In this document: positions 1-64,000 of the stretch, piece by piece
Position numbering within the stretch: the stretch's first letter is position 1
Layout of the letters: every line of letters begins with the position of its first letter
NCBI GenBank assembly: GCA_023898465.1
Contig: CP060223.1
Span: forward strand, 832,001-896,000
Source of the DNA: Candidatus Nomurabacteria bacterium
Lineage (GTDB): Bacteria; Patescibacteriota; Patescibacteriia; HK-STAS-PATE-3
Direction: 5' to 3'
Length of the DNA: 64,000 nucleotides
Notes under the pieces: generated by a model
Seen by the model: only the letters and a program-made list of their open reading frames with translations
Databases searched by the model: none
What the model was told of the DNA's origin: nothing
Position numbers and translations under genes: made by a program

Positions 1-2112
1 GACGCCCAGCGCAATCGCCGGTAAGCCATCGGTGAGCAAATTAATCCAGAGAATGTGCACTGGTAGAAGAATCGGCTCAGAAAAAGGCAAAGCAACTGCA
101 GCGATAAAGAGTACGGCGATCTCTGCCACGTTTGAGGTAAGGAGATAATTAATAAACTTCTGGATGTTTTCAAAAATGCGGCGACCTTCTCGTACGGCTG
201 ATTGAATCGTAACAAAGTTGTCATCTAGTAATATAATATCGCTTGCCTCACGTGCCACTGCAGTTCCGCTTTTACCCATTGCAATACCTACGTCAGCTCT
301 TTTCAACGCCAGGGCATCATTTACTCCATCGCCAGTCATGGCCACATTGCCATCCTTTTGAAGCGCTTCCATAATGCGAATTTTTTGCAACGGCGAGGTA
401 CGGGCAAAAATGTTTACCCCACCTTGCAGTGCCCTACGAAGCTGAGCATCGGACATGCTGTCCAGTTGCGCACCCTCAATAGCTCCATTACTAGTGAGTT
501 GTACTCTCTGGGCAATTGCCTGAGCAGTCAAGGCGCTATCTCCGGTAATCATCACCACGCGAATTCCCGCCTGTCTACATTGTGCAACTGCATCCTTCAC
601 CTCTTCTCGCGGAGGATCAATGACCGCCACTAGTCCCACCCAAGTCATATTCTTCTCTTCAGCTTTGTTCGCATCCTTTGCACTAGCTCGCGCAAAGCCC
701 AACATGCGTAAACCTTGACTGGAAAGTTGCGTAATCTGCTGGGTAATTATTTTACGCTGGGCAGCGCTAATTTTTTGCACTTTATCTCCAAGCAAAACTT
801 GAGTGCAGCGCTGTAAGATTTGTTCGGGAGCGCCTTTGGTATATACGAGAAGCTGCTTATCTTGCTTCGCGCGCGCAATAATACTCATCATCATTCGATC
901 TGAGGTGAAAGGAATCTCATGTACTCGCTTCAAGGATTTTTGAATGCGCTCGCGAGATGCCGGAAAACGCTCAGCGAATTTGAGTAGCGCTATTTCAATT
1001 TGATCACCGAGGTAAGCTTCTTGACCGTCTCGATTCTTCCCTTTTCGTGCGTTGTTATTTATCAGCATGCCAGTAAGTAGCTCGGGAATATTTTTTTGAT
1101 CTGCTGCGTCGGCATCAAAAATTCCATGCACCGTTGCAAGCGCAGTTACTGACATTTCATTCTTTGTCAGTGTGCCTGTTTTATCCGTACCTATGACCGA
1201 AACAGCCCCAATTGATTCAACAGCTGATAAACGACGAATGAGCGCCTTATGCTGTGCCATATCACGAGCACCCATAGTCATCACTAAGGTGAGCACTGCG
1301 GGTAAACCCTCCGGTATTGCCGCTACTGCTAAGGAGATAGCAATGAAGATAGCATCAAGTACGTCATATTTTAATAAGCTTATGAGTGCAAAAAGCACTA
1401 GGAGGATAAGCACGAAGCGGACGGCCCGTCGGGAGAATTGATCAATCTCTTGATGGAAAGGTGAATTACCATCCTCCAGCACATTCAATCGCTCAGCAAT
1501 TTCACCCATCCGAGTTTTCATACCAATTCGCTCTACTCGACCAATAGCGTTACCAGATGTCACAAAAGTACCCATAGCGACTTCATGCTGCTGATAACGA
1601 GCCACTGCGGCCGATTCGCCGGTCAGCATGGATTCATTTACCATGAGCTCCTGACTTTTTAGCAGCGTCATGTCAGCCGGAACATTATCACCCTCCTGGA
1701 GTACCACGATATCGCCGGGCACGATTCGATCTGCGCTAATAACTCGCTCCACTCCATCTCGGATAACGCGAGCCTCAGGTGCGGCAATTTTTCGTAGCGC
1801 TTGAACTGATTGCTCTGACTTATACTCCTGAATAAAACCAGCCACGCCGGAAATAATTACGATAATAACGATGAGAATAGCATCAAGTCGTATATCGCTA
1901 TGACCAGGAGAGAAAGATAGGGCCCCTGAAATAAGTGCAGCAATCAAAAGCACGACCACCAGTGGTGAAGTAAACTGGCGGAAAAAAATTTGCACAGGGC
2001 TCACCCGTTTACCGACTGCCAGCGTATTCTCACCATAACGAGCACGCTGCGCCCGAACTTGCTGTGAACTCAGGCCTTTTGTTTCGTCTATTTTGTCTTG
2101 AGTTGATTTCGC
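1..2112 (-). CDS. P-type cation-transporting ATPase (P2-type, Ca2+/Mg2+-like); C-terminus runs off the left window edge. Absent from the ORF track because it is partial.
   Basis: Reverse-strand translation reads MAKSTQDKIDETKGL... from 2112. The DKTGTLT phosphorylation motif is encoded near 1165-1185 and GDGVNDAPAL-like GDGVNDALALK near 300-340. TGES is also present. The frame stays open to position 1. Confidence 0.85.
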
Positions 2113-3254
2113 CATCGTGCAGAAAGCTGCGCAAAAAGAAATGGAATAAGCAAAGTGAAACAAATAGTCGAAGCTATAATCACCGAATAAAGTCCAACAT
2201 CAATCAGGCCGTTATCAAAGAGTAGCTTCACAATAATAATGCTGGTGCTGAAACGAACAGATAGTCCTATACCGAGTAAAATAGCCCCCCGTCCACCAAA
2301 CTCCTTCTTGCCCATAACAATACTCGCCAGGAGCTTAGCCAGACCAGCCACTACTATAAGCGCAGCAATTTGCCAGAGATGTCCACCAACGTATTGCAAA
2401 TCTAGAGATGCGCCAACCCACACAAAAAAGATTGGAGCAAAGAAGCCATAGGCGATGGTGCGCAAATCAGTTTCAATAAACTTCAAGCGTGCAGTTGGGA
2501 TAAAATTACGTAGGGCCACACCGGCCAGCAAAGCACCTAGCGCAGTCGCCTCGGCAAAAGAACCAACTGCCAAGAAAAGGAAAAGACCAAACATGGTCAT
2601 GAGAAAAAGGGTTTCCACCTGAGAAAACGCGAACCGCTGGCGCTCTGCTCGCAAGTAAGAAAAAAGTGCGGTCAATCCAAATAAACCTAGGAGACCAAGG
2701 AAAACAACAGCAACGTGGACGGAGATATTTACCGCACTCGTACCAAGTAATAAAGATACGAAAATGAGACTGATAATTTCAACGATGTCATCTAGGGTTC
2801 CTATACCAATAATCGCCTGCCCGACTGGCGTACGAATAAGCTTAGAGGCATCAAGTATTGGCACTAGGATTGCCTCGCCGACTGTGGCAAAAGACAGACC
2901 AACCAAGATAGCGATATCCCATGAAACCTGAAAAAGGGTATGCACTAATATGCTGCCCAATAATGCCTCAAAGAGAATAATGACAAAAGCCGAGCTTGCT
3001 AAAAACGCTCCTTTCTTCCGCATGTCTTGTACATCCACCTCAAAACCAATGATGAAGAGTAGGAGGTACATACCTAATTGAGCCAGGAAGGAAAAAGTTT
3101 CTCCGTTGGTAATAGTGGAAAAAGGATTTCCTATGGCGAGTATTGTTCCAAGTATCAGCGCGGCAAAGACCCACGGCACTTTCACTCGCTCAATCAACCT
3201 CCCTACCAGGAGAGTGAACAAAAAGACGACGCTTAAAAAGAGATAAATACTCAT
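2088..3254 (-). CDS. Cation:proton antiporter (CPA2 / Kef-NapA-like Na+(K+)/H+ exchanger family) membrane protein
   Basis: 388 aa with about 12 hydrophobic segments and a typical CPA layout (FIIGFEVD, GLSVRFS-like loops). Its last ~25 nt overlap the ATPase start. Confidence 0.65.
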   Translation of the reverse strand: MSIYLFLSVVFLFTLLVGRLIERVKVPWVFAALILGTILAIGNPFSTITNGETFSFLAQLGMYLLLFIIGFEVDVQDMRKKGAFLASSAFVIILFEALLGSILVHTLFQVSWDIAILVGLSFATVGEAILVPILDASKLIRTPVGQAIIGIGTLDDIVEIISLIFVSLLLGTSAVNISVHVAVVFLGLLGLFGLTALFSYLRAERQRFAFSQVETLFLMTMFGLFLFLAVGSFAEATALGALLAGVALRNFIPTARLKFIETDLRTIAYGFFAPIFFVWVGASLDLQYVGGHLWQIAALIVVAGLAKLLASIVMGKKEFGGRGAILLGIGLSVRFSTSIIIVKLLFDNGLIDVGLYSVIIASTICFTLLIPFLFAQLSARWRNQLKTK

Positions 3255-3309
3255 TACTCTGTAGTATTGCGCGATTTATGCTTCAACGCAAACGGTATCT
3301 AGTCTCTTT

Positions 3310-3344
3310 ACAAATTTTCCAGACTAGGTTACGATGCGATGCCG
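3310..3344 (+). promoter_or_regulatory. sigma70-like promoter TTTACA-17-TACGAT with a 7-bp inverted repeat (ctagtct/agactag) across the spacer
   Basis: Hexamers and spacing read directly; an SD (aagaggag) follows before the ATG at 3371. Confidence 0.4.
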
Positions 3345-3370
3345 TTCTTTCCACCAAAGAGGAGATTCGC

Positions 3371-3613
3371 ATGATTATCAATGCACCGCTCCGCAACAAG
3401 ATTGGCCATGATGTGGCCAGACGAGCTGAGGATCGCTTCGAGGATCCTGCATGCCACGTGCACAAGGATCGCTGTCCTGACTGCGACGAAAACACCTTGG
3501 AGCTGCATCGACTCGACAAGGGCGACATCGTTGCCCACTGCCCTTGCGGTTTCCGCGAGCAAGGCACCTGGTCACGCCGCTCCGCAACCCAAAGCACCCC
3601 CAAATCTCCCTAG
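3371..3613 (+). CDS. Small Cys-rich hypothetical protein (80 aa, zinc-ribbon-like CxxxxxxCPDC...HCPCG); high-GC gene
   Basis: Strong SD aagaggag 7 nt upstream of the ATG at 3371. Local GC is clearly above the flanks. The longer 3278 start lacks an SD. Confidence 0.5.
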   Translation: MIINAPLRNKIGHDVARRAEDRFEDPACHVHKDRCPDCDENTLELHRLDKGDIVAHCPCGFREQGTWSRRSATQSTPKSP

Positions 3614-3628
3614 GGGGTGTTTTTTCTT
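3595..3628 (+). terminator. Rho-independent terminator (caccccc-N11-gggggtg then T6), stop codon in the loop
   Basis: 7-bp GC stem followed by tttttt, read directly. Confidence 0.7.
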
Positions 3629-3636
3629 TCCTCGAA

Positions 3637-4920
3637 CTACTGTGGGGCTCTTTTTATATAGCAATATTCACCAAACACTAATAATGTCCAAAATAAAATG
3701 GCCAAATCGTTTTTAAAATACGGCACATCAACCAGGCCATGACCTAGTAAAGCAGTCATGGCAAGAAGCAAGGCAAGGGCAAAAGCTTTTTCCTGACCCT
3801 GGGCAACGCGATAGGCAGTAATGACATTGCGATAGTAGCGAAGGATGAGAAGAAGAAAAAGCAACAAACCAAGCGCGCCCATTTCAGACCAGAAGTTCAA
3901 CACCACATTATGCGGATACTGCAGCAACTCCACGTGTGCAGCGTCCCGATACACATCGTAGAGAGCCGGGAATCCAGCCATGCCTGCACCGGTAATTGGA
4001 TTTGCCCGGAGCATGTCCCAAGTGCCTTGCCATAAACGCAAACGCACATCGTCTGAGGTATCACTAAAGGTTAAACGGCTTATGGCGTAATCGCGGGTTT
4101 GCGGTATCGCAAAGATGAGGGCGAGGAGAATCAGGCCAACAGCTACCCACTTCTTCCTCTGCTTGCTCAAGAGGGCCCATAAGACCAGCGCCATGGCAAT
4201 TCCCAACAAGGCACCTTCGGATACTGCTAATGTAATAGCGATGAGTCCGAAAAAAAGTACGGCCCAACGGAAATAGCGTTCATGGCGCGCTAGACTGCCG
4301 AGCTGGGCAAGTAAACCAAAGTACAGGGCAACGATCGGAGCGACAAGTAAACCAACCGCATTTGGGAAATCAAATACTGATGAGAAACGCGGCGGGATTT
4401 CTTGACTCCAGGGCAATGGGGAAGGAATAAGTGTGGCGAGTTGAAAGATACTTACCAGACCAATAAGTATTACACCAATACCAAGCACGCGAATTGACCA
4501 GAGCTTCAAGCCCGGTTCCTGACCTAGAGTAAAGTAAAAAACAATCGCAAAAAGCACTGGCTCAAGAATATATGCGCGCCATAACCCTAAACCGGCAATT
4601 GAATCGGCTGACCAAAACGTGGCAAGGAGGCCGGCAATTATCCAAAAAAGCGCCAAGCCAAAAAAATTACCAGGTAGGCCTTTTCGTATCGCTCTATAGA
4701 CTTTCCATATGCTTCGTTCCCGTCGTAACATTTCCCAGCCCCAGGCAATGAAGAGGATGACGAGGAAAAATTCTAACAAGGTAGTTGGTACGCCCACCAG
4801 CGAAAAACGAATAAGGTAAGACGGCAGAAACATCAGAATGAAAATAACCCCCCAGGAGCGTTTGTAAAATACTGCAGTGGTATAGAGGATTAAACTTGTC
4901 GCAACAAGGACGGGGGTCAT
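3637..4920 (-). CDS. O-antigen ligase / Wzy-like polymerase family membrane protein (paralog 1)
   Basis: 427 aa polytopic protein with a Wzy_C-like central block (LSEGALLGIAMALVLWALL) and a large loop between TM helices. 4-nt overlap with the upstream gene. Confidence 0.55.
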   Translation of the reverse strand: MTPVLVATSLILYTTAVFYKRSWGVIFILMFLPSYLIRFSLVGVPTTLLEFFLVILFIAWGWEMLRRERSIWKVYRAIRKGLPGNFFGLALFWIIAGLLATFWSADSIAGLGLWRAYILEPVLFAIVFYFTLGQEPGLKLWSIRVLGIGVILIGLVSIFQLATLIPSPLPWSQEIPPRFSSVFDFPNAVGLLVAPIVALYFGLLAQLGSLARHERYFRWAVLFFGLIAITLAVSEGALLGIAMALVLWALLSKQRKKWVAVGLILLALIFAIPQTRDYAISRLTFSDTSDDVRLRLWQGTWDMLRANPITGAGMAGFPALYDVYRDAAHVELLQYPHNVVLNFWSEMGALGLLLFLLLILRYYRNVITAYRVAQGQEKAFALALLLAMTALLGHGLVDVPYFKNDLAILFWTLLVFGEYCYIKRAPQ

Positions 4921-6335
4921 GACTGTTTTTGTAGGCTAATATTCTGCACCGCTACCATCAAACCAAAGAGGAACCAGATATGCATGATGAAGAGAATGGA
5001 GAAAGTGTTGTACTGAATAAGTATACCAATAAAAGCAAGAAGGAGAGCAAACATCACCGCACGCAGATATGGATCGCGACTATATCGAATCGCTTTGATT
5101 GATCGCCAGAACAGCACAACCAACAAGGAGAGATAGGCAAAGAAGCCAAGGAGGCCCGTCTCAGCCAAAAGCTCCAGAAACTCATTATTCACAATCAACC
5201 AACCATTGGGCGGCTGGACCAGTGCAATATCAGCCACAGCTGGGCCAAAGTTACCAACTCCTACGCCAAGATAAGGATGGGCCTGGAACAAATCCCACGC
5301 TTGGGTAAAGGTCTCGGCACGATCAAAGTAAGAAGCGCCACTAAAAATATCCGTCGCCTGTTTAGTAAAGGTATCAACCGACTCCTGAGTATCACCGCTG
5401 AGACCGAGGAACTGCACTGCTCCCCATCCAACAATCAAAGCAACAACTACCCCGAGCACAATCCAATGCGGAGTAAATACCTTTTTCCAATACACTAAAG
5501 CTAAAATCATGAGCATGACCGCAAAGGAGATGTAGGCGCCACGAGAAAGAGTCAGCACAAAGTTCACACCCAGTAACAGTATAAAGGCGACCAGGAAGAG
5601 ACGCGATTGCTTGCCCTTACCTGAAAGCACAAAAACTAGCGCAAGACTCAATGGGATCAACAAAAAGTTTGCGTAGTAAAGTGGCTCGAGAAAAGTCGAT
5701 TGAATGCGTGGGAAACCAAATACGTCGCTGGTGTAGAGATCACGTAAGCCGGTCAGAGAAGGAGGTAGGCCAACTAAATCTCCCATGAACTGATAAAGCC
5801 CAAATACACCGATGATGCTAGTGCTCACGAAAAGGATAGTAATGAGCTTATCCAAATCATTGCGTCCCCGGATAAGCTGCGGTACTAACCAACTCACAAT
5901 AACAGTAAAGGCAACAAAGACCCAAACCGTTGTTGCTCGGAAAGCATTCTCTGCCTGACTAATCGACACCAGCGCAATGAGTAAGAAGAGGACTCCTAAC
6001 CAAAAAGTTGGATTAGGTCGGAAACTCCATCGCTTACGTGTAAGAAGGAGGAGCAACCAAGCTACTAAAGTTAGCCCTCCAAATACCTGACTGGAACGTA
6101 GGGTAAATCCAGCAATATCAACTGACCCTACCCGCTCAAAAGGCAGGAGAAAAACCACCGCCAACAAACCAAAGCGCGGTGAACGCACCGTTAGGTACAC
6201 TAGCACTAAAAAGATACATAAGCCGATAATGCTGCTAAAGCCGAGTATGCCAAATTTTGCGACAGCAGCAGCGCCAAATAGGGTCAGAATACTACCGAGC
6301 AGCCAACTAGGCCATGTGGTGGGGAGGATTTTCAT
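4917..6335 (-). CDS. O-antigen ligase / Wzy-like family membrane protein (paralog 2)
   Basis: 472 aa polytopic protein with a LSRGAYISFAVML-like Wzy_C block. Overlaps the GT2 gene end. Confidence 0.55.
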   Translation of the reverse strand: MKILPTTWPSWLLGSILTLFGAAAVAKFGILGFSSIIGLCIFLVLVYLTVRSPRFGLLAVVFLLPFERVGSVDIAGFTLRSSQVFGGLTLVAWLLLLLTRKRWSFRPNPTFWLGVLFLLIALVSISQAENAFRATTVWVFVAFTVIVSWLVPQLIRGRNDLDKLITILFVSTSIIGVFGLYQFMGDLVGLPPSLTGLRDLYTSDVFGFPRIQSTFLEPLYYANFLLIPLSLALVFVLSGKGKQSRLFLVAFILLLGVNFVLTLSRGAYISFAVMLMILALVYWKKVFTPHWIVLGVVVALIVGWGAVQFLGLSGDTQESVDTFTKQATDIFSGASYFDRAETFTQAWDLFQAHPYLGVGVGNFGPAVADIALVQPPNGWLIVNNEFLELLAETGLLGFFAYLSLLVVLFWRSIKAIRYSRDPYLRAVMFALLLAFIGILIQYNTFSILFIMHIWFLFGLMVAVQNISLQKQS

Positions 6336-7227
6336 GCTTATGCTTTAGCATACCATATCGACGGAGGCCAGCCCGAAATCCCCAATACGGCGTCAGTAAC
6401 CAGTCAGGATGCCCTTTTCCATAGTAAAACATGCAAGAAAGGATTGCCCGTAGCTTACGCAAGAAAAAATGTGGGAGCTGCCAGCGAGAAAAATGCTTCA
6501 GCATGAAATAAAATTCGTTGGCAAAAAAATCTTCATACCATTGTCGGCGCTGGGCATTGCGACTGCCACCACTATGATAGGCCAGGTGCACCACAGTCAC
6601 GGTCGGATCAAAGACAAGCTTCCAGCCAGCCTTCACCACGCGGAGAGAAAAATCCGTCTCTTCCCGCATTGCATTCCCTACAAACTGCGTATCAAAACCA
6701 CCGGCCTGATGTACCGCCTCAGCCCGAAAAGACATGTGCCCACCACGAGGCGCGTTAATTTCCACCCGTTCATGTCCTGTTGCATTTGCGTATACCCGAC
6801 CGGTCTCATCGACCCAACACGCTCGACCGCTTTGCTCTTTATTCAGCTGAGTATTTCTATCTTCGACTCGACCGCCAACTCCACCTATCTCTGGATCAGC
6901 ATAATTTACCACGTGCTTCTGGAGCAGGAGCGGGTCACGAACCTCAGTATCATCATCGAGGAAAAGAAAAATCGAACCGTTTGCATGCTCTACTCCAACA
7001 TTCCGTGAGTGACAAGTCCCTTTTGCTTCAACGTGATGATACTGTACTTTCTTTGGATGTTCAGCCACCATCGACTGTAGGGCTGTATTTACCACTGCGC
7101 TTGAATCAACTACCACAATTTCATAATCCGGATAATCCTCTTGTAAGAGATCCTTTACCAAGGCAAGGACGATTTCTGGACGATTCAAGGTTGGAATGAT
7201 AACTGAGACCTTTGGCGTGTTAGACAT
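6307..7227 (-). CDS. Family 2 glycosyltransferase (GT2)
   Basis: VSVIIPTLNRPE...VVDSS...DDD(TE) motifs of GT-A fold GT2. Start chosen at MSNTPKV (7227) because the longer ORF start overlaps the flippase. Confidence 0.8.
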   Translation of the reverse strand: MSNTPKVSVIIPTLNRPEIVLALVKDLLQEDYPDYEIVVVDSSAVVNTALQSMVAEHPKKVQYHHVEAKGTCHSRNVGVEHANGSIFLFLDDDTEVRDPLLLQKHVVNYADPEIGGVGGRVEDRNTQLNKEQSGRACWVDETGRVYANATGHERVEINAPRGGHMSFRAEAVHQAGGFDTQFVGNAMREETDFSLRVVKAGWKLVFDPTVTVVHLAYHSGGSRNAQRRQWYEDFFANEFYFMLKHFSRWQLPHFFLRKLRAILSCMFYYGKGHPDWLLTPYWGFRAGLRRYGMLKHKHENPPHHMA

Positions 7228-8671
7228 CGGGCCCTCCACTCTCTGATCCACCGAAGCGACTAGGCAGTAACTCGCGAATCAATTGCGCATCAAAGCCCTT
7301 CACTAAATAGAGGGCTGCGGCGTACACACCAAACGCAAAAGCCACCTGCACCAAAACGTGCATGCTCGAAGTTAACCAAATCACTGCGGCCATAGGTATA
7401 CTCGCCGCCAGGGCACGTAACGCGTACTTGAAATGAAGCTGGAAACCAACTCGACGACGAATCAACCAGTAACCAACAAACATGATAGTGAATTCGGTTA
7501 ACACGGTTCCCACTGCCGCACCATAATATGAAAAAGGAGGAATGAGCACAACGTAACTGATTAGCCCAAGGGCTGCCACCACGAGATACGCCCAAACCAT
7601 TTTACGCTGGGCATTAATTGCCACGATAGTGTGTCCAGATAAACTACCAAGGAAGAGGAAACCAACAGCAAAAATAAGCACCTGGAAGATTGGGCCGGCC
7701 GCGGCGTACTCCTCACTGCCACTGATGAAAGCAATGAGAGGCCCGGCAATTAAAAAGCCGCCGATGATTAGAGGAATCGTTGCCATGAGTAGTGCATCAA
7801 AAGAACGCTGGAACACATGAATGAAGCGTTCGCGTTGCACAAAAGCTGTCGCAGTTAACACTGGTAGGAGTAAGCCAACAAACATGTTGGGGAAGGTGAT
7901 GAGAATTTCCAGCACCTTATAGGCTGCTCCGTATAAGCCCACATCTTCAGCCGGCTTCATGAGCGAAAGGAAAATGGTATCGAGCCGGAAGTATAAAAGG
8001 TTTAATACTACCGAGAGTGCTAAGGGAGCCGTCTCTTTCAATATGTAGCCCCAGTACGGCCAATCAAAACGGAGTCGAATTGGCTCATACTTTAATGCTG
8101 CGGCAAAAGAGATAAAGAAATTTGTGGCACTACCCAATACCACCGCAGCAATGATGGCCAACAGACCCATCTGCAATGCAATGACTCCCATAACTCCACC
8201 CAGTAATACGACGCGGCCGGCCACCTCCCCTAAGACCACCCAGCGCATGGCCAGATGCTTTTGAAAAATGCCAACCAGCAACTGATTCATGGCAATGAAG
8301 AAAAAGGAAAATACTCCGACCACCATACCTTGGCGAACCAGTGGACCATAAGGAAGGAGGAAGGCGATAAGTAGGCCAATGCCTAACAAAAGCACTGCTG
8401 CAAAAATTCGGACACCGAGAATATTCCCTATCGCGTGCTCAGCATTTGCCTCTGGCTTAGAAATCTCTCTCACCAAAATTAAGTACAAGCCAAGGTCCGC
8501 TACAACGGAGAAAAAGCCAAGATAGGCAATTACTGTCGTGTAATATCCATACTCACCAGGACTGAGGTAACGCAGCATAAGAACCACGGTAATGAAACCG
8601 AGGGCAGTGCCAATCACCTTGCCAATAAACTGCAAAATCGTATTGCGTCCAACTTGTCCAGCTAAACTCAT
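7220..8671 (-). CDS. Polysaccharide biosynthesis flippase (Wzx-type, MOP superfamily)
   Basis: 483 aa with about 12-14 TM segments. The N-terminal LQFIGKVIGTALGFITVVLMLRYLSPGEYGYY region is typical of Wzx/RfbX proteins. Confidence 0.75.
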   Translation of the reverse strand: MSLAGQVGRNTILQFIGKVIGTALGFITVVLMLRYLSPGEYGYYTTVIAYLGFFSVVADLGLYLILVREISKPEANAEHAIGNILGVRIFAAVLLLGIGLLIAFLLPYGPLVRQGMVVGVFSFFFIAMNQLLVGIFQKHLAMRWVVLGEVAGRVVLLGGVMGVIALQMGLLAIIAAVVLGSATNFFISFAAALKYEPIRLRFDWPYWGYILKETAPLALSVVLNLLYFRLDTIFLSLMKPAEDVGLYGAAYKVLEILITFPNMFVGLLLPVLTATAFVQRERFIHVFQRSFDALLMATIPLIIGGFLIAGPLIAFISGSEEYAAAGPIFQVLIFAVGFLFLGSLSGHTIVAINAQRKMVWAYLVVAALGLISYVVLIPPFSYYGAAVGTVLTEFTIMFVGYWLIRRRVGFQLHFKYALRALAASIPMAAVIWLTSSMHVLVQVAFAFGVYAAALYLVKGFDAQLIRELLPSRFGGSESGGPDV

Positions 8672-8811
8672 AGGCGCTCCTTATGCGTACTCAGGGTATC
8701 TGGAAATAGCCTTCTGGTCAATTATTCCAATACATAATTGACTTTCAGCGCACGTGTGGTAAAACAAAATCCCCTTTGCTCTTTTCTATCCCGCCTCTCG
8801 AAGGAGTCACT

Positions 8812-9585
8812 ATGGCACGCACGTCCTTTGCTGCTGGTACCATGCCTTCCCTGAAGGGCGAAGAAGAGTACTTCGGTACACAAGATCGGCTTTCAGCGAT
8901 TCTCAACTCACATGGACAAACCCAGGTCCCTGGAGGACCGGAGCTATACCTGCCCCGCTCAGTTGCGGAAGATCGGCAAGTGCCTGTCCGCGGAAATCCA
9001 CCGAATCTGCCACGCGAGCTGGATCACGTCAAAGGCATCATGCCGATTCCGGAAGATGTCCCGGCTGGCGCATATCAGATCTACCTGGTCTATGTCGATC
9101 CCGGATATAGCTACCAGGCAATACAGCGAGTTCTCGCTAGAGACACCGTCCGGCATCCGGCCTTGGTCATTGCCTGCAATGAACTTGATATCCTGGTAGC
9201 GTCGGACGAGCTGTCTCCGTACTGGATCTGGCTTGCCTTTGGCACCACGTCTGCGGGAGTGAGTCCGGCCGACGTTCTGCACACGCTACCACGGGGCGCT
9301 GTTCCTCTCACGATTGTGGAGTGCATGCATCTCCTGGTCCAATACGATTGTCGTGAACTTCTTTCAGACGGCGCTATTCTCTGCGCCGGATCGAGAAGTA
9401 CCAACGGCACACTACCGCTACTGCACTTCCACTCCGCCTTTCCGTTCCGATGGGTGCGCCGTGATCAACCGATCAAGCATCATCCAAACTCGACGCTTCG
9501 GGCAACTACCCTCAACTTCTTCACGCCTTTCCGTCTTCCCCTCAATGACTACAAAGGGAAGCCGGGTAGCGCCGCGAATAACTGA
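8812..9585 (+). CDS. Hypothetical protein (high-GC), no recognisable domain
   Basis: SD gaaggag 7 nt before ATG at 8812 (MARTSF...). Elevated GC. Followed by a hairpin terminator. Confidence 0.45.
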   Translation: MARTSFAAGTMPSLKGEEEYFGTQDRLSAILNSHGQTQVPGGPELYLPRSVAEDRQVPVRGNPPNLPRELDHVKGIMPIPEDVPAGAYQIYLVYVDPGYSYQAIQRVLARDTVRHPALVIACNELDILVASDELSPYWIWLAFGTTSAGVSPADVLHTLPRGAVPLTIVECMHLLVQYDCRELLSDGAILCAGSRSTNGTLPLLHFHSAFPFRWVRRDQPIKHHPNSTLRATTLNFFTPFRLPLNDYKGKPGSAANN

Positions 9586-9593
9586 GCTCCAAC

Positions 9594-9640
9594 GCCTGAT
9601 ACTTACTAGTGTCAGGCGTTTTCCTTTTTCATAAGATTGC
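9594..9640 (+). terminator. Rho-independent terminator (aacgcctga ... tcaggcgtt then ttcctttttc)
   Basis: 9-bp stem plus a T-rich tail, read directly. Confidence 0.65.
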
Positions 9641-9662
9641 CAGTGTCTAGCGAAGGACAGGG

Positions 9663-9692
9663 TTGACAAAAAGGCCTCTTTCATGTATGCTC
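9663..9692 (+). promoter_or_regulatory. Consensus-like sigma70 promoter TTGACA-17-TATGCT
   Basis: ttgacaaaaaggcctctttcatgtatgct read directly. The nearest ATG (9705) is about 7-8 nt downstream of the predicted transcription start, so short-leader or leaderless. Confidence 0.6.
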
Positions 9693-9704
9693 GTCTGTTT
9701 TATG

Positions 9705-11249
9705 GAAACCATATTTCCTCGTCTACAACACTGGATCAATACCCAACCCAAGACGCTTTTTATCAGCATCGCCACGCTTGGTGGATTGGGCATACTCCTG
9801 AGCGCTGCCAGCGCAAACGGACTGGCCTTTGCTTTGCTGCTTGGTGGCATTGCTTTCTGGCTTGCCTTATTCCGACCACATTGGCTGGTCTTTCTTTTAG
9901 CTGCCTATATTCCTTTTGAACCTTTTGTACTCAAGTACGTTTCTGATGACCTGTATGTGTACATCCGGTACGCATCCGAATTACTCATCTACCTCCTGGT
10001 TTTTGCCGCGCTTGTCTATCGTCTGCGCTCCCGTACTCACTTCTCGCTAGGTCCAAACTCTTGGTGGCTAGTCTTTTTCTTCGGCAGCATCATCATAAGT
10101 ATTTTTATGAACTCCGTTCCTGTAGCCACGGCTATTTTAGGAACCCGTCAGATTATCCGCTTCATGCTACTTGGCTTAGCTGTAGTGAATCTACCTCTTT
10201 CCAAGCGCTTTGCAAAAACTATTCTCTGGATGATAATCGGTATCGCCGCACTGCAATCACTTATTGGATTAGGTCAATCACTCATCGGCGCCCCAGCTGA
10301 TAATATACTTATCCCAAGCGAAGAACGACTCTTTGGCTCAATTTTACTTACCCCAGGAACTGATCAATATTGGGAAGGTGGACAGCGTATTACTGCCACC
10401 ATGGGACGCTATGACCAACTAGGCACTTTTCTCTCTTTTGTACTCCTCTTAGTAGTTGGCTTATTGTACGAGCATCCCAAACTGCAAACTAAGCGTAAGT
10501 TGTTAGCCATACTCATGCTTGGAATTGCCGCACTCGCCTTAACATATTCACGTGCCTCCTGGTTTGGTTTTGCTCTGGGTTTTGGGGTGATAAGTGTCTT
10601 TTTGAAACGCGACAAACGAGTCATGATTGCGGGATTTTTACTCATCGCTTTTGTTGCACTCTACCCATTCTTTACCTCGCTAGTTGTTGACGACCTAATT
10701 GACCAACCGAACATGCCGATTGTTGATCGCTTGTATGAGGCTTTTTCCTATGAACGCTGGCGCAGTGAATACTATGGTCAGGGACGCGTCTTCTTTATTA
10801 TTGAAACTGCTACAAAGGTGTTCCCAGCTGCCCCGGTCTTTGGCTTTGGGCCTGGTCAATACGGAGGTGGAGCGGCTGCTGCACTTGCTAACACTACCGT
10901 CTACGATCAACTAGGTATCCCTTTTGGTATCTATGGCTATACCGGACAAATTGATAACAACTGGCTGGCCTTACTCGGTGAAACAGGCGCAGTCGGCGTC
11001 CTCCTTTATATGGCGCTCTTCCTCAGCATCATTCGCTATTCCTGGCGCGTCTATCGACAAAGTGAAGATAAGATGATTGCCGGATTTGCGCTTGGCTTGA
11101 TTGGTGCAATCTTGGCTGCTGCTTTTGAGGGCGCACTTGGTACTCACTTTGAAGTACGTACCCTGGGTGTCTATCTCTGGCTTTTCCCGGCTTTGCTTTT
11201 TGTCCTGCACGAAAAAACCTCCGACTATGAAAATCGTCCAAGTCAATAA
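9705..11249 (+). CDS. O-antigen ligase / Wzy-like family membrane protein (paralog 3); start uncertain (9663 or 9705)
   Basis: Polytopic protein with a YSRASWFGFALGFG Wzy_C-like block and a large extracytoplasmic loop. Confidence 0.55.
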   Translation, partial: ETIFPRLQHWINTQPKTLFISIATLGGLGILLSAASANGLAFALLLGGIAFWLALFRPHWLVFLLAAYIPFEPFVLKYVSDDLYVYIRYASELLIYLLVFAALVYRLRSRTHFSLGPNSWWLVFFFGSIIISIFMNSVPVATAILGTRQIIRFMLLGLAVVNLPLSKRFAKTILWMIIGIAALQSLIGLGQSLIGAPADNILIPSEERLFGSILLTPGTDQYWEGGQRITATMGRYDQLGTFLSFVLLLVVGLLYEHPKLQTKRKLLAILMLGIAALALTYSRASWFGFALGFGVISVFLKRDKRVMIAGFLLIAFVALYPFFTSLVVDDLIDQPNMPIVDRLYEAFSYERWRSEYYGQGRVFFIIETATKVFPAAPVFGFGPGQYGGGAAAALANTTVYDQLGIPFGIYGYTGQIDNNWLALLGETGAVGVLLYMALFLSIIRYSWRVYRQSEDKMIAGFALGLIGAILAAAFEGALGTHFEVRTLGVYLWLFPALLFVLHEKTSDYENRPSQ

Positions 11250-12468
11250 ATTCGCTTATCCCCGCGGTGGGGCTGAGCGACATATGCTCGACCTGATTAA
11301 AGTGCTGCAAGCCCATGGCCATGAGGTGTCGGTCTTTGCTATGCGTCATCCTGAGAATCTGCTCTGGCCTGATAGCGACCTCTTTGTCTCACAGGTCAAC
11401 TTTGAGCATCCACGTAGCTTTAGTGAAAAGTTGCGAGCTGCCGGACGAATGTTGTGGTCATTTGAGGCAGCGCGTAAATTCGGTGAACTGCTTGATCGAC
11501 GTCAACCTGATCTTGTGCACGTACACAATATCTATCATCAAATCTCGCCTTCAATATTACGTGAAGCAAAGAAGCGCGGCATACCGGTCGTCATGACTTT
11601 GCATGACTTCAAATTCATTGCGCCAAACTACTTACTATATGCCGATGGTAAAGTGAGTGAAGCTACTAAACCGAATAAATATTGGAAGCTCATCCCACAT
11701 CGGGAAATTAAACACTCCTTTGCTGCCTCATTACTTTGCGCTTTAGAAATGTATCTCCACAAAACGCTGCGGGTGTATGAAAAGTATGTTGATGTGTTTA
11801 TCGCACCAAGCCAATTCATGGCTGACAAAGTGCGTGAGTATGGCGTGCAAGCTAAAAGAGTTGAAGTGCTAGCAAACTTTATGCCTCAGCGCGACTTGCC
11901 AAGCTCGCAAGAGAAAGGCTATGCGCTTTTCTTCGGCCGCTTAGCAAAAGAAAAAGGTGTAGATGTGCTCATCGACGCCTGGCGCGAACTCAAAGACATC
12001 CCCCTGAAGATTGCCGGTACCGGACCGGAGGAATTAAAGCTGCGCCAACAAGCTGCTAGTGTTGCTGGTCATCAGATTAGCTTTGTTGGACATCAGAATG
12101 GTAAAGCTCTAGACAAATTAATTGCCGGCGCCCGTCTCATTGTGTTCCCTTCTCGTTGGTATGAAAACCAGCCCATGAGTTTAATTGAAGCATTTCGATT
12201 TCAGAAGCCGGTCATTGCCTCACGCCTAGGCGCCATCCCTGAACTCGTGCATAAAAACGACGGTGGGCGCTTAGTACCACCGAATGATTCCGGCTCTATT
12301 ACCGAAGCAGTCCGCGAGCTTTGGAATAATGCCGAGCTTCAACGCATGGGTGAATACAATTACCAGCGTAGTTTACTTTTTTCCAGCGAAGGGTATTATG
12401 AAAAATACCTATCGCTCTTTGATGAGATTAGTGACAAGTCTCAGTCTCGCACTGAAACTGCTCAGTAG
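11227..12468 (+). CDS. Family 4 glycosyltransferase (GT4, GT-B fold)
   Basis: MKIVQVNKFAYPRGGAERH N-terminal motif and C-terminal EAFRFQKPVIASRLGAIPELV (the E-x7-E region). Start at 11227 overlaps the upstream gene by 23 nt. The ORF-track start at 11101 lies inside the upstream gene. Confidence 0.85.
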   Translation: MKIVQVNKFAYPRGGAERHMLDLIKVLQAHGHEVSVFAMRHPENLLWPDSDLFVSQVNFEHPRSFSEKLRAAGRMLWSFEAARKFGELLDRRQPDLVHVHNIYHQISPSILREAKKRGIPVVMTLHDFKFIAPNYLLYADGKVSEATKPNKYWKLIPHREIKHSFAASLLCALEMYLHKTLRVYEKYVDVFIAPSQFMADKVREYGVQAKRVEVLANFMPQRDLPSSQEKGYALFFGRLAKEKGVDVLIDAWRELKDIPLKIAGTGPEELKLRQQAASVAGHQISFVGHQNGKALDKLIAGARLIVFPSRWYENQPMSLIEAFRFQKPVIASRLGAIPELVHKNDGGRLVPPNDSGSITEAVRELWNNAELQRMGEYNYQRSLLFSSEGYYEKYLSLFDEISDKSQSRTETAQ

Positions 12469-12513
12469 TCTTGTCTTTCCGCACCTTACAGCACTCGCAA
12501 CCTTGGAGGGAGT

Positions 12514-12909
12514 ATGCGACGTTTCTTTTTGGCACTAGGCTTTTTGAGTGGCTTGGGACTCGTGCTCGGCGCTTTCTGTTTCTTCGTCCACATTACCGTG
12601 GACTGGCATGAGAGTCGAAATGAGGTACATCGCATCGGCAACATCGCCAGTCATATCATCAAAGTGAAGGAGGCAACGGGCGAATGGCCGAGCAGGATCG
12701 AAGGCGATGAAACCGACTTCTGGGGCCAACACTATCAAGTGATTCGCGAAACAGCAAGCGTCTGCGCCCTTGTCTCAAAAGGGCCAAACGAACGACTGGA
12801 CACAAACGGTCGCTCGCTGATCAACAGGAAGAAAAATGGAGATGACATCGTCATCTTGATCGAGTCTCAAACGGAGGGACAGGGATTTGTCCAACAAGTG
12901 CTACGCTAG
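12514..12909 (+). CDS. Hypothetical membrane-anchored protein (131 aa), high-GC
   Basis: SD ggaggga before the ATG. N-terminal TM helix. No known motif. Confidence 0.45.
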   Translation: MRRFFLALGFLSGLGLVLGAFCFFVHITVDWHESRNEVHRIGNIASHIIKVKEATGEWPSRIEGDETDFWGQHYQVIRETASVCALVSKGPNERLDTNGRSLINRKKNGDDIVILIESQTEGQGFVQQVLR

Positions 12910-12940
12910 GAGATGAGGCAGTATTGTAGGGATACAGTAC

Positions 12941-13026
12941 TGCTTTTTCTTTTACCACGGCGAGGCAGAGAAGTCCCACCTATGTGTTTATTATTACCCA
13001 ATAGCCAAGGCGTCCCGGCCTTGGCA
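12941..13026. repeat. REP-like structured repeat, copy A (core acggcgaggcagagaagtccc...cccaatagccaaggcgtcccggccttggc)
   Basis: 85-90% identical to the copies at 13882-13966 and 16604-16686. Contains the imperfect palindrome gccaaggc-gtc(c/t)cg-gccttggc and terminal 8-bp inverted repeats (gagacgcc/ggcgtctc in copies B and C). Sits immediately after a terminator T-run. Confidence 0.7.
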
Positions 13027-13052
13027 GTTTTTTTCTTTTACCTTACGCATTG

Positions 13053-13082
13053 ACAATTTTCGTATTTTAGGGTAGAATGCTC
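13053..13082 (+). promoter_or_regulatory. Consensus-like sigma70 promoter TTGACA-17-TAGAAT
   Basis: ttgacaattttcgtattttagggtagaat read directly. Confidence 0.65.
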
Positions 13083-13167
13083 AGTCATAATCTGACACCG
13101 TTTTTTGACACCGTTGACGGAAAGTCGTCAACAAGAACTCACGCAACCCTATCAGAGGAGGGGCGTC

Positions 13168-13803
13168 ATGTGCGACTTGATCCGGGTATACTTCGACTGT
13201 ATGCGACACGGGGAGAGGGAGGGAGATCAACTCACCGCCCTCGGAACCAGGCAGGTCTCTGCCTCGGCTGAGGCCAACCTGGCTGGAACGCGCTATCTCT
13301 TGGCCTTCCACACAGGGATGACCCGCACTTACCAGACCGCCGAGACTATCCTTTCTACCCTGGAGGGGGCCGGCTCCTTGACCCCTCGAGCAGAAGAGGG
13401 CTTCGGCGTGGTTTGGGCACTGAATCAAAAGTGGCCTATCCAGACCGCCCAAGACCAGATCAAGAGTCTCGTAGCCAGCGGCGCTGCTGAGACTGCCGCT
13501 CTTTGGACCTCCTCCTGGCCACCCGCCCTCGCCATCCTTGGACGCTTCCTTGGCACGCTGGAGAAGTGGACAACCTATGCAGCCATGCGTGCTGCTGAAG
13601 ACGGATCACCGGTCGGTGATGGAGTCCGGTTCTTAGTGGCCAGCCACAGCCCCTGCGCTGAACTCGCCGCCCTCGATCCTTCCGCCACTCCGCGTCTCGG
13701 CCCGGCTGACGGTATCACCTACGAAATCGAGGTGGACATCAGAAACCTCGGGATAGTGATCACCTCCTCCGAGGTCTGGCGCTGCCCCGAAGGAGTCGAG
13801 TAG
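13168..13803 (+). CDS. Histidine phosphatase superfamily protein (phosphoglycerate-mutase-like branch)
   Basis: Perfect SD gaggagg before ATG at 13168 (MCDLIRVYFDCMRHGEREG...). The RHGE catalytic motif sits near the N-terminus and a later ASHSP His motif follows. High-GC. Confidence 0.55.
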   Translation: MCDLIRVYFDCMRHGEREGDQLTALGTRQVSASAEANLAGTRYLLAFHTGMTRTYQTAETILSTLEGAGSLTPRAEEGFGVVWALNQKWPIQTAQDQIKSLVASGAAETAALWTSSWPPALAILGRFLGTLEKWTTYAAMRAAEDGSPVGDGVRFLVASHSPCAELAALDPSATPRLGPADGITYEIEVDIRNLGIVITSSEVWRCPEGVE

Positions 13804-13857
13804 CTTTCCCGCTCTTTCGCCCTGAGACGCTCAGCGTCTTCACCCGGGCACCCGAAG

Positions 13858-13888
13858 CCGTAGACTTCTCCAGTCTGCGGCTTTTTTC
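13858..13888 (+). terminator. Rho-independent terminator (ccgtagac-ttctcca-gtctgcgg then cttttttc)
   Basis: 8-bp stem with one mismatch plus a T-run, read directly. Confidence 0.6.
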
Positions 13889-13966
13889 TTTTACCACGGC
13901 GGGACAGAGACGCCCCTCCTATGTGCTTATTATTACCCCATAGCCAAGGCGTCTCGGCCTTGGCGG
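13882..13966. repeat. REP-like structured repeat, copy B
   Basis: See copy A. Core acggcgggacagagacgcccctcctatgtgcttattattaccccatagccaaggcgtctcggccttggcgg. Confidence 0.7.
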
Positions 13967-13987
13967 AGCTTATGAAGACTTGAAAAA

Positions 13988-14016
13988 AACACATGTTCGT
14001 GTATGATGGCCTCGAT
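13988..14016 (+). promoter_or_regulatory. sigma70-like promoter TTGAAA-16-TATGAT
   Basis: Read directly upstream of the 14059 gene. Confidence 0.5.
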
Positions 14017-14058
14017 CACATAATGTACCTTGCAGATAACAAGTAGGAGGTATCAGAC

Positions 14059-14391
14059 ATGTCTGGCTTCGGAATTTCCCTCACTGAATATGAGATAGGA
14101 TTCAGCTCTCAGGATCCTTGGAGTTTTACTGACAGACTCTCCCGATTGGGAGTCATGACCACCCATGGCCTGATCGTCGGGGAACTGTCATCAGGACAGG
14201 GTGACGCGATTCTCTGGATCGATGAAGCATCTCTCTCATCAGTCCCGATCCAATGGGTCGTTCCAAAATCAGCCCACACACTTCATGGAGTCACCACACA
14301 CATTGTGGAAATTCCTGAAGATGAAATCATTTGCTTCGCCGATCCTCCCAAGCCGATCCGTGCCTATGGCATAGACCCCGGACTTCTATGA
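14059..14391 (+). CDS. Hypothetical protein (110 aa), high-GC
   Basis: SD aggagg 7 nt before the ATG. No known motif. Confidence 0.45.
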   Translation: MSGFGISLTEYEIGFSSQDPWSFTDRLSRLGVMTTHGLIVGELSSGQGDAILWIDEASLSSVPIQWVVPKSAHTLHGVTTHIVEIPEDEIICFADPPKPIRAYGIDPGLL

Positions 14392-14411
14392 CTGTCCACT
14401 ACGACACCCAT

Positions 14412-14445
14412 CACTTCCTGATAGGGTGTCTTTCTTTTACATTGA
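14412..14445 (+). terminator. Rho-independent terminator (gacaccc ... gggtgtc then tttctttt)
   Basis: 7-bp stem plus a T-run, read directly. Confidence 0.55.
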
Positions 14446-14448
14446 CCC

Positions 14449-14478
14449 AATACCTCATTCTTGCTAATCTGGGCCCGC
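14449..14478 (+). promoter_or_regulatory. sigma70-like promoter TTGACC-17-TAATCT
   Basis: Read directly upstream of the 14540 gene. Confidence 0.5.
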
Positions 14479-14539
14479 TACTGCTAGCACTTGAGAGTCT
14501 AGCTCATTGGAAATTGAATCCAACCAGTGAGGGAAACAC

Positions 14540-15028
14540 ATGCGACTCCAAATCACCGTGACGAATGATGTCGACGTCGACGTCATTCATCGAGTTCTCA
14601 AATCCCCTGCGTTCGCCAACAAGCTCTTCCATGAGATCGTCGGCACGCTCTTTCCTGAACAGACGGTGGGGCCAGCCGAGTTCATGATCGAGGAGCCGGT
14701 ACGAGCACTGGGCTGTGTCCCTGAGACGCCTCTCGGGATCCGACTCACCCTACTCGAAGTAAGGCAGGATAGGATCCCGGTCAAGACCTTCCACCAACTG
14801 GTGGCAAAGATGACTGAGCTACTCGGAACCGCCTTGACTGCCTACCTTGGACCCAGGGCGGGTCATGTTCAGACCTGCAGCTTCCTGATGCTCGACCGCG
14901 CCATCGAAACGACGCCTGGTAGCGGGATACTGAGCACGGTCATCAACTCGGAACCTCGCTGGGTCGACCTGAGGACCTACCCCGGAGTCACCGAGTCCGC
15001 TACGACGCCGGTCGGAGCCTGCGGCTAG
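14540..15028 (+). CDS. Hypothetical protein (162 aa), high-GC
   Basis: SD gagggaa before the ATG. No known motif. Confidence 0.45.
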   Translation: MRLQITVTNDVDVDVIHRVLKSPAFANKLFHEIVGTLFPEQTVGPAEFMIEEPVRALGCVPETPLGIRLTLLEVRQDRIPVKTFHQLVAKMTELLGTALTAYLGPRAGHVQTCSFLMLDRAIETTPGSGILSTVINSEPRWVDLRTYPGVTESATTPVGACG

Positions 15029-15041
15029 CCGCGACCACAAA

Positions 15042-15080
15042 ACACCCGATTGCTTTACGTAATCGGGTGTCTTCCTTTTC
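15042..15080. terminator. Bidirectional hairpin terminator (acacccgatt-N9-aatcgggtgt) with T-runs on both strands
   Basis: 10-bp stem. cttccttttc follows on the plus strand and tttt on the minus strand (complement of caaaa at 15038-15041). Lies between convergent genes. Confidence 0.6.
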
Positions 15081-16043
15081 TTAAGATCCAAATACATTCT
15101 CAAATAAAACGCCAAGCGGATTACTGAGAATCCAAAGTAAGTACGCGTAGCCAAATAATTGTAGCGCCACAAGCACCAACACAAGTGACCAAATACTCGC
15201 CGCAATCCATAGCTCAACCTTCCCCATCTTCCAGCGCTCACGTTTCAAAATGTGTCCCATAACTAACTGAACACCCCAGATCAATATAGTAATAACGATA
15301 CCAACCACGGTAATACCGCTACCAACTTTGGCAACTAAGAGTATGTTCTTAAACTGTTGGAATTTTTTTGCTGCTAAGGCCCCAACTGCAGCTGCATCAG
15401 CAGCGCCTCGGACACCTTCTCCTCGTAGGAGAGCCTCGGCACCACTGGCCACTCCACGGGCTCGGGCTTGACCGAGCCCACGCTTCAAGGCTCTTTGTTC
15501 TGCTACCTTACCTAAGCGAGTGGTTGGTTGGGAAGCCTTTTCCTGTTGGGTAATTTCATCGCCTAGTTTACCTCCAACTTTATCTACTAGTCTCTGGCCT
15601 ATAGAAGGATCTTTTGTCGTTGTTCTAGGCTGCGCTGCTTTATTCGCGACCTCTCCGTTCCTTGCTCGTTTTAGTGCCGCCTGATTATATTGCTGAGGCC
15701 TCTGTTTACTTGAAACAGAATTGGCAGGCTGCGCACTAGTTTGTGTTGCATCTTGCCCTGCAAAAGCTTGAGAGGGTGAGTTTACTTGTGCCTCGTCTTG
15801 TGATTCCTGTACATCAGCCTGAGCATGACCAAGACTATCTGCAGCAATCGCTGTGCCTAGATTAGCCGCATCATTAAAAGGCGTCCCGGTTGCTAAAATA
15901 GGTCGTATGTTTTGCGGATTGGCTTTTTTTTGACGCGCCCGACGTCGTAAACGACTCAACAAACGTTGCTGCACCTCTGGATTTCGAGGCTCAGTCGCTT
16001 GTGTGCCAGTCCCTCGCGATTGTGTTTGTTGCTCCATGCTCAC
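15081..16043 (-). CDS. Hypothetical membrane protein: long Q/A/S-rich low-complexity N-terminal region plus 3-4 C-terminal TM helices
   Basis: 320 aa. Compositionally biased N-terminal two-thirds. Hydrophobic C-terminus (ILLVAKVGSGITVVGIVITILIW...). Confidence 0.45.
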   Translation of the reverse strand: MSMEQQTQSRGTGTQATEPRNPEVQQRLLSRLRRRARQKKANPQNIRPILATGTPFNDAANLGTAIAADSLGHAQADVQESQDEAQVNSPSQAFAGQDATQTSAQPANSVSSKQRPQQYNQAALKRARNGEVANKAAQPRTTTKDPSIGQRLVDKVGGKLGDEITQQEKASQPTTRLGKVAEQRALKRGLGQARARGVASGAEALLRGEGVRGAADAAAVGALAAKKFQQFKNILLVAKVGSGITVVGIVITILIWGVQLVMGHILKRERWKMGKVELWIAASIWSLVLVLVALQLFGYAYLLWILSNPLGVLFENVFGS

Positions 16044-16173
16044 TAAACTGTACGAAAAAAAAGACTTTCGAGCAAGTTCAAGATAAAATCACTTGCTGAT
16101 CAAATAAACATAGAGTAGTATGCATTTGTCGGGGTTCTACCGACTTTGCACCTTCGCATCGAAGGAGGTCTCC

Positions 16174-16380
16174 ATGCATTCATTGCTCACTTTCAGCGTT
16201 TCAGTCGCTGCATACATCGTCTTTGTGATCCTATCGGCCCGCTTCTGTGGAATGAACGATCGGGCTATGCGGCTCGCCGGTTTGATTGATCGGGTTTCTT
16301 ACCCGTCCAAGATCGAGCCCGAAGACAAATCGGCGTGGCCCCGCGCTCGCACCAAGGAGGAAGTGCCATTAGCGAGTTGA
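16174..16380 (+). CDS. Small membrane protein (68 aa)
   Basis: SD gaaggagg before ATG at 16174 (MHSLLTFSVSVAAYIVFVIL...). A hairpin terminator follows. Confidence 0.4.
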   Translation: MHSLLTFSVSVAAYIVFVILSARFCGMNDRAMRLAGLIDRVSYPSKIEPEDKSAWPRARTKEEVPLAS

Positions 16381-16394
16381 TCTCAGAACCGGTC

Positions 16395-16432
16395 TGACGC
16401 CGTACCTAGCAAGGTGCGGCGTCTTCTTTATG
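16395..16432 (+). terminator. Rho-independent terminator (gacgccg ... cggcgtc then ttctttatg)
   Basis: 7-bp stem plus a T-rich tail, read directly. Confidence 0.5.
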
Positions 16433-16994
16433 TAAAACCTTTTTCCTCATATGCGTGATAAGAAGACCAATTCCAATCCTTTGGATCTTTTACCAAGCTA
16501 GCACGTACTGGATTGTAGTGGATATAATGAATGAGATGGTGGAGATATTGGTCAGTATCTACTACGCGGTCATAAAAAGAATCTTGCCATATCTTTTTCA
16601 TGCGACGGCGGGACAGAGACGCCCCGCCTATATGTTTATTATTACCCATAGCCAAGGCGTCTCGGCCTTGGCGGGGTATATCGGCGTCTCGGCCTTGGCG
16701 AGACTTATACATTTGTTGAGTCGTATAACTTTTAATACTATGCATCACCTCCGACACATTCTTCTTCCCTATTATCTCAAACAACACATGGATGTGATCT
16801 GGCATCACCACGTAGGCTAGCAGCCGTATCCAATGTTTCTTATGCAAGAAGAACAGAGTCTCAACGACAATCCTGGAGAGTTCTTTATTCAAGAATAGCT
16901 TTTTCCGTCGGTGGGTATTTGCGGTGACAAAATACACCCTTGTTTCAGCGTTGTAGGTACGACGAAGACGAGACATGAGGACACCTCGTGCCAC
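16428..16994 (-). mobile_element. REP-associated tyrosine transposase (RAYT / TnpA_REP, IS200-IS605 Y1 HUH family) carrying an in-frame REP-like insertion of about 33 codons between the HuH and catalytic-Tyr regions
   Basis: Co-linear with E. coli RayT motifs: VYFVTANTHRRKKLF, AYVVMPDHIHVLF (HuH), IWQDSFYDRVV and DTDQYLHHLIHYIHYNPVRASLV...DWNWSSY. The segment SRQGRDADIPRQGRDALAMGNNKHIGGASLSRRR is encoded by repeat copy C. Confidence 0.75.
16604..16710. repeat. REP-like structured repeat, copy C (core plus a partial tandem 3-prime hairpin) inside the RAYT coding sequence
   Basis: acggcgggacagagacgccccgcctatatgtttattattacccatagccaaggcgtctcggccttggcgggg followed by tatatcggcgtctcggccttggcgagac. 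Confidence 0.7.
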
Positions 16995-17039
16995 CGTTTG
17001 TCTATCTTCACACTAAACTAATCCTTTTACCTTGGCAAA

Positions 17040-17624
17040 CTACCCATACTTCGCCAGAAGTAATCGGGCTGCCTCGCGAATATCTTCCACCCGGTAAAAG
17101 ATAAACTTACCTTGCGTGCTAATGCCCCATTCTAGTATTAATCCCTTCTTCGGCATACGGCACGCCAAGAGAATACGTTGTTTTTCAGCAGGGCTAAGAA
17201 ATTTTTTTAACCCAATGCTTTGGGTGAGTTTACCTTTTTGATAGGTGTAACTAGCTGTCACTTTCCCATAGCGCATGAGGTTCACAATTGGGCCACGAGT
17301 TGCTTCAATAACTACGCGATCACGCTCCAGTAAAATTGTGCCGCCTTTTTTCCATTTCCATGAAGGGTAGACAACAAACAAGGCGCGATGAGGGTGCTCG
17401 CGCTGCAGACGATCAACAGTGGCGGCAACTTTACTTGGTGCCACCCAATTCGCATACAAGTTTTTCCACGGACCACCGCGTACTTCCACAGTGCGAATTG
17501 TCCAGCCACGATATGCATCAATGTTTTGAATACCACGCAGCTCTTTTGAAGAACGCACAAATTGCCACTCAGGATGAGGTAGACCAGCTGCGTCTATTTT
17601 CTTTAGCCCTTGTAGGATGGTCAT
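17040..17624 (-). CDS. Truncated ATP-grasp-like protein related to the PEP-synthase/PPDK N-terminal nucleotide-binding domain (lacks the Gly-rich loop)
   Basis: AAGLPHPEWQFV resembles the aGlPVPpGFvi segment. VVIEATRGPIVNLMRYGKVTASYTY aligns with LIIEAGFGLGEAVVSGQITPDSYVV of the gene at 33780-34745. 4-nt overlap with the upstream gene. Confidence 0.4.
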   Translation of the reverse strand: MTILQGLKKIDAAGLPHPEWQFVRSSKELRGIQNIDAYRGWTIRTVEVRGGPWKNLYANWVAPSKVAATVDRLQREHPHRALFVVYPSWKWKKGGTILLERDRVVIEATRGPIVNLMRYGKVTASYTYQKGKLTQSIGLKKFLSPAEKQRILLACRMPKKGLILEWGISTQGKFIFYRVEDIREAARLLLAKYG

Positions 17625-19231
17625 AACTTACGGACAATTCCTTTCGTTGCATCGACCTCCACTTGGTCACCGTCTTTCAATACTTTGGTAGCAATCTTTG
17701 TGCCAATGACGCAGGGGATTTTTAGCTCCCGAGAAACAATGGCTGCATGCGAAGTTACGCCACCCTGCTCGGTCACAATCGCTGCAGCTTTTTTCATCGC
17801 TGCTACAATGTCCGGGTCAGTAGCAATCGAAACAAGAATATCACCGCGTTGCATTTTTGCCATATCCTTTGGACGAATAATAATCTTAACTCGTCCAGTC
17901 GCTTTTCCTACACAACCTGTCTGACCATGAAGCTCTTCACTTGATTCGTGCTTCATAGACTGCAACTGCTTCTTCATTCTCTTTGCTGCAGCGCCTACGA
18001 GAATAGTATCCCTATTCTTTTCACTGATGTAGACGCATTCTTTCACTCGTTGTTTCAGCATCGATCGAGATAAATGACCACGAGTTAAGGCGGCATGAAC
18101 TTCTTTAGGCAACATGAAGCGCATTTCTTTGAGTGAAATGTGGAGACGCCGGGCAATTTCTTTTTGCAAAAATTCCATTTTATAAAGTGCATATATCTGC
18201 GCAAAGCGACGATAAATTTTTGTTACCATGAAATCACCAAAGGCTAAGAAAAGCGTTTTCCATTTTCCGCTAATTCGGTATTGTCGCAGGTAGCGTTCAC
18301 GCAAACTATTTGCAGTCTGTAATTTCTTCTTTTCCTCTTTGAGCAACGCGGCGATGTCAGACTTCTGACCAATAAGTTTCACCAGCTCTTTTAGGTAGTA
18401 CGTAAAATGCGCAGTTTCACCAATCCACATCCTCGGTACATAGAAGTAGCTCGCATAATGCTTTTGTATACGTTTCAGTATTTCCGGACTTATCGCATCT
18501 ATCAATTGGTCAGCTCGCTGCTCTAGACCATGCTCAAATTCTTCGGTATGCGTTTGCCAGCCATAGGGTCCTGCTTCTTTATTTAAGAAAGTAGAATATA
18601 TATCAGCGAATAATTTTTTCTGTTTGGCATTTTTTTGTATGGCAAAAGCAATGTGCAAAAAATCTTCACGTTCTTTCTGAATCAGTGAAATGCTTCGTGG
18701 ATGAGTGAGCGCGACAAACACCTCATTTACTTTTGCTTCAGGTACTCCTTGCGTTGCTAAATACTGCTTCATCCGATCAGTGAGGTTGTTGTGAAACATA
18801 TCTGCAGCAACCGGTATCCAACACCACTGATAGTACTCCGTGTGCAAACGATCATGCTCAGTATATAATTGCCACAACTTAGTATTACTCTGCTTCTCTA
18901 AGCCCGTCTCGGGTAGCTTTTCAGTAAAGCGTCGTAAGCGATCTGCTTGATGCAGTATCTCTTTATTTACTTGTGTGGCAAAGGCAGGCTCTTGAATAAA
19001 ACGATTAACAATGTGATCGCCCTCGGTCTTCGCATCATCGTGATCATAATAAAACCAGAGATGGTAGCCCTGGTAATAAGTAGCCACTCGTTGATACGCT
19101 CGTCCATTCGGTTTTGCAAACTCATTAGTAAAACATGACAACCAGATTTGCGAAAAAGCAAAATCAATATCTGGAATATCCTCAGCTAGCATCCAATTGA
19201 TACTTTGCTTTTGTATTTTAGGAGAGCTCAT
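17621..19231 (-). CDS. PEP-utilising-enzyme mobile (phosphohistidine swivel) domain protein, paralog C: novel ~440-aa helical N-domain plus C-terminal His domain
   Basis: C-terminus GGVTSHAAIVSRELKIPCVIGTK matches the PpsA/PPDK/RPH phosphohistidine domain. No ATP-grasp or PEP-binding TIM-barrel motifs. Confidence 0.7.
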   Translation of the reverse strand: MSSPKIQKQSINWMLAEDIPDIDFAFSQIWLSCFTNEFAKPNGRAYQRVATYYQGYHLWFYYDHDDAKTEGDHIVNRFIQEPAFATQVNKEILHQADRLRRFTEKLPETGLEKQSNTKLWQLYTEHDRLHTEYYQWCWIPVAADMFHNNLTDRMKQYLATQGVPEAKVNEVFVALTHPRSISLIQKEREDFLHIAFAIQKNAKQKKLFADIYSTFLNKEAGPYGWQTHTEEFEHGLEQRADQLIDAISPEILKRIQKHYASYFYVPRMWIGETAHFTYYLKELVKLIGQKSDIAALLKEEKKKLQTANSLRERYLRQYRISGKWKTLFLAFGDFMVTKIYRRFAQIYALYKMEFLQKEIARRLHISLKEMRFMLPKEVHAALTRGHLSRSMLKQRVKECVYISEKNRDTILVGAAAKRMKKQLQSMKHESSEELHGQTGCVGKATGRVKIIIRPKDMAKMQRGDILVSIATDPDIVAAMKKAAAIVTEQGGVTSHAAIVSRELKIPCVIGTKIATKVLKDGDQVEVDATKGIVRKL

Positions 19232-20331
19232 GCTCCTAATCTTCGCACAATTCCCTGGTTCGCGTCTACTTCTACGAGATCGCCGCTTTGTAGACTACTG
19301 GTAGCAAATTTTGTACCAATAACGCAAGGAACTTTCAACTCCCGGGCTACGATTGAAGCGTGACTAGTCACTCCACCTTCATCAGTAACAATCGCCCCAG
19401 CTCGCTTCATGGCTGGTATATAACGCGGATCAGTCATTGAGGTTACTAAAATTTCGCCCTGGCGTAGTTTTGTAGCATCGGCGATTTTTTGAATTAAACG
19501 CACTTTGCCTTTTACCTTGCCAGGGAAAGCCACGTTGCCCTTGAGTAGCCCCTTCGTTGCTTTCGGTAATGACAAACCAAAGCGTTTCAATGCGCTAGCT
19601 GAATTTGAGTACGCATATACGTTTTTGCCTTGCTTCAACACAAAACGTTTTCTTCGATTACGTAGCCTTTTTATCGACGGGAGTTTTCCAGAATTTAAGT
19701 ACTCAGTAAATTCACTAAGTAGCAAATACTCCAAAACCTCTATTGCGAGCTTTTCAGACTTTTCAATTTGACGCAGTAATCTTTTCTGCAAATCAATACC
19801 TACCCGGTAAAAGTCAGCTCCTTGTGCACGGCCTTGTAAGAAGAGTTTCAGGACTGCGGGAGTAACTTGATCTGAAACAAACTCTGGCACTTCGATACAA
19901 GCAACTAAGAACGGTAGAGCATCGTGAAAATATTCATGCAATTGAAGTATCGCCGCTTTCGGATCAGCGTGCTCCTGTTGTACAAATATATTATACGAGC
20001 GAAGTAAGGCATCGTGCTGCTTTTTTTGCTGCTTCAGTTTTGCCAGCGTACCATGTGTTTTTACCCAACCTTGCGCTGCGCCTTGTAAATCTTCATCCGC
20101 CATAAAGTGCCATAAAACACCATTCTCAACATACACATGGATTGGGCGAATCTGATGCGAAAAAAAATCTCGTGAAGCTTTATTAAGAAATGCTTCAATA
20201 ACTACTGAGGTTGCTAATACAGTATAATCTCTTTGATGTGGGGTATAGTGAAGCTTCATAGCTTTTACTCTAGCACATAATTCAGCACTCTTATCAAGAA
20301 AGAGGCGGCAGTTCATATTGACTGCCGCCAT
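19228..20331 (-). CDS. PEP-utilising-enzyme mobile domain protein, paralog B (shorter N-domain, 367 aa)
   Basis: C-terminus GGVTSHASIVARELKVPCVIGTK. 4-nt overlap with paralog C. Confidence 0.7.
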   Translation of the reverse strand: MAAVNMNCRLFLDKSAELCARVKAMKLHYTPHQRDYTVLATSVVIEAFLNKASRDFFSHQIRPIHVYVENGVLWHFMADEDLQGAAQGWVKTHGTLAKLKQQKKQHDALLRSYNIFVQQEHADPKAAILQLHEYFHDALPFLVACIEVPEFVSDQVTPAVLKLFLQGRAQGADFYRVGIDLQKRLLRQIEKSEKLAIEVLEYLLLSEFTEYLNSGKLPSIKRLRNRRKRFVLKQGKNVYAYSNSASALKRFGLSLPKATKGLLKGNVAFPGKVKGKVRLIQKIADATKLRQGEILVTSMTDPRYIPAMKRAGAIVTDEGGVTSHASIVARELKVPCVIGTKFATSSLQSGDLVEVDANQGIVRRLGA

Positions 20332-20610
20332 GTAGACGCGAGCCCCACAGAGCTCTTTCCCTAGGTCTGTCTACCTGACCGAGTTCGCCCAAAGACGATC
20401 TCCTGCTGTTTACCTCTTTCGAGGTGGCTTGGACTTGCTCCGCATGAGGGGACAGCAGTTATTCCTCGCAACGGGGTCCCACACCCGAGACTTCCGGTTG
20501 GCCGTATCCGTTGCAGCTTCTTGAAGAACAATGCGGAGTCACCGCGAAGTCTCGATTAGGACAATGCCACCCGCTTCTTCATGAGAGAAACCTCCCTTCC
20601 ATCAAAAAGC
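20332..20610 (-). promoter_or_regulatory. Internal promoter (extended -10 TGgTATTAT) plus a ~270-nt GC-rich structured leader with a tiny SD-preceded ORF (MKKRVALS)
   Basis: Minus-strand reading: ttgctc-N18-tggtattat, then gggagg-N9-atgaagaagcgggtggcattgtcctaa. Downstream lie a 9-bp long-range stem (cgagacttc/gaagtctcg), a GNRA hairpin (cctc-gaaa-gagg) and a palindrome (agagctct). GC is far above the flanks. Confidence 0.35.
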
Positions 20611-20661
20611 CATGGCATTAAAAATAATACCACGCTGTACTTATACTGGCGAGCAATTTTT

Positions 20662-22227
20662 TTACAACTTTCTGACTAAACCCTTGGTAGCATCCACTTC
20701 CACCTTGTCACCATCCTTCAAAATCTTATTCGCTACCTTCGTCCCTACTACGCAGGGCACACCAAGCTCGCGCGAGACAATAGCCGCATGTGAAGTCAAA
20801 CCTCCGGCGTTGGTCACGATTGCAGCGGCTAGCTTCATTGCTGGTACCAGACTGGGATAGGTTGTCTCAGAAACCAAAATATCACCTTTTTTCATTTTTG
20901 GAATATCCGCCGGCACCTCAATAATTTTTACCGTACCAGAAGCAGCTCCCGGAGAAGCGCATGAACCCGTTAGCTCACTTGCCTCGGTGGTAATCAAGGT
21001 ATCCTCTTTAGGAATTTCTTTCATGAACTTCTTTGCCTTCTGACCAGTCAAAACGATATATTGCTTCTTATCGCAATACGCCACTGTCTCCCGAGTTCGC
21101 GCCAGCAGCTCTTTCATAGTCGGGATCGACTTCCCTTGGAGCAAATCCTCAATCTCCCATGAGTTCAGGGCTCGCACAGTTTCCAAAGTCAGCTTATGTC
21201 GCTGAGCAATTTCACGGAAGAATGGTTCATAGCAGTACATACCATGATAGAGTGCGCCTTTTCGAAATTCCTTTATGTACACTATTTCTTGTCCCATGCG
21301 GATGAGCTGCCATATATTGCCTTGGAGGTGTAGAGATTTTTTTAATCGAGCCTGTTTTTGCTTCAGGAGCCTTTCCTTCACCTTCATATCAGCCAAAATC
21401 TGTTTGGGTGACTCACCGCTCTTTAGTAATTCCCTCCAACGAGTGAGGAAGTAGCGAAAGGAATAAGCTGGCCCCTTATACGCGTAGGGAATCCATCGCC
21501 ATTTCTCATAGTGCGCTCGCAGTAAAGCAGCTACTTTTTGATCCACTTCTGCTAATCCCTTTTCGGCCTTTGCGATGGGCGAACGAAGTAGGTGATTTCG
21601 CACCTTAGCAGAGCGCCGAAGCTGATCAGTAATCTGCAAAAACTCTCTTTCCTCCTGCGCAGCAAAACTCAAGCGGGGTGGGCTAGTAAGTAAACTAAAT
21701 ATTTCCGGCAAGGTTGCTGAGTCACCATAACAATCAATTTGTTTCTTGAGCGCTGCTTCTATACCTGTTGACACGCGGGCCTGATCAGCATCAGCCAACC
21801 AAGTGACCGCCGCACCGACCCCGTGGGAAAGTACATGCCAGCGTAAGACCTTACGAAACTCTCGAAGTAACTGTACATCAGTCATCTCACGGATTGGCAG
21901 TGCATATAAATTCCGAGAAGCCTGCATGAAGTTGATTGACCAATCCTCAACCTGCTTCAAGGTCTTTAATCCCCATTGTGGCTTTTGCAACATCTTCTGC
22001 GATAAGCCATCGGCCTGGGTATCAAATTCAGATCGCCGAAACCACATCTGAGAAAAGTCACCTTTGTAGTAGGTAAAGTACTCACTCAGGTGTCCGCCGA
22101 GTCCCATTCGCTTCCATTCCAAAAGAAAAAAGCGAATCGGCGTCCCCATCATAAAAATAGTATTTTCAGTTATTTCAGCTGGGACAAACCACTTGTCACT
22201 TTGCTTTTTTATGGCCTTTTTACCCAT
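20662..22227 (-). CDS. PEP-utilising-enzyme mobile domain protein, paralog A (521 aa)
   Basis: C-terminus GGLTSHAAIVSRELGVPCVVGTK. Overall collinear with paralog C. Confidence 0.7.
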   Translation of the reverse strand: MGKKAIKKQSDKWFVPAEITENTIFMMGTPIRFFLLEWKRMGLGGHLSEYFTYYKGDFSQMWFRRSEFDTQADGLSQKMLQKPQWGLKTLKQVEDWSINFMQASRNLYALPIREMTDVQLLREFRKVLRWHVLSHGVGAAVTWLADADQARVSTGIEAALKKQIDCYGDSATLPEIFSLLTSPPRLSFAAQEEREFLQITDQLRRSAKVRNHLLRSPIAKAEKGLAEVDQKVAALLRAHYEKWRWIPYAYKGPAYSFRYFLTRWRELLKSGESPKQILADMKVKERLLKQKQARLKKSLHLQGNIWQLIRMGQEIVYIKEFRKGALYHGMYCYEPFFREIAQRHKLTLETVRALNSWEIEDLLQGKSIPTMKELLARTRETVAYCDKKQYIVLTGQKAKKFMKEIPKEDTLITTEASELTGSCASPGAASGTVKIIEVPADIPKMKKGDILVSETTYPSLVPAMKLAAAIVTNAGGLTSHAAIVSRELGVPCVVGTKVANKILKDGDKVEVDATKGLVRKL

Positions 22228-22248
22228 ATATATGCATTATACCATTGA

Positions 22249-22277
22249 CAAAAAGCTCTACCTATGCTATCCTCTCG
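22249..22277 (+). promoter_or_regulatory. Consensus-like sigma70 promoter TTGACA-17-TATCCT
   Basis: ccattgacaaaaagctctacctatgctatcct read directly. The complementary strand carries an extended -10 (aTGgTATAAT) reading toward the 22227 gene. Confidence 0.55.
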
Positions 22278-22284
22278 CGTAGTT

Positions 22285-22640
22285 TGCAGAGCAGTTGTTC
22301 TTTCGCAAACTCAAAAGAGTCGAACGCTTGGGCCCGTCAGGGTTAAGCGTGAGACTCAGAGGGACATCCTTTCGAAAGCCGAAGTGGACTGGTGAATACC
22401 AGAACACGTAGGCAGGAGAAAGAGATGGCCCGAGAAGATGAGGCGTTTGACTCGTTTACCGAATTGAGGACGCTTTCCGCCCACGGGCGGATAAGTGAAC
22501 GAGAAGCCAAGTAGCGTAACCGGCATCAGTAGTGTTTTTGTAGAATTACCGGACAACGTACTTGCGACCCAAAAGGAATATGGGTCACCAAACGCCTCCC
22601 AACAGATGGGAGTTCTTTTCATCTAAGGGAGGAAAAAGAG
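22285..22640 (+). promoter_or_regulatory. ~350-nt 5-prime leader with several hairpins and an SD-preceded 29-codon uORF (22415-22504); candidate cis-regulatory RNA
   Basis: Hairpins gtttgc...gcaaac and ccgcccacgggcgg. uORF MAREDEAFDSFTELRTLSAHGRISEREAK with aggag 7 nt upstream. No match to riboswitch consensus sequences I can recall. Confidence 0.3.
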
Positions 22641-23321
22641 ATGGCGAATATCGTCGTCTTTGATCCGATCCGTGAACATTTCAGTGACTACATGATTGGG
22701 CTAGCCAGTCATCAGGTTATCGTGAGAAATACGGTCGAGGACGTCAATGGGACGCTCCGATCCTTCTCACCCGACCTGATCCTGGTAGCTGAATCAGAGC
22801 AGTCAGCTGCCGTGATCGCGGCCGTGCAACGGAGTGATCGACGCATACAAGCGCCAACACTCCTTATCCCTGCATCACTCGAAGGACCTGATGACCAGCG
22901 ATGGCAACAGAGCCGTCAGCTCGGCGTCGCGGGATGGATCCCTCGACCTCAGCAACGAGGCTTCAAGTCACTCCTGGCTGAAGACTGGCGACGTAATATC
23001 GTCAGTCTCATGCTCTGGCTATGCAATCAGTTGCACCGAGAGCAACCACTGAGTGTGTGGTTCCGAGAACATCAAAGCGTCGTGGCTATGGTGGGCCAAG
23101 AAACCTATCATCGCCTCATCACCGGCTCATCCATCCAGTATGCACCCGAAGAATATCGTCGACTCCAGAGGACACTGGCAATCTGGGGAGTACGCTATCC
23201 GCTGGATCGCTATCTCCAGGCTGTCGCTCTTGCAGGACGCAAGGCAGAGGCACAGAGACTCTCAGATCGCGTGCTTACAAACATGGCGAGGCGCATGCTT
23301 TCGTCTGAAGCACAAGGCTGA
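22641..23321 (+). CDS. Receiver-like (pseudo-REC / CheY-like fold) domain protein, high-GC
   Basis: SD agggagg. N-terminus MANIVVFDPIREHF...SPDLILVAESE follows the REC pattern (hhhDD...PDhhhhD) but with D-P instead of DD. Confidence 0.4.
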   Translation: MANIVVFDPIREHFSDYMIGLASHQVIVRNTVEDVNGTLRSFSPDLILVAESEQSAAVIAAVQRSDRRIQAPTLLIPASLEGPDDQRWQQSRQLGVAGWIPRPQQRGFKSLLAEDWRRNIVSLMLWLCNQLHREQPLSVWFREHQSVVAMVGQETYHRLITGSSIQYAPEEYRRLQRTLAIWGVRYPLDRYLQAVALAGRKAEAQRLSDRVLTNMARRMLSSEAQG

Positions 23322-23352
23322 CTTCTACCATTCCTGCAAGGGAGGTTCTGAA

Positions 23353-24072
23353 ATGTCGCACATCGTGATCCTCGACCAAGACCCGATCCGACAGCTGTGG
23401 TATCAATCCGCGCTGCCGGGTCACGTCATCTCCTTCGTGGAGACCGCCCTCGGAGCGATTCGATTGGTGCAGCAGGTTCCCACCGCTGCCATCATTGCCG
23501 AGTACTTCGATGGGTCTGGCACTCGGCTCCTGGAGGAGCTCGATCGCCTGGTCCGGAACTGTCGCTTCGCCGCCCCGCCAGTCTACCTGACCGGCACCAT
23601 CACTATGCTGGACAACACGATGGAGAAGGCCGTGCAGCTCGCGCAGAATCGTGGAGCTCAGGACTTCATCCCGCATCCGATCAGTCGTGAGCGCTTCCGG
23701 GAACGGCTGGCCGACGTGCTCGAACAAGACAGAGGAGGTCGTGTCGTCGGACACATCACCTTTTGTGAGGCACCGCCGGTCACGACCTCGGAACTCGTCG
23801 ACCTGACCTATGAAATCCCGGAGGCGCGCGACCTGATCAACGCAACGATCGGGATGCGCACCTTCTCCAGCATGCTGAATCGAGCTCTGGCTGTGGAAGG
23901 ACACGGACCCGCCCAGATCGTCTGTGCGGAAATCGGTGTCTGGGCTACGGAAGGAATTCCCACGCTCACCGCTGCTGAGTTCTCGGCTGAGCTCGGCGAT
24001 AAGGAGAGAACGGCCTGTCAGGATATTCTCTTCGAGATCGCCCACTCCCTGCTCTTTGACCGCGCTGCCTAG
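23353..24072 (+). CDS. Second receiver-like domain protein with an unknown C-terminal domain, high-GC
   Basis: SD agggagg before ATG at 23353 (MSHIVILDQDPIRQ...AAIIAEYFDG). The 23053 extension is in a frame overlapping the previous gene and lacks an SD. Confidence 0.4.
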   Translation: MSHIVILDQDPIRQLWYQSALPGHVISFVETALGAIRLVQQVPTAAIIAEYFDGSGTRLLEELDRLVRNCRFAAPPVYLTGTITMLDNTMEKAVQLAQNRGAQDFIPHPISRERFRERLADVLEQDRGGRVVGHITFCEAPPVTTSELVDLTYEIPEARDLINATIGMRTFSSMLNRALAVEGHGPAQIVCAEIGVWATEGIPTLTAAEFSAELGDKERTACQDILFEIAHSLLFDRAA

Positions 24073-24183
24073 CGCAACCCGAGGCGTCTACTTTCCCCAA
24101 GTAGGCGCCTTTCTTCTTGACTTTTTTATCTAAGTGGATAAACATGCCCACGGACACTGTTCGACAAACCATAGGAGGCGCAC

Positions 24184-24432
24184 ATGCCGGAAATCGCACT
24201 GGAACAGAAGTTCATCGACATCGTAGCTGAGCAACTTGGCGTCGACAAGAGACGGGTCACCCCTAACCAGAGCGCCAAGGGCGACCTCGGTGCGGACTCG
24301 CTCGATCTCGTCGAGCTCATCATGGCCCTGGAAGAGGGTTACGAAATCAAGATCGACGACGGAGAGCCGGACAACCTGGAAAACCTGGGTGAACTCCAGG
24401 CGCTCATTCTGTCCAAGGTCGCCGCCAAGTAG
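24184..24432 (+). CDS. Acyl carrier protein
   Basis: SD ataggagg. 82 aa, acidic, with the DLGADSLDLVELIMALEE phosphopantetheine-attachment (DSL) motif. Confidence 0.85.
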   Translation: MPEIALEQKFIDIVAEQLGVDKRRVTPNQSAKGDLGADSLDLVELIMALEEGYEIKIDDGEPDNLENLGELQALILSKVAAK

Positions 24433-24462
24433 TCCAAGACAACCCGTTCCTTCCCTAGCAAC

Positions 24463-24500
24463 CAAAAAGCAGTTCCTGCACGGAGCTGCTTTTTCTCTTG
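24463..24500 (+). terminator. Rho-independent terminator (gcagttcc-tgcac-ggagctgc then tttttctc)
   Basis: 8-bp stem with one mismatch plus a T-run. Confidence 0.55.
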
Positions 24501-24530
24501 ACGATAATGTAAAAATTAGTTAGAGTCCTA
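24501..24530 (+). promoter_or_regulatory. sigma70-like promoter TTGACG-17-TAGAGT upstream of the tRNA
   Basis: ttgacgataatgtaaaaattagttagagt read directly. Confidence 0.5.
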
Positions 24531-24542
24531 ACGTTTTACCGG

Positions 24543-24619
24543 GCCGCCATCGTCTAGTCTGGTCAGGACGCCAGGTTTTCATCCTGGTAACAGGGGTTCG
24601 AATCCCCTTGGCGGTACCA
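24543..24619 (+). tRNA. tRNA-Glu (anticodon UUC), CCA encoded
   Basis: Cloverleaf by eye: acceptor GCCGCCA/UGGCGGU (G1-U72 wobble), anticodon stem CCAGG/CCUGG with loop UUUUCAU, T-arm GGGGUUCGAAUCCCC. Body nearly identical to E. coli tRNA-Glu. Confidence 0.85.
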
Positions 24620-24633
24620 ACGATTCCTAAACA

Positions 24634-24672
24634 TGCAGCTTCTGAAGAAGCTGTTGTTTCGCAATTAATACC
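24634..24672 (+). terminator. Hairpin terminator after the tRNA (cagcttc-tga-gaagctg then ttgtttcg)
   Basis: 7-bp stem, weak T-tail. Confidence 0.4.
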
Positions 24673-24695
24673 CTGGGTATGTACTAGCTTATATA

Positions 24696-25496
24696 CTACC
24701 TCTTCAAGAGCAATAAGCGTACAACGAAAAAACTTAATGCGCCCACGAGAACAATGGTAGCCCCAGAAGGTAAATCCAGAACATAAGATAATATAAGGCC
24801 AACCACAACAATCAAAACACTCGCAACAATCGAAATCCATTGAAATGCAATAAAGGACTTAGCGAAACTTTTACTTATCGCACTCGGAATAACTAAAAGC
24901 GCGCTTACTAATACAATACCAACTACTTTAATACTCAATACAACAGTCAGGGCGGTTAATATATAAAGCAGAAGCTCAAAAAAATTACGATTCACTCCGG
25001 CTAATTGCGCCCCTTCAGCGTCCACCGTAATAAAGGTTAGCTGTTTCCGATATACAAAAAGTAAAGCACCAATGCAAGCACCTAAGATTAAAACAATACT
25101 AAGATCAATAGTACGAATAGCGAGAATATTGCCAAATAAAAAGCTGATTAGCTCCGGAACATAGCCTTGATGAAATTGAAGCAATATTATTCCTAGAGCC
25201 ATGCCGACCACGAAAAGAATACCAATGGCCGTATCCCGAGAAATATTTGTCTTCTTCTCCATTAAGAACAAAATCACCGCCAAAACAATACTAAATACCA
25301 GCGCAACAGGGAGAGGCGCCCAACCAAGTAAGACGGCTACGGCAATAGCTGCTAAAGATGCGTGCGCAATTCCATCACCAATAAAACTTAAATGACGACT
25401 AATCACATACACGCCCATCCATCCCAATAGCGCAGCTGAGGTAACCCCAACCACAAGGGCGCGTTGCATAAATGGAAAAGTGAATATTTCAAACAT
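24696..25496 (-). CDS. znuB: Zinc/manganese ABC transporter permease (ABC-3 family, ZnuB-like)
   Basis: 266 aa, about 8 TM helices, typical ABC-3 signature region. Operon context with znuC, znuA and zur. Confidence 0.75.
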   Translation of the reverse strand: MFEIFTFPFMQRALVVGVTSAALLGWMGVYVISRHLSFIGDGIAHASLAAIAVAVLLGWAPLPVALVFSIVLAVILFLMEKKTNISRDTAIGILFVVGMALGIILLQFHQGYVPELISFLFGNILAIRTIDLSIVLILGACIGALLFVYRKQLTFITVDAEGAQLAGVNRNFFELLLYILTALTVVLSIKVVGIVLVSALLVIPSAISKSFAKSFIAFQWISIVASVLIVVVGLILSYVLDLPSGATIVLVGALSFFVVRLLLLKR

Positions 25497-25498
25497 AT

Positions 25499-26254
25499 CT
25501 AGTTGGCGAACTTTGCGGCTTCATGAATAACGTGTTGACCATATAAACGTTGCAATACATCTGAAGAAAGAGCCTCACGAGGAGGTGCAAAACAAATCAT
25601 TTTCCGATCGAGGCATAAAACTTTACTAGAGAAACGTAACACAAAATCGAGTTCGTGCGAGATAACAATAATTGTCGCCTTTCTTTCTTGATTAATCTTT
25701 TTCAGCATTAGAAAAAGAGCTTCTTGGCCTTGTACATCAATACTACTCGAAGGCTCATCAAGAATAAGAATATCTCGTTCATGAAGCAAAGCTCGAGCAA
25801 TCAGAACTCGTTGCAGTTGACCGCCAGATAACTGGCCAAGAATTTTCTTCCGCTGCTCGTGCATACCTACCTCTTGCAAGATATCGTGTATCCGGACTGA
25901 TTCTTGATGAGGTGGAACGTCGCACGGAACTAAGGCGAGAAATTCTTCCACAGTTATTGGTAAGCTCCGGTCAAGCGCAAAATATTGTGGCACAAAACCA
26001 ATTCGTTTTACTGCCTGCTTTGGCGTCTTTCCTTCAATCCGAATCTTTCCTTGGGTCGCCTCATCAAGTCCAATAAGGATCCGAGCCAGAGTTGATTTCC
26101 CCGACCCGTTCGGCCCAATAATCGCGAGCATCTCACCTTTTTCAACCTCAAAGCTAACTTGATCTAAGGCGACAAAATCACCAAACTTCTTTTGTAGCGA
26201 TTCAACTTGTAAGAGAGGATGCCCAGTCATACCGATCAGAAGTATAGCACGCAA
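25499..26254 (-). CDS. znuC: Zinc ABC transporter ATP-binding protein (ZnuC-like); alternative ATG start at 26230
   Basis: Walker A GPNGSGKST, signature LSGGQLQRVLIARAL, Walker B ILILDEP. The ORF-track start at 26254 is TTG. Confidence 0.8.
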   Translation of the reverse strand: MRAILLIGMTGHPLLQVESLQKKFGDFVALDQVSFEVEKGEMLAIIGPNGSGKSTLARILIGLDEATQGKIRIEGKTPKQAVKRIGFVPQYFALDRSLPITVEEFLALVPCDVPPHQESVRIHDILQEVGMHEQRKKILGQLSGGQLQRVLIARALLHERDILILDEPSSSIDVQGQEALFLMLKKINQERKATIIVISHELDFVLRFSSKVLCLDRKMICFAPPREALSSDVLQRLYGQHVIHEAAKFAN

Positions 26255-27214
26255 CTACTCGGACTGCAGCGTCTCAAGAATGCTTTGGATATTAAAGGTA
26301 ATCAGATCGCTATAGCTTTGGCGCCCGGCAACACCGCCCAGTGGATCAAGTACTCCGACGTGAATCCCGGTATCATCAGCAAAAGATCGAATCCCTTCGG
26401 TATTCAATTGCGGTTCTAGAAAAACTGCGCCAACGCCCTCTTCCTCAATCTCGGACTGGAGGTCAGCCAAATACTGTGGGGTTGGCTCCTGACCAGGAAA
26501 AGGCTCAATACTCCCAGCGACTTGCAAACCAAAGTGATCTGCAAAATATCCAAAGGCGTCGTGCAGGGTGATAAAGGGAATATCCCGAACTACTGCTAAC
26601 TGCTCTTGCCATAAGACATCTTGAGATACGAGAGATGATTGAAACAAGGCGGCCCGTGCTTGATAGTCTTCACTGTGTTCTGGATCGATTTCAGATAAAT
26701 GCATAGCTACTGTTTGCGCAATCTGTGCAGCATTATTCGGATCAAGCCAATAGTGTGGATCAAACGCGCCGTGGTCGTGATCATGACCCTCTTCTTCATG
26801 CTCGTGCTCTTCATGGGCCTCATCTTCATGCTCGTGCTCTTCTGTTTCTTGTAATGTAATGCTTTCAGTTACTTCGACAACAGCAGCCTGTCCAGCAGCA
26901 TCAGCAATGTCTTCAACCCATTCATCCAAACCCGCTCCAATAGCAAACACTATTTCTGTTTTTGCTAAACGTTCCATAACTGAAGGACTGGGCTCATAGG
27001 TATGGACGCTGGCGCCTGGTGAAACAATGCTAAACACGACAATGTCATCTCCCGCTACGCTCTGAACAATATCGTAAAGCGGGTAGATAGTTGCGCCAAC
27101 TTGGAGACCGGTTTCTTCACTATCTGAATTTGTATTTGTATACCATGCTGCGGCCCCGATGCCGAGAATCGCAACACTAACAATCGTGATAAGAACTTTC
27201 ATACGTTTCCTCAT
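26255..27214 (-). CDS. znuA: Zinc ABC transporter substrate-binding lipoprotein (ZnuA/TroA family) with a His/Glu-rich loop
   Basis: N-terminal signal/lipobox-like region, metal-binding His residues, and an EEHEHEDEAHEEHEHEEEGHDHDHG loop typical of ZnuA. Confidence 0.75.
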   Translation of the reverse strand: MRKRMKVLITIVSVAILGIGAAAWYTNTNSDSEETGLQVGATIYPLYDIVQSVAGDDIVVFSIVSPGASVHTYEPSPSVMERLAKTEIVFAIGAGLDEWVEDIADAAGQAAVVEVTESITLQETEEHEHEDEAHEEHEHEEEGHDHDHGAFDPHYWLDPNNAAQIAQTVAMHLSEIDPEHSEDYQARAALFQSSLVSQDVLWQEQLAVVRDIPFITLHDAFGYFADHFGLQVAGSIEPFPGQEPTPQYLADLQSEIEEEGVGAVFLEPQLNTEGIRSFADDTGIHVGVLDPLGGVAGRQSYSDLITFNIQSILETLQSE

Positions 27215-27217
27215 TAA

Positions 27218-27631
27218 TTACTTACATTTTGCGCACAACCCAAAAAATTCTAAACTGTGTTGTTGAATATGAATACGATGTTTCTTTGCTAAGCGCTCTT
27301 CTTCTTTGTGCAGGTCTACTTTTGGCAGCACATCAATTACCTTACCGCACTGCGTGCAAATGAAATGATGATGATGTTCTTGCTTTAACTCATAGCGCTT
27401 TTGATCTTCGCCAAACTGCAACTCAAGCACCAAATCATTTTTCTTATACACCTCGAGCTCTCGATAAATGGTAGTTTTATTTACTGGCAAGTCCTTTTTT
27501 GCAAATACCTGAAGTAATTCAGGGACTGATAAAGGCTGCTTTGCCTGCTCTAAGACGGCATGGAGAGCATGACGCACCCGAGTACGCCGTAATCCCTGCT
27601 GGCTGAGTTTTTCACATATATCGCTACTCAT
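27218..27631 (-). CDS. zur: Fur-family zinc uptake regulator (Zur)
   Basis: HHHHFICTQCGKV...CAKCK Fur-family metal-site motifs. Start set at MSSDICEK (27631) because the promoter -10 lies inside the longer ORF. Confidence 0.75.
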   Translation of the reverse strand: MSSDICEKLSQQGLRRTRVRHALHAVLEQAKQPLSVPELLQVFAKKDLPVNKTTIYRELEVYKKNDLVLELQFGEDQKRYELKQEHHHHFICTQCGKVIDVLPKVDLHKEEERLAKKHRIHIQQHSLEFFGLCAKCK

Positions 27632-27637
27632 ACGAAC

Positions 27638-27668
27638 ATAATAACGCAACTGAGTTGCATGTGTCAAG
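27638..27668 (-). promoter_or_regulatory. zur promoter TTGACA-17-TTATTA (leaderless) with a 7-1-7 palindrome TGCAACTcAGTTGCa in the spacer, candidate Zur box
   Basis: Minus-strand reading ttgacacatgcaactcagttgcgttattatgttcgtATG. Palindrome read directly. Confidence 0.5.
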
Positions 27669-27705
27669 TCCTCTCTATTCTCGGGAAAATGAAAGGCGCT
27701 CTAGA

Positions 27706-28116
27706 CTAGCTAGAGCGACCTTTTTTGAGTAAGAGCTTGAGCAGCTCTCTACCGTCCTTGCCAGAAGCGATGATAGTGCACGAATGTCGATCCCGCGACA
27801 CCACATAATAGCAAGCACCAGGATCGCGATCATGGGGTGGCTCACCGTCCAGCACAGCCTCCTCACCACCAAAAGCGTTTTGGAATTGTCTCCCCATCTG
27901 GGTAGTCGTGTGCGGATAGAGCCCTTCATTCTCACGAGCAAATGTACCTGCCCACGTGGCGACCATCTGCGCAGTCTGTATTGTTGCAGCCTCCTTCTTC
28001 CTCACGTCATTTGGGATATACGCTATGGCGCAAATGATCGCAAAAACTCCAACAAGACCGAGTACCAGCAAGGCTTCGCTAAGCACACTTGATTTCGGTT
28101 TTTGTTCCGGCATCCT
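27706..28116 (-). CDS. Type IV pilin-like (prepilin-type N-terminal) protein
   Basis: SD ggaggg. N-terminus MPEQKPKSSVLSEALLVLGLVGVFAIICAIAYIP has a short charged leader, Glu at +5 and a hydrophobic helix, but Ser rather than Gly at -1. Confidence 0.45.
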   Translation of the reverse strand, partial: RMPEQKPKSSVLSEALLVLGLVGVFAIICAIAYIPNDVRKKEAATIQTAQMVATWAGTFARENEGLYPHTTTQMGRQFQNAFGGEEAVLDGEPPHDRDPGACYYVVSRDRHSCTIIASGKDGRELLKLLLKKGRSS

Positions 28117-28241
28117 GCCCTCCCCCGGCGCTACCTTCACAAGCGAATTCCAATGAACAACGATACTAAAAATATCGCGGGTACTATTCTGTGTCAATAC
28201 AAAACGACTTCATTTTTCAGAAGCCGCTTTGTATTTTTTTA

Positions 28242-31200
28242 CTAGACGAGTTCAGTTGCTTTTGGCTTTGGTTCTCGCTTGAATACTCGATAGAGTACTG
28301 GAATCACTATCAAGGTTCCAATAGTCGAGAAAATCAATCCGGAAATAATAGCCGTCCCTAAGCCTTGCCAGAAAGGATCAACCAAAGTTAATGGAATGAT
28401 ACCACCAATAGTCGTAATTGAGGTGGAGAAAATCGGCTTGAAACGACTATAGCCAGTGTGCACCAATACATCCACCCAAGTCGCTTCCGGCATAGCTTTC
28501 CGATGTCGATTCATAGCGTCGATAAATACAATTGCATCATTCACCACCACACCCACTAAAGCGATAACACCGAGTCCAGAAATCATATTCAAGCTACTTC
28601 CAACAATATGCAATCCAGGGAAAACACCAATCATGGCTAAAGGCACGGTGAAGAGAATAAGCAATGGCTGCATAAAGGAGTTAAACTGATTCACCAATAC
28701 GAGATAGACAAAGATCATCGCTAGGATAAATACAATCTGAAGATTTGAGTAGTCTTCTTGGAAGGTAGCGAGAGCGCCACCATAGATAACCCCATCAGAA
28801 GCTAGACCTAGTTCATCAAGCTTTTCAGTTGAAAGGTAATCCTTTACAGCTTGATCAAGTTCAGCTTGTGCCGTGTCCGGAGCATCCTCAGTTAATTTTA
28901 CGTTAATGGTTGCGACTCGCTCACCGTCTACTCGGGAGATCTGTACGGGTGCAGTAACCTCTTCAATGGTCGCCACATCTTGGAGTTGAACGATCCGTCC
29001 GCTCAGGGTAGGAAGAGCTAAGGCTTTCAAGTCATCAACTGAATCAGTGGAGGCATCAGAGAAGCGAAGATATAAATCATCAGACACGCCATCATTTCGA
29101 ACCACAAAGCTTCCAATCTTCTGCTCAGTAAACACTGCGTTAATTGCGCCAGCTGCCACCAAAGGATTTACACCTTGGGCTTGCAGCCTATTTTCATCGA
29201 GCGCCACGCGGACTGATGGCTGCGATAACTCTTCAAGTCCATTTTCTACTTCGGCGACATGCTCTTGATCTTGAATAAACCCAACAAGATCATTCGCTGC
29301 GTTGGTTAGTACTCCTGAATCAGTACTTAATAATTCAACAACCAAATCAAAGGTTGGCTCTGGAGGTCCATACGAAGCGTCATTCGCTTCAATTTGAATT
29401 TCCGGATCGATTTCAGCTCGAACTGCATCCAATCGTTCGTTATAAACATCAACAATTTCGTGAATAGTCATCCCGTCAGTCCGATCAACCGGTTCGGTAA
29501 AGGTCATGTATAAGGTTGTGCCAAAACTGTAGAAGTTTTCGAAGTAGGGCAGCTCAATTGCAACATCTTGTGATCGAACAATCACGTCCTTTTGTTCTTC
29601 AAAAGGCGTTCCGGTTGGGAATTCAAACTCAGTCAAAATCACATTCCCGTCATTTGATGGGAATTGCTCAAACTTCAACATTGGTGCAAAAACACCAAAG
29701 CTAACAACGAGTAATACTGTGGTGACGCCAATCACTGCCCATCGCTTCCATGTGCTTGGTAACACCGCGCGCATAAAGTTCGCGTACTTGGCCCGAATCA
29801 AATCAAGGAAACGCTGGCCGTAAAATACAACCGCTGGGAACACTGTTGCCTTTTCCCACGACTTCAACTTTCGGCCCATTTTTTCTTCTTTGGTTTCCTT
29901 TTTCAAGAAAGCCCGGCCGAGTACTGGAGTGACTGAAATGGCCAGCAAGTAAGAAACGAGCAGAGTGATAATGATCGTGAACGGGATAAACTTCAGGAAT
30001 GCACCAATAATTCCGCCAAGCATAGCAAAAGGAATAAACACAATAACTGTAGTGATTGTGGCTGCAGTGACTGCTGGACCAAATTTGTGGATAGCAGTGA
30101 GCGCAGCTTCCCCTTTACTCGCGCCGTGATCAATTTCGTGCACAATCCCTTCAGCAATCACAATCGCGTTATCAACCAAAATACCGAGAGTCAAAATCAA
30201 CGCGAACAGCGTCAGAATATTGAAGCTGAAGCCGATCATGTTCAAGATAAAGAAGGTGGTCAAGAAGGCCAGCGGAATAATTAAAGCGACGACAAAAGCA
30301 GTCCGGAGGTTGATAAAGAAAAGCAGCACTAAGAGAATAAGCACTAAACCAAGGTAGCCATTATTCACTAAGCTCGAAATCTGATCTTCAATAAATGGAG
30401 CAGTATCATAGAGCGTGACTACTTCAACACCTTCCGGCAAAACTTGATCATTCTTGATTTCCTGAATTGCTGCGGAGGTCGCATCTTTAATTCGAATAAT
30501 ATCGCCGTCAGCTTTTTTGTAGACTAATAAGTAGACCGACTCCCGGGAGTAGGCTTGGCCATCCTTTTTATATCCGCCAAAGTGAATTGATTCATTATCT
30601 TTTGGTTGGCGAGTAATTTCAGCAATATCACCAAGACTGACTCGGCCAAATGAAATTTTAGCCAAGGCATCTAAAGAAGTGACTGGTGCGACTACATTAA
30701 TTGCTTGTCGTCGACCATCCTCAGTTTCAACTCGTCCACCAGGGAGCGAGGTAATAAATGCCTGGACAGTTTGTTGAATTTGATCTGCGCTTAATCCAGC
30801 AGCGGCTACTGCTGAACCGTCTAAGGTAATTTGAACTTGATATTCATTCTCCGGAACAACATCGATTCGATCAATTTCGCTACTGGCATTTTCTAAGCGA
30901 GGCTGTACTGTATCAACAAAAGCAAGCAAGTCGTTGGTTGATTCACCATTACTCCCAACAATACCATAGGCAATTGCCGGCCCAGTCACATCAAGCATCT
31001 CTGTATTTACTTCCACATTCTCCGGTAGGCTCAGGCTATTTAATTCTTCGTTGATTGTAGCTGCAGCTGCCTCGGTCTTTGGAACCGACTCCATCTCGAT
31101 TGTCAGAAAGCCAAAGTTGTTTGAAGCATTCGATCGAATACTTCCGACGCCATCAACTTGTTCAACAACTTGTTCAATTGGGATAACTACTTCGCGCTCA

Positions 31201-31397
31201 ACATCGGCCGAAGAAGCACCAGGATATACCGCTTGTACAAAAATATAATTCGTTGGGATTTGCGGGAAATCCTGACGTTGGTTATTGCTCAATCCCCAAA
31301 AACCACCTAAGAGGATGGCAATTAAAAGAAGGATGGTCACCCGATAGCGGGTCAGGAAGAAATTTGACCACCGAACAAGAAAAGATTGTTTATCCAT
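28242..31397 (-). CDS. RND superfamily efflux transporter permease (AcrB/HAE-like), 1051 aa
   Basis: 12-TM topology with two large extracytoplasmic loops. Conserved TM4-like segments (ALIIPLAFLTTFFILNMIGFSFNILTL, GILVDNAIV). Confidence 0.7.
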   Translation of the reverse strand: MDKQSFLVRWSNFFLTRYRVTILLLIAILLGGFWGLSNNQRQDFPQIPTNYIFVQAVYPGASSADVEREVVIPIEQVVEQVDGVGSIRSNASNNFGFLTIEMESVPKTEAAAATINEELNSLSLPENVEVNTEMLDVTGPAIAYGIVGSNGESTNDLLAFVDTVQPRLENASSEIDRIDVVPENEYQVQITLDGSAVAAAGLSADQIQQTVQAFITSLPGGRVETEDGRRQAINVVAPVTSLDALAKISFGRVSLGDIAEITRQPKDNESIHFGGYKKDGQAYSRESVYLLVYKKADGDIIRIKDATSAAIQEIKNDQVLPEGVEVVTLYDTAPFIEDQISSLVNNGYLGLVLILLVLLFFINLRTAFVVALIIPLAFLTTFFILNMIGFSFNILTLFALILTLGILVDNAIVIAEGIVHEIDHGASKGEAALTAIHKFGPAVTAATITTVIVFIPFAMLGGIIGAFLKFIPFTIIITLLVSYLLAISVTPVLGRAFLKKETKEEKMGRKLKSWEKATVFPAVVFYGQRFLDLIRAKYANFMRAVLPSTWKRWAVIGVTTVLLVVSFGVFAPMLKFEQFPSNDGNVILTEFEFPTGTPFEEQKDVIVRSQDVAIELPYFENFYSFGTTLYMTFTEPVDRTDGMTIHEIVDVYNERLDAVRAEIDPEIQIEANDASYGPPEPTFDLVVELLSTDSGVLTNAANDLVGFIQDQEHVAEVENGLEELSQPSVRVALDENRLQAQGVNPLVAAGAINAVFTEQKIGSFVVRNDGVSDDLYLRFSDASTDSVDDLKALALPTLSGRIVQLQDVATIEEVTAPVQISRVDGERVATINVKLTEDAPDTAQAELDQAVKDYLSTEKLDELGLASDGVIYGGALATFQEDYSNLQIVFILAMIFVYLVLVNQFNSFMQPLLILFTVPLAMIGVFPGLHIVGSSLNMISGLGVIALVGVVVNDAIVFIDAMNRHRKAMPEATWVDVLVHTGYSRFKPIFSTSITTIGGIIPLTLVDPFWQGLGTAIISGLIFSTIGTLIVIPVLYRVFKREPKPKATELV

Positions 31398-31477
31398 TTT
31401 TTCTTAAAAACCTTTGTTTAAAATTGAAAATCCCTAAATAGGGCCGGCTACAGTATGCGCTAAGCCAGTATTTTTGT

Positions 31478-31516
31478 AAAGAAAAAGCCCGCCTCTGTAT
31501 ACCACAGGGCGGGCCA
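31478..31516 (-). terminator. Rho-independent terminator for the 31548-33704 gene (minus-strand gcccgcc-N12-ggcgggc then ttttt)
   Basis: Plus strand reads aaaaagcccgcctctgtataccacagggcgggc. Confidence 0.65.
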
Positions 31517-31547
31517 TATATGACTTTCTTTGTACATCTCCCTCCAC

Positions 31548-33704
31548 TTAGCTAGCGGACTGCTCAATTGGCAGACTGAGCAACAGTCTCCCCTCAGCAA
31601 CCGTCACCCGCACTCCAGACTCCTCCAGGGTCCCCAGGGCGGCGTGCAACTCCCGCATATCAGCCAAGGACAAGGCTGCATCACCGTTGCTTACCCTGAG
31701 TCCTAGCGCCTCGACTTTTGCCACCGCATCAATTGCTTCGCGCAATTTCTCCGGCCCAGTCCCGTTTCCAAGAATGTGCGCGTGTATGCGGACAATTTCT
31801 ACTGCGTTGGAGAATGTAGTAGCAGGCAAGGTAGGTTCGAGAACCTTCTTCAATGATGTGGCTACCTCATTCCCAGGCACTACCTCGGCAGCGGTCGAAC
31901 TTGTTGCGTCGTCTTCCTCCACCTCAGGCGTATCCTTGTCATCACCCAGTGGAGGAACAGGATCGGTCGCTTCTCCCACTTCTGCTGTTGGAGAAACATC
32001 CGGCTGCACTACTCCTGACTCATCTCCCTTTTCAGGCGCCGACGAAGCTTCCTGGGGCGCCTCTCCTTGTTGCTCGAAGAAGCGTTCACCTTTCTCCGTC
32101 AGCTCAAAGTGCGGACCGCATGAGATGGTATCGTTCTCATCCACTGCGACCCAAGCGTGCTCAACTAGGCAGTCGAACACATGAGCTCCGGCCGGATCAC
32201 CGAGATGGTCATTCAGCGCTCCGCGACCATCGTAAGGCTCAGTCTCCCGAACCTTCGCTAGATGCAGGAAGCACTCCAGATACTCGCCAGTCAACTCAGT
32301 CGCACTGATCTGACCTTCGATCTCAGGAGCAACTTCTCCACCAGGCGCGCCTTGATCTGGCTGAACGTCTCCTTGGTGATCTCGCAACCACCTGAGAGCT
32401 GCTTCAGCCTTCTCGGTGAGAAAAAAGCGAGGAGCCGATGAGTTTGGACTCCTGTCCTCGCGATCGTACCTGACGTAATGATGCAGCTGCGTCAACCACT
32501 GTTGCGGCCCAGTCCCTCCTCCTTGCTGTGCCGACTTAACTATCCCAATAGCACCATAGCGTTCTGACTCAGGAACAAGCGCCATAGCAACGAGACCGCG
32601 CAGTCGGTCGCCTACTAAGCCAGGATGACCAGGCACTTCCCTGTCGTAGTCGACCCTGCGTGGATCAAGTCCAGGCTCAGTTGCCGCTCCAGAAGCCTCC
32701 TTCTCTAAGTCCTTCAACCCAGCGCACTGCAGGCTGAGTAGAAGGTCGTTGATCTGTGCACACAGCTCGTCTTCCTTCACGCCAGACTCGATATCCAGCT
32801 CGATAGACCAAACCAGTGCATCACGGTACACCCGCAACACCCAAGTGTCACCTTGCCGGCGAGCCAACTGCGAAGCAATCTCCGGCGTGAACTTTTCATC
32901 ACGCAGCGTATTGCCTGTACTCGCCTCCCGCACTTGAAACAGATTCCCTACACGAGTGCAGAGATCTGCCAGAGTCAGTGCAGGGACTCCATCATGCTCT
33001 TCTCTTTTTCCACCTGGCACCATCTCCTCCTCTCCGGGTGTGTAGACGAATTCCCTGACGCTCTTTTGCAACTGCCGTTGCAGATCAACAGGACGCGAGG
33101 GCCGAGCTGCCTTCACCTGCATCGTCATGACAAAGCCGACGCCTTCTCGGACTACCCGAACGCCATGCTTTGTTTGCTGGAAGGTAGCCGGACTAGCTAC
33201 GGCTTTCAGACTAATCTCAGCAATTGGGTCGGCAGTAACCTTCTCTACCCCGGCCTGACGCTCCAACCACGCAGCGAAGGCGCGTGATTCGGCCTCCATC
33301 TGTTTGAGCGACGGCACCTCAGGCACCTCGACTGAAACGATGCCCTTCTTTGAGCGAGGCGGCCCTCCACGTGCGTGCTTCATCTTCGGACTCCTTTCCT
33401 CTTTGAGCGTTTGTGCAAAAGCTCTGATGGATTCGGAGCCCTGAAGCTCCTCGTAGTAACTCTGCCACATGAAACCATAGTCTCGTGCATACACCTCAAA
33501 ATCGATCGCCCAACCAGCCACATGCAAAGTGACGCACATCCTTGGGTATTTGGTTTCTAGATACAAACCATTCACCCTATCGCTTTTGAATGCATGCCAA
33601 TCCGTCGGTTGCACCCAGCCAACCCAAGGAAAAAGCCAGAGTAATTGATGCAATAACTCTGCATTTTCAATCATTTGAAGCGGGCATGACTCCGGAAATC
33701 GCAT
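31548..33704 (-). CDS. Large hypothetical protein (718 aa), strongly high-GC relative to its flanks; acidic C-terminal half
   Basis: Long ORF with coding periodicity and its own terminator. No recognisable domain. Confidence 0.5.
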   Translation of the reverse strand: MRFPESCPLQMIENAELLHQLLWLFPWVGWVQPTDWHAFKSDRVNGLYLETKYPRMCVTLHVAGWAIDFEVYARDYGFMWQSYYEELQGSESIRAFAQTLKEERSPKMKHARGGPPRSKKGIVSVEVPEVPSLKQMEAESRAFAAWLERQAGVEKVTADPIAEISLKAVASPATFQQTKHGVRVVREGVGFVMTMQVKAARPSRPVDLQRQLQKSVREFVYTPGEEEMVPGGKREEHDGVPALTLADLCTRVGNLFQVREASTGNTLRDEKFTPEIASQLARRQGDTWVLRVYRDALVWSIELDIESGVKEDELCAQINDLLLSLQCAGLKDLEKEASGAATEPGLDPRRVDYDREVPGHPGLVGDRLRGLVAMALVPESERYGAIGIVKSAQQGGGTGPQQWLTQLHHYVRYDREDRSPNSSAPRFFLTEKAEAALRWLRDHQGDVQPDQGAPGGEVAPEIEGQISATELTGEYLECFLHLAKVRETEPYDGRGALNDHLGDPAGAHVFDCLVEHAWVAVDENDTISCGPHFELTEKGERFFEQQGEAPQEASSAPEKGDESGVVQPDVSPTAEVGEATDPVPPLGDDKDTPEVEEDDATSSTAAEVVPGNEVATSLKKVLEPTLPATTFSNAVEIVRIHAHILGNGTGPEKLREAIDAVAKVEALGLRVSNGDAALSLADMRELHAALGTLEESGVRVTVAEGRLLLSLPIEQSAS

Positions 33705-33779
33705 ACCAGCCTCCTTGAATTGTAAAGGTGCCTAAAACCTGAGCTTACCCTAATAAGGAAAGTTCACTTCGTCAATATA

Positions 33780-34745
33780 TTATACAGCAAGCGTCGTAAT
33801 CGGGCGGCTTTGCGTCACATAAAATTTCTTCTTTTCCTTGGCCCACTCGACATCCACCGGGAAACCATAATGCCGCTCTATCAATACAATCAATTTCGCC
33901 AGGGAGATAATTTCTGCTTTTGTTAAGCACTGCTTCCCGCCCTTTGCTGCGCTGAGAGATTTCCAAGAATTTCCACCCTTACTTGAACGGGCCAGCATCT
34001 TTTCCTGCTCCACAACATTCACGTCCAACAGTTTGAAACCGCGCTTATCAACCACATAACTGTCCGGCGTAATCTGACCCGAAACAACTGCCTCGCCCAG
34101 TCCAAAGCCAGCTTCAATGATAAGCTGGTTCTTATCTTGCGTCACCGGATGTACGGAAAAAGCAGTGCCCGATACTTCGCTCTGTACCATCTTCTGCACG
34201 ACAACTGCAACGGAAATCTTTTTCTTATGCAACTTTTGCTCGAATCGATAAAAAATTGCCCTTGGGGTAAAAAGAGAAGCCCAGCAACGCTGTACGTTTT
34301 TGAGAAGCTGCGCTTTCGTCGTATTTAAATAAGTATCAAGCTGCCCTGCCCAGGCAGCCGACGCGCTGTCCTCAGCCGTCGCACTTGAACGCACGGCCAC
34401 ATAGGACGCCTGAAGACGTGCATGTGCCGCGCTAATTTCCCTAGCAATATCTTTTGGCATCTTTGCCTTGAGGATCAAGCCTTGAATAATTTCACTCGCC
34501 AAATCAATAGTGTGCATTTCCCTCTTATCAACCTTAGCGAGTTGTGCTTGAATCTCCACCCCTAAATCTGTCTCAGCTAAAAAGCGCTCAAAAGCCTCAG
34601 CTGCAATAACAAAACCTGGCGGGACTGGAATTCCTGCCTGTGTCATCTCACCTAAACTAGCCCCTTTACCACCTGCTAAGCCCGCATCTTTTTTACCAAT
34701 CTGCTTGAAAAAATGTATGCATTCCATAGAGAAAGTATAGCACAA
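33780..34745 (-). CDS. Standalone PEP-synthase/PPDK N-terminal ATP-grasp nucleotide-binding domain protein (PPDK_N), 315-321 aa
   Basis: KKDAGLAGGKGASLGEMTQAGIPVPPGFVI Gly-rich loop. VAVRSSATAEDSASAAWAGQLDTYLN and IIEAGFGLGEAVVSGQITPDSYVVDK hallmark segments. No His or PEP-binding domain. Confidence 0.8.
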   Translation of the reverse strand: MCYTFSMECIHFFKQIGKKDAGLAGGKGASLGEMTQAGIPVPPGFVIAAEAFERFLAETDLGVEIQAQLAKVDKREMHTIDLASEIIQGLILKAKMPKDIAREISAAHARLQASYVAVRSSATAEDSASAAWAGQLDTYLNTTKAQLLKNVQRCWASLFTPRAIFYRFEQKLHKKKISVAVVVQKMVQSEVSGTAFSVHPVTQDKNQLIIEAGFGLGEAVVSGQITPDSYVVDKRGFKLLDVNVVEQEKMLARSSKGGNSWKSLSAAKGGKQCLTKAEIISLAKLIVLIERHYGFPVDVEWAKEKKKFYVTQSRPITTLAV

Positions 34746-34782
34746 TGGAGTATGGGCGCTCTTTTTGGTAAACTACTAGCAT

Positions 34783-36885
34783 ATGATTATACGACGTGAA
34801 ACCTTAGTCACCCTGGCAGTCTCTTTTGGTATTATTATCCTCCTAAGTATTGGTGTGTACTACATTGGCACCTCGATCACACCTCAGAGCAGCAACACGA
34901 ATACGACAACGAATAGCAATCAGAATGTGGCTCCCGGACTGAAGCGTTTTGTGTCAGCTGAGGATTTCTCCCAATATCTGACAAGCGCAAGTCGACTCAA
35001 TACCCAGTATGGACTCCGTGATTCAGTTCTCAATGTAGTTACTCCTACTGCTTTTGAGCTAGAGTCAAGCGGTACTAAGAGCACAGCTGATCGCGTCTCA
35101 CAAACCAACGTGCAGGTAATGGGTATTGATGAGCCGGATATTGCCAAAACAGATGGGCAGCGTATCTACTACAGCCAAGATACCTACTACGGAGCATTGG
35201 AGTATCGAGGTATCAGCGATGAGTTATTAAAAACCTCACCTGCCTATACGCAGACTTCAAGCATTCTCAATGCCATACCAGCAAACGCACTCGCTGTCGC
35301 TGGCACATTACCCACTAGCGGACAGCTGCTCCTGACGGACAACGAAGTGCTTGTCCTGGGCTATGACGGCGTACATGCTTATCCGGCAAATACGAGCACG
35401 GTAAGTGAGGCGACTTGGGAGATGTCCTACGGAGATGCCACTTCATTAGTCACTGCGCGTTTACGAGAAGACACACTCTATCTTGTCACCAGCACCTCAC
35501 TGAATACCACCCAGCCATGCCCGATCACGCCACTACGAATTGCTGAAGGAGATGTGAGCATTGCCTGTACTGATATCTTCCACCCAGTGAATCCAACGCC
35601 AATCGATGTTGTCTACACTGTCTTTGCCATCGACCCAAGCAGTGGTGAAATAAAACAGGAATTAACCCTCAGTGGCCTCTCAGGACAATCTGTTGTCTAT
35701 GTTTCGCCCGAGACCCTCTACCTCACCTATACCTACACGAGTGATTGGGTCAATTCATTCCTAGATATTCTCATCACTGATACTGCTGATATTTTACCTA
35801 GTGAATTAATTGCAAAATTACAAAGACTCCGCACCTATGACTTGAGCGCTGAGGCACGCTTAACCGAGCTCGCCACCTTGCTTGGTGAATATGACGCAAG
35901 CATTTCAAATGAGGAGAAAGAAAACTTCCAAGAACAACTCACCACTGCAGTTGAACAAGGTGTGAAAGAGCGGCTGCGACAATGGGAACGAACTGGGATT
36001 ATTGCGGTTGATCTTGATCGACTGCAAGTGGCAGCGACCGGTGAAGTGCCTGGTCATCCCCTGAATCAATTTTCACTTGATGCTTATGCCGAGACCCTCC
36101 GTATTGCTACCTCCAGCGATGCTCGTTTTGTTGCCTCTTTCTCCGCCACCAGTCAAACAAATAATGACCTCTATATTCTCGACAAAGACTTGAAGCCCTT
36201 AGGCTCTATTCTCAATCTCGGGGAAGCAGGGGAAACTATCTATGGAGTACGCTTTGTCGAAGATACGGGCTACCTTGTTACCTTCCGTCAAACCGATCCC
36301 TTCTACGTCTTAGACCTGAGTGATCCGAAGAAGCCTATAGCTAGCGGCGAGTTAAAAATTCCTGGGTACTCTTCTTACCTGCATCCTATTGCGACGGATC
36401 GCATCCTCGGAGTAGGGCAGGATAATTTTCGTGTGAAGGTTTCTCTCTTTGATGTGAGCGATAAAAATGCGCCAAAGGAACTATCCACGCTTACATTAGA
36501 AAATGAGTACTGGTCTGACGTGCTTAATACTCATCACGCTTTTCTCCAAGATGCTGATCACTCCATCGTCTTTATCCCAGGATCGCAGGGAGGACATGTT
36601 ATCTCCTATACGAATGGAACTTTAAGCGAGGTGAAAAAGATTGAAGGCTTCGCTGTGCAGCGGGCACTCTACATTGATAATACGCTCTATGTCCTGGGCA
36701 GTAGTGAGGTGAGTGCAGTCGATGAAACGAGCTGGGAAACCATAAGCAGCGTAAGTCTCAACCAAAATAGGACAGGGGTTGAAGAGCCACAAAGCACGGA
36801 ACCAAGCGTTCCGATAGAGGACCTGCCAACTACTGAAGCAAATACTGGCGAAGGCACTAGTGCTACAGGCGATTCGACGGAATAG
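34783..36885 (+). CDS. Secreted/membrane-anchored beta-propeller domain protein (Beta_propel/COG4880-like)
   Basis: N-terminal TM anchor. C-terminal region with YVLDLSDPKKPIASGELKIPGYSSYLHPI...ILGVGQD typical of that family. S/T-rich tail. Confidence 0.5.
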   Translation: MIIRRETLVTLAVSFGIIILLSIGVYYIGTSITPQSSNTNTTTNSNQNVAPGLKRFVSAEDFSQYLTSASRLNTQYGLRDSVLNVVTPTAFELESSGTKSTADRVSQTNVQVMGIDEPDIAKTDGQRIYYSQDTYYGALEYRGISDELLKTSPAYTQTSSILNAIPANALAVAGTLPTSGQLLLTDNEVLVLGYDGVHAYPANTSTVSEATWEMSYGDATSLVTARLREDTLYLVTSTSLNTTQPCPITPLRIAEGDVSIACTDIFHPVNPTPIDVVYTVFAIDPSSGEIKQELTLSGLSGQSVVYVSPETLYLTYTYTSDWVNSFLDILITDTADILPSELIAKLQRLRTYDLSAEARLTELATLLGEYDASISNEEKENFQEQLTTAVEQGVKERLRQWERTGIIAVDLDRLQVAATGEVPGHPLNQFSLDAYAETLRIATSSDARFVASFSATSQTNNDLYILDKDLKPLGSILNLGEAGETIYGVRFVEDTGYLVTFRQTDPFYVLDLSDPKKPIASGELKIPGYSSYLHPIATDRILGVGQDNFRVKVSLFDVSDKNAPKELSTLTLENEYWSDVLNTHHAFLQDADHSIVFIPGSQGGHVISYTNGTLSEVKKIEGFAVQRALYIDNTLYVLGSSEVSAVDETSWETISSVSLNQNRTGVEEPQSTEPSVPIEDLPTTEANTGEGTSATGDSTE

Positions 36886-38188
36886 TCTTTGCGCTCACTG
36901 AAGCCTTGTCCTCAGTGCAGCATTTTTTGCTGCAACCGTTTTGACAACAGCAGCAATCACACTTCCGCCGCCAAAACATAAGCAGAAGTATAAGCAGTAG
37001 CACCAGCAGGCCAAGCACTAGGATGCCAATGGCAATCCAGGAATAAAGCCAGAAGATTCCCGCAAACCAGAAACCACTCTCGGGTGCATATTTCACAACC
37101 TCAACACTGACGGAACTGCTCCGAATATTACCCGCATTGTCGATCGCTAATATGGTTATGGTGTGTGTTCCGTAGCTTAATTCCGGTAAGAGAAAAGGCT
37201 CCGTTGCTCCAGGTAGAGCAATAATGCGCTGCACATCATCAATCAATACTTCGTAGCGATCTATGCCTGACAGGGCGTCCTCAGTGCTGAAATCGATATT
37301 GGGTCGTAGATTGGTTGTTGGTTGATCACCCTCAACTCGGACTGAAAAAGGAAGTGGTGGGGTAGTATCAATCCGAACACGGAAATGGGTAGCCTCACTC
37401 CAGCCCGCTTCGTTTTTCGCTTTAATGTGGAAGTACCAAATACCATCTTCCTTGTCCTGATATTGGACGCTTAGCTCAGTGCCCTGCCCATCATCATTAG
37501 GAATCGTACCGGCACTTTGATCTAGGAGGTAACTAAAATCCTGCGCCTCACCATCAACACTCCAGGAAAGTAGTGGGTCAGCGTTGGCGTACCAAGAGTC
37601 CTGATTCGTGTGCGTATCAGACCAGACTGTTGGAGCAGGTAGTGGCTGCGGCTGAGGTGGTTCTTCTTCCGGTTGTTCTGGCTCAGTGCTTGGCCGTGAT
37701 GGTGGAGGAGCACTAATAACAAGAATGGCCGTGCCAGTTGATCCGAGTGCATCTGTGCCATAACCGTCGTTAAGCAAAACCCGAGCTCCCTCCATACTAA
37801 TAACTGCGGTTCCAGGCTGCTTGGCTTTAAACACTGCACGGAGAATAGTACCAGCCGGACCTGCATAGCCAGGCGTAGGTAAGCCCCCGGTGAAATCAAT
37901 CGTTCCACTGCCATTGTCATACACCGGGCCAATTGGCCAAAGTGTAAATAAGGAACCTCGATCAACTGATTCGAGTGTAACGAGGTCTTTAGGGAAATCA
38001 ATTCTGGCCTCCGCTGAGTTAACCGCCTCACCGCCCGAATTTACAACCAAAGTAACAGTCACTCGTTGTCCAACTGTTACATTTGAGCGAGCCGGGGAAA
38101 AGAATAAGGTTGCTTTAGCAAAAACAAAACTCGGCACCAAAAGTGCAAGTAATGTGAGTCCACTAATGCGAGCTAATCTCTTTTGCAT
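36863..38188 (-). CDS. Cohesin-like domain surface protein with a conserved middle domain, C-terminal TM helix and Cys-rich tail
   Basis: Signal peptide. VGQRVTVTLVVNSGGEAVNSAEARIDFPKDLVTLESVD...GTIDFTGG...AVFKAKQPGTAVISM follows the cohesin beta-sandwich pattern. Paralog of the next gene. Confidence 0.5.
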   Translation of the reverse strand: MQKRLARISGLTLLALLVPSFVFAKATLFFSPARSNVTVGQRVTVTLVVNSGGEAVNSAEARIDFPKDLVTLESVDRGSLFTLWPIGPVYDNGSGTIDFTGGLPTPGYAGPAGTILRAVFKAKQPGTAVISMEGARVLLNDGYGTDALGSTGTAILVISAPPPSRPSTEPEQPEEEPPQPQPLPAPTVWSDTHTNQDSWYANADPLLSWSVDGEAQDFSYLLDQSAGTIPNDDGQGTELSVQYQDKEDGIWYFHIKAKNEAGWSEATHFRVRIDTTPPLPFSVRVEGDQPTTNLRPNIDFSTEDALSGIDRYEVLIDDVQRIIALPGATEPFLLPELSYGTHTITILAIDNAGNIRSSSVSVEVVKYAPESGFWFAGIFWLYSWIAIGILVLGLLVLLLILLLMFWRRKCDCCCCQNGCSKKCCTEDKASVSAKTIPSNRL

Positions 38189-39308
38189 GTTTTTGCTTTC
38201 TGCGTAAACGATAGTGCCATAACAACAGTATAGCAACCAAGAGCAAAAGTACCCAGAAGTACCATGGCAGGACTTGATACCAGGCCTGCGGTAATGCGGC
38301 GAGCTCAGCGGTCTGAATATTACCAGCTAAATCATAGGCCTCGACCCGCACGACATCACTACGCTCCTGATCAACCAGCAAATATGGACTCCGCACATTG
38401 ATAGAACGCTGCCCGCCCTCTATCACGTCATAGCGATCTATACCTGAGGTCCGATCAATACTCTGGAATGAAATAACTGCTTTGCCAGAAAACTCATCTG
38501 CTTCCTTTGTGGAAATTATTTCAAAAGGTTCAGGTGGGGTAGCATCAATCTGCACCCGGTAACGAGCCACCTGACGCCAATCATCACCAGAAGTTCTTTC
38601 AAGGAGTGTAAAATAATAAATACCATCCTCTTGATTATCATACTCAACAAAACCACTCGCATCATCTGGTAATTCATCAGGCTGCTTTTCCGCATTTTGG
38701 GAAAAACTATAACTATATAACGCATTTGCTCGCGGCTCCCAAGTAAGCACCACATCACGTTCAGTGTACCAGGTATCTTGATCTGGATGCGTTGGCGAAT
38801 AAACAGTCACTTGATAGGCTGGCGACTGAATAACATTGATATCGAGTGCCTGCGTTGTTAAAGGAAGACGACTTCCCTCACCATTATGCATATACACTGC
38901 TGCTAGCTCCTTCGGTACAGTAAATCTAGCCTCACCGACTTTTATTGCTCGCAAAGTCATCTGCAATACTGTGGCATGAAAAGCATAGGTGCCGCCTGGA
39001 ATACCGCCAACAAAATGCACAGTGTGGGTTGCTGGCTGGTGAAGAGGAGGCTCAGGCCAAAGCTGTAAAAATGATTGCCCAATGCTAATATCCTCTAAGA
39101 CAAAAAGATCCCCGGGATAATGCACATCCGCTTCGATCGCGTTCATGGGTAAATGGTCACTATCAACCACTACGCTTACCAAAACGGTATCGCCTAAGCT
39201 AATGTTCTCCTGTGGTGCTTGAAGAGAAACTTGAGCAGCCTGAACTGCCTGGGCAAAGAAAATGCCGATACCAAAAAGGCTAAAAAATAGAAGTGAACGC
39301 TTCATCAT
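38163..39308 (-). CDS. Cohesin-like domain surface protein (paralog) with a C-terminal TM anchor
   Basis: Same architecture. Shares the DTWY...EYDNQEDGIYYF...DTTPP.PF...SGIDRY block with the previous gene. Confidence 0.5.
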   Translation of the reverse strand: MMKRSLLFFSLFGIGIFFAQAVQAAQVSLQAPQENISLGDTVLVSVVVDSDHLPMNAIEADVHYPGDLFVLEDISIGQSFLQLWPEPPLHQPATHTVHFVGGIPGGTYAFHATVLQMTLRAIKVGEARFTVPKELAAVYMHNGEGSRLPLTTQALDINVIQSPAYQVTVYSPTHPDQDTWYTERDVVLTWEPRANALYSYSFSQNAEKQPDELPDDASGFVEYDNQEDGIYYFTLLERTSGDDWRQVARYRVQIDATPPEPFEIISTKEADEFSGKAVISFQSIDRTSGIDRYDVIEGGQRSINVRSPYLLVDQERSDVVRVEAYDLAGNIQTAELAALPQAWYQVLPWYFWVLLLLVAILLLWHYRLRRKQKHAKEISSH

Positions 39309-39309
39309 A

Positions 39310-40185
39310 TTAGCCAGTCCAATGGAACATCATAATGCTAAAATCAACCACATCAACTAAGCCACTCTTATCAATATCAGCCCTAGTGTTGGCCGGGTGT
39401 GTATCAAGCCAGTAATAAAGCAAAATACTGAAGTCGACTAAATCAACTGAGCCGTCACAGTTTAAATCAGCAATGTTTGCGTAGCTGCAAGGATCTGGTT
39501 CAGTTGCCTCACTTACTACAAAGGTGAGTGTAGAGCTGTATTCAGAAATGCTGCTATCTGTTGCAACTGCACGAGCTCGAATACTATAGGTTCCAATACT
39601 GCTCAGCTCTTGCCCGCCCTGTAACGTATAAGACCATCGTCCGTCGGTATGAGCCGTTGCAGAAAAACTTTGATCACCATCTGGACCCGAGAGATAAAGT
39701 GTAAGCTGACTATTTGGCGCGGTATAACCTTGAATTTGGACACCTTCATCTAATCGAATACTGCTTGCACTGCCTTGTATGGTGGGGCCGAGAAAAATAC
39801 CACTCGCGCTTACCGTGGTGCCCTCTGCTATAGTAACCGACAAGGATAAACTAGGACCAAGCACGCCGTCTATATCAGTTCCCTGAATAGTGAAAGTGTA
39901 GGTGCCGGCTAAAATTTCGCTCTGAGTAGCAAAAGCAGCTGTACTAGTTGCAGTCGTACTCAACCAGGTACTTCCATTTTTCAATATTTGAATACTTGCT
40001 GAGGGGTAGGCGAGGCCCTGAAACTGTACAATGGTTTTTGGTTCTTCAGGCGGAGGCGGCGCTTCAACCACCGCACTCACCGAGAGTGTGTGCTGATCTG
40101 TCACTGTAGCGGCAAAGGCGCTAAGCAAAAAAAGCGGCAGAATGCTTAGCATGCTGACGACGGCAACGATGCTCCGTGTCTTCAC
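39310..40185 (-). CDS. Secreted protein with C-terminal double dockerin repeat
   Basis: Signal peptide. C-terminus DLNCDGSVDLVDFSILLYYW...DIDKSGLVDVVDFSIMMFHW gives two Ca-binding dockerin repeats. Confidence 0.65.
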   Translation of the reverse strand: MKTRSIVAVVSMLSILPLFLLSAFAATVTDQHTLSVSAVVEAPPPPEEPKTIVQFQGLAYPSASIQILKNGSTWLSTTATSTAAFATQSEILAGTYTFTIQGTDIDGVLGPSLSLSVTIAEGTTVSASGIFLGPTIQGSASSIRLDEGVQIQGYTAPNSQLTLYLSGPDGDQSFSATAHTDGRWSYTLQGGQELSSIGTYSIRARAVATDSSISEYSSTLTFVVSEATEPDPCSYANIADLNCDGSVDLVDFSILLYYWLDTHPANTRADIDKSGLVDVVDFSIMMFHWTG

Positions 40186-40202
40186 AGGTACTCCTATCTT
40201 AC

Positions 40203-41237
40203 TTATTGCTGGTTGGCGCGAGTAAGGATCCAGTGGTTATAGCGCTTGATGCCAAAGATGACTGCAAGCACTACTACAACCAAGATGAGGAACATGAGCG
40301 TTAAGACGCGCCATGGCCACACCCAGAAGGTTAAGGTTGCGCTATCTTTTACCAAATCACCAGTACCAGCTGTCAGACTCACGCTGGCTTGATAGCGACC
40401 AAGCGCAAAGTTGTTCCATTCGTTACGGAATTCGGCCCAAAAGTTACCCCAGATATTACCTGGCGTTTCTTCTACTGTTGATTTTTCCCAGGTCGTTTCA
40501 TAGCGACGGATCGAGTCTGGTAAGGTTGCTCCGCCATTCTGATTCATGACAAGCTCAGCGCTAGTGCTGCCAAATAGATTTTTCACTACAACGCTTCCGG
40601 TTGGACGAAGGTGAATATTTCCCTCGTTTTGGAAACGAGTTGCAAAAGTCGCTGGTAAACGATTTAGACTCGAACCTTCATCTACAGTAAATTCAACGAT
40701 GCTGCCCTTTTCCTCTACGTCACCAAAAACACGGAGTAAGAAAAGCGAGCCAAGTTTGGTGCCAAGTGACACGCTGCCGGGCTCGGAATTTTCTGGTGGC
40801 TCAGTTGAGAAGAAGACAGTAGCATAATGACCACCTGGCTCGGCATCATTTGGTGGGGTGATGGTAATCGGTACCACGCGACGTTCGCCAGCTTCTAGGT
40901 GGACTGAACCATTTGGCAAAGAAAACCAAGAGGCAATATCAGGTACCTCACCGCTGAAATCATAGGTTGGAGTACCATCTTCACCAGAAGCAGTAAAGGT
41001 AGTTACCTCAGGGTAGAGGTCTACTGCGCTCTGTGTTTCATTAAATAGCTTAATTTGCGTATCAAACGGCACACCTGGATCAACCGAGGCCTCAAAAGAA
41101 GGAGGAATAAGGGTTAAGGCTTGCGCATTTGGAGTTTGCACAAAGGCAAAGCTAAAAGCAGCAACGAGCACAAATAGGCCCAGGATCGCTGTTTTTTGCA
41201 AAATGTTACTTTGTTTTCCCCCTTGATTCATCTTCAA
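40203..41237 (-). CDS. DUF916-like (CscA-like) cell-surface protein: signal peptide, beta-rich ectodomain, C-terminal TM anchor
   Basis: LTLIPPSFEASVDPGVPFDTQIKLFNETQSAVDLYPEV pattern and C-terminal hydrophobic helix plus basic tail. Confidence 0.4.
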   Translation of the reverse strand: MKMNQGGKQSNILQKTAILGLFVLVAAFSFAFVQTPNAQALTLIPPSFEASVDPGVPFDTQIKLFNETQSAVDLYPEVTTFTASGEDGTPTYDFSGEVPDIASWFSLPNGSVHLEAGERRVVPITITPPNDAEPGGHYATVFFSTEPPENSEPGSVSLGTKLGSLFLLRVFGDVEEKGSIVEFTVDEGSSLNRLPATFATRFQNEGNIHLRPTGSVVVKNLFGSTSAELVMNQNGGATLPDSIRRYETTWEKSTVEETPGNIWGNFWAEFRNEWNNFALGRYQASVSLTAGTGDLVKDSATLTFWVWPWRVLTLMFLILVVVVLAVIFGIKRYNHWILTRANQQ

Positions 41238-41272
41238 TAAAAATTCAACAATACCTGTGGATTACTTTACCA

Positions 41273-42343
41273 CTAAAATGTTGCAGTGGCAATATAGGTA
41301 ATGTCAGTGGTATAAAGTCCAGCTTCTGTATTGGCCGCAATGTTTGCAATATAGAAAGCGCTAATGTTTTCTGTTGCCGTTGGGCCAGTCTCCGAGGCAA
41401 AAGTTGTGGTCGTACTTGCCACAAAGGCCCAGTCTCGGTTACCCGGAGTTGCATTATGATCATATCCTGATGCGATGGTGGCATCACCGTCAGTTGAGTA
41501 ACTTACTCCAAACTCTTCAGTTCCAGGGGTGCCGTCAGCATCATTTGTTATTGAAGCTACATTGATGGTATCACCGCCGCTTGTTAGGGTTGCGCCGTTA
41601 TAGGTAACGATGTAGCCATCAGTAGCATTTGTACCAACGCTAATGGTATGAGCAGCAGCTGAATCGCTTGCTGAACCGTTTGTATCACCTGTTGCCCAGC
41701 GTGCATTTGAGGCACTCAAGGTACCGAAGCCAATAGTCGTGTCGGAGAGAGAAAAAGTAATAGATGCATCAACTGTGGCAGTAACATTCACACTGTCATC
41801 AGTAACGAAATCAAGTGCAAATTTACCAGAATCACCAAAGTTACCAGCTAATTCAATCACATGTGTGCTCGTATCATTTGGGCTAGTAAGCTGAGCATTT
41901 CCGCTCGCAGCGTTATTACCGATCTGCACCTGCACACAGCGATCTGCGGTAATTTCTCCGCTCGTAGCATCTGTCGGAGGAGTCAAGGTAAGCACGCTCG
42001 AGGCAAATGCAGCACCCCAAGTGCCCGCAGATGCAGTAGCCGCTAGGGTTTTATCTGAGAAAGTGCCATCACAAGCGTTATCATCATCAACCGCCAAGTC
42101 GATATCCGTGAAATCAACCGAACCTACCGTGAAATCAGTAAAGTCGATAGTAATGGTATCGGTTGAAGCGTCAACTCCGGTAGGAGTCACAAAAAGAATG
42201 GTGTGATCAGCTCCAACATTTTGCGTTAACGTATCTAAAGTATCAGAAACACTGGTTAAACCAGCAGCTTTCACCTCATACACTGGCAGTGAAAAGGCGG
42301 AGATAATGACGAGGATGAGAGCGAAAATTCCGTACTTTTGCAT
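41273..42343 (-). CDS. Secreted surface protein with a divergent WxL-like C-terminal domain (paralog 1)
   Basis: Signal peptide. C-terminal ~170 aa ...SITFSLSDTTIGFGTLS...AHTISVGTNATDGYIVTYNGATLTSG...YTTDITYIATATF follows the WxL-domain consensus with Y replacing W in both WxL motifs. Confidence 0.5.
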   Translation of the reverse strand: MQKYGIFALILVIISAFSLPVYEVKAAGLTSVSDTLDTLTQNVGADHTILFVTPTGVDASTDTITIDFTDFTVGSVDFTDIDLAVDDDNACDGTFSDKTLAATASAGTWGAAFASSVLTLTPPTDATSGEITADRCVQVQIGNNAASGNAQLTSPNDTSTHVIELAGNFGDSGKFALDFVTDDSVNVTATVDASITFSLSDTTIGFGTLSASNARWATGDTNGSASDSAAAHTISVGTNATDGYIVTYNGATLTSGGDTINVASITNDADGTPGTEEFGVSYSTDGDATIASGYDHNATPGNRDWAFVASTTTTFASETGPTATENISAFYIANIAANTEAGLYTTDITYIATATF

Positions 42344-42353
42344 AGTCTATTGA

Positions 42354-43424
42354 TTAAAAAGTCGCGGTGGCAATATATGTTATGTCGGTCGTGTACAAAC
42401 CCGCTTCAGTAATCGCGGCAATATTTGCGAGATATCGTACACCAATAGTTTCGGTGTTGGTCGGCACAGTTTCAGAAATAATTGTTGTCGTGGTGCTAGC
42501 TACAAAGGTCCAATCAGGATCACCGTGAGCATAGCCCGTGGCAATGGTTGCATCTCCGTCGGTAGTAATGCTCAATCCAAACTCTTCTGAGCCTGGTGTA
42601 CCATTCGCGTCATTATTAATTGAAGCCACGCTTATGGTATCAGAACCACTCGTTAACGTCGCACCATTATAGGTAATTGCCCAGCCATCAGTCGCGTTGG
42701 TGCTAACTGCTAGCGTATGAGCATCGGCTGAATCAGATGAAGAACCATTAGTATCGCCGGTCGCATACGTTGCTGCGCTTGAACTCAAAGTACCAAATCC
42801 TACCGTGGTGTCAGAAATAGCAAAGGTAATGGAAGGATCAACAGTCGCGGTTACGTTAACACTGTCATCGCCAACAAAATCAAGTGCAAACTTACCAGAA
42901 TCACCAAAGTTACCAGCGATTTCTACTACATGAGTACTGGTATCGTTTGGGTTATTGATCTGGTTAGAGCCACCTGAGGCGTTGCTACCAATCTGAATCT
43001 GCACACAACGTCCAGCAGTAATTTCTCCTGAGCTTGCATCAGTAGGAGGGGTCAGCGTTAACACATCAGAGGCAATCGCTGCGCCCCAAGTACCAGCCGC
43101 CGCTGAAGCCGCTAATGTCTTATCACTCCAAGATCCATCACAAGCAGCATCATCATCAACAGCAAGGTCAATATCACCAAAGGCAACGCTCGTGGTAGTA
43201 AAGTCTGTGAAGTCGATGGTAATGGTATCAGTTGAAGCGTCGACACCAGTAGGAGTTACAAAGTAAATCTCATGGTTTGCGTCAACAGCTTGAGTTAAAG
43301 TATTCAGCGTGTCAGAAATACTCGTCAAATTGGCAGCAAAAACCGGTCGAGCTGGGAAGCTCAACACCGTTACAAAAACTGCTATGAGAATGGCTATTTG
43401 TATTTTTTGTAGCTTTCCGTACAT
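42354..43424 (-). CDS. Secreted surface protein with a divergent WxL-like C-terminal domain (paralog 2)
   Basis: About 75% identical to paralog 1. Same C-terminal ending YTTDITYIATATF. Confidence 0.5.
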   Translation of the reverse strand: MYGKLQKIQIAILIAVFVTVLSFPARPVFAANLTSISDTLNTLTQAVDANHEIYFVTPTGVDASTDTITIDFTDFTTTSVAFGDIDLAVDDDAACDGSWSDKTLAASAAAGTWGAAIASDVLTLTPPTDASSGEITAGRCVQIQIGSNASGGSNQINNPNDTSTHVVEIAGNFGDSGKFALDFVGDDSVNVTATVDPSITFAISDTTVGFGTLSSSAATYATGDTNGSSSDSADAHTLAVSTNATDGWAITYNGATLTSGSDTISVASINNDANGTPGSEEFGLSITTDGDATIATGYAHGDPDWTFVASTTTTIISETVPTNTETIGVRYLANIAAITEAGLYTTDITYIATATF

Positions 43425-43505
43425 TCTGAAAGTAATATAGAGGCTAAAACTCTACAAAACAAGCTTTCTAGGTATTAGAATAGCATAAAATTGAGTTCTC
43501 GTCAA

Positions 43506-44609
43506 TTAGAAAACCGCAGTGGCAATATAAGTAATGTCGGTTTGATAAAGACCCGCTTCAGTTATAGATGCGATATTCGCAATATAATGCACAAAAATCG
43601 ATTCTGCATTAGTTGGCCCAGTTTCGCTTACAAATTCAGTTACCGTGCTCGCAACAAAATTCCAATCTGATAAACTCGGCAAAGTGCTGTTCCATTGATA
43701 GCCGGATGTGATAACTGCGTCGTCCGACTTATCTGCCGACAAAGCGAACTGCTCTGTTCCTGGTGTACCATTGCCATCATTACTAATAGTTGCAGGACTA
43801 ATGGTATCTGATCCACTTGTTAAAGTTGCTCCATAATATGTGATGGCATATCCGCTGGTAGCATTTGTGCTTACTGTTAAATTATGTGCCGGTGAACTAT
43901 TCGTCCCTGTACCGTTGCCATCACTAGTAGCATAACGAGCCGCGCTTGAACTCAAGGTGCCAAATCCTACCGTGGTGTCAGAAATAGCAAAGGTAATGGA
44001 AGGATCAACCGTTGCAGTTACGTTGACGCTATCGTCAGCAACAAAATCAAGTGCAAATTTGCCGAAGTCATCAATTGCTCCCAAATTTCCAAAAATATCA
44101 ACTACATGGGTATTGGTATCATTCGGGTTAACTAATTGAGCATTCCCTCCTGATGCATTTGTACCAATCTGAATTTGCACACATCGTCCTGCTGGAATTT
44201 CTCCACTTGTGGCATCTGTTGGCGCATCAAATATTATATATTCAGAGGAAAGCTGGTTCACCGAAACTCCCCATACACCTGCAGCATCTGAACTCGCTAG
44301 TGTTTTTTCTGTCCAAGACCCATCACATCCCCCATCATCATCAACGGCTAAATCAATGTCGGTATAATCAAGAGTTGAAAAACCAAAATTAGCGAAATCA
44401 AACCGATAATAGTCTGCGTCAGCATCTACACCAACTGAAGTAATAAAATAAATCTCATGATTTGCAGCAGTATTTTGAGTAAGCGAGCTTAACGTATCAG
44501 AAATACTCGTCAAATTGGCAGCAAAAACCGGTCGAGCTGGGAAACTCAACACCGTTACAAAAACTGCTATGAGAATGGCTATTTGTATTTTTTGTAGCTT
44601 TCCGTACAT
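43506..44609 (-). CDS. Secreted surface protein with a divergent WxL-like C-terminal domain (paralog 3); start set at MYGKL by homology
   Basis: First ~40 codons are DNA-identical to paralog 2. Ends YQTDITYIATAVF. Confidence 0.5.
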   Translation of the reverse strand: MYGKLQKIQIAILIAVFVTVLSFPARPVFAANLTSISDTLSSLTQNTAANHEIYFITSVGVDADADYYRFDFANFGFSTLDYTDIDLAVDDDGGCDGSWTEKTLASSDAAGVWGVSVNQLSSEYIIFDAPTDATSGEIPAGRCVQIQIGTNASGGNAQLVNPNDTNTHVVDIFGNLGAIDDFGKFALDFVADDSVNVTATVDPSITFAISDTTVGFGTLSSSAARYATSDGNGTGTNSSPAHNLTVSTNATSGYAITYYGATLTSGSDTISPATISNDGNGTPGTEQFALSADKSDDAVITSGYQWNSTLPSLSDWNFVASTVTEFVSETGPTNAESIFVHYIANIASITEAGLYQTDITYIATAVF

Positions 44610-44668
44610 TCTAGAAATCGAAAACATCCTAATGAATAAAACACTATAGAACTTAAGACGTCAACTGA

Positions 44669-47600
44669 CTAGAATTTGCCAGTTACCACGTAAGTGATAT
44701 CGGTTGAGTAACTTCCAGCTGGGGTCGTACCAGCCGCATTAGCAATGTAATATATGCTGAAATTCTCAGTGGCCGTGCTACCAGCTTCTGAGGCAATGGT
44801 TGTGGTGGTATTTGCTACAAAGGAATAATCAGCTGGCGAAGTAGCATCATAACCAGAGGCGATGGTTGCGTCACCGTCTGTGGTACACGCAATGCCAAAC
44901 TGCTCACTCCCAGGTGCGCCATCATCATCATTGGAAATAGTGGCCGCATTAATATCATCAGACCCACTGGTAAGTAATGGTCCATAATAGGTAAGCGCAT
45001 ATCCATCATCCGCTGAGGTACGGACTGAAATAGTATGCGCCGAGGTTTTTGTACCCGTGCCTGATGCATCGCCGGTCGCGTATCTGGCGCCAGAGGTACT
45101 TAGAGGACCAAAGCCAACGCTGGTGTCAGAAATACTGAATTGCACTGCGTCAAAATCCCAGTTAGTTGTGTTTTGGCAATCAATATTTGAAACATGACTT
45201 GAATCAATCAAGTCACCGCCAGAAGCATCAGACCGACCCACATTTACAAACTTCACTGTTTGCGCGCCACTCACGTCAAGCAACCAGGTACCTGAACCCA
45301 AGCTAGAATTACGGAAAATTATTTCACTGCCATATGTCTGCCCATCCCAGTTAATATCATTCATGGTATAGGTTGAGCCAGAGTTATACTCTACTTTTAC
45401 ATCACTCGTAGTAATAGTGTATTCACCTGCTGTAGTTGCTGCCGCCGCAAAATCAACTCCAGGGGTAAAGGAAGCTGAACAACCAGAATACGACCCACTA
45501 CTGTTTTCAATTGCTAAGTCATAAAATGACGAAGCGCTTGTCATTGTTCCGGATAACGTTTGTAGCGAGGAACCATCTAAAACAACTCGGCTATTACCAT
45601 GAGTAAAGGTGTCACTATTTGCCCAATCACCGGCCAAAGTCAGCTCAGGTGAAAAGGCTGTAGAATTTACTTTTTGCTTTGTGCCACCTTCGTTTACACG
45701 TAAGGCAACCTGAGTTGGACTTGATCCTCCGCAAGAAGGAATAGCCAACCATATGGCAAACTCTACATAAAGCACTTGATTAGTAAGCGTTTCTTCTGGG
45801 ATGCCAGTAATAAAAATGGCATAGTCATTCGTTCCTGTGCTTATATTCACATTTTTCCATCCTGAGATTGCAACCGGATTTGCTAAGTCAGCATCAGCCT
45901 TCCATAATCTTGCGTTCACTTGACGTCGTCCGTATGAGCACGATCCGGCAGTATAGACCGTTGTGATATCTACCGACCAGGTACCAGCAGCGAAGGTTCC
46001 AGTAATTGGCTGACCATTGTTAAGCATCCATCCGGTATTAGTGATAGCACTCGGAATGCTTCCATCCCATGTGGTACTTGTATTCCCTGGCACAAAAGTA
46101 CAATATCCACTTTGACCTGTGCCGGTATCGTCGCATTTCGTCGTATCATTCGATGAGCCACTCGGGTCAACCGGCTTCATGCGCCAGCTCGAACCATAAC
46201 CACTCGTGTCACTGGTCAAATACCACGCTGTAGGACCACTCAGATCAAAGGTTCCGCCAGTAATGTTTACATCTCCGTTTATATCAAGAGGATAAATGGT
46301 TTTATAGGTAGCGCTCCCCCCAGCATCGTTAAGCTCAAGGTTATTTAAATTAGTTGCCGCTAGAGATGACGCTTCACTAGTGTCGATATATTGCGTGCCG
46401 CTTGTAGCATTCAATACTAAGTTACCAGTCGACTCAATAATAGTATCATTGTTGGTAAAGTTGCCAGCAACATACAAAGTATTTGCTCCATTAAAATCAA
46501 AGGTGCCGCCATAAATAGTGAGGTATCCATTGACATCCATGTCAGTCAGGAGATTCCACTCAGCCCCACCGCCGCTATCATTAAACTCAACATTATTAAA
46601 GAAGTCACTCCCTGTTCCATCTGCATCTATATCATAGGTACCGCTGCCCGCCTGGAAAAGCACATAGCCCGATGTATGAGAGAATGTACCATCGTTGTTC
46701 CAACCTCCACCTAATATCACAAATGATGACCCCACACTCAGGGTACTATTATCAATATGTACATCAGCTGCCTGAGTGGTAATGTTGCCGGCTGGCGCAT
46801 AGGTATCACCATTCCAAATATGCAGCTCAAAACCCGAATCAAAGGTTGCCGCTGATCCTGAAACACTATATTTAATATCATCGTCACCACTATCGCCGGT
46901 ATTTAGATTGGCGTTACTGATTGATCCAGTATCAGCTCGAACAATGACTGTATTCTGATACAGATCTATATCTGTCTTTGCCACACCATCAGACACAAGC
47001 ACAGTTGTTGCCTCCTCTGTTTCGTCATCGAGATATACAGTGACAATGTCGGTTGAGTTTGCTGGCACGCTTGTAATAGACCAAGCGCCGCTGCTGTCGG
47101 TAATTTCATCAGTGTAACTACCACTACCATTCACTTTCAGTGTGACCGTTTTGTTTACACCGCTCCCATCAAGTGGTGTAGTCCCTTCATTAGTATAGGC
47201 AATACCCGAAAGGTTAATGCCAGCCGCAAAAAGCCAGTTGGTGTTGTTTAGACAGTCAGTGTTTGTACCATCAGAAGCATCAATCTGATCACCACTAGAA
47301 GCGTCAGATCGGCCAACATTCACATAGGAAACTGCAGTTTGAGTACCCGAAACATCCAGCAGCCAAGTACCTGAACTTAAATTAGAGTTTCGGAAGATAA
47401 TATCATTACCAGTAGAAGCGCTCCAGTTAATATTTGTAATTGTATAAGTGGATCCGGAATTATATTCCACCTTCACGTTATTAGTCGTGATGGTGTAGTT
47501 ATTGCTTACTGTTGCGCTGTCAGCAAAATCAATACCGGGAGTGAAAGAGGTTGAACAACCTGAGTAGCTACCTGAACTGTTGGTAATGCTAAGATTATAG

Positions 47601-50600
47601 AAAGATTCTCCATCAGAGGTTATTGTTTGCGTCGAGGACCCATCAAGAATAACAGTTGACTGATCCGCGGTGAAAGTAGCGCTCCCACCAAAAATCATGC
47701 TCCCAGCTACATTAATTGTTGTTTCATCAGTCTCAACATCATCAGTGGCATCAAGTGTCCCATTAATAGTGAAAGTACTGTTAATATCCATTTCATATCC
47801 ATTAGTGTATAGGGTATCACCGGCGGCGATCGTTAAACTCAAGTAAGTCATATCAGTACCTAAGTTCAAACTGTCAGGAGAGGTACCAACCTGGACATTA
47901 CCTTGATTCTGCTTTGTCGCATTATTATCGTAAGCAAAAACATCTGCATCAAAAATCATTGTTCCACTACCAGTCGGACCGGTAAAAAGACCTCCGCTCG
48001 CCAAAGTGAAATCGCCAGCGATATTCATATTGACATTAGCATCGGCAGTGAAGCTCCCTGCGCTAACATCAAAAGTGCCATTCACATCCATGGCATCGGT
48101 ATTACTAATACTGCCACCAGTCACATCAAAATTTTGCAGGGCGGTAGTCGCCGATGTGAGCGTCTTTGACGTGCCATCCATCTCAAGGATGTTACCTGTA
48201 GAAATAGTAGTGGTCCCATCACTTAAATCAATATTTCCCGAGACGGACCAAGTGCCTGCTCCAGTAACTATCTGACCGTTACTCGAACCAAGCTTCACAT
48301 AAGAGACATCACCTGTAATTGAAACATCAGGGTCATTGTTATCACCGGTTAATGCAACAACTTGATTGTCTTCAACGGTTACTATTAAGGATCCGCTAAT
48401 AGTATGCGTACCAGCGCCCATATCGACCAACACACTAGTGAAGGAGGTGCCATTTGTATACACTTCTACATCATTACCGTAGGTACGAGCCGGCATGGTC
48501 ATATTACCTCCAGCACCAGCATCAAAACGAACAACTGAGGAGAGGGTGCCGCCTGTTGGAATTGTTGTCGTTGTTGCTACGGTTAAGCGTCCCGCTCCAG
48601 TAATTGAACCTGATAAAGTAAAACTTGACCCGGACCAGGTAACGGTACGACCTGATGAAATGCTTAAGGTGTCACTACTAGAAACAACTAAACTATTCGT
48701 AATCTCCACATCGCTTGTCTGCACGGTGATCGTGCCTGTTGAGCTAGGATCAACTGTAAAATTATACAGACTGTTTCCACCACCGCTGAACGTTTCTGCT
48801 GTTCCAGTCATTTTTAAATCCGCTGTAGAAACGACACTATAGGTGCCGTCCTGAAAATCAATACTACCCGCCACACTCCATGCGCCAGTGCCTGGCTCAA
48901 GGTCCTCGGTGCCTGTACCAACACCTGTGAAATCAATATCTCCTCCAATAGTAACAGTTGGGTTATTTGTTGAACCGTAAAAGTGAATATCACTACCATT
49001 TGCCGCGTTTAGAGTGAAATTATCTGATACAATAATACTGCCGGATCCACCAGTCACACTCGTCGTGCCGCCAAAAGGAGCGTTATTGTAAAGTTCCACA
49101 TAGCCTCCGTAGGTCCTCGCTGACATTGTCTGGTTATTACTCGTGGCATCAAAGCGTAGATTTGCTGAAAAGGTTCCAGTCGTGGGGAAGGCGGTAGTAG
49201 ATGTATAGATAAGTAAGCCAGCTCCTGAAATAATGCCTGATAAGGTTAAGGTGGATCCGCTATGTGTTAAGGTACGGCCGGTATCAATAACGAGTTGATC
49301 ATTTGATCCGACATCTAAAGTGCCACTCACTGTCAGGTCCGAAGTTTGCAAAGTGGTGGCTCCGCCAAATAGTGCATCAATGGTGAGATTATAAAGAGTG
49401 TTTCCGCCTCCAACTATAGTCACAGCGGTGCCGCTCATAACAACGGTTGAAGTTCCAGCTGTTACTGTTCCACCAGCCATATTAAGGTTGCCAGTTATGT
49501 TGTGACTTTCACTAGAAAGAGTAACAGTGCCTGAGAGCGTGAGATTTTTATATATGTTTCCTGCAATTGTTAGCGTCCCACTCCCATCCATCACTAGTGT
49601 ATTTGTACCTTCAATGGTATAGGTGCCGTTCGTAAAGTCAGCGCTACCTGAAACAGTCCAGGTCCCGGCCCCTGAGGTAATTGTTTCAGTTCCAGCCCCT
49701 GCTCCAGTGATAAAGTCTAGATCGCCTCCGATATTTACATCAGGATCATTGGTAGCCGCATCAACCGTAACAGAACAGTTACTGTATCCTTCGATTTCAA
49801 GATTTCCATCAATCGTAATGGTCTGACTACCCGCAGATCCAAAATTAACTTCTCGAGAACTCAGACCGCAGTCAGCCTGAATATAGATACTACCCCCAAA
49901 GGTTCTGCCTGGAATAGTATGGTCAGCGGTTGTTGGGTAAAAGAAAACATTCGCGTCCATGGTCCCGGTGGACGGAAAAGTTGCTGGGGTATAGTAATAG
50001 ACATACGCATTACCGCTGATGGTTCCGTTCAACACGAGTGAGGTGCCGGTATCATTATATAAATCAAAGTAAGACCCTGACTGAAGTGCTGCTTCATCAT
50101 TCGCGGCAACGGTTAAGGTATTATCAACAGCCACGCCATCATTAATAGTGATCGTCCCTGCCGAGCTGGGATCAATCTCTAAATCATAGAATGTGGCGCC
50201 ATTTGCCCAAATATTTCCACTAGTGCCAGTCATGACAAAGGTATGCCCAGTGGCAATATTTGTTGCCCCAGGGTCACGGAGATCAAGATTACCGCCGATC
50301 GACCAGGTACCACTACCGGTCGTAATATGTTCAAAAGAGCCTGGTCCATCTTCACGATCTAAATCGCCACCAATAACCAGATCGGGATTCCAAACCGAAC
50401 CATCTATAGTTGCCGATGAACTCTGCGCATAAATTAAAAAGCTTCCGTTAATAGTAATGGTTTGTGAGGCAGCACTCCCTAATATCAACTTATAAGAAGA
50501 AAGACCTCCTTGATAGTATTCCACATCACCCTGGTAGGTACGTGCAGTCATGGTTCGATCAGCAGATCCAGAATAGTACTGCAGTAACGCGCTAATAACT

Positions 50601-53600
50601 CCCGTTGTAGGGAAGAGTTCGCTTGTCTTATAAATAACTTTTCCAGATCCTGAAATTGTACCGTCGAGAGAGATCGCCGTTCCTGTTGTCCTAATTAAAT
50701 TAACAGTCCGGCCACTATCAATTACTAATTCACCATTACTCGAGACAGTTAATACCTCTGAGATTGAAAAATCAGAAGTCTGCATAGTAATTGTTCCTGC
50801 AGAGCTTGGACTAATACTAAGATTACGTAGGGTGCGATTATCTGCCACAATGGTATTACTCGTACCCGTCATAACAAAGAGATTTCCAGATGATGAGCTT
50901 AAATTACCATTGGAGAAATCAATATCCCCTCCAACAGTCCAAGTGCCACTGCCTGTTAAAATATATTCCTGCCCGGACCCAACCCCAATATACAAAAGAT
51001 CACCGCCTATGTTTACGGTAGGATTATAGGTGGTGCCATAAATATATTGGTAATTGGTACCTGCAGCATTTATCCATAAATCACCGTCGATGGTTACTGT
51101 TTGACCTGACGAACTGCCCATATACATCACACGAGCAGTGCTTCCACTGTTGTACGCTTCCACACTACCTCCATAGGTACGACCACTTAAACGAGGATTT
51201 CCGTTAGTTGTATCCATGCGAAGATTCACGCTGATAGTGCCTGTAGTAGGAAAGTTAGTTGTCGACGCATAGCTCACCCATCCACTACCACTTAAAATCC
51301 CGTTGAGCGTAAGCACGGTGCCTGTTGTCTTTGAGAGCGTTATAAATACAGCGCTATCTAAACTAAATGTGTCGCTGGTTTGGACGGTCAAAGCGTTGCT
51401 AATGGTGAAGTCATTAGTGTTCGCAGTGATAGTTCCAGTTGAGCTTGGATTAATAACCACATTATAGTGTTGCTGATCGGTATTGAAGGTATTGCTGGTG
51501 CCGGTCATTGTGAGCGTACTAGTATTACTCGTCAGCCCTCCACTGCTTGTCATGGTGTAATTTCCTCCTACGGAAATACTGGCCGAACCAGCATATACAA
51601 CCGCGCCGCTTGAAGTATGAGAGAAATTTCCACTGATTGTTACAGGTGTTTTAGTAATCGTGAGACTGCCGGACATGCTCGTCACTGAAATGCTTGCCAC
51701 GGTTGCAACCGCACTAGTATCCCAGTCCGAGTTATCATTACTGGTACCGTCAAAAATTATATCGTCACTGGTGCCTGGACATGTATCGTTATTCCAGTTT
51801 GCACATTCAGACCAGCTGGCAGTTGTTCCATCACCATCCCATGTCTTGGTTGCGTCAGCCGCGATCTGCCAGAGTCGAGCTTCAGTAAACGCAATGCTCT
51901 CATCTCTACGAGTAAACTGCAGCGGTCCCAACTGATAGAAGAATGGTGAAACATTTGGTGCATCAAAAGTGTAAGCAAGGGTATATTCCTCTCCTGCTAG
52001 CCAATCCACTTCCCATTGAATAATGCGATGTCCATCTTGCGGATCACTTACCGTGCCATCGCCACTGATAGCACTTATCGCAAAGGTATCCGGAACCTCT
52101 TCGGTAACTATTCCCTGAAAACCCTCGCTAGTTTGAACGGTAAACTGTACCGGGTATTGAGCGGGAGGATAAATGCGTGTAGGAAACTCTGTGCGCTGTA
52201 CTGAAAAAGGCACTACATCCGCCAGAGAAAAATGATCTTGAATTTGTCGCGTGCCATCCTTGGTAGTGGCTTGTACATCAACTTGATATTCACCTTCTTG
52301 AGTCCCAGTGTAGAAGAATGAATAATCCGGCTCGTTTGTCACGCTTTTATCTACACAATCAGGGTTCTTTTCAATCGTCGCGTCGCTGGTATGAAATACT
52401 GAGGCACTGCCTGATGGATCAGTTACGGTGACATCAATATTTGCATCGCAAACTGTTCGCCCTAAATCATCCACTACTGCTAAGTGCACTTTTTGTGCCG
52501 TGTTTGTCGGGGCTAAAGACTGTCGTACATTTACTGCTACTACGCCCCAATAAAAAGTTTGTGTAAGCACTTTATCTTCCCCTAAGGCAGTCGTCGCAAT
52601 CTCAACTTCATACTTACCTGGTCGCCCAAAATCAGCTTCACTGAAACGAAGCTCTAGCTCCCCCTCAGCAGTGAGTACTTCACTCGGATCAGATTGAATT
52701 TCTTCACCAACAGGCGTACGCAACTTCACCTCTTTAACTAAAACAGTTGAGACGGGTGATTGCTTTGTTGTCTCAACCGGGTGCATCGCTTTCAGTTTCA
52801 TCACCGGCTCTTCATCAGCTTGAATAACCTGTGTTTCAGTTTCCAAACTTAGATCATCGCTAGAAGGAAGTGGGATAAAGATGGGTGTTTCATTTGTCCT
52901 TTCATCTACGTGTAGCTGCCACGCGTGCTGCTCAGACCAGCTACTTCCATAGGTCTGATTATTTCGAAACTCGGCAAAGCCATCGGCACGAAGCGGACCA
53001 AGAACAAAAGATTGAGGTGTCTGCTCCGGGGCTTTCACGACATAGGAGAGGCTAGCTGATTCACCTTTTTTCCAAACTACAGACCACTGCAACTCATCGC
53101 CAATTTGCTTTCCCCCTTGCCCAACACTACTTATTTTTAAATTGGCAGGTATGGGCTCTACAACGGTGCCAATATAGTCGTCTCCAACCACAAATTCTAA
53201 AAAGACATCGTAACTCTGTTTAGGCACCAAGCGGGTTGGAGCGATTCGCGTCAGCTGCAAATTTGTCTGCTCAACAACCTCTAAAGTGCTTTGCGCTCGA
53301 TATGTGCCAGCGTATGAGGATGCATCTAAGCGTATTCGATACTCGCCAACTTCATCGAGAGGAAAGGAGGCCAAATAATCGGCCACGCTACTCACTACAT
53401 CAGGACTGCAGTCCTCTGAGCGCTGGATACCTTCAGTCAATGCATAGTCATTGTGCACACCTGATGGTGAAATCGTCTCAATATGCACATCCGCATTGCA
53501 AATTGTCCTACCATTATTATCAAGAAATCCTAGGGAAAGTTGCGCAGTATCATTTAATTGATAGACTGATCGAGCGTCGTTCATAATAACCACTCCCCAG

Positions 53601-54697
53601 TCAAAAGCCTTACGAATGGTTTGCACTACGTCATCTTGCTGCAATGTAAAGACGGCAATATAGCGACCGGGTGTATGAAAATTTTCCCTATCAAATGACA
53701 CTAGGGTTTGCTGACCCCCGCTCACTTTTTCTGCAGTAGTATGTACTGCGGGGTGATATTCCTTATCATCAGGATCGATGAGAGAAACGGATTGAATGTT
53801 GCGTTGGAGTGGCTTCACACCCAAGAAGCCAAACGATGAATTTTCTTCAGTTTGGATTTTTACTTGCGGAGTATCGAGTGAGAAAAAGGTTGTCGCGTCC
53901 ATTTGCACATATTCACCTAAGCGCAAGCTTGTCTTTGCTTCTCGTCGATAGGTGAGTTGGAGGCGAGCGCCATCAAAATAGGCTGTAGCTGAGTCAAGCG
54001 GCGGCTCTGGAATATATCGTACGCGCACCATAAAATCCTTCGCTTGGGTAAGTGCATCAATGCCATCGATGTGATAAGTCCAGTATCCACTGTGTCGTGC
54101 ATTACTTTGCTCTTCCAGAAGCGCAAAAGAGTCTAGGGAAATCCAATTAATTCCACCGTCAATTGAATACGCAAAAACTACAATATCCTCGTTATTTGCA
54201 TAAGTATTTGCCGCGAAAGAAAGATCAAGCATGGCATCAATATCAACTGCATCAGCTGGAATAGCATCAGAAAAAGCAAAATCCCCGCAGGTCAACCAAG
54301 CCTCGCCATTCTGTAAGGGCTGCGCATCTATGTTATCAGGACTGTTTTGAAACCAAGCCGCATTCTCACGCGTAAAATCGCCTGCATCAGCAGATCCAGG
54401 CAAATCAAGCTCCTGGGCTCCTTCGGTAAAATTCCATCCTTCGCAAGACCCGGGATTAAGTTGGACTGCACTTTCGCCAGCTACCAACATTTTTTGTCGG
54501 ACGTAGTAGGCGCTCTGAAAATCAACCGGCTGCAATGCGGGCAAAAGAAATAGTCCAGCCACAAGCAGGGTAAAAATACCAAGCAATCCTAGCGCTTGGC
54601 CGGTATGAACTACCTGCGTATGCATCTGCAATTGTGCCTTCGGATTTTTCTTTGTTCTTTGACGTGGTGTCGGCACCGAAGCCCCCTCGAAAAGCAA
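44669..54697 (-). CDS. Giant (3342 aa) surface adhesin-like protein: N-terminal TM/signal, two ~350-aa N-modules, about seven ~135-aa tandem repeats, S/T/G/N-rich filler and the same WxL-like C-terminal domain
   Basis: Single 10-kb ORF. The repeat unit (TMTGTSNTF...GTIT.QTSDF.IS..LTV....L.IDSGRTV...GT...L.G.ISG.G...Y.....FPTTGT) recurs over roughly 48.4-51.7 kb. C-terminus ...SVGFGPLSTSGARYATGD...AHTISVRTSADDGYALTYYGPLLTSG...YSTDITYVVTGKF. Confidence 0.75.
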   Translation of the reverse strand: MLFEGASVPTPRQRTKKNPKAQLQMHTQVVHTGQALGLLGIFTLLVAGLFLLPALQPVDFQSAYYVRQKMLVAGESAVQLNPGSCEGWNFTEGAQELDLPGSADAGDFTRENAAWFQNSPDNIDAQPLQNGEAWLTCGDFAFSDAIPADAVDIDAMLDLSFAANTYANNEDIVVFAYSIDGGINWISLDSFALLEEQSNARHSGYWTYHIDGIDALTQAKDFMVRVRYIPEPPLDSATAYFDGARLQLTYRREAKTSLRLGEYVQMDATTFFSLDTPQVKIQTEENSSFGFLGVKPLQRNIQSVSLIDPDDKEYHPAVHTTAEKVSGGQQTLVSFDRENFHTPGRYIAVFTLQQDDVVQTIRKAFDWGVVIMNDARSVYQLNDTAQLSLGFLDNNGRTICNADVHIETISPSGVHNDYALTEGIQRSEDCSPDVVSSVADYLASFPLDEVGEYRIRLDASSYAGTYRAQSTLEVVEQTNLQLTRIAPTRLVPKQSYDVFLEFVVGDDYIGTVVEPIPANLKISSVGQGGKQIGDELQWSVVWKKGESASLSYVVKAPEQTPQSFVLGPLRADGFAEFRNNQTYGSSWSEQHAWQLHVDERTNETPIFIPLPSSDDLSLETETQVIQADEEPVMKLKAMHPVETTKQSPVSTVLVKEVKLRTPVGEEIQSDPSEVLTAEGELELRFSEADFGRPGKYEVEIATTALGEDKVLTQTFYWGVVAVNVRQSLAPTNTAQKVHLAVVDDLGRTVCDANIDVTVTDPSGSASVFHTSDATIEKNPDCVDKSVTNEPDYSFFYTGTQEGEYQVDVQATTKDGTRQIQDHFSLADVVPFSVQRTEFPTRIYPPAQYPVQFTVQTSEGFQGIVTEEVPDTFAISAISGDGTVSDPQDGHRIIQWEVDWLAGEEYTLAYTFDAPNVSPFFYQLGPLQFTRRDESIAFTEARLWQIAADATKTWDGDGTTASWSECANWNNDTCPGTSDDIIFDGTSNDNSDWDTSAVATVASISVTSMSGSLTITKTPVTISGNFSHTSSGAVVYAGSASISVGGNYTMTSSGGLTSNTSTLTMTGTSNTFNTDQQHYNVVINPSSTGTITANTNDFTISNALTVQTSDTFSLDSAVFITLSKTTGTVLTLNGILSGSGWVSYASTTNFPTTGTISVNLRMDTTNGNPRLSGRTYGGSVEAYNSGSTARVMYMGSSSGQTVTIDGDLWINAAGTNYQYIYGTTYNPTVNIGGDLLYIGVGSGQEYILTGSGTWTVGGDIDFSNGNLSSSSGNLFVMTGTSNTIVADNRTLRNLSISPSSAGTITMQTSDFSISEVLTVSSNGELVIDSGRTVNLIRTTGTAISLDGTISGSGKVIYKTSELFPTTGVISALLQYYSGSADRTMTARTYQGDVEYYQGGLSSYKLILGSAASQTITINGSFLIYAQSSSATIDGSVWNPDLVIGGDLDREDGPGSFEHITTGSGTWSIGGNLDLRDPGATNIATGHTFVMTGTSGNIWANGATFYDLEIDPSSAGTITINDGVAVDNTLTVAANDEAALQSGSYFDLYNDTGTSLVLNGTISGNAYVYYYTPATFPSTGTMDANVFFYPTTADHTIPGRTFGGSIYIQADCGLSSREVNFGSAGSQTITIDGNLEIEGYSNCSVTVDAATNDPDVNIGGDLDFITGAGAGTETITSGAGTWTVSGSADFTNGTYTIEGTNTLVMDGSGTLTIAGNIYKNLTLSGTVTLSSESHNITGNLNMAGGTVTAGTSTVVMSGTAVTIVGGGNTLYNLTIDALFGGATTLQTSDLTVSGTLDVGSNDQLVIDTGRTLTHSGSTLTLSGIISGAGLLIYTSTTAFPTTGTFSANLRFDATSNNQTMSARTYGGYVELYNNAPFGGTTSVTGGSGSIIVSDNFTLNAANGSDIHFYGSTNNPTVTIGGDIDFTGVGTGTEDLEPGTGAWSVAGSIDFQDGTYSVVSTADLKMTGTAETFSGGGNSLYNFTVDPSSTGTITVQTSDVEITNSLVVSSSDTLSISSGRTVTWSGSSFTLSGSITGAGRLTVATTTTIPTGGTLSSVVRFDAGAGGNMTMPARTYGNDVEVYTNGTSFTSVLVDMGAGTHTISGSLIVTVEDNQVVALTGDNNDPDVSITGDVSYVKLGSSNGQIVTGAGTWSVSGNIDLSDGTTTISTGNILEMDGTSKTLTSATTALQNFDVTGGSISNTDAMDVNGTFDVSAGSFTADANVNMNIAGDFTLASGGLFTGPTGSGTMIFDADVFAYDNNATKQNQGNVQVGTSPDSLNLGTDMTYLSLTIAAGDTLYTNGYEMDINSTFTINGTLDATDDVETDETTINVAGSMIFGGSATFTADQSTVILDGSSTQTITSDGESFYNLSITNSSGSYSGCSTSFTPGIDFADSATVSNNYTITTNNVKVEYNSGSTYTITNINWSASTGNDIIFRNSNLSSGTWLLDVSGTQTAVSYVNVGRSDASSGDQIDASDGTNTDCLNNTNWLFAAGINLSGIAYTNEGTTPLDGSGVNKTVTLKVNGSGSYTDEITDSSGAWSITSVPANSTDIVTVYLDDETEEATTVLVSDGVAKTDIDLYQNTVIVRADTGSISNANLNTGDSGDDDIKYSVSGSAATFDSGFELHIWNGDTYAPAGNITTQAADVHIDNSTLSVGSSFVILGGGWNNDGTFSHTSGYVLFQAGSGTYDIDADGTGSDFFNNVEFNDSGGGAEWNLLTDMDVNGYLTIYGGTFDFNGANTLYVAGNFTNNDTIIESTGNLVLNATSGTQYIDTSEASSLAATNLNNLELNDAGGSATYKTIYPLDINGDVNITGGTFDLSGPTAWYLTSDTSGYGSSWRMKPVDPSGSSNDTTKCDDTGTGQSGYCTFVPGNTSTTWDGSIPSAITNTGWMLNNGQPITGTFAAGTWSVDITTVYTAGSCSYGRRQVNARLWKADADLANPVAISGWKNVNISTGTNDYAIFITGIPEETLTNQVLYVEFAIWLAIPSCGGSSPTQVALRVNEGGTKQKVNSTAFSPELTLAGDWANSDTFTHGNSRVVLDGSSLQTLSGTMTSASSFYDLAIENSSGSYSGCSASFTPGVDFAAAATTAGEYTITTSDVKVEYNSGSTYTMNDINWDGQTYGSEIIFRNSSLGSGTWLLDVSGAQTVKFVNVGRSDASGGDLIDSSHVSNIDCQNTTNWDFDAVQFSISDTSVGFGPLSTSGARYATGDASGTGTKTSAHTISVRTSADDGYALTYYGPLLTSGSDDINAATISNDDDGAPGSEQFGIACTTDGDATIASGYDATSPADYSFVANTTTTIASEAGSTATENFSIYYIANAAGTTPAGSYSTDITYVVTGKF

Positions 54698-54825
54698 AAA
54701 AAGTTGTTACATTATACCATTTTTTGCCTGTAACGTCGATTAAAGAAAAAGGGAATATAGCACCGTACTATCACAAGACAGCCATGCGGTCATGGAAGAG
54801 ATAATTTAAACAAAGTTCCTTTGTG

Positions 54826-55218
54826 CTATTTTTTCTCCTGGAAGTCTAGGGCCAGAGAATTAATGCAATAGCGTAAACCGGTTTTATCGCTCGGCCCATC
54901 GTTAAAGACGTGACCAAGGTGTGCACCGCATTGTGCACAAAGCACCTCAGTGCGACGCATACCCATACTCATATCCTCTTCTTCTTTTATCGCACCGGGT
55001 TTAGCCATTTCCCAAAAGCTTGGCCAGCCAGTGCCTGAATCAAACTTGGTGTCCGAGGCAAAAAGCTCATTACCGCATACTGCGCAATGATACATACCGG
55101 CAGACTTATTATGTAAATACTTCCCACTACCAGGTGCTTCTGTTCCTTTTAGGAAGCAAACATTGTACTGCTCGGGTGTAAGTTTTTCCTTTGCTTTTTC
55201 AATCTCTGGCTGATCCAT
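54826..55218 (-). CDS. msrB: Peptide-methionine (R)-S-oxide reductase MsrB
   Basis: CAVCGNELF...GWPSF...[16 protein letters not shown]. Both zinc CxxC pairs and catalytic region are conserved. Confidence 0.9.
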
Positions 55219-55222
55219 AGCT

Positions 55223-55675
55223 TTACTTTACTACAGCGCACCATCTCTGAAAAGTACTGTCTCCACTATGCCAGCGAAGTGAAAAATCACCTAATTTCAT
55301 TACAAATGGTTTACGATAAAGCGGATCAAGAAGAATAATCTCCTGCTGAGTAATTTTTTTTACAATAGCGTAATGACCAACATTATCAACGGGCTCAGTA
55401 AAATTAACAATGACCACGACGTCTTGTCGTAACGCTTTTTGAAGCTGAGGAAGGCTCATGCGTTGCCGCACCCTTGCCTTTGGAAAGTATTTTTTTAGAA
55501 AAGTGCGCATGTCACTCTGTGCGGTTCCGTCTTTCTTGGTGGTATGTACTTGCCTGGCAATTTCGACCTGAGTCATGCCAATACGAAATGCGGCCAAAGT
55601 CATTTGCAAAACAGCTGGTCCACAATAATAGTCATTTGGCTGCAAAAAATGAGGGATTTGTCTGGGCATAGACAC
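55223..55675 (-). CDS. Standalone peptidase C39-like (papain-fold cysteine peptidase) domain protein
   Basis: [12 protein letters not shown] (catalytic Cys context) and VGHYAIV (His) at domain-appropriate spacing. 150 aa. Confidence 0.55.
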
Positions 55676-55708
55676 ACCCTACGGCTTCTCTTGTTTTTTT
55701 GCAACTGG

Positions 55709-56512
55709 CTAAGAAATATCCCGACGACGGAAGCGCCAAACTCCGAGCAAAGCACTGCTGATACTTATTGCACCAAAAAACCAGTACGCCTCTGCAAGGA
55801 TTTGACCCTTCACTAAGGCTAAGTTAGCGTCGAAGTAGTAGAAGAATGAAAAATATTTTACCCAATCAAATGTGTCAGGATTTATCTGCGCAACAATATT
55901 CAACACATACATCCCAACCAGACTCACTCCTAAGAGCATGTACACCCGACTTCGTTCAGAAAACCAAGCAGAAAGGGCAAAGCCGACGCCAAGTGTTGCT
56001 AGCCCAAATAAAAATCCTAGCACGGAAATAAGGATAAGCTTATCCAGTTGATAAGCCACTCCGTGCAACAGCGCAAAAGGAATCACGGTGAAGTTTGAAA
56101 AAATGACAAAGAGAAAGAGAGTAGAAACCGCGGTTAGATAACGCGACCAATAAATTTTTATCCGCGACAAACGACGAGCAAGGAGAATATCGGCCGTGCC
56201 ACGTTCTATTTCCCCAGCTAAGGCAGGGCCAGCCATGGTGGCCATAAGAAACAATACCAGCATCGGCCAGGTGAAAGAGTACTGCTCTGCTGCGAGATAA
56301 TTCTCTAGCTTGCTAAGATTGAGCTCATCAATACCAAAGGCCTGTAAAAACTCTTTTGGATAGCTAGAGAAGGCCTCATTGAGTTGATCGGCTTGCGCCT
56401 CAATCGAGGGATAGAGCGCGACAAACATCCACACAAGCAACGCGGCGGAGACAGAGAACCAGAATATTGTCCGACGTCGATCTTTTAAGGTTTGTAAAAA
56501 GAGAGTCCACAT
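55709..56512 (-). CDS. ABC-2 type exporter permease
   Basis: 267 aa, 6 TM segments. Immediately downstream of an ABC ATPase. Confidence 0.6.
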   Translation of the reverse strand: MWTLFLQTLKDRRRTIFWFSVSAALLVWMFVALYPSIEAQADQLNEAFSSYPKEFLQAFGIDELNLSKLENYLAAEQYSFTWPMLVLFLMATMAGPALAGEIERGTADILLARRLSRIKIYWSRYLTAVSTLFLFVIFSNFTVIPFALLHGVAYQLDKLILISVLGFLFGLATLGVGFALSAWFSERSRVYMLLGVSLVGMYVLNIVAQINPDTFDWVKYFSFFYYFDANLALVKGQILAEAYWFFGAISISSALLGVWRFRRRDIS

Positions 56513-56513
56513 A

Positions 56514-57389
56514 TTACGCCTCGTAATACTTCATAAAAATTTCTTCCAGCGTGGCATGAGAGATAACAATGTCACGTAAAGGCAGCTGCTGCATACGCGC
56601 CAAGAAAGGACGAATATCGCCACTGATATCGACCACATAGCCATGACTCGACTCACTATGCAAAGTTACCCCATCACCAAGCACTGCTGACTTATCCGGC
56701 TTCTCGCTAAACTGCAGTTCAACCTTATAGAGCTGTTTGGCCTTTAAGGCATCAATACGCTCGACGGCCACCATCTTGCCTTTACGGATGATCCCCACAC
56801 GATCGCAAACTCGCTCCACCTCAGCTAAATTATGCGAGGACATAAATATCGTTGCGCCCCGAGCAGAGGCTTCGCGAAGGAGTTCATATACTTCATGTTG
56901 CAGCAGAGGATCAAGCGCATTCGTTGGCTCATCTAGTATGAACAGGTCTGGCTTGCGCATAAAGGCCATAATAATCGCCAGCTTTTGACGATTGCCGGAA
57001 GAAAGCTGCTTTGCTTTGCGTTTCGGATCAAATTGCAAACGTTCACATAGGTCCTTCGCAATATCATGATCTCCATCCATGCGACGAACAAAAGAAAAAT
57101 GCTCTTCGCCTGTCCATCGATCATAGAGCCTGACTGATCCAGAAAGGTAACCAATGCGCTCCTTTAAGGCAACGCTATCCTTAACACTGTGTTTACCTAA
57201 AATGTGAATACTCCCCTCGGTTGGACGCAAAAAGTCCATCATAGTGCGGATAGTGGTAGTTTTTCCGGCGCCATTTGGCCCGAGAAACCCAAATAACTCG
57301 CCCTCCTGAACACTAAAGCTAATACCATCCACTGCTTTTACTGGACCATAGTGCTTTTTGAAATCTGAAAACACGAGTGCTTCTGCCAT
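56514..57389 (-). CDS. ABC transporter ATP-binding protein (ABC-2 subfamily)
   Basis: Walker A GPNGAGKTT, signature LSSGNRQKLAI, Walker B FILDEPTNALD. Confidence 0.85.
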   Translation of the reverse strand: MAEALVFSDFKKHYGPVKAVDGISFSVQEGELFGFLGPNGAGKTTTIRTMMDFLRPTEGSIHILGKHSVKDSVALKERIGYLSGSVRLYDRWTGEEHFSFVRRMDGDHDIAKDLCERLQFDPKRKAKQLSSGNRQKLAIIMAFMRKPDLFILDEPTNALDPLLQHEVYELLREASARGATIFMSSHNLAEVERVCDRVGIIRKGKMVAVERIDALKAKQLYKVELQFSEKPDKSAVLGDGVTLHSESSHGYVVDISGDIRPFLARMQQLPLRDIVISHATLEEIFMKYYEA

Positions 57390-57580
57390 GACTTATACAG
57401 TAGCACTGCGGTAGGCAAAGCTCAATGCTTTGCCTACATAATATACAAAACGTAGCCCAGGAATTCATCCTGGGCGAAATGTGCAAAAAGAAAAGCCGCC
57501 TAGCACAAAAATATCAGGTATTACCCTTAGATCATGATAGCTCCAGTGCCGTCTTTGCATATTGCGAACACGTTGCTTGT

Positions 57581-58120
57581 CTAGTCCTTCAAATACTCCG
57601 CAAATTTCTGTCGTAACTTGGCAATCTTCGGATCAATCACTATTTGGCAATAAGGCTTATTCGGATTGCGGTCGTAAAAATCCTGGTGCTCGGCCTCGGC
57701 CGGATAAAACTTCTGAGCTGGCTCAATCGAAGTAACGATGGGATTCGCAAAAACTTTTTCCTGCTCCAACTTTTGTATCATTCCTTCGGCTGCGGCTTTC
57801 TGTTCTTCACTATGATAAAAAATAACTGAACGATACTCCTCGCCAATATCATTCCCTTGTCGATTCAGTGTAGTGGGGTCATGCGTTGCAAAAAAAACAT
57901 CGAGGAGACGCTCGTAAGGAATAACACTTGGATCAAATTCTACTTGTACTGCTTCAGCATGACCAGTACGCGATTGATGGAGAGCTGCATAATTTGGATG
58001 CTCCGTCGTGCCGCCAGTATAGCCTGATCCCACCTTTAGAACACCGCGCAAACGCTTAAAGACCGCTTCGGTACACCAGAAGCAACCAGAGGCAAATGTA
58101 GCTAATGCAGATGATTTCAT
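57581..58120 (-). CDS. msrA: Peptide-methionine (S)-S-oxide reductase MsrA
   Basis: ATFASGCFWCTEAVF active-site motif. 179 aa. Confidence 0.9.
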   Translation of the reverse strand: MKSSALATFASGCFWCTEAVFKRLRGVLKVGSGYTGGTTEHPNYAALHQSRTGHAEAVQVEFDPSVIPYERLLDVFFATHDPTTLNRQGNDIGEEYRSVIFYHSEEQKAAAEGMIQKLEQEKVFANPIVTSIEPAQKFYPAEAEHQDFYDRNPNKPYCQIVIDPKIAKLRQKFAEYLKD

Positions 58121-58171
58121 ATGTATAGTCTACGACAGCTCGGTTATTCAAACAAGGAAAAGCCGGATTGA

Positions 58172-58312
58172 CTATGCAATCCGGCCTGTAGGTCCGTTTC
58201 CTCCTCCAAAGAAACGTCTGATTTCATCCCACAACTCATAGAGCTGCATCTGGATACGTTCCCAGAGCGTCTCCTGCCTTGGCTCCGATTCAGGAAGATT
58301 ATGCCATCGCAT
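58172..58312 (-). CDS. Small hypothetical protein (46 aa), start at MRWHNL
   Basis: SD ggagggg 6 nt before the ATG at 58312. The longer 79-aa version would overlap the upstream terminator hairpin. Confidence 0.3.
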   Translation of the reverse strand: MRWHNLPESEPRQETLWERIQMQLYELWDEIRRFFGGGNGPTGRIA

Positions 58313-58392
58313 GATTACCCCTCCACAATCCTCGAGGACTCGAAACGCATCTGCACACTGGCATCTTAATTTCTTTTGTGCAAGTCCGGATA

Positions 58393-58435
58393 AAAAGAAA
58401 GAGCGCCCCAACCTGAGTTAGGGCGCTTCGATGCC
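58393..58435 (-). terminator. Rho-independent terminator (minus-strand gcgccc-N12-gggcgc then tctttcttttt)
   Basis: Plus strand reads aaaaagaaagagcgccccaacctgagttagggcgc. Confidence 0.55.
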
Positions 58436-58480
58436 GAAGCTACGAGGTGCTGTCCCTGATCCGGGTCATGTTGACCTCCG

Positions 58481-58600
58481 TCACCGCGTCTGGGCCGTCT
58501 TCACCTTGGCCTTCGTCGACTGGGCCGTCGTCATCCGGGTCGTCGTCCGCGACTTCTTGTTCGACTGCTCGCCGTGCTGGATCTGGGTGGACACACGCAT
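58481..58600 (-). CDS. Unannotated 39-aa highly basic Thr/Gln/Lys-rich small ORF (MRVSTQIQHGEQSNKKSRTTTRMTTAQSTKAKVKTAQTR), high-GC
   Basis: aaggagg 7 nt upstream of the ATG. TGA stop. A terminator follows 45 nt downstream. Below the 60-aa cutoff of the ORF track. Confidence 0.4.
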   Translation of the reverse strand: MRVSTQIQHGEQSNKKSRTTTRMTTAQSTKAKVKTAQTR

Positions 58601-58706
58601 TTTGCGGTACCTCCTTGGACTCCGTCCATATCCCCCTAAACGCCGAGTGCGTCAGTGGGACATAAAAAGCCTAGCACAAGTCTCTTTTACCTGTCTATAT
58701 GGAAGA

Positions 58707-60008
58707 TTAGTAAGAAAACTCTTCGGAATGAATGCGGGAATTCTCAATCCCGAGCGCACGCAACTGTTTTCGTAACGCACGAATCATGGGCGGTGGCGCA
58801 CAAATGAAAATGTCTCTACCCTCTAGAGAACTGAGAAGCTGTTGTATCTGTGCACCAGTGACCAGGCCCTTTTCCTCCGAGCACCACATCTGTACACGCA
58901 ATTGCTCGTGAGTGGATTTGCTTAAACTTTCTAAGTCTTGTGCTAACACCGCATCGGCACTACTGCGCGTGCAATATAATAAATCAATCGAGTAGCCTTG
59001 TTCGTGGACTAAGGCTTGCGCCATGCTCAAGAAAGGGGTAATACCAATCCCACCAGCAATCCATACCTGTTCTTTTGCTTGGGCAAGTTGATGAGAAAAA
59101 GTGCCATAAGGTCCTTCAATCTCTGCAGTCGCTCCTAGGGCCAGTCGATGCAGCCCGTTAGTAAAATCACCCGAACGCTTGATATGCAAACTCAGTTCAC
59201 TTGCTTGTGGATCTGCAGTGATGCTAAAAGGATGCACTTCGCCACTCACCTGTGCGTCTCGAAAACTAATGAAGATAAACTGTCCGGGTAAAAAGTGCAT
59301 TTCTTTTTCCTGAGGACGCAGGACAAGGTGCGTCACCATATCACGCAAATTTTCTACATGCGTTACCACATACGTATAGCGATGAATAAGCCAGCGACCC
59401 AGCAACGTGTGGTAAAGATAAGCGAGTAATCCTAGGCCAGACAGGATCAACATATACCAACGCAAGGGCGCATAGGCAGCTACATCACTTGGAATGAAAT
59501 AGACATGCAAACTTGCTAAGAAAAATGCCAGACCCATAAACCGATGCGTCCATCGCCAAATATGATACTTGGGTCGAAAGTATATAGTGAGAGCAATAAG
59601 AACGACAAAAGTGAGCAAAGCCAACTTGCCCCACAGACGAGAAATAGGCTCAATGGAAAAAATAAAATGCACAATGCTGGAAAAATCCCAGCCAGCATAT
59701 TGTGGTATGAGTAGGATCGGGTGTAAGAGAAGAAGATAAAATCCATAGCGCCCGAGCTTACCGTGTTTTTCATAAAGCACGTGTAGTCCTCGTAGACCAC
59801 GAATGAGGAAAGGAATACGCGCACTCAAGATTAAGTTAATGGCAAACATGCTTGTGCCAATCAAGGCGAGTAGCCGCGAAAGGTCAGTGCTTACTCCCTC
59901 CACCCCGCCACTAAAACGGGGTAGAAAGGTGGGCGCCATAAACCAAAGCACAACAGGTACTAATGTGAGAACAATGATTCCATACCAAACTCTTTGCGCT
60001 TTTCCCAT
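58707..60008 (-). CDS. NADPH-oxidase (NOX)/ferric-reductase family protein: 6-TM ferric-reductase domain plus FAD-binding and NAD(P)-binding dehydrogenase domain
   Basis: TM region with conserved His pairs. HPFSI (FAD-binding HPF[ST]), GPYG and GGIGITPF (NAD-binding). 433 aa, like bacterial NOX homologues. Confidence 0.7.
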   Translation of the reverse strand: MGKAQRVWYGIIVLTLVPVVLWFMAPTFLPRFSGGVEGVSTDLSRLLALIGTSMFAINLILSARIPFLIRGLRGLHVLYEKHGKLGRYGFYLLLLHPILLIPQYAGWDFSSIVHFIFSIEPISRLWGKLALLTFVVLIALTIYFRPKYHIWRWTHRFMGLAFFLASLHVYFIPSDVAAYAPLRWYMLILSGLGLLAYLYHTLLGRWLIHRYTYVVTHVENLRDMVTHLVLRPQEKEMHFLPGQFIFISFRDAQVSGEVHPFSITADPQASELSLHIKRSGDFTNGLHRLALGATAEIEGPYGTFSHQLAQAKEQVWIAGGIGITPFLSMAQALVHEQGYSIDLLYCTRSSADAVLAQDLESLSKSTHEQLRVQMWCSEEKGLVTGAQIQQLLSSLEGRDIFICAPPPMIRALRKQLRALGIENSRIHSEEFSY

Positions 60009-60238
60009 ATCTGTAATACTCCTTTGAAATACTATTACTTCCCTACTAGTATATCACGTAAAGGTAGGCGGGACTCGATTGAATCCCGCCTCACAATCCC
60101 TTGTGTCGATTGAGCGAACTAAGCGACTGCCCTCATCACCCTCCGATCGTTCCGGGTCTGCCATCAATGTATACAATGACTACGACTATCGTAGCCAAAA
60201 ACAGTATAGCAATACTTTATTGATAATAAAAATGAAGC

Positions 60239-60709
60239 TTACTTTTTAAATTTTTTCTTTTTAGCGCGAGACTTTTCGTGCATGTCAATCATCTGCTGCA
60301 CGCTCACTCGGCTAACTGCTTGTCCAATCACCTCAAGTGGCAAATCCTCTAAATGCTTAAAGCGGATACAACTCCCACCCATGTCGAGCTTCTTACCGGC
60401 TTTTCGAAACTCCGCTTCAATCCACTTCTTGCCCTTAGGGTCACCATAGAGTCCCATATGATAGAGTGCCATGTGATTTTTCTGCGAGGCAAGAGAGATA
60501 TATGGCAGTGGAGTTTTTTCATCGTACAGATAACCAGCCGGATAGAGCTTCAGGGGAACGCCGTACGTGATCATCCCGTATTGCATTCCTTCTTGATAGC
60601 CCTTAGGTAAATACTTACGGATGATATTTCGAACAGAGGCAATCGCTGCCCTTCGTTCAGCTGGTAGCTCTTTCAGATATGCATCAACTGTTTTTGCTTG
60701 AGATTGCAT
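60239..60709 (-). CDS. DUF1801 (YdhG-like) domain protein
   Basis: VDAYLKELPAERRAAIASVRNIIRKYLP...YGMITYG pattern of DUF1801. Confidence 0.55.
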   Translation of the reverse strand: MQSQAKTVDAYLKELPAERRAAIASVRNIIRKYLPKGYQEGMQYGMITYGVPLKLYPAGYLYDEKTPLPYISLASQKNHMALYHMGLYGDPKGKKWIEAEFRKAGKKLDMGGSCIRFKHLEDLPLEVIGQAVSRVSVQQMIDMHEKSRAKKKKFKK

Positions 60710-60710
60710 G

Positions 60711-61367
60711 TTAGCAACCGAGGGCCGCTAAACATGAAGTCTTTGCTTCACCTTCTAGGGAATCACAGCTTGAGCACTGTGCTTGCATGGTCTCTTCCAT
60801 AGCATCATGCATTGCTTCCATCTGTGCGGTCAGATCAGTAAATTCTACATTTGAGGGAAGCTCAAATTTTGCGGCATCAACTGTCCACGGATGGCAATCA
60901 AAATCATATTGGTTATCGTAGTTGACCGAAGGAGCGGCATTTGTGTCTGTGGTATCTGTCTCGTTGGTGTCAGCTTCAGTGTCGAAATCTTCTAATTTAA
61001 TTTTTGTGCCTATCTCCTGACCGTCGTACATCCCCCAATTGTAATGATAGGTATCATCTCGGATGATGTGCGATTCAGTTTCTGCGCCATCATTTGCCAC
61101 CATCATAAAATCACCACGAACCATGTTGTTATGCATATACACTACACCTTCTTGTGATCCATACTCGTCGCTGTACGTGTAGTCACAAGTGAGATCATCA
61201 TTCTGCCCAAAGAGACTAGTGAGGGAACTAGACTCCATCATGGTGTGGGAATCGGAATTGCTTGTGGTGTCACTTGTTTCGTCTGAACCACTTTGGGATT
61301 GCCATACAAAATATCCACCGCCCAGGACCAGGACACCTATAATAATAGCTATCAGTGCTTTTGACAT
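60711..61367 (-). CDS. Membrane-anchored highly acidic hypothetical protein (Asp/Glu/Thr-rich ectodomain, C-terminal Cys cluster)
   Basis: N-terminal TM helix, then low-complexity acidic sequence. Confidence 0.4.
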   Translation of the reverse strand: MSKALIAIIIGVLVLGGGYFVWQSQSGSDETSDTTSNSDSHTMMESSSLTSLFGQNDDLTCDYTYSDEYGSQEGVVYMHNNMVRGDFMMVANDGAETESHIIRDDTYHYNWGMYDGQEIGTKIKLEDFDTEADTNETDTTDTNAAPSVNYDNQYDFDCHPWTVDAAKFELPSNVEFTDLTAQMEAMHDAMEETMQAQCSSCDSLEGEAKTSCLAALGC

Positions 61368-61408
61368 AAAGAATAGGTTAAGAAAAAGTATCTATAGTAT
61401 ACCACAGA

Positions 61409-61963
61409 CTAGGCTCGTTTCCGCAGTATCCTTGCCTGATATATTGTGGCGATTGTCTGGATACTCCCCATGACAATGAAGAGTGTTTGGAAAGAATATT
61501 GAGTTACAACAACGCCTCCCAAAATAATTGCTGCGCCGGTGACAATCAAGGCTGTACCCTCGGAAATACCCCACTCATAAGTATCGTGTTTACGATCTTC
61601 ATATTTGGCGTACAGCGCATCCCAAGTTGGTGTCGCAAGTGCCGCGGCAACTCCTAAGCCTGCTTGCACAATGAGGAGATGGAGAGGTGAACTCACAAAG
61701 AGATACCCGAAGGTGAATAGCGCATTCAGCGCGTAGCCAAGCATCATCATTTTTTCCTTTGAGTAGCCTTGGTCAATTATTTTACCAAAGAGGATATGAA
61801 GCACGCCGCCGACAATAAGATAGGTTGCCCAGGCCCAAGTGATCTCTAAAACGTCGCCGCCTACTTGCTCAGCAAAAACAGCGAAGAGTGGCCCAAGCAT
61901 GCCTTCGCCTAAATACCAGATGTTTGAACCGTAGAGTAAAATAGCTCGTTGTTCTTTCCCCAT
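61409..61963 (-). CDS. Small polytopic membrane protein (about 6 TM, MFS-half-like)
   Basis: 184 aa, hydrophobic throughout. No partner half nearby. Confidence 0.35.
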   Translation of the reverse strand: MGKEQRAILLYGSNIWYLGEGMLGPLFAVFAEQVGGDVLEITWAWATYLIVGGVLHILFGKIIDQGYSKEKMMMLGYALNALFTFGYLFVSSPLHLLIVQAGLGVAAALATPTWDALYAKYEDRKHDTYEWGISEGTALIVTGAAIILGGVVVTQYSFQTLFIVMGSIQTIATIYQARILRKRA

Positions 61964-62044
61964 GCCGATAGTATACGGGTTTCTTAGCTATGCGACTAGC
62001 GAATAAGCCCTTTGAAGGACTCAAGTAATCTTGGCGGATATTAT

Positions 62045-62134
62045 AAAACTAAAACTGGCGGTGGGAGAGGGATTTGAACCCCCGATACCCTTTCGGGTAT
62101 ACCGCATTTCGAGTGCGGCCCATTCGACCACTCT
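62045..62134 (-). tRNA. tRNA-Ser (anticodon CGA), type II with long variable arm, CCA encoded
   Basis: Reverse complement GGTGGGATGCCAGAGTGGTCGAATGGGCCGCACTCGAAATGCGGTATACCCGAAAGGGTATCGGGGGTTCAAATCCCTCTCCCACCGCCA. Anticodon stem CCGCA/TGCGG with loop CTCGAAA. Variable-arm hairpin ATACCC-GAAA-GGGTAT. Confidence 0.8.
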
Positions 62135-62153
62135 GGCATCCCACCGTGAATAG

Positions 62154-62405
62154 TTAGCGAATTGTATTTTGGAGTAAAAATTTCAGACGCTCACGTCCCT
62201 TTCCCGTCTTCAAAAATCTTTCCTCAAGTACTGCATCATTTTTGTTTGAGAACACCTCATAGTAAACGAGTGACCAATCTTGCGACCGGGATGTATAGCG
62301 CGATCTGCCGGACTTATGTTCGCTTACCCTCTTTTTTAAATCACTTGTACTGCCGATATACTTCTTTTTTAGATGAATACTATACAATATGTATACATAA
62401 TACAT
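62154..62405 (-). CDS. GIY-YIG nuclease-domain protein (83 aa)
   Basis: SD aaggag 4 nt before ATG. MYYVYILYSIHLKKKYIGSTSDLKKRVSEHKSG matches the GIY-x10-YIG...R...H..G motif. Confidence 0.7.
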   Translation of the reverse strand: MYYVYILYSIHLKKKYIGSTSDLKKRVSEHKSGRSRYTSRSQDWSLVYYEVFSNKNDAVLEERFLKTGKGRERLKFLLQNTIR

Positions 62406-62523
62406 ATTTCTCCTTGTATCGATCACCACCTATCCCGCCCGAGGCGGGTCCGCCTTGGGCGGACGACCACTCTGGCACCTCTCCAAAACGCCGCCTGGAG
62501 TGTAGCGAGATACGCCGACTTAA

Positions 62524-63063
62524 TCAAGCACGATACACCCACAAACTACTATGACCTCGCGGGCGAGGATTTCGTATTTCTTCCGAAGCCTGCCAATCTG
62601 GGAAACGAAATCCATAAGAATAGACTGACGCTCCCTTCTTCAACTGTTTCCGAAGTAGGGTTTCGGTATCTGCCATAACCGCATCAAGTAGGAAACAAAA
62701 AATCAAATCAGCATCATGCAGGTCAGCAGTAAAATAACTTACGTGACGGATTTCTACACCAGTACCGCGCGACCTCCAACGAGCCAAGAGGTAGGGCCAC
62801 CAGGCAATCTCATACCCAATCGCTCGAATGCTTGGATGCGCTTTCTTCAAAGCACGGAGCACTCGGGCATCACCGCAACCAAGATCATACACCACTGCAT
62901 CTTCGATTAAATCTACATGCTTTGCCATCCACTCCACTGCCCAGCGTGAGGTGGGTACATAGGGCACCTTATTTCGAAGAACGCTCCATAGCGCATTCAA
63001 AGCAAAGGCTAAAGCCACCAAGGCTGCTACCAGGATGAGAAGGAGTATACTAATAAGAAGCAT
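62524..63063 (-). CDS. Class I SAM-dependent methyltransferase with N-terminal TM helix
   Basis: VVYDLGCGDARVL (motif I, GxGxG-like) and an acidic post-I residue pattern. 179 aa. Confidence 0.6.
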   Translation of the reverse strand: MLLISILLLILVAALVALAFALNALWSVLRNKVPYVPTSRWAVEWMAKHVDLIEDAVVYDLGCGDARVLRALKKAHPSIRAIGYEIAWWPYLLARWRSRGTGVEIRHVSYFTADLHDADLIFCFLLDAVMADTETLLRKQLKKGASVYSYGFRFPDWQASEEIRNPRPRGHSSLWVYRA

Positions 63064-63069
63064 GGTCGC

Positions 63070-64000
63070 TTAAAAAAGTGATGACTGACTTAAACGCTTC
63101 CGATCACTGTCAGACAAGAGAGTGATATGACCGTACTCGCCGTCGTAGCCTGGCTCTACTTCTACTTTACCTTCGCGTAATCGCTGAATAGCCTCAACTA
63201 TTGGCGCCTCGGTCATTTTTTTCAGCTGCTCAATCGGCACTTCGCTCAACACTTTTAACTCACCGCCACCCTGAGAAACGAGAGGCCAATAAAGCGCTTC
63301 AACTTTTTTTGTGGCGCGCCCGCGCACACCAAGCGCCTGGGCAATTACCTTATCCAGCTCCACGAGCGAGAGGAAGTCAGGCGCGCCTTCTGGTCGTCGT
63401 CCTTCAGCTTCAGTTGTTAACTCTTCTACTCGATTTAATACGCCGATGGTCAGTGGTCGTCCGCACTTTGGACACATGCCTTTTAACTTCCGAGATTCAG
63501 CAGGAGAGAGGCAGACTTTGTGATCCCGATGTCCATCATAATGATAGCGACCCTCGTCTGGAAAAAATTCTAAAGTCTTACGTAGAGTGAGTTTTTCTTT
63601 TATAGGTTTCTTACGCGCCTCGGGCGATGCATTACGAATAGCCGTAAAGATATTGTCATAGCTCAACTCTTCACCTTCAAAAACTGTGGCTTCACGTCCG
63701 AGGTTAGGAAGCGAATGCGCATCAGAGCTAGAAACAAGCGCAACTTTATCCAATCCTTTGACTCGCCAGTTCATTGCCGGATCGGAAGATAAGCCTGTCT
63801 CGATTGCAAAAATTTCCGGCGCCAGCTCCTCGAAACACTCCTCGATTGAATCATAACCTGACTTAGAACCAAAAATAGCAAACCAGGGTGTCCATGCGTG
63901 CGCAGGGATAATATGACAACGAGGATCTACTTTGCGGATAAGCAAGAGTAAATCTTTAGAGGAGATGCCGAGTATTGGTCGACCGTCTCCGCCTAACTTA
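63070..64000 (-). CDS. EndoQ-like PHP-domain nuclease (TIGR00375 family) with CPKCGRP zinc finger; N-terminus beyond the right window edge
   Basis: HIIPAHAWTPWFAIFGSKSGYDSIEECF and SSDAHS PHP-domain motifs, then C-terminal CPKCGRPLTIG. The reading frame stays open upstream of the annotated Met to position 64000. Confidence 0.55.
   Translation of the reverse strand, partial: KLGGDGRPILGISSKDLLLLIRKVDPRCHIIPAHAWTPWFAIFGSKSGYDSIEECFEELAPEIFAIETGLSSDPAMNWRVKGLDKVALVSSSDAHSLPNLGREATVFEGEELSYDNIFTAIRNASPEARKKPIKEKLTLRKTLEFFPDEGRYHYDGHRDHKVCLSPAESRKLKGMCPKCGRPLTIGVLNRVEELTTEAEGRRPEGAPDFLSLVELDKVIAQALGVRGRATKKVEALYWPLVSQGGGELKVLSEVPIEQLKKMTEAPIVEAIQRLREGKVEVEPGYDGEYGHITLLSDSDRKRLSQSSLF

Follow-up and report, generated by a model that had tools for sequence, protein, structure and literature searches.

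A dockerin protein and two membrane cohesins as a putative pilus anchor in a Pam-type pilus operon of Patescibacteria

In cellulosomes, anchoring scaffoldins carry surface-fixed cohesins (attached via SLH domains or sortase) that receive a dockerin-bearing scaffoldin. In the P pili of the chaperone-usher type, PapH is the last subunit to enter; it donates a strand, cannot accept one, and ends growth at the base. To our knowledge, cohesins have no catalytic or strand-exchange role, and WxL clusters are not known to contain a cohesin-dockerin module. For WxLIP (DUF916-DUF3324) from the WxL clusters of Firmicutes, an inserted strand is predicted to complete the WxL sandwich (PMC10599100). The donor-strand mechanism of PamA and PamB from Ca. 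Mycosynbacter amalyticus is known from cryo-EM; no dedicated trans-envelope assembly machinery was found for this Pam pilus (bioRxiv 10.64898/2026.03.03.709456). PamR from the same organism, encoded alongside pilins and membrane-anchored chaperones, was proposed to act as filament terminator and membrane tether by means of its own C-terminal transmembrane (TM) helix, with an extra N-terminal β-strand predicted to insert into the last pilin and an RbmA-like body of tandem FnIII domains; neither cohesin nor dockerin is mentioned in that paper (bioRxiv 10.64898/2026.03.03.709456).

In the window, i.e., the whole 64,000-nucleotide stretch of the Candidatus Nomurabacteria contig analysed here, three ORFs on the minus strand were confirmed between 36863 and 40185. 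They code for two paralogues (441 and 381 aa), each composed of a signal peptide, a cohesin, two Ig-like domains, and a TM helix, and for one secreted protein of 291 aa. The trio lies 3' of pilin genes in what looks like one operon, with the order giant protein (proposed tip adhesin), three pilins, membrane-anchored chaperone, dockerin protein, cohesin-1, and cohesin-2. The first-pass annotation placed it upstream of a WxL-like locus; given the minus strand, it is located downstream, at the operon end. The features are as follows:

36863..38188, minus strand: coh441 (cohesin-2), 441 aa, from Pfam, the AF2 model, and Foldseek
36920..36964, minus strand: poly-Cys cytoplasmic tail CDCCCCQNGCSKKCC of coh441, residues 409-423, read directly from the sequence
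38163..39308, minus strand: coh381 (cohesin-1), from BLASTP to coh441, Pfam matches of orthologues, and hhalign
39310..40185, minus strand: doc291, proposed pilus terminator/adaptor, from Pfam Big_13 and Dockerin_1, the AF2 model, and Foldseek
39313..39477, minus strand: dockerin module of doc291, two F-hand repeats, from Pfam PF00404
40066..40086, minus strand: donor-strand-like motif LSVSAVV of doc291, residues 34-40, from the orthologue alignment
40203..41237, minus strand: chap344, membrane-anchored and chaperone-like (PamC/PamD position; WxLIP-related), from locus position and PDB and Pfam matches
41273..44627, minus strand: three Pam-type pilins of 356, 356, and 373 aa, from NCBIfam NF058581
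44669..54697, minus strand: giant 3342-aa protein, proposed tip adhesin, from the pilin acceptor domain at its C-terminus

The neighbouring genes, previously described as WxL-like, are a CPR Pam-type donor-strand pilus operon. The expectation of a multi-component, non-covalent surface structure involving these genes was therefore sound and can now be made more specific. The window pilins consist of an N-terminal domain, a linker (donor) strand SVNVTATVD, and a C-terminal truncated Ig-like acceptor domain. They score 67-72 bits with NCBIfam NF058581 (CPR_Pam_pilin_C, cutoff 55) and, judged from this domain model rather than from a structure, appear homologous to PamA/PamB. The last 160 aa of the giant protein constitute a pilin acceptor domain without a preceding donor strand (76.9 bits with NF058581); this region is 59% identical to the pilin C-terminal domain and begins exactly after the linker strand. 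In 22 related loci, the operon begins with a giant carrying the acceptor domain. The WxL label retains its value for the adjacent chaperone family, which is related to WxLIP (PDB match to EfmWxLIP1 at E of about 1e-3; Pfam PF06030 in 8 of 14 members): chap344 shares with WxLIP the two Ig-like domains and the C-terminal TM helix, and both the WxL/WxLIP clusters and the window operon pair small and large proteins with a common C-terminal domain. In contrast, no profile match to a WxL domain was obtained for the window pilins or for pilins sampled from related loci.

Across Patescibacteria, about 110 loci show this operon order with the trio at its end. In eighty genome loci, found via the dockerin protein, a giant tip is followed by pilin(s), chaperone(s), a single dockerin protein, cohesin-1, and cohesin-2, sometimes with further cohesins. 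A chaperone directly precedes the dockerin gene in 52 of the 59 loci having enough upstream sequence (median gap 11.5 bp), and a cohesin directly follows it in 66 of 77 (median gap 3 bp). Cohesins are present in 82 of 86 sources, while all sources but one encode a single dockerin ORF per locus (87 ORFs; the L049 gene is apparently split). In an independent sample collected via the pilin, 32 metagenome loci extend for 4.5 kb or more past the last pilin gene; the chaperone was found in all 32, and the dockerin protein and a cohesin in 31 each.

doc291 comprises a signal peptide (1-26), an N-terminal extension with the donor-strand motif, a Pro-rich linker, two Ig-like domains (52-131 and 142-225), and a dockerin (237-291). 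The latter matches Pfam Dockerin_1 at residues 239-285 (25.4 bits, gathering score 22.9) and contains the repeats DLNCDGSVDLVDFSILLYYW and DIDKSGLVDVVDFSIMMFHW, in each of which a DFSI[LM][LM][FY]xW helix comes after a Ca loop, in agreement with the classical double dockerin repeat recognized earlier at the end of this secreted protein. Among 26 homologues, the Ca-loop positions vary little or not at all (invariant: D240, D244, D251, D270, and D281), and the helices 249-257 and 279-290 are predicted in the AF2 model (pLDDT 89). Foldseek matches of the two-Ig body are tandem Ig/FnIII folds, including RbmA (4be6_A, E = 4e-7), with low TM-scores (0.22-0.27) typical of any FnIII tandem. By the family profile, doc291 is the only dockerin ORF in the window; the protein collection contains 534 homologues, and species-representative genomes yield relatives in at least 587 stretches.

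The coh441 ORF was listed as 36863-38236 (TTG start, 457 aa); its start is likely the ATG at 38188, and the resulting 441-aa protein matches the one publicly annotated in a Ca. Nomurabacteria MAG (P0001) at 100% identity. It consists of a signal peptide (1-24), a cohesin (26-159), a Pro-rich linker (160-186), Ig-like domains (187-273 and 284-364), a hydrophobic TM segment (~373-405) inside a predicted helix (372-415), and a Cys-rich cytoplasmic tail. The check set for the cohesin assignment returned both a profile hit and the fold: Pfam Cohesin matches residues 52-149 (25.6 bits, gathering score 24.1), and the AlphaFold2 model (mean pLDDT 87.7) superposes on the solved cohesins 2xdh, 1g1k, 2vn5, and 4uyq with target TM-scores of 0.70-0.76 (0.76 for 2xdh) and rmsd of 2.5-3.5 Å over ~145 columns. 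Foldseek ranks 2w1n highest, in which an FnIII domain follows the cohesin. All 86 homologues come from CPR-type records. The poly-Cys tail, noticed earlier on one paralogue, is indeed present in coh441; it is disordered in the AF2 model and unique among the 86 homologues and ~200 locus cohesins, and hence a lineage-specific trait rather than a family feature.

coh381 contains a signal peptide, a cohesin (~25-160), two Ig-like domains (~165-340), a TM helix (~346-366), and a basic tail. The Pfam search gave no cohesin match for coh381 itself; its identity with coh441 is 31% over 373 columns (BLASTP, E = 6e-38), Pfam Cohesin matches 7 of the 14 members of alignment A4 (coh381 and 13 orthologues; best E = 9.8e-8), and the two groups align in hhalign with a probability of 100% (E = 4.5e-80). 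Among first-position cohesins of related loci, 65 of 66 are nearer to coh381 than to coh441. Both C-termini carry a hydrophobic helix followed by basic residues; together with profile, fold, and BLASTP, this upholds the earlier description of two paralogous membrane-anchored proteins with an N-terminal cohesin. The strings given for their shared middle domain are present as a merged consensus of both paralogues: DTWY, EYDNQEDGIYYF, and IDATPPEPF in coh381 correspond to DSWY, QYQDKEDGIWYF, and IDTTPPLPF in coh441, and SGIDRY is common to both. This domain, indeed shared and previously assigned unknown function, corresponds to two Ig/FnIII-like β-sandwich domains (Big_13 and OmpL47-type by profile in coh441, with FnIII tandems among its Foldseek matches), which most likely act as a stalk.

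As far as can be judged from sequence, doc291 looks like a pilus subunit: it has a donor-strand core motif at the mature N-terminus, lacks an acceptor domain, and has longer orthologues with a pilin N-terminal domain. Its LSVSAVV segment, unstructured in the AF2 monomer model, corresponds to VTVTATV or VSVSATV in the orthologue alignment, where A38 and V40 do not vary; the linker strand of the pilins is built on the same core motif. When the motif [VIL]x[VIL][ST]A[TVIS][VI] was counted in all ORFs of related loci, it was found in 56 of 84 pilins (at the linker immediately before the acceptor domain) and 45 of 88 dockerin proteins (40 of these immediately after the signal peptide), as well as in 4 of 203 cohesins, 3 of 105 chaperones, and 14 of 3012 other ORFs. 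When a wider matrix of 14 residues, derived from pilin linkers, was used for scoring, the doc291 strand was not picked (score 1.85), and only 32 of 87 dockerin proteins exceeded the 99th percentile of other ORFs; the strand similarity of doc291 is thus carried by the 7-residue core and the orthologue alignment. No pilin acceptor domain was found in the dockerin proteins of related loci. The long orthologues are pilin-terminator chimeras: in the 458-aa protein of L036, an N-terminal domain 53% identical to that of the neighbouring pilin (E = 8e-57) is followed by ITVTATV and an Ig-Ig-dockerin part 40% identical to doc291 (E = 1e-54). The pilin N-terminal domain is present in 12 of 110 representatives of the doc291 dockerin subtype.

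In three loci (L120, L140, and L163), the gene following the chaperone is homologous to the doc291 body (HMM E = 4e-23, 4.9e-35, and 7e-10, respectively; BLASTP E = 1e-11 for L140) and encodes an N-terminal donor strand, with a C-terminal TM helix replacing the dockerin, an architecture also described for PamR. The sequence downstream of these homologues, ~8 kb in L120 and ~2 kb in L140 and L163, revealed no cohesin genes, so that their absence is firm only in L120. doc291 resembles PamR, as the latter is described, in its N-terminal strand, RbmA-like Foldseek match, and Pam-type operon position, but it ends in a dockerin, and the TM helix resides on the separate cohesin proteins.

We consider it probable that doc291 ends the pilus and docks onto the membrane cohesins by putative binding, providing a non-covalent filament anchor. 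The giant protein, having the acceptor domain only, would start the filament at the tip. The three pilins would then join at the base, the linker strand of each entering the open C-terminal Ig-like domain of the subunit added before it, as homology suggests, with possible help from the membrane-anchored chaperone. doc291 would enter last, its LSVSAVV strand filling the groove of the last pilin, as the motif, the architecture, and the chimeric orthologues suggest; as it has no acceptor domain, growth is proposed to stop there. Finally, its Ca-binding dockerin would plug into the cohesin of coh381 and/or coh441, held above the single TM helix on a stalk of two Ig-like domains (plus the Pro-rich linker in coh441). 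The chain of dockerin, cohesin, and TM helix would do the job of the C-terminal TM helix of PamR, split over two non-covalently joined polypeptides. As a last-in strand donor that does not accept a strand, doc291 would resemble PapH; however, PapH is a pilin fold residing in an outer-membrane usher, whereas doc291 has no pilin acceptor domain at all and would be secured by a cohesin-dockerin joint, in a cell that lacks an outer membrane.

Alternatively, the membrane cohesins might be sockets of a general surface-display scaffold for any secreted protein with the doc291-subtype dockerin; doc291 would be one cargo among others, and its adjacency to pilus genes would reflect co-regulation of surface proteins, not a structural role. 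In some five or six loci (e.g., L001, L041, L059, and L084), a dockerin protein with a different N-terminal domain stands with cohesins while pilin and chaperone are absent within 3-10 kb, so the module is not exclusively tied to pili, and the dockerin subtype terminates proteins of ~280 to 1349 aa. We nevertheless regard this as unlikely, given the single dockerin ORF per locus (in all but one of 86 sources) with the cohesins right behind it, the lack of any cargo domain in the window-type protein beyond the donor strand and two Ig domains, and the chimeras and TM-for-dockerin swap that link it to the pilus. The two readings overlap, as a general anchoring device could be used here for a pilus.

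The cohesin-TM proteins might instead serve pilus assembly in the manner of an usher, keeping hold of the growing base as a platform and catalysing donor-strand exchange, with the dockerin interaction recruiting or timing the terminator. Each operon encodes 2-5 distinct conserved cohesin proteins beside its one dockerin, exceeding the need of a simple tether; a third cohesin class has the two Ig domains of the dockerin protein, and a platform would agree with the failure to find dedicated trans-envelope machinery for the Pam pilus. This seems quite improbable, however: operons with a TM-anchored terminator keep chaperone and pilins while cohesins are absent from the available sequence, so assembly is apparently cohesin-independent, and no such activity is known for cohesins as a family.

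Still more doubtful is the absence of mutual binding, with the dockerin contacting wall, S-layer, or host glycans and the cohesin-like domains binding something else. The pairing is putative here, and the authors of a study of a cultivated Saccharibacterium speculated that its essential dockerin-domain protein binds host glycans (PMC10633639). That protein, however, is the product of a 927-aa stand-alone gene different from the doc291 module. Moreover, the adjacency and co-occurrence of dockerin and cohesin genes, the failure to find cohesins where a TM helix replaces the dockerin, and the almost invariant dockerin helices, as expected with a conserved protein partner, argue against this reading. 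A cellulosome-like enzyme complex for polysaccharide degradation, suggested by domain names only (annotated "dockerin type I" or "cohesin domain-containing"), is already contradicted and hardly credible, as enzyme domains are absent from the dockerin protein and its neighbours, each cohesin protein has one cohesin, each locus one dockerin, and the context is a pilus operon.

The proposed anchor has parallels in non-cellulosomal pairs (Archaeoglobus fulgidus 2xdh and Clostridium perfringens GH84C 2w1n), which have a similar cohesin β-sandwich, likewise two Ca-binding dockerin repeats, and no cellulose-degrading context; here, in contrast, the cohesin is on a single-pass membrane protein, the dockerin is on a proposed pilus subunit, and the trio, in its fixed operon, occurs only in Patescibacteria-type records. 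The logic is that of anchoring scaffoldins, a surface-fixed cohesin holding a large extracellular assembly via one dockerin, but with a TM helix in place of SLH domains or sortase, one cohesin per protein, and a donor-strand pilus with a giant adhesin instead of enzymes as cargo. No description of a cohesin-dockerin "plug and socket" tying a pilus to the membrane was found in the searchable literature. If the anchor reading is true, the "plug and socket" of cellulosomes would be reused as a pilus-to-membrane anchor in an ultrasmall (CPR) bacterium.

Three consecutive genes, all on the minus strand, occupy positions 36863-40185, and two of their products share 100% identity with the public records P0001 and P0087 of a Candidatus Nomurabacteria MAG. 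Together with the adjoining chaperone-like gene, the features are as follows:

36863-38188, minus strand: coh441, a membrane protein with a signal peptide, Cohesin, Big_13 and OmpL47-type domains, a C-terminal hydrophobic helix and the tail RRKCDCCCCQNGCSKKCC
36920-36964, minus strand: cytoplasmic tail of coh441, CDCCCCQNGCSKKCC, with eight Cys residues
38163-39308, minus strand: coh381, a paralogue of coh441 (31% identity over 373 columns, E = 6e-38)
39310-40185, minus strand: doc291, a secreted protein with a signal peptide, Big_13 and Pfam Dockerin_1
40203-41237, minus strand: chap344, a chaperone-like protein with a signal peptide and a C-terminal transmembrane (TM) helix, in the expected chaperone position of the operon

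The listed ORF of coh441 begins with TTG at 38236; the ATG at 38188 agrees with the public annotation.

The first-pass annotation placed an N-terminal cohesin-like beta-sandwich in both membrane proteins, and for coh441 this is borne out by profile and by fold. Pfam Cohesin (PF00963) scores 25.6 bits (gathering score 24.1), and Big_13 and the OmpL47-type domain are matched as well. In the AlphaFold2 model of coh441 (mean pLDDT 87.7), the beta-sandwich spans residues 26-159, mostly with pLDDT above 90. Beyond a Pro-rich linker of low confidence come two more beta domains, at 187-273 and 284-364; residues 372-415 form a long helix, and the tail is disordered. Foldseek retrieves many solved cohesins from the PDB (target TM-score 0.70-0.76, rmsd 2.5-3.5 Å): the top match is the cohesin-FnIII double module 2w1n, the archaeal non-cellulosomal cohesin 2xdh ranks high, and the two later beta domains match FnIII/Ig tandems. 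By sequence alone, the single proteins and the coh441 profile found only marginal matches in the PDB (cohesin 5g5d, E = 0.034; dockerins, E = 0.09-0.4); it was the fold search that decided the matter. The Pfam cohesin profile does not match coh381 alone; it does match seven of the 14 members of alignment A4, made of coh381 and 13 orthologues (best E = 9.8e-8), and hhalign relates the coh381 group to the coh441 group with a probability of 100% and E = 4.5e-80. In a comparison with 86 homologues and about 200 locus cohesins, the poly-Cys tail is confined to coh441; its closest relatives (from loci L006, L008 and L011) have no more than CC or CCC where the membrane segment ends. A third class of cohesin proteins (e.g., L058:13039-14772 and L062:12952-14637) combines a cohesin and the middle domains with the two Ig domains of the dockerin-protein body, without a dockerin.

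The double dockerin repeat already noted at the C-terminus of doc291 is equally well supported. Pfam Dockerin_1 (PF00404) covers residues 239-285 with 25.4 bits (gathering score 22.9), and a precomputed match exists for most of the 120 doc291 homologues listed. Dockerins are characterized by a tandem pair of repeats, each about 22 residues long and made of a calcium-binding loop (Asp or Asn at positions 1, 3, 5, 9 and 12) with a helix after it, and doc291 has both repeats. The calcium loops are D240-L-N-C-D-G-S-V-D-L-V-D251 and D270-I-D-K-S-G-L-V-D-V-V-D281; their Asp/Asn residues are invariant or nearly so across 26 homologues, with D240, D244, D251, D270 and D281 invariant in the 26 sequences. 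At position 5 of loop 2, doc291 has Ser where the family consensus has Asp. Both helices share the pattern DFSI[LM][LM][FY]xW, which makes the module internally symmetric. The AlphaFold2 model (mean pLDDT 89) contains Ig-like domains at 52-131 and 142-225 and dockerin helices at 249-257 and 279-290, while the N-terminal extension (about residues 32-50) is unstructured. Foldseek matches are tandem Ig/FnIII proteins; RbmA of Vibrio cholerae is the fifth of them (E = 4e-7), though its TM-scores are low. Taken together, the identity of the cohesin and dockerin modules is nearly certain. A pair of Cys residues (233 and 243, PDPC...DLNCDG), before and inside the first calcium loop, is nearly invariant family-wide and may form a disulfide. 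SEML1_0315, an essential dockerin protein of Southlakia epibionticum (PMC10633639), was considered as an orthologue of doc291 and rejected: it is encoded by a stand-alone gene (927 aa) flanked by genes for a hydrolase and a tRNA, without cohesin neighbours.

The genes next to this module belong to a Pam-type pilus. In Ca. Mycosynbacter amalyticus, two Pam filaments have been solved by cryo-EM: each pilin has an N-terminal domain followed by a linker strand, its C-terminal domain is a truncated Ig-like one and takes up the linker strand of the next subunit, and the operon also codes for chaperones with C-terminal TM helices (bioRxiv 10.64898/2026.03.03.709456). PamR, with an extra N-terminal strand, two RbmA-like FnIII domains and a TM helix, is proposed there as the filament end and anchor (bioRxiv 10.64898/2026.03.03.709456). 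Three window genes at 41273-44627, which had been described as WxL-like, pass the NCBIfam model NF058581 (CPR_Pam_pilin_C) with 67-72 bits (cutoff 55). In the giant protein of 3342 aa, the last 160 residues match the pilin C-terminal domain at 59% identity (NF058581, 76.9 bits), and the similarity begins exactly past the linker strand. The giant protein could accept a strand and has none to give, which fits the expectation for a tip subunit. Short pilins of about 210 aa (L062:8044-8676, L085:8043-8678 and L083:1358-1996) carry only a signal peptide, a donor strand and the C-terminal domain, a Pap-like layout; the L062 example falls below the NCBIfam Pam pilin model.

The WxL reading of the pilins is rejected: the WxL domain (PF13731) has no Pfam match at E <= 0.1 in the window pilins and 18 pilins of alignment A5, and the PDB sequence search with the pilins gave no match to WxL proteins. 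A WxL relationship is probable for the chaperone family. The WxL-interacting proteins (WxLIP) of Firmicutes are made up of DUF916 (PF06030), DUF3324 and a TM helix. WxLIP is predicted to complete the WxL sandwich by a strand (PMC10599100). PF06030 is matched by eight of the 14 members of the chap344 family (best E = 1.2e-5), with no match in chap344 itself, and the family profile finds EfmWxLIP1 in the PDB with E of about 1e-3. The chaperone expected in a Pam operon is membrane-anchored and PapD/FimC-like; PapD_N is matched in one of the 14 members (E = 0.064). The probable relatedness of the chap344 family to WxLIP hints at a kinship of Pam pili and WxL clusters, and Pam-type pili and the WxL/Csc clusters of Firmicutes may be of common ancestry.

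A promoter and terminator scan of 36000-55500 gave no excess of sites over shuffled sequence. Its best promoter candidate directly precedes the giant gene (54739-54711, minus strand), and a hairpin resembling a terminator closely follows coh441 (36813-36797, minus strand); both are weak evidence, compatible with a single operon. A PF09826 beta-propeller protein is encoded at 34783-36885, convergent with coh441 and overlapping its 3' end by 23 nt. Next to it, positions 33780-34745 encode a stand-alone PPDK_N domain (pyruvate phosphate dikinase, N-terminal), and a 718-aa acidic ORF without a Pfam match, locally GC-rich (0.536 vs about 0.46), lies at 31548-33704.

The conservation of the operon is directly observed far beyond the window. 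Relatives of doc291 occur in at least 587 stretches of a collection with one genome per species; 80 of these loci, five more reached via cohesin homologues and the window itself constitute 86 sources, all ORFs of which were searched with profiles of the window proteins. The gene order is nearly universal: a giant protein with the pilin C-terminal domain, one or more pilins, one or more chaperones, one dockerin protein, and the cohesins. Where 3 kb or more of upstream sequence is available, the chaperone gene immediately precedes the dockerin gene in 52 of 59 loci (median gap 11.5 bp); where 1.5 kb or more is available downstream, a cohesin gene follows directly in 66 of 77 (median gap 3 bp). 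The first cohesin is a coh381 orthologue in 65/66 loci and the second a coh441 orthologue in 41/41. The 86 sources contain 87 dockerin ORFs, one per locus save a single source, whereas each operon encodes two to five different cohesin proteins. In an independent sample of metagenome loci found through the pilin (alignment A6; at least 4.5 kb past the last pilin gene, n = 32), a chaperone is present in 32/32, a dockerin protein in 31/32 and a cohesin in 31/32.

In five or six loci, the cohesins accompany a dockerin protein whose N-terminal domain is of another kind, and no pilus genes lie within 3-10 kb. Stand-alone modules of this kind lie at L001:7787-9133, L041:3228-4520, L059:9431-10705 and L084:9407-10708, where no pilin or chaperone genes were found within 3-10 kb upstream of the dockerin gene; their dockerin proteins combine the other N-terminal domain with an FnIII-like domain and a poly-Gly run. 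The existence of such loci suggests that the joint is a more general anchoring device, employed here for the pilus. That the membrane cohesins are a general surface-display scaffold, a reading that overlaps with pilus anchoring, is improbable.

A link of doc291 to the filament itself comes from its N-terminal strand. The pilin linker follows the pattern V-x-V-[ST]-A-T-V (SVNVTATVD in the window pilins), and a core motif, [VIL]x[VIL][ST]A[TVIS][VI], was counted over all ORFs of the loci.

Occurrence of the donor-strand core motif in the locus ORFs
Pilins: 56/84, immediately before the C-terminal domain
Dockerin proteins: 45/88, 40 of these right after the signal peptide
Cohesins: 4/203
Chaperones: 3/105
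Other ORFs: 14/3012

The motif common to pilins and dockerin proteins is present in doc291 as LSVSAVV (residues 34-40), aligned to VTVTATV of orthologues, with A38 and V40 invariant. A 14-residue matrix built from pilin linkers, including pilin-specific flanks, also shows a genuine enrichment, though less than the 7-residue core does: 32 of 87 dockerin proteins exceed the 99th percentile of other ORFs, and the matrix fails to pick the N-terminal strand of doc291 itself. Natural chimeras join the two protein types directly. In a 458-aa protein of locus L036, residues 20-203 are 53% identical to the adjoining pilin (E = 8e-57), followed by ITVTATV and an Ig-Ig-dockerin part (40% identical to doc291, E = 1e-54) that replaces the pilin C-terminal domain. 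A pilin N-terminal domain occurs in 12 of 110 cluster representatives ending in a doc291-type dockerin. Four chimeras, whose N-terminal domains show 40-55% identity to true pilins, share the order pilin N-terminal domain, linker strand, Ig-Ig-dockerin:

L036:9473-10849, terminator chimera
L035:299-1678, terminator chimera
L047:9452-10786, terminator chimera
L077:9524-10843, terminator chimera

That doc291 is a pilus subunit is highly probable, and its strand would insert into a pilin groove.

Three loci have a homologue of the doc291 body just after the chaperone gene that is anchored by a TM helix:

L120:12019-12918, HMM E = 4e-23, N-terminal donor strand ITVEISATV
L140:2401-3324, HMM E = 4.9e-35, N-terminal donor strand SIIVSAIV
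L163:7057-8085, HMM E = 7e-10, N-terminal donor strand NVSINAIV

All three proteins end in a C-terminal TM helix and have no dockerin; theirs is the PamR architecture, the direct-anchor form. Among the 32 loci sampled through the pilin, L120 alone has neither a dockerin nor a cohesin, and no cohesin gene was found in the approximately 8 kb downstream; L140 and L163 are shorter loci, and none was found in the roughly 2 kb available there. A dockerin with cohesin-TM proteins in one lineage and a single TM helix in another take the same place in the operon. This swap also bears on two other readings of the membrane cohesins. If they served as an assembly platform, which is distinctly improbable, operons with pilins and a chaperone would hardly lack them, as these do in the downstream sequence covered. 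That the cohesin and dockerin modules do not bind each other is very unlikely, as this would agree poorly with genes that lie strictly side by side and are missing together, in the sequence covered, where a TM helix replaces the dockerin; the same two observations indirectly suggest that the doc291 dockerin may bind a membrane cohesin. A cellulosome is practically excluded by the locus content: the window contains no scaffoldin with several cohesins and no dockerin-bearing enzymes, its sole dockerin ORF has no enzyme domain, each cohesin protein has a single cohesin, and there is one dockerin per locus.

The model in which doc291 terminates the pilus and a dockerin-cohesin joint anchors the filament is reasonably probable. 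The giant protein would begin the filament, and pilins would join at the base via donor-strand exchange with the assistance of the membrane-anchored chaperone. Probably doc291 comes last, its own strand filling the final groove, and growth would stop there because doc291 has no groove. Its dockerin would then plug into a membrane cohesin, which is potentially held off the membrane by two Ig-like domains and, in coh441, by an additional 27-residue Pro-rich linker. A PamR-type terminator has the strand and tandem Ig/FnIII body in common with doc291, but the latter ends in a dockerin and lacks its own TM helix, and is therefore a variant rather than a PamR-type member. It is rather doubtful that the cohesin-dockerin joint is the common Pam-type pilus anchor across Patescibacteria, with the PamR-like TM protein as the rarer fused form, and that the dockerin clamps both cohesins. 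Were this so, one symmetric dockerin would simultaneously hold two always co-encoded membrane cohesins in a heterotrimeric clamp with two TM helices, a coupling that could be force-bearing or releasable for a pilus tipped by a 3342-aa adhesin.

The source annotations as cohesin or dockerin domain-containing proteins and the Pam pilus itself were already known. The Pam preprint (bioRxiv 10.64898/2026.03.03.709456) makes no mention of cohesin, dockerin or WxL, and a search of the literature on dockerin and cohesin in CPR, Patescibacteria, Parcubacteria and Saccharibacteria found no paper on the module or its link to Pam. The variant added here is a predicted pilus anchor, widespread in Patescibacteria, that pairs a terminator subunit bearing a dockerin with cohesins in the membrane.

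CPR bacteria account for much of the diversity of bacteria and spend their lives attached to host cells, which they may well contact first of all through pili and giant adhesins. The sole experimental study so far leaves open how such filaments are secured to a cell that has no outer membrane, usher or sortase signal (bioRxiv 10.64898/2026.03.03.709456). The locus gives a testable answer for an operon type that is very common (at least 587 stretches; 31 of the 32 pilin-sampled loci with enough sequence), and relatives in which a single TM helix replaces the dockerin and the cohesins provide a natural control. Small, conserved cohesin-dockerin pairs could also serve as orthogonal protein connectors. 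If the model is true, the cohesin-dockerin interaction would gain a new job, bearing the load at the pilus base.

Follow-up and report, generated by a model that had tools for sequence, protein, structure and literature searches.

The window, that is, the whole 64,000-nucleotide stretch of DNA analysed here, carries on its minus strand (36863–54697) eight genes that probably form an operon for a Pam-type pilus (Table 1). Cryo-EM structures of homologous PamA/PamB filaments have been reported for Candidatus Mycosynbacter amalyticus and a donor-strand model has been put forward (Troman et al., bioRxiv 10.64898/2026.03.03.709456, 2026 preprint). An earlier note on this DNA had picked out five co-directional genes (an anchored protein, three ~360-aa paralogues and a giant adhesin), each of which proved to be an open reading frame where it had been placed; the limits given for the locus, 40203–54697, were too narrow, as three more operon genes lie at 36863–40185, tightly packed, co-directional and within the same conserved operon. 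Just upstream of the gene for the giant lies a possible operon promoter, the best of the sigma-70-like sites in this region; the count of such sites in the region does not exceed that in shuffled sequence.

Table 1 Features of the probable pilus operon (positions in the window)
Feature	Position	Strand	Evidence or comment
Possible operon promoter	54711..54739	-	TCGACG-17-TATAAT, extended -10
Giant, 3342 codons from TTG	44669..54697	-	N-terminal signal/anchor helix
Pam pilin C-terminal (acceptor) domain of giant	44669..45190	-	NF058581 76.9 bits, domain alone
Pilin paralogue 3, 373 aa	43506..44627	-	NF058581 71.9 bits
Pilin paralogue 2, 356 aa	42354..43424	-	NF058581 67.4 bits; same architecture
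Pilin paralogue 1, 356 aa	41273..42343	-	NF058581 72.1 bits; AF2 model
Donor strand predicted in pilin 1, residues 184–192	41768..41794	-	SVNVTATVD
Chaperone-like protein, 344 aa	40203..41237	-	Counterpart of PamC/PamD
Dockerin adaptor, 291 aa	39310..40185	-	PF00404 25.4 bits, cut-off 22.9
Donor-strand-like segment of adaptor, residues 34–40	40066..40086	-	LSVSAVV, close behind predicted signal-peptide cleavage site
Cohesin-like membrane anchor 1, 381 aa	38163..39308	-	Weak PF00963 matches in orthologues
Cohesin membrane anchor 2, 457 codons	36863..38236	-	PF00963 25.6 bits, cut-off 24.1

The shared C-terminal domain and the pilins

As the earlier note had seen, one ~170-aa domain ends all four larger proteins. 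The copy in the giant is 54–58% identical to those of the three paralogues, with 72 invariant columns and the blocks GFG.LS, AHT..V.T.A..GY..TY.G..LTSG and Y.TDITY..T..F-COOH; every subunit closes with T-x-x-F-COOH. All four proteins score 67–77 bits against NF058581 (“Pam pilus system pilin subunit”; curated cut-off 55 bits), and the NCBIfam E-values for the domain, 1e-18 to 1e-21, place the similarity far beyond chance. By sequence, the domain is the Pam pilin C domain, CPR_Pam_pilin_C, and the suggestion that this system had not been described is superseded by that family and by the Pam preprint. The domain occurs in 797 cluster representatives (50% identity) and is C-terminal in 150 of 150 among the matches listed.

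The same domain had been read as a WxL domain with Tyr in place of Trp. The substitution is the rule, with Y at the two aromatic motif positions in 134 and 137 of 147 family representatives and W in 3 and 1, but it is not uniform even in this operon, where pilin paralogue 2 has W at motif 1 (DGWAITY). WxL membership was not detectable at any level: PF13731 (WxL) matched no member of the C-terminal domain family, HHalign against WxL gave a probability of 3–7% (P ~0.005), inside the range of the controls, and the top fold matches did not include the solved WxL chain. Because a confident match to an unrelated family such as a pilin was what the earlier note itself had named as refuting its proposal, the NF058581 result means that the WxL reading of this domain fails.

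Pilin paralogue 3, which probably starts at Met7, comprises a signal peptide, an N-terminal beta-sandwich, the linker DDSVNVTATVDP and the Pam C-terminal domain. In an AF2 model of pilin 1 (pLDDT 94.2), ~10 strands form the N-terminal domain (residues 30–177), the linker (181–194) is extended and unpaired, and the strands of the C-terminal domain occupy residues 195–354. The predicted donor strand between the two domains is identical in all three paralogues. Ahead of the C-terminal domain, a relaxed form of the motif, V-x-[VI]-T-A-T-V, is present in 64/64 pilins from 55 loci and in 1/30 large proteins.

Putative chaperone, giant and proposed base

The 344-aa protein has an N-terminal signal peptide, a DUF916-homologous Ig domain, a second Ig-like domain and a C-terminal TM helix. 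The earlier assignment of this protein as DUF916-like is borne out: PF06030 (DUF916) matches 49 of 70 members of the chaperone family (best E 2.9e-7), the top match of the family profile among PDB sequences is EfmWxLIP1 (E 0.016), and HHalign against six annotated WxLIPs gives probabilities of 93–95.5% (controls P 0.12–0.52). Its AF2 model (pLDDT 93; two Ig domains and a TM helix) has Enterococcus faecium WxLIP (9i1y/9i25_C, E 5e-11 to 2e-10) as its top three Foldseek matches in the PDB, followed by CfaA, CsuC, YadV, DraB and Caf1M (E 4e-9 to 3e-7). It is a genuine DUF916/WxLIP homologue that is also PapD/CsuC-like, and it fits the membrane-anchored Pam chaperone; none of the NCBIfam Pam models recognizes the chaperone or any PamR-like protein.

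The giant had been given as 3342 aa; its open reading frame has that many codons, whereas the database protein begins at Met25 and has only 3318 aa, and the ATG at 54625 is the probable start. Two tandem modules of ~345 aa (residues ~263–948) are followed by about six T/S/G-rich repeats of ~205–250 aa (~1019–2218), and a ~190-aa module is present in duplicate (2336–2529 and 3025–3218). Ahead of the C-terminal domain, where the pilins have SVNVTATVD, the giant has CQNTTNWDF, and the strict donor-strand motif is absent across its whole sequence. Against the PamT tip model its C-terminal domain scores 48 bits, higher than the 24–32 bits of the pilins; these 48 bits are far short of the 240-bit cut-off of this equivalog model. 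We infer that the giant is the tip adhesin.

The 291-aa adaptor consists of a signal peptide, LSVSAVV, a PPPP linker, two Ig-like domains (Big_13) and a C-terminal type I dockerin. Dockerin adaptors carry the strict donor motif in 36/38 cases, and in the adaptors listed it follows immediately on the signal peptide; the figures are 1/66 for chaperones, 1/80 for cohesin proteins and 27/2735 for unrelated open reading frames; we infer that the adaptor is both pilus terminator and base adaptor. Cohesin anchor 1, which has no Pfam match of its own, contains a signal peptide, a cohesin-like domain, an Ig-like domain and a C-terminal TM helix, and anchor 2, with a likely start at 38188, has a cohesin, a Big_13 domain, a TM helix and a Cys-rich cytoplasmic tail. 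Judged from these domains, the adaptor dockerin and anchor cohesins are an apparent tether at the pilus base.

Proposed assembly and its precedents

In our model, Sec would export all subunits and the filament would be built by donor-strand exchange without an usher. The anchored chaperone would donate a strand to cap the groove left open in each C-terminal domain, and the three pilins would polymerize head-to-tail as the shaft, each subunit placing its linker strand in the C-terminal domain of the one before it. Because the giant has an acceptor domain and no donor linker, it could only occupy the distal tip, where it would show ~3,100 residues of repeat-rich adhesin as a fused equivalent of PamT, analogous to FimH/PapG. 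The adaptor, with a donor strand at its mature N terminus and no acceptor, would fill the last groove, so that growth stops. Its dockerin would then bind the cohesins of the two TM-anchored proteins, tethering the pilus to the membrane, an arrangement that would stand in for PamR, which in Ca. M. amalyticus is a single TM-anchored terminator. Strand insertion by chaperone, pilins and adaptor is proposed from the sequence motifs and by analogy. The likely function of the pilus is to reach and attach to a host cell.

This operon and the Pam system, in which filaments were seen directly, share the pilin C-terminal domain, two-domain pilins (beta-sandwich, linker strand and truncated Ig-like C-terminal domain), several pilin paralogues per operon, Sec signal peptides on all components, a chaperone that ends in a TM helix, the lack of an usher and a CPR host. 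They differ in the tip, here a ~3,300-aa fusion as opposed to the 241-aa single-domain PamT (model NF058579), in having one chaperone instead of PamC and PamD, and in the donor-strand/dockerin adaptor with two cohesin-TM anchors that stands in for the RbmA-like TM terminator PamR; the ATP-synthase, CorB and MFS neighbourhood reported for pam operons is missing around the operon here. The Pam preprint mentions neither WxL or DUF916 nor dockerin or cohesin. The Gram-negative chaperone–usher pili (Fim/Pap, CFA/I class 5, archaic Csu and Caf1) offer the chaperone fold, donor-strand complementation and exchange, a two-part tip adhesin with a C-terminal pilin domain lacking a donor strand, and a dedicated terminator subunit with PapH-like logic. 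Unlike those systems, there is no outer membrane or usher here, the chaperone is membrane-anchored, the pilins carry an extra N-terminal domain, and, the adaptor excepted, the donor strand lies in the linker between two domains and not in an N-terminal extension.

Alternative readings and distribution

An unlikely alternative, though the best placed of those considered, is a non-filamentous WxL/Csc-type complex in which the WxLIP-like TM protein holds the four proteins on the cell surface as separate adhesins and their C-terminal domain, a WxL variant with Tyr, binds the cell wall. In WxL/Csc clusters of Lactobacillales and Listeria, WxL is PF13731 and WxLIP is DUF916 (PF06030) plus DUF3324 (PF11797); the PDB entries are 9i1y and 9i25, the latter a WxLIP–long WxL complex. 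There, too, a TM-anchored two-Ig protein, its first domain homologous to the one here, is encoded beside secreted proteins, some small and some large, with a common domain at the extreme C terminus and, in the large ones, N-terminal adhesion modules, so the parallel in gene set drawn by the earlier note is real. Published AF2 modelling of WxL clusters has a DUF916 strand inserting into the WxL domain (PMC10599100), which, like 9i25, speaks for the chaperone role in our model. For the WxL reading, three motifs are collinear with the WxL motifs under permissive alignment, and in an L. plantarum plasmid cell-surface protein beside a DUF916/DUF3324 gene the second motif position is Y. Against this, the partner domain scores above the cut-off of the curated Pam pilin model and is not recognizably WxL, DUF3324 is not detectable by sequence in the 344-aa protein (P 0.33), the host is CPR and not Bacillota, and neither an LPXTG sorting signal nor a sortase signature was found within the window. 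An inter-domain donor strand in the pilins implies polymerization, and in a non-polymerizing complex neither the conserved linker found in all pilins nor the copy of it borne by the adaptor would have a role. The sugar-binding role once proposed is unsupported. Analogy to WxL at the level of the system stands, and homology is supported for the chaperone of this operon, a relative of one of the proteins encoded in the WxL surface clusters that have long been a puzzle in lactic acid bacteria.

We regard as improbable a cellulosome-like cohesin–dockerin scaffold displaying proteins, the giant included, for polymer binding or degradation, with the C-terminal domain proteins as unrelated cargo. Dockerin and cohesin do exceed their Pfam cut-offs, and, as in cellulosome anchoring (for example, by clostridial scaffoldin-anchoring proteins), one secreted protein bears a type I dockerin that has two F-hand repeats, and neighbouring genes encode cell-bound proteins with cohesin modules. 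However, none of the operon proteins has a detectable catalytic or CBM domain, the only protein with a dockerin also bears the pilin-like donor motif, the cargo is apparently a pilus and not enzymes, and the anchors are fixed through TM helices and not through SLH domains or sortase. The dockerin and cohesin genes also strictly co-occur with Pam pilins and the chaperone, which argues for one integrated machine: the adaptor is present in 39 of 49 loci with a chaperone and, together with the cohesin genes in the same order, in 37 of 49, several of the remainder appearing truncated at contig ends. It is highly improbable that the operon encodes a Gram-positive pilus of the sortase type or a self-assembling matrix fibre like TasA/BslA, given that LPXTG and sortase signals are missing from the window, that the subunits have T-x-x-F-COOH ends and that a dedicated chaperone-like gene is always nearby, next to them.

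The gene order, from the giant through pilin(s) and chaperone to the dockerin protein and the cohesin-TM proteins, recurs in ~37 other CPR genomes. Carriers are labelled Kerfeldbacteria, Uhrbacteria, Nomurabacteria, Paceibacterota and Microgenomatus, together with uncultured Saccharibacteria (TPA bin labels) and unclassified Patescibacteria. The source organism of the window is an ultrasmall CPR/Patescibacteria bacterium.

A probable Pam-type pilus operon

Five minus-strand open reading frames (ORFs), comprising a giant gene, three shorter paralogs and a 344-aa protein, lay exactly where the earlier note had placed them. Its limits for the locus were too narrow, as three further same-strand genes follow directly downstream of the 344-aa protein, with ends that overlap or nearly abut.

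Features of the operon and its surroundings (positions in the window)
Feature	Position	Strand	Domains and matches
Operon, eight genes	36863-54697	-	
Giant	44669-54697	-	Shared C-terminal domain
Pilin 3	43506-44627	-	Shared C-terminal domain
Pilin 2	42354-43424	-	Shared C-terminal domain
Pilin 1	41273-42343	-	Shared C-terminal domain
Similar 5' ends of pilin genes 2 and 3	43236-43427; 44421-44612	-	
Chaperone, 344 aa	40203-41237	-	Signal peptide, C-terminal transmembrane (TM) helix
Dockerin adaptor, 291 aa, secreted	39310-40185	-	Ig-like domains; C-terminal type I dockerin (PF00404, 25.4 bits vs cut-off 22.9)
Cohesin anchor 1, 381 aa	38163-39308	-	Cohesin-like domain, C-terminal TM helix; orthologs with weak PF00963 matches
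Cohesin anchor 2, 457 aa	36863-38236	-	Cohesin (PF00963, 25.6 bits vs cut-off 24.1), C-terminal TM helix
Cys-rich tail of cohesin anchor 2	36863-36960	-	
Beta-propeller protein, 700 aa	34783-36885	+	PF09826, E 5e-98
Overlap of beta-propeller gene 3' end with operon	36863-36885		
RND transporter	28242-31397		AcrB/AcrD/AcrF type, full length (PF00873, E 6.5e-148)
PEP-utilising ORFs	17621-22227; 33780-34745		Terminal PEP-utilising mobile domain (three ORFs); N-terminal part of PEP synthase (321-aa ORF)
msrB to msrA genes	54826-58120	-	
weev_FSE match, 27 nt	24083-24109	-	Rfam, 40.1 bits vs gathering score 40

The giant and the three paralogs (356, 356 and 373 aa; mutual identity 61-75%) end in a common domain of ~170 aa, as had been proposed, with 54-58% identity between giant and paralogs and 72 invariant columns. 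The paralogs matched the NCBIfam model NF058581 (CPR_Pam_pilin_C, 'Pam pilus system pilin subunit') at 72.1, 67.4 and 71.9 bits and the giant's C-terminal domain alone matched it at 76.9 bits, placing all four proteins at 67-77 bits against a curated cut-off of 55. The four also gave weaker NCBIfam matches to the model of the tip pilin PamT. Pfam returned no match in the paralogs and, in the giant, no more than a weak Y_Y_Y match. Sequence searches of the PDB, run with one pilin and with a pilin profile, gave no match. Among the matches listed in an exhaustive HMMER search, the domain ends single-domain forms of ~190-250 aa, pilins of ~330-390 aa and, commonly, proteins of 500-3,574 aa.

The Pam pilus was first described in 2026 from one cultured species, the CPR parasite Ca. 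Mycosynbacter amalyticus, whose filaments, studied by cryo-EM, contain the pilins PamA and PamB, in which a single linker strand joins an N-terminal beta-sandwich of ~9 strands to a C-terminal domain and which polymerise by insertion of one subunit's linker into the C-terminal domain of its neighbour; its pam operon further encodes the PapD/FimC-like chaperones PamC and PamD, each with a C-terminal TM helix, the single-domain tip PamT and an RbmA-like, TM-anchored terminator, PamR (10.64898/2026.03.03.709456). In an AF2 model of pilin 1 (pLDDT 94.2), residues 30-177 form about ten strands, residues 181-194 an extended linker that is unpaired, and residues 195-354 the strands of the C-terminal domain; this predicted two-domain layout agrees with PamA and PamB as these are described. 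In 64 of 64 two-domain pilins from 55 loci, D-x-V-x-[VI]-T-A-T-V-D-P stands immediately in front of the C-terminal domain, and the window pilins carry it in an identical form (SVNVTATVD), suggesting that this conserved linker is the donated strand and the counterpart of the 'highly conserved donated linker' of Pam.

The pilin domain, pilin architecture, conserved linker, TM-anchored chaperone and CPR host are all shared with the published system, and we consider it very probable that the locus belongs to Pam. As a whole, the eight genes probably form a Pam-type donor-strand-exchange pilus operon, predicted to build extracellular helical filaments. The operon differs from the published one in its putative fused giant tip adhesin, in a predicted cohesin-dockerin anchoring module that would take the place of PamR, and in lacking the published ATP-synthase neighbourhood. 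At their 5' ends, pilin genes 2 and 3 share 86% DNA identity and specify the same signal peptide and the same mature N-terminus (MYGKLQKIQIAILIAVFVTVLSFPARPVFAANLTSISDTL), whereas the three pilin genes are 69-82% identical elsewhere, a pattern that suggests recent duplication or gene conversion.

The shared domain, the chaperone and WxL clusters

The earlier note had interpreted the locus as a WxL-type surface complex, reading the shared domain as a WxL variant with Tyr for Trp and the 344-aa protein as DUF916-like. Only the latter identification stood. Tyr does predominate at the two aromatic positions (134 and 137 of 147 representatives), with exceptions that include Trp in 3 and 1 representatives, respectively, and at the first position in one window paralog. 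However, none of 67 family members matched the WxL family PF13731 in Pfam, even at E<=10, and all four domain-bearing proteins instead exceeded the cut-off of the Pam pilin model. For the Pam C-terminal domain, a deep profile built from representatives of the exhaustive search, as well as a shallow one, was compared with a WxL reference profile built from annotated clusters (PF13731 in all of the at least 120 matches listed). HHalign probability never exceeded 7% with any profile or in local, greedy or global mode. Only the final strand was aligned (AGsYsTtlTY with A..YsttltW; P 0.005, probability 7%), and one unrelated control profile reached P 0.013 in the same comparison. The three motif blocks that had pointed to WxL were collinear with it in the permissive greedy mode, without statistical support. 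The locus is not a member of the WxL family, because the defining WxL domain was sought and not found; in WxL clusters, two or more proteins end in that domain (PF13731, with dual W-x-L motifs). A regex scan for the LPXTG sorting signal and the TLxTC sortase signature, features of WxL clusters that the earlier note had proposed to look for elsewhere in the genome, found neither in any window ORF. WxL clusters also differ in host (Bacillota rather than a CPR bacterium), and their small and large proteins ending in one domain are paralleled by the size classes of the Pam domain. On an L. plantarum plasmid (CP096863.1, locus L004:5225-5812), a small 'cell surface protein' is encoded beside a DUF916/DUF3324 gene. 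Its last residues are GTYSGTIDYNIS, where Tyr takes the place of the second Trp of WxL proteins; the Y/W exchange may thus occur in Lactobacillales clusters too.

The chaperone is homologous to WxLIP, the protein of WxL clusters that combines DUF916 (PF06030), DUF3324 (PF11797) and a TM helix. As first noted, it begins with a signal peptide and has a hydrophobic C-terminal helix; basic residues come after the helix. Its AF2 model (pLDDT 93.0) shows a pair of Ig-like domains and, at residues 309-343, a long C-terminal helix. The best three Foldseek matches in the PDB were to E. faecium WxLIP (9i1y and 9i25 chain C; E 5e-11 to 2e-10), 9i25 being 'WxLIP bound to long WxL', in alignments of 265-269 columns across both domains. 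By itself, the window chaperone was below threshold for PF06030 (E 0.25, 11.8 bits); 49 of 70 family members matched it (best E 2.9e-7), and the best PDB sequence match of the family profile was EfmWxLIP1 (E 0.016). HHalign aligned the family with six annotated WxLIPs from Lactobacillales and Listeria plasmids at 95.5% probability, and at 93% (E 3e-7) after removal of the signal peptide and TM helix, compared with P 0.12-0.52 for five unrelated control profiles. The second domain gave no sequence signal to DUF3324 (P 0.33), and PF11797 was outside the best 25 Pfam families by members matched. The protein also fits the description of the Pam chaperones in its predicted PapD/FimC-like fold and C-terminal TM helix; an NCBIfam scan of the family yielded no match to a Pam chaperone model.

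The homology of chaperone and WxLIP links the system to the WxL/Csc clusters and suggests donor-strand complementation as a mechanism for them. An AF2 prediction in the WxL literature has a DUF916 strand inserting into the WxL domain (PMC10599100), by analogy the same logic as that of a chaperone complementing its subunit. Neither WxL, DUF916, dockerin nor cohesin is mentioned in the Pam preprint (10.64898/2026.03.03.709456), and we found no mention of WxL in the searched literature on donor-strand or chaperone-usher assembly. One speculative extension, which we hold to be doubtful, is that one ancient donor-strand system of monoderms branched into the Pam pili seen in CPR bacteria and the WxL/Csc clusters seen in Bacillota. 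If so, WxLIP would act as a donor-strand chaperone anchored in the membrane, the WxL domain would be a divergent acceptor and a homolog of the Pam C-terminal domain, and the WxL complexes regarded for 20 years as 'peptidoglycan-binding' would be strand-complemented assemblies. The CPR branch would in addition tether its pilus by a cohesin-dockerin pair and cap it with adhesins of several thousand residues, neither of which is mentioned for published Pam. WxL/Csc clusters of enterococci, listeriae and lactobacilli include virulence-associated loci.

Chaperone-usher pili share a PapD-like two-domain chaperone with the operon, at the level of fold only: after WxLIP, Foldseek retrieved CfaA, CsuC, YadV, DraB and Caf1M (E 4e-9 to 3e-7; TM-scores 0.49-0.57, normalised to the target), and PapD_N/C were outside the best 25 Pfam families for the chaperone family. 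These pili also depend on an outer-membrane usher, and none was matched in the eight operon proteins and scanned neighbours. We also weighed, and rejected, interpretations of the locus as a sortase pilus, an S-layer, a TasA-like fibre or a cellulosome.

Proposed filament ends and membrane attachment

The putative donor strand is distributed unevenly among the operon's proteins. The giant has CQNTTNWDF at the linker position and the strict motif nowhere in its 3,342 residues; even a relaxed motif preceded the C-terminal domain in only 1 of 30 large (>=500 aa) domain-bearing proteins. In dockerin proteins, [VIL]-x-[VI]-[ST]-A-x-V lies a short distance past the site of signal-peptide cleavage and precedes a spacer rich in Pro or Gly (TLSVSAVVE-APPPP in the window adaptor). 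The strict motif was present in 36 of 38 dockerin adaptors, compared with 1 of 66 chaperones, 1 of 80 cohesin proteins and 27 of 2735 other ORFs. The pilins, with donor and acceptor, would form the shaft; the adaptor, with a donor only, would terminate it; and the giant, as an acceptor without a donor, would occupy the tip. Presence or absence of the VxVTATV strand would thereby predict each subunit's place in the filament. Taken jointly, these assignments of tip, terminator and cohesin-dockerin attachment are somewhat favoured over their failure.

As the giant has the C-terminal domain and no donor linker, we infer that it is the functional equivalent of PamT. It is no PamT by sequence: the equivalog model of this single-domain tip pilin (NF058579) has a cut-off of 240 bits, and the best score, that of the giant's C-terminal domain, was 48.4. 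The operon encodes no small protein consisting of the C-terminal domain only. Read from its TTG, the giant gene has 3342 codons; the database protein begins at Met25 (3318 aa). The protein is rich in Thr, Ser and Gly, and although a whole-protein blastp self-search found nothing, fragment-based blast comparison revealed two tandem modules of ~345 aa at residues ~263-948, and about six repeats of ~205-250 aa, 31-46% identical, at ~1019-2218. A further module of ~190 aa occurs twice (2336-2529 and 3025-3218; 59-65% identity), and its second copy runs into the C-terminal domain. No informative match was found in Pfam, NCBIfam or PHROGs, and a tail-fibre relationship was rejected for want of a PHROGs match.

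At the membrane, PamR joins an N-terminal strand and a C-terminal TM helix in one protein. The operon encodes no single protein of that kind; its donor-like strand is on the dockerin protein and the TM helices are on the cohesin proteins. Domain matches place the type I dockerin and the cohesins on separate proteins, and their pairing would provide the membrane link that PamR supplies directly in M. amalyticus. Cohesin-dockerin pairs may therefore terminate and tether this pilus; no such report for pili was found in the searched literature. Cohesin anchor 2 has a Cys-rich cytoplasmic tail after its TM helix (RRKCDCCCCQNGCSKKCC), absent from aligned orthologs, which could be a metal-binding or acylation site.

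Related loci and neighbouring genes

A large part of bacterial diversity is accounted for by CPR bacteria, which spend their lives attached to hosts. A profile search with the four-sequence alignment of the C-terminal domain, covering one genome per GTDB species, identified 51 further loci, which we annotated with local HMMs. The order giant (3,654-5,666 aa), pilin(s), chaperone, dockerin protein and cohesin-TM proteins recurred on contigs with 41-58%-identical chaperones. Among 49 chaperone-bearing loci, 39 had a dockerin protein and 37 had both dockerin and cohesin proteins; several of the remainder apparently end at a contig edge. The operon represents a second architecture, shared by no fewer than 37 other sampled CPR loci. 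Its giant adhesins, putatively at the tip, vary between lineages and are likely to determine host range. A minority layout (for example, loci L032, L044, L045 and L057; also L035 and L040) alternates pilin genes with genes for two to four chaperone paralogs; its pilins have a different N-terminal domain and no dockerin adaptor lies directly downstream. These loci resemble the published M. amalyticus pam operon, and the split between the two types may follow CPR lineage.

The DNA comes from a 1.08-Mb metagenome-assembled genome (MAG) labelled Candidatus Nomurabacteria, and named homologs are labelled Patescibacteria or unclassified 'bacterium', a distribution restricted to CPR/Patescibacteria apart from oddly labelled bins. 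Of the 51 species-representative loci, L056 (JANLXT010000336.1) has the same operon in a MAG labelled 'candidate division FCPU426', and TPA bins with it (for example, L012, L014, L019, L030 and L038) are labelled uncultured Gammaproteobacteria, Pseudomonadales or Bdellovibrionales. Such bins are probably mislabelled or mis-binned CPR contigs; transfer of the operon outside CPR is possible.

Sites from a promoter and terminator scan of the region did not exceed shuffled expectation and serve as suggestions only. The Rfam match to weev_FSE, a viral frameshift element, is almost certainly due to chance. The beta-propeller gene is convergent with the operon, its 3' end overlapping the last operon gene by 23 nt, and the full-length RND transporter lies in a genome that is presumably monoderm CPR. 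A PEP-utilising mobile domain ends each of three separate ORFs, of 536, 367 and 521 aa, and a 321-aa ORF has a match to PEP synthase that is confined to the N-terminal ~330 residues of the latter; the four resemble a family, split or multiplied, of the PEP synthase/rifampicin-phosphotransferase-like kind. Upstream of the operon lie msrB, a gene for a C39-like cysteine peptidase domain protein, genes for an ABC-2 permease and an ABC ATPase, and msrA, so that two methionine sulfoxide reductase genes bracket a predicted small export module.

Follow-up and report, generated by a model that had tools for sequence, protein, structure and literature searches.

An orphaned tRNA-Ser end beside a twin-hairpin repeat and a small GIY-YIG nuclease gene: probable footprint of tRNA gene displacement in Patescibacteria

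Integrative elements that target tRNA genes encode tyrosine or serine integrases, are kilobases long and have att sites made by duplication of the tRNA's 3' part. The conserved tRNA is their landing site, and the carried copy of the displaced part keeps the tRNA functional. Nuclease genes are also found at tRNA genes, as with the free-standing GIY-YIG Seg proteins of T4, among which SegB is encoded in a tRNA gene cluster (PMC2330249). The Seg proteins are larger than 200 aa, carry DNA-binding domains and are believed to spread by cleaving alleles that have no copy of their gene, with the repair copying over the gene and its flanking markers. In Patescibacteria, tRNA genes contain introns at anticodon-loop positions, some of which encode HNH, LAGLIDADG or PD-(D/E)XK homing enzymes; the paper on these introns mentions neither GIY-YIG proteins nor tRNA-Ser, hairpins or palindromes, and another paper merely lists GIY-YIG proteins among horizontally transferred genes of the phylum.

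Short palindromic repeats are known from several genomes. Rickettsia palindromic elements (RPEs) are found in frame in unrelated genes and are tolerated as an extra peptide (PMC10969869). They measure about 100-150 bp, are restricted to Rickettsia and have no known dedicated enzyme. REP/REPIN sequences are numerous short palindromes, often arranged as inverted doublets, together with one RAYT gene that is flanked by the repeat and encodes an HUH Y1 transposase; they are extragenic and unconnected with tRNA fragments. Double-hairpin elements of Allomyces mitochondria were reportedly described by Paquin, Laforest and Lang in 2000, and a mobile endonuclease ORF is said (Paquin et al., 1994) to have brought a foreign atp6 end into A. 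macrogynus, with the old end remaining as a stump. That system concerns a mitochondrial protein gene and a full-size endonuclease. The Allomyces elements are GC-rich, two-hairpin mobile repeats in an AT-rich genome (PMC7218506).

The locus studied here lies in a 64-kb stretch of Candidatus Nomurabacteria DNA, called the window below. Along the minus strand, an orphan piece of tRNA is followed by a 30-bp twin-hairpin repeat (termed H), a GIY-YIG nuclease gene and an intact tRNA-Ser(CGA), which is the working copy (Table 1). The elements named in the initial annotation, i.e., the tRNA-Ser(CGA), the GIY-YIG gene, the tRNA-like repeat, the twin hairpins and the Shine-Dalgarno sequence, are all present on this strand, with coordinates that we corrected; the listed open reading frame is opened by a GTG at 62429, and the real start is the ATG given in the table. 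The stop codon of the nuclease gene is 8 nt from the start of the intact tRNA, the insert at the locus is about 330 bp, and no integrase is found among the neighbours. Since an independent assembly (Logan SRR12358676) has the same arrangement, it is no assembly artefact. Literature searches with exact H strings, with GIY-YIG plus tRNA or Patescibacteria, with CPR palindromes and with UPF0213/YhbQ found no earlier description of the layout or of H.

Table 1 Features of the tRNA-Ser(CGA) locus in the window, in minus-strand order
Feature	Position	Strand	Remarks
Candidate promoter of former tRNA gene	62499..62527	minus	TTGATT (62527-62522), 17-nt spacer, TACACT (62504-62499)
Orphan tRNA-like stretch GGAGAGGTGCCAGAGTGGTCG	62484-62464	minus	nt 1-21 of tRNA-Ser: acceptor strand, D stem, D loop
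H, 30-bp twin-hairpin, dyad-symmetric repeat TCCGCCcaaGGCGGA + CCCGCCtcgGGCGGG	62434..62463	no strand	follows tRNA position 21
Hairpin 1 TCCGCCcaaGGCGGA	62463-62449		minus-strand reading
Hairpin 2 CCCGCCtcgGGCGGG	62448-62434		minus-strand reading
ATAGG, possible short D-loop resumption of old tRNA after H (B')	62429..62433	minus	uncertain
Shine-Dalgarno AAGGAG	62415-62410	minus	4 nt 5' of ATG; read from sequence
GIY-YIG nuclease gene, 83 aa	62405-62154	minus	ATG 62405 (MYYVYIL...), stop 62156-62154
tRNA-Ser(CGA), intact	62145-62056	minus	acceptor GGTGGGA/TCCCACC; ARAGORN; Rfam RF00005 56.1 bits, full length
TCCGCCA, possible last 3' remnant of old tRNA (...TCTCTCCGCCA)	62032..62038	minus	sequence reading

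The orphan stretch had been taken for a repeat of the adjacent tRNA. The resemblance is genuine, with 17 of 21 positions matching the neighbouring tRNA-Ser(CGA), including an exact 14-mer (TGCCAGAGTGGTCG) that occurs in the 64 kb only in these two places; exact 14-mers are expected by chance about 5e-4 times in the window, so that the similarity is well above chance. The four mismatches all fall within the acceptor-stem part (GGAGAGG in the stump versus GGTGGGA in the intact gene), and GGAGAGG does not pair with the downstream 3' strand TCCCACC (2 mismatches). The stretch is not a copy of this neighbour; it is the orphaned 5' end of an earlier tRNA-Ser(CGA) at the locus, older than the adjacent intact tRNA and of another sequence lineage. 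The view that it is not a foldable tRNA holds: ARAGORN called no second tRNA at the stump, with introns allowed and with H present or deleted, and an Rfam search of the stump and hairpin region at E <= 10 returned no tRNA or other family. We rejected a tRNA gene made up of the stretch and the hairpins, as no cloverleaf with four arms was called, and likewise an intron-containing or split tRNA, as the acceptor is unpaired, group I and group II intron models of Rfam have no match at the locus and a complete tRNA is adjacent. The tRNA introns of Patescibacteria share the phylum, the class of host gene and the use of anticodon-loop positions with the present loci. In contrast, no ribozyme is detected at the locus of the window, a complete tRNA lies next door, and H is inserted at D-loop and T-loop positions as well.

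Other traces of the old gene are less distinct. The ATAGG after H bears weak similarity to AATGGG of the intact tRNA, and the TCCGCCA, 18 nt downstream of the intact tRNA, could be due to chance, because it is just 7 nt long. The candidate promoter overlaps the stop codon of a 179-aa gene upstream and now lies 5' of the stump. It has 8/12 matches, which is under the scan threshold, and a TTGATT hexamer is found at a similar distance 5' of the same stump in a relative (L247, see below); its assignment to the old tRNA is tentative.

Integration classically takes place at tRNA genes and leaves part of the tRNA duplicated, which might point to an att repeat of a conventional integrase-type island. 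Such an island is nevertheless contradicted by the lack of an integrase, by the size of the insert (about 330 bp here and about 0.1-0.4 kb among the loci described below) and by the duplication, here and usually elsewhere, of the 5' rather than the 3' end of the tRNA. Chance similarity is opposed by the expected number of 14-mers, and an assembly chimera by the independent assembly and by the dozens of MAGs that show such a locus. We give almost no credence to an origin of the fragment by any of these three routes.

Comparing the syntenic tRNA-Ser(CGA) locus of relatives with and without the GIY-YIG gene revealed stumps of the same old tRNA beside different intact tRNA-Ser(CGA) genes. In L247 the same 20-nt orphan is found at the syntenic position with a single hairpin, a different intact tRNA and no GIY-YIG gene. 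L249, which also lacks the nuclease gene, has 3' orphans that include the acceptor TCTCTCC, the partner of GGAGAGG. In L252 the GIY-YIG gene is present and yet another intact tRNA is found; its GIY-YIG protein is 44% identical to that of the window, versus 59% for the neighbouring gene. The acceptors of the intact tRNAs are GGTGGGA in the window, GGAGGCG in L247 and L249, and GGAGGGG in L252. The nuclease gene is therefore polymorphic, by presence and absence, at a defined site in a conserved gene, as homing genes are, and stumps of the same old tRNA beside differing intact tRNAs indicate repeated invasion and tRNA replacement. The suggestion that the region records an insertion or recombination event at the tRNA, perhaps that of a GIY-YIG-carrying element, thereby receives strong comparative support. 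In our main reading, to which we assign a probability of roughly 0.7, the stump is the leftover of an older tRNA-Ser that was cut by H and displaced by a GIY-YIG cassette with a replacement tRNA.

The layout recurs across Patescibacteria. A same-strand tRNA directly downstream (start -20 to +130 nt from the ORF end) is found in 71 of 81 homologous GIY-YIG loci, mostly tRNA-Ser (GGA 22, GCT 19, TGA 12, CGA 9) and otherwise Asp (3), Thr (3), Tyr (2) or Cys (1). The remaining ten loci comprise six that are cut off by a contig break and four with a tandem or mirror form. GIY-YIG/tRNA loci form the ends of many contigs in the set, perhaps because assemblies broke there. A copy of the 5' end of the locus's own tRNA (its first 12 nt matched at 10/12 or better) lies upstream in 52 of the 71 loci, versus 0.7% in shuffles. 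Upstream of the nuclease gene, a perfect twin hairpin is found within 120 nt in 60/81 loci, and H or a degenerate GC hairpin within about 120 nt in 78/81. The recurrent order is thus an orphan, H, a few tRNA bases, the GIY-YIG gene and an intact tRNA, at eight tRNA isoacceptor genes, with stumps of 8-57 nt and with tRNA type and H position varying between loci. The tRNA sequence clearly resumes after H in 41 loci other than that of the window, with a modal run of 6 nt, and the orphan and the post-H bases represent local sequence at every locus. No conserved motif was seen by eye at the start of the leader that follows the resumed bases, and the sequence 5' of the orphan showed no homology to that 5' of the intact tRNA, except in tandem arrays.

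Several variants of this order were observed. Mirror and double-ended forms (L024, L009, L014, L015, L039, L043) have, in the mirror case, a 3' orphan downstream, and in L024 and L009 H comes after the ORF. Clear 3' stumps are found in L015, L039, L043, L014 and L249; in L015 the acceptor GGAAGCG of the 5' orphan pairs with CGCTTCC of the 3' orphan, and the intact tRNA between them has GGAAGGG. Tandem arrays (L057, L049, L056, L005, L011, L021) suggest re-invasion, which they fit without proving it, and partial GIY-YIG copies also occur. Forms without the nuclease gene also exist (L054, L077, L238, L231, L232, L237). The closest pair of cassettes, L022 and L025, is 88% identical and also shares the upstream gene (90% identical), so that vertical descent fits too and the pair cannot define a mobile unit.

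Some of these features would suit a resident GIY-YIG gene, a non-mobile housekeeping partner, for example a repair or processing nuclease co-transcribed with the tRNA, that is unrelated to the stump and hairpins. H would then have independently struck one copy of a small tandem tRNA duplication, and the dead copy would have eroded. The ORF runs in the direction of the tRNA at every locus and in many cases overlaps it, its stop codon in the Ser(GGA) loci being the TAG inside the tRNA; orphan, H and intact tRNA occur without the nuclease gene in L054, L077 and L238; a full-length tRNA copy struck by H lies beside an intact copy in L218; and the L022/L025 cassettes are compatible with vertical descent. 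A resident partner does not, however, account for the occurrence of the gene at eight isoacceptor genes with differing H positions, for its presence and absence at one syntenic locus, where its identity (44%) is below that of the neighbouring gene (59%), or for tandem and partial copies. The nearest GIY-YIG relatives are, moreover, often at other tRNAs, and a hairpin at 78/81 loci is too frequent for an unrelated event. We consider this explanation unlikely, while still deserving some weight.

The twin hairpins noted initially before the Shine-Dalgarno sequence are indeed present, but they are not local to this leader. Metagenome contigs contain more than 120 copies of H, and 107 of 121 are away from any tRNA or GIY-YIG gene; the 64-kb window has a single copy. 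H is a dispersed 30-bp repeat, here inserted into the stump after D-loop position 21. Both twin stems covary strongly (99.8% of cells paired; 93 double-sided changes versus 23.6 in shuffles, with 0/500 shuffles as high), and a single long hairpin, for which there is no covariation, was rejected. The preferred site is TTN/NAA (the slash marks the junction), with T at -2 in 81% and A at +2 in 82% of copies, and tRNA-borne copies show the same flank trend. No target-site duplication was detected at the H junctions beyond the shuffled control (116 unique copies), and no flanking palindrome above chance. Hairpin 2 is close to the reverse complement of hairpin 1, so that H has the terminal inverted repeats of a MITE; it lacks the target-site duplication of that class. 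In phages (IMG/VR), a loose pattern gave 44 contigs, nearly all with ordinary long terminator-like hairpins; twin-type H was found only in L089, L116 and L120, none with a tRNA or GIY-YIG gene. Given the poor specificity of this pattern, a stricter one was used on the metagenomes.

H also enters protein genes. Open frames (open for at least 120 nt on each side) contain 60 of the 107 copies, and 52 of these 60 are in a single frame reading SA.GGSA.GG. The in-frame peptide SAQGGSASGG is found in DnaK, DnaJ and RtcA, and in RtcA it is a clean 10-codon presence/absence difference, present in 3 of 11 close homologues; the insertions in RtcA and in tRNAs are exact. In being palindromic and in frame in protein genes, H resembles the RPEs. 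It differs from them in its length of 30 bp, its two independent 6-bp hairpins, its occurrence in Patescibacteria and its tight linkage to GIY-YIG genes at tRNA loci, and it has no match to an RPE family in Rfam or literature sequence searches. With the REP/REPIN-RAYT system it shares what looks like an autonomous/non-autonomous relation, the repeat being directly upstream of the GIY-YIG gene in 60/81 loci, whereas the linked enzyme is of the GIY-YIG type and more than half of the H copies (60/107) are in open frames.

These properties bear on whether the stump and twin hairpins form a functional RNA leader, i.e., a tRNA mimic or a processing or stability element (such as an entry site for RNase P or RNase III, or a hairpin protecting the 5' end) acting on the nuclease mRNA or on tRNA maturation. 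Strong covariation of the stems, the position of H 6-45 nt 5' of the start codon in most GIY-YIG loci and the probable transcription of a stump just downstream of the old tRNA promoter are all in keeping with such a leader. A palindromic DNA site, though, predicts stem covariation equally well, and the stump region folds no better than shuffles (z = -1.26), with no tRNA or Rfam match. More than 100 H copies are far from tRNA and GIY-YIG genes and inside ORFs, and the mirror forms L024 and L009 place H after the ORF. Since fragment length, tRNA type and hairpin position vary, the loci do not fit one conserved RNA structure. The regulatory tRNA mimic raised in the initial annotation is not supported, and we regard an RNA leader in general as improbable.

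It is believed that Patescibacteria rely on taking up DNA; the uptake sequences of other bacteria can form inverted pairs and can lie inside genes in preferred frames. H could then accumulate by biased DNA uptake and recombination, and the stumps would be scars of transformation with foreign tRNA loci; the differing intact tRNAs at one locus among relatives fit frequent allele replacement. H is, on the other hand, a clean 30-bp insertion with intact flanks at a preferred TTN/NAA site, and no gradual mutation towards the motif is seen. A single H in 64 kb is far too sparse for an uptake signal, which is therefore unlikely in this genome, and we judge this origin of H and the stumps to be very improbable.

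The nuclease gene encodes a GIY-YIG domain, which matches Pfam PF01541 at residues 9-75 (59.7 bits versus a cut-off of 22.6, E = 3.5e-16) and has 502 homologues, the named ones from Patescibacteria. The window protein contains all the family-invariant residues, Y5, Y16, G18, R26, H30, E61, E62, K66 and R73; the invariance of Y5, Y16, G18, R26, H30 and E61/E62 was established across 26 family members, and catalytic roles may be assigned to these residues by analogy with I-TevI and UvrC. Among solved structures, the UPF0213 proteins 1zg2 and 1ywl come closest to the window protein, followed by SLX1 (E = 2.4e-9, 6.7e-6 and about 1e-3), and all have the single-domain GIY-YIG core in common. SLX1 cleaves branched and cruciform-like DNA, a preference that would agree with a repeat forming hairpins; it differs in that it requires the partner SLX4 and has an extra domain. 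We found no link in the literature between UPF0213 and tRNA genes or dispersed palindromes. The catalytic domain fills the 83 aa, and the protein has no additional domain of the kind with which homing enzymes read a long DNA target. This sets the protein, whose activity is predicted, apart from the larger Seg proteins of T4, with which it shares a gene lodged at or among tRNA genes outside any intron; the T4 case also has neither an orphan tRNA segment nor a palindromic repeat. The nearest neighbour of a GIY-YIG protein is at the same tRNA in 31 of 76 cases, versus 15 expected. The proteins thus track tRNA type only partly, indicating both fidelity and switching.

For the displacement of an older tRNA-Ser by a cassette, we propose the following sequence of events. 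An SLX1-like, catalytic-domain-only nuclease would break DNA at or beside TTN/NAA-type sites, for which tRNA loops would be natural hot spots (T loop GTTC/GAAT, Ser anticodon loop CTTG/GAAA, D loop GGTYG/AA). If a single-copy tRNA gene were broken or received an H insertion, the cell would survive only if an intact copy were restored, so that the visible loci would be those repaired from, or invaded by, a cassette. Besides the nuclease gene, the cassette would bring either the part of the tRNA that is missing or a complete new tRNA, and conserved tRNA sequence would provide the homology arms, much as in homing. Still behind the native promoter, the old 5' end would head a single transcript that continues through H and the nuclease mRNA into the tRNA, which RNase P would free. 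The Allomyces case has no sequence relationship to this locus and follows the same logic, in which an invading endonuclease ORF supplies the displaced gene end, as the orphan, the nuclease and the restored tRNA suggest here.

In this cassette displacement, we infer a role of the nuclease in moving H and the cassette, and several observations sit uneasily with simple homing. In contrast to characterised GIY-YIG homing enzymes, a catalytic domain of 83 aa has no evident way to read a long target. The sequence around the H position is unbroken in the intact tRNA beside the gene, so that the putative target persists, carriers would not be immune and classical homing would predict continued self-cleavage. 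Most H copies (107/121) are not beside a GIY-YIG gene, the narrow run of about 6 nt after H is not accounted for by simple homing, and in this window both the continuation after H and the 3' remnant are weak.

A more far-reaching proposal, which we advance tentatively and think rather doubtful, is that the small GIY-YIG protein serves a new class of mobile DNA as its dedicated enzyme and spreads H, and that this DNA is addictive through tRNA replacement. The protein would recognise H as DNA, perhaps as an extruded structure, and would cut at a fixed short distance from it, at which the resumption of about 6 nt of tRNA may hint. H would thereby have spread through genomes, also in frame into protein genes, while the master copy would lodge in essential single-copy tRNA genes and supply the replacement tRNA. 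Where the replacement differs from the stump, loss of the cassette would kill the tRNA; the smallest known bacterial genomes would then harbour an element that is addictive because it has replaced an essential gene.

If these proposals are correct, they would give a role, at least in Patescibacteria, to a large uncharacterised family of GIY-YIG proteins that consist of the catalytic domain only (UPF0213-like), and would provide a compact candidate pair of nuclease and DNA site that is directly testable in vitro. A 30-bp palindromic repeat would be remodelling DnaK, DnaJ and RtcA in genomes that are usually called streamlined. The tRNA genes of these bacteria would be repeatedly broken and replaced, which would affect tRNA phylogeny, gene counts and the annotation of pseudo-tRNAs.

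The locus lies on the minus strand of a contig from a MAG annotated as Candidatus Nomurabacteria, and its arrangement is identical in an independent Logan assembly. It comprises a 21-nt stump resembling tRNA-Ser, a 30-bp repeat of two 15-nt hairpins (H; the only copy in the 64-kb window), a gene for a protein that is a GIY-YIG domain alone, with nothing added (Pfam E = 3.5e-16), and a full-length tRNA-Ser(CGA) (Rfam 56.1 bits). Across the 64 kb there are exactly two occurrences of the 14-mer TGCCAGAGTGGTCG, one in the tRNA and the other in the stump, and stump and tRNA are identical at 17 of 21 nt. About 5e-4 exact 14-mer matches would be expected by chance in the window, so the repeat of the tRNA 5' part reported beside the GIY-YIG gene in the initial annotation is present and far above chance similarity. 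All four mismatches fall within the acceptor strand, which reads GGAGAGG in the stump vs GGTGGGA in the tRNA, and the 3' strand of the downstream tRNA, TCCCACC, finds its pairing partner in the 5' end of that tRNA and not in the stump. Neither ARAGORN nor Rfam calls a second tRNA at the window locus, also when introns are allowed and the hairpins are removed, which agrees with the earlier reading that the region is no foldable tRNA; the same result, together with a leader whose folding is not unusually strong (z = -1.26), leaves the regulatory tRNA mimic proposed as an alternative unsupported.

Features of the window locus (positions 1-64,000 of the window) and of comparison loci (L-numbers) from other genomes and metagenomes
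Feature	Location	Strand	Description
Upstream gene	63063-62524	minus	methyltransferase-like, 179 aa, directly upstream of the locus
Promoter-like pair	62527-62499	minus	weak, TTGATT-17-TACACT; sequence reading
Stump	62484-62464	minus	GGAGAGGTGCCAGAGTGGTCG; sequence reading
Hairpin 1	62463-62449	minus	TCCGCCcaaGGCGGA; sequence reading
Hairpin 2	62448-62434	minus	CCCGCCtcgGGCGGG; sequence reading
AAGGAG	62415-62410	minus	sequence reading
GIY-YIG ORF	62405-62154	minus	ATG start, 83 aa, MYYVYIL...
tRNA-Ser(CGA)	62145-62056	minus	8 nt past the ORF stop
H within tRNA copy	L060		GGAAGCATGGCC-H-GAGTGGTT
H within tRNA copy	L021 (Thr)		...GGTTTT-H-GTAAACC
H within tRNA copy	L025		...CCTTG-H-GAAAGGT
H within tRNA copy	L067 (Cys)		GGCACCGTGGCC-H-GAGTGGTTA
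Mirror form, H in T loop	L024		AGTTC-H-GAATCTCACCCCCACCGCCA
Syntenic locus	L247		neighbour identity 58%; stump GGAGAGGTGCCAGAGTGGTC, one hairpin, 33 nt, intact tRNA-Ser(CGA) GGAGGCG..., no GIY-YIG
Syntenic locus	L249		neighbour identity 59%; GGAGGCG tRNA, then two 3' stumps
Syntenic locus	L252		neighbour identity 59%; GIY-YIG gene overlapping intact tRNA beginning GGAGGGG
H in DnaK C-terminal tail	L131 761; L221 848		two different positions, each empty in the other organism
H in DnaJ G/F region	L132 1130
H in RtcA	L126 9576; L155 3736

Besides H, the only GC-rich hairpins in the window whose stems span 6 bp or more are an unrelated one at 57455-57475 and a single one, TCCGCCcacgGGCGGA, at 22476-22491, which resembles one half of H with a 4-nt loop and sits within an 88-aa ORF (22356-22622, minus strand). 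Next downstream of the tRNA is a gene (61409-61963, minus strand) for only 184 aa, which match the first half of MFS_1 (profile positions 7-166 of 347); it could be a transporter of half size, or a truncated one, bordering this rearranged locus.

The layout of the window locus is a recurrent one. With a profile of the window protein's relatives we collected 80 loci from one-per-species genomes, 81 with the window; where titles are informative they are Patescibacteria, and some carry other automatic labels. A same-strand tRNA starts between -20 and +130 nt from the ORF end in 71 of the 81, being tRNA-Ser (GGA 22, GCT 19, TGA 12, CGA 9) or Asp (3), Thr (3), Tyr (2) or Cys (1); in six of the other 10 the contig breaks off within 150 nt, and four are tandem or mirror forms. 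The first 12 nt of the tRNA are repeated (at least 10/12) within 170 nt upstream of the ORF at 52 of these 71 loci, as compared with 0.7% of shuffled upstream regions, and a perfect adjacent GC hairpin pair lies at most 120 nt upstream of the ORF in 60/81, with at least one hairpin in 78/81. Alignments reveal the common anatomy: the tRNA from nt 1 to a position x, the 30-nt H, a few more tRNA bases, a leader and the ORF. In 41 clean cases x is 12-15 (24 loci), 20-22 (5), 34-36 (9), 57 (1) or 8 (2), and the tRNA run resumed after H has a mode of 6 nt (5-8 nt in 28/41); stump and post-H bases are local sequence in every case. Such a regular run of about 6 nt may point to cutting at a constant distance from H.

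At tRNA-Ser(GGA) loci such as L006, L008, L010, L018, L019 and L026 (positions ~2235-2265) the GIY-YIG frame enters the tRNA by 15 nt and stops at the TAG of GCATAG, tRNA positions 13-15, so that the last residues of the protein are encoded by the tRNA 5' end. Many contigs end within a few dozen bases of the GIY-YIG gene or at the stump (L003, L005, L013, L017, L029, L042, L058, L001, L246), where duplicated pieces of tRNA, along with tRNA-Ser genes that are nearly identical, may be breaking short-read assemblies.

When metagenome contigs were scanned without bias for the most frequent H subtype, at least 120 contigs matched and, among the matches listed, 107 of 121 copies are without a nearby tRNA or GIY-YIG gene. 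The flanks of the 116 unique copies among these matches show T at -2 (81%) and -3 (51%) on the left and A at +2 (82%) and +3 (54%) on the right, with neither target duplication nor flanking palindrome beyond chance. The tRNA-borne copies follow the same trend, and tRNA loops fit this TTN/NAA preference (T loop GTTC/GAAT; Ser anticodon loop CTTG/GAAA and CTTG/AAAA; D loop GGTTG/AAA), which makes tRNA genes, and tRNA-Ser especially, hot spots for H. Among the matches listed, 60/107 copies fall within reading frames that stay open for 120 nt or more on either side, 52 of the 60 in the single frame reading SA.GGSA.GG, and H is translated as SAQGGSASGG-like decapeptides within DnaK, DnaJ and the RNA 3'-phosphate cyclase RtcA. 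Of 11 close RtcA homologues, 3 have the decapeptide and 8 (~80% identity) lack it, with the flanks CLIAEF/ENTVIG intact. Dispersal, site preference, in-frame copies and the RtcA polymorphism thus identify H as a genuine insertion-type presence/absence repeat.

Viral contigs, scanned with a looser pattern, yielded essentially ordinary terminator hairpins only. Two GC-rich IMG/VR contigs (L116 3346, L120 8294) carry H-type twin hairpins with no tRNA or GIY-YIG gene nearby; these may have arisen by chance, given the GC content, or represent an independent occurrence. At L139 971, H occupies the loop of a hairpin already present there (CTCCCTCCCTT-H-AAGCTAAGGGAGGG), as in tRNA loops; a palindrome-extension statistic over all H copies gave no excess over chance.

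The hairpins themselves are under constraint. The 50 distinct H sequences from GIY-YIG loci align without gaps, with almost no variation in the loop flanks or in the inner three pairs of either stem (GCC-CAA-GGC and GCC-TYG-GGC); the outer three pairs vary by compensatory change, and 99.8% of cells are paired. Double-sided changes number 93 vs 23.6 in shuffles, none of 500 shuffles equalling this value, and slid registers collapse; since the selection pattern fixed the inner pairs only, the covariation of the outer pairs is unbiased. A model in which hairpins 1 and 2 pair with each other into a single long stem scores no higher than shuffles. Hairpin 2 is nearly the reverse complement of hairpin 1, so H reads alike on both strands.

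Variant forms are found as well. In the mirror-image form an intact tRNA is followed by the ORF and then by a 3' tRNA stump whose T loop contains H, and in one such locus (L009) the duplicated tract also takes in 45 nt of downstream flank. Double-ended forms have a stump on either side (L015, L039, L043, and L014 with tRNA-Thr and tRNA-Tyr inside). At L015 the 5' stump acceptor GGAAGCG exactly complements CGCTTCC of the 3' stump, and the intact tRNA between them has GGAAGGG, so that a resident tRNA has been cut in two and its work is done by another copy. Several mismatches separate the stump from the adjoining intact tRNA at roughly a dozen loci, that of the window included. Tandem arrays (L057, with two near-identical units, L049, L056, L005, L011 and L021) are what re-invasion of a restored tRNA would give. 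Other loci lack the GIY-YIG ORF (L054, L077, L238 for Glu, L231 for Thr, L232 for Ser, L237 for Leu), and at L218 H interrupts a full-length tRNA-Ser(GCT) copy adjoining an intact one. ARAGORN also calls tRNA-Ser with the anticodon ACT, unusual for bacteria, in tRNA-Ser clusters beside these cassettes (L071 1808-1895, L232 7518-7605), which could be duplicates in decay or copies that have been altered.

Syntenic loci were found through homologues of the upstream 179-aa gene and have CofD and MJ0043_C-domain neighbours in common. The L247 stump is the same as that of the window, and the first 3' stump of L249 ends in ...GTGGGTTCAAATCCCACTCTCTCCGCC, its acceptor strand pairing with GGAGAGG. The GIY-YIG protein of L252 is only 44% identical to that of the window, which has 65-68% identical relatives in other lineages. 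Together these loci indicate that an older tRNA-Ser(CGA), with acceptor GGAGAGG/TCTCTCC, was broken in several lineages, that the working tRNA differs by genome (GGTGGGA in the window), and that the nuclease gene comes and goes. At this locus the tRNA has been replaced, and the window stump is the front end of the older gene; the 7-nt TCCGCCA at 62038-62032, downstream of the window tRNA, may be a faint last trace of its 3' end. The comparison across loci thus bears out, and considerably extends, the initial suggestion of an insertion or recombination footprint at the tRNA.

L249 also contains another palindrome family (GTCCCGCAC ... GTGCGGGAC; 2690-2780, 2900-3000) flanking its tRNA stumps, with a half palindrome GTGCGGG(G/A)(T)C before each 3' stump, so more than one hairpin-repeat family may share the role of H. 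Two ORFs at L252 5112-6540, ~0.8 kb downstream of the GIY-YIG/tRNA-Ser locus, give weak or faint matches to IS200/IS605-type Y1 transposases.

This structural and evolutionary account of the locus is well supported; the enzymology is inferred. The GIY-YIG protein has intact catalytic residues, and its nearest solved relatives are UPF0213 and SLX1. The nuclease would break DNA at TTN/NAA-type sites or beside H, and a break in a single-copy tRNA gene would be survivable only if repair restored an intact tRNA. The cassette would then spread by homology-directed repair, with conserved tRNA sequence as arms, and the old promoter would give one transcript from which RNase P could free the tRNA. Nearest-neighbour GIY-YIG proteins sit at the same tRNA type in 31/76 cases vs 15 expected, a partial correlation that fits faithful spread as well as target switching. 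A logic of end replacement is reportedly described for the Allomyces atp6 mobile ORF.

The GIY-YIG/tRNA system behaves as a free-standing homing endonuclease cassette does, with T4 SegB, in the tRNA cluster (PMC2330249), as the closest example; however, the window nuclease has no DNA-binding domain and the target is left undestroyed. By inserting in frame, H resembles the Rickettsia palindromic elements (PMC10969869), but it differs from them in size and sequence. It resembles REP/REPIN repeats in having a linked enzyme gene, whereas the GIY-YIG enzyme is non-HUH, in contrast to the REP/RAYT system, and H copies are intragenic. Its behaviour also parallels that of the mobile double-hairpin elements known from Allomyces mitochondria (cited in PMC7218506). 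Unlike MITEs, H has no target duplication; unlike integrative islands, the locus has no integrase and the wrong tRNA end is duplicated; and unlike Patescibacteria tRNA introns, it has no ribozyme (PMC13011429). Since the defining features fail, the system belongs to none of these. A literature search that included exact H strings found no description of the arrangement, and the pattern appears strong, broad and undescribed. It combines known kinds, a homing-type nuclease cassette and a dispersed palindromic repeat, and is directly testable.
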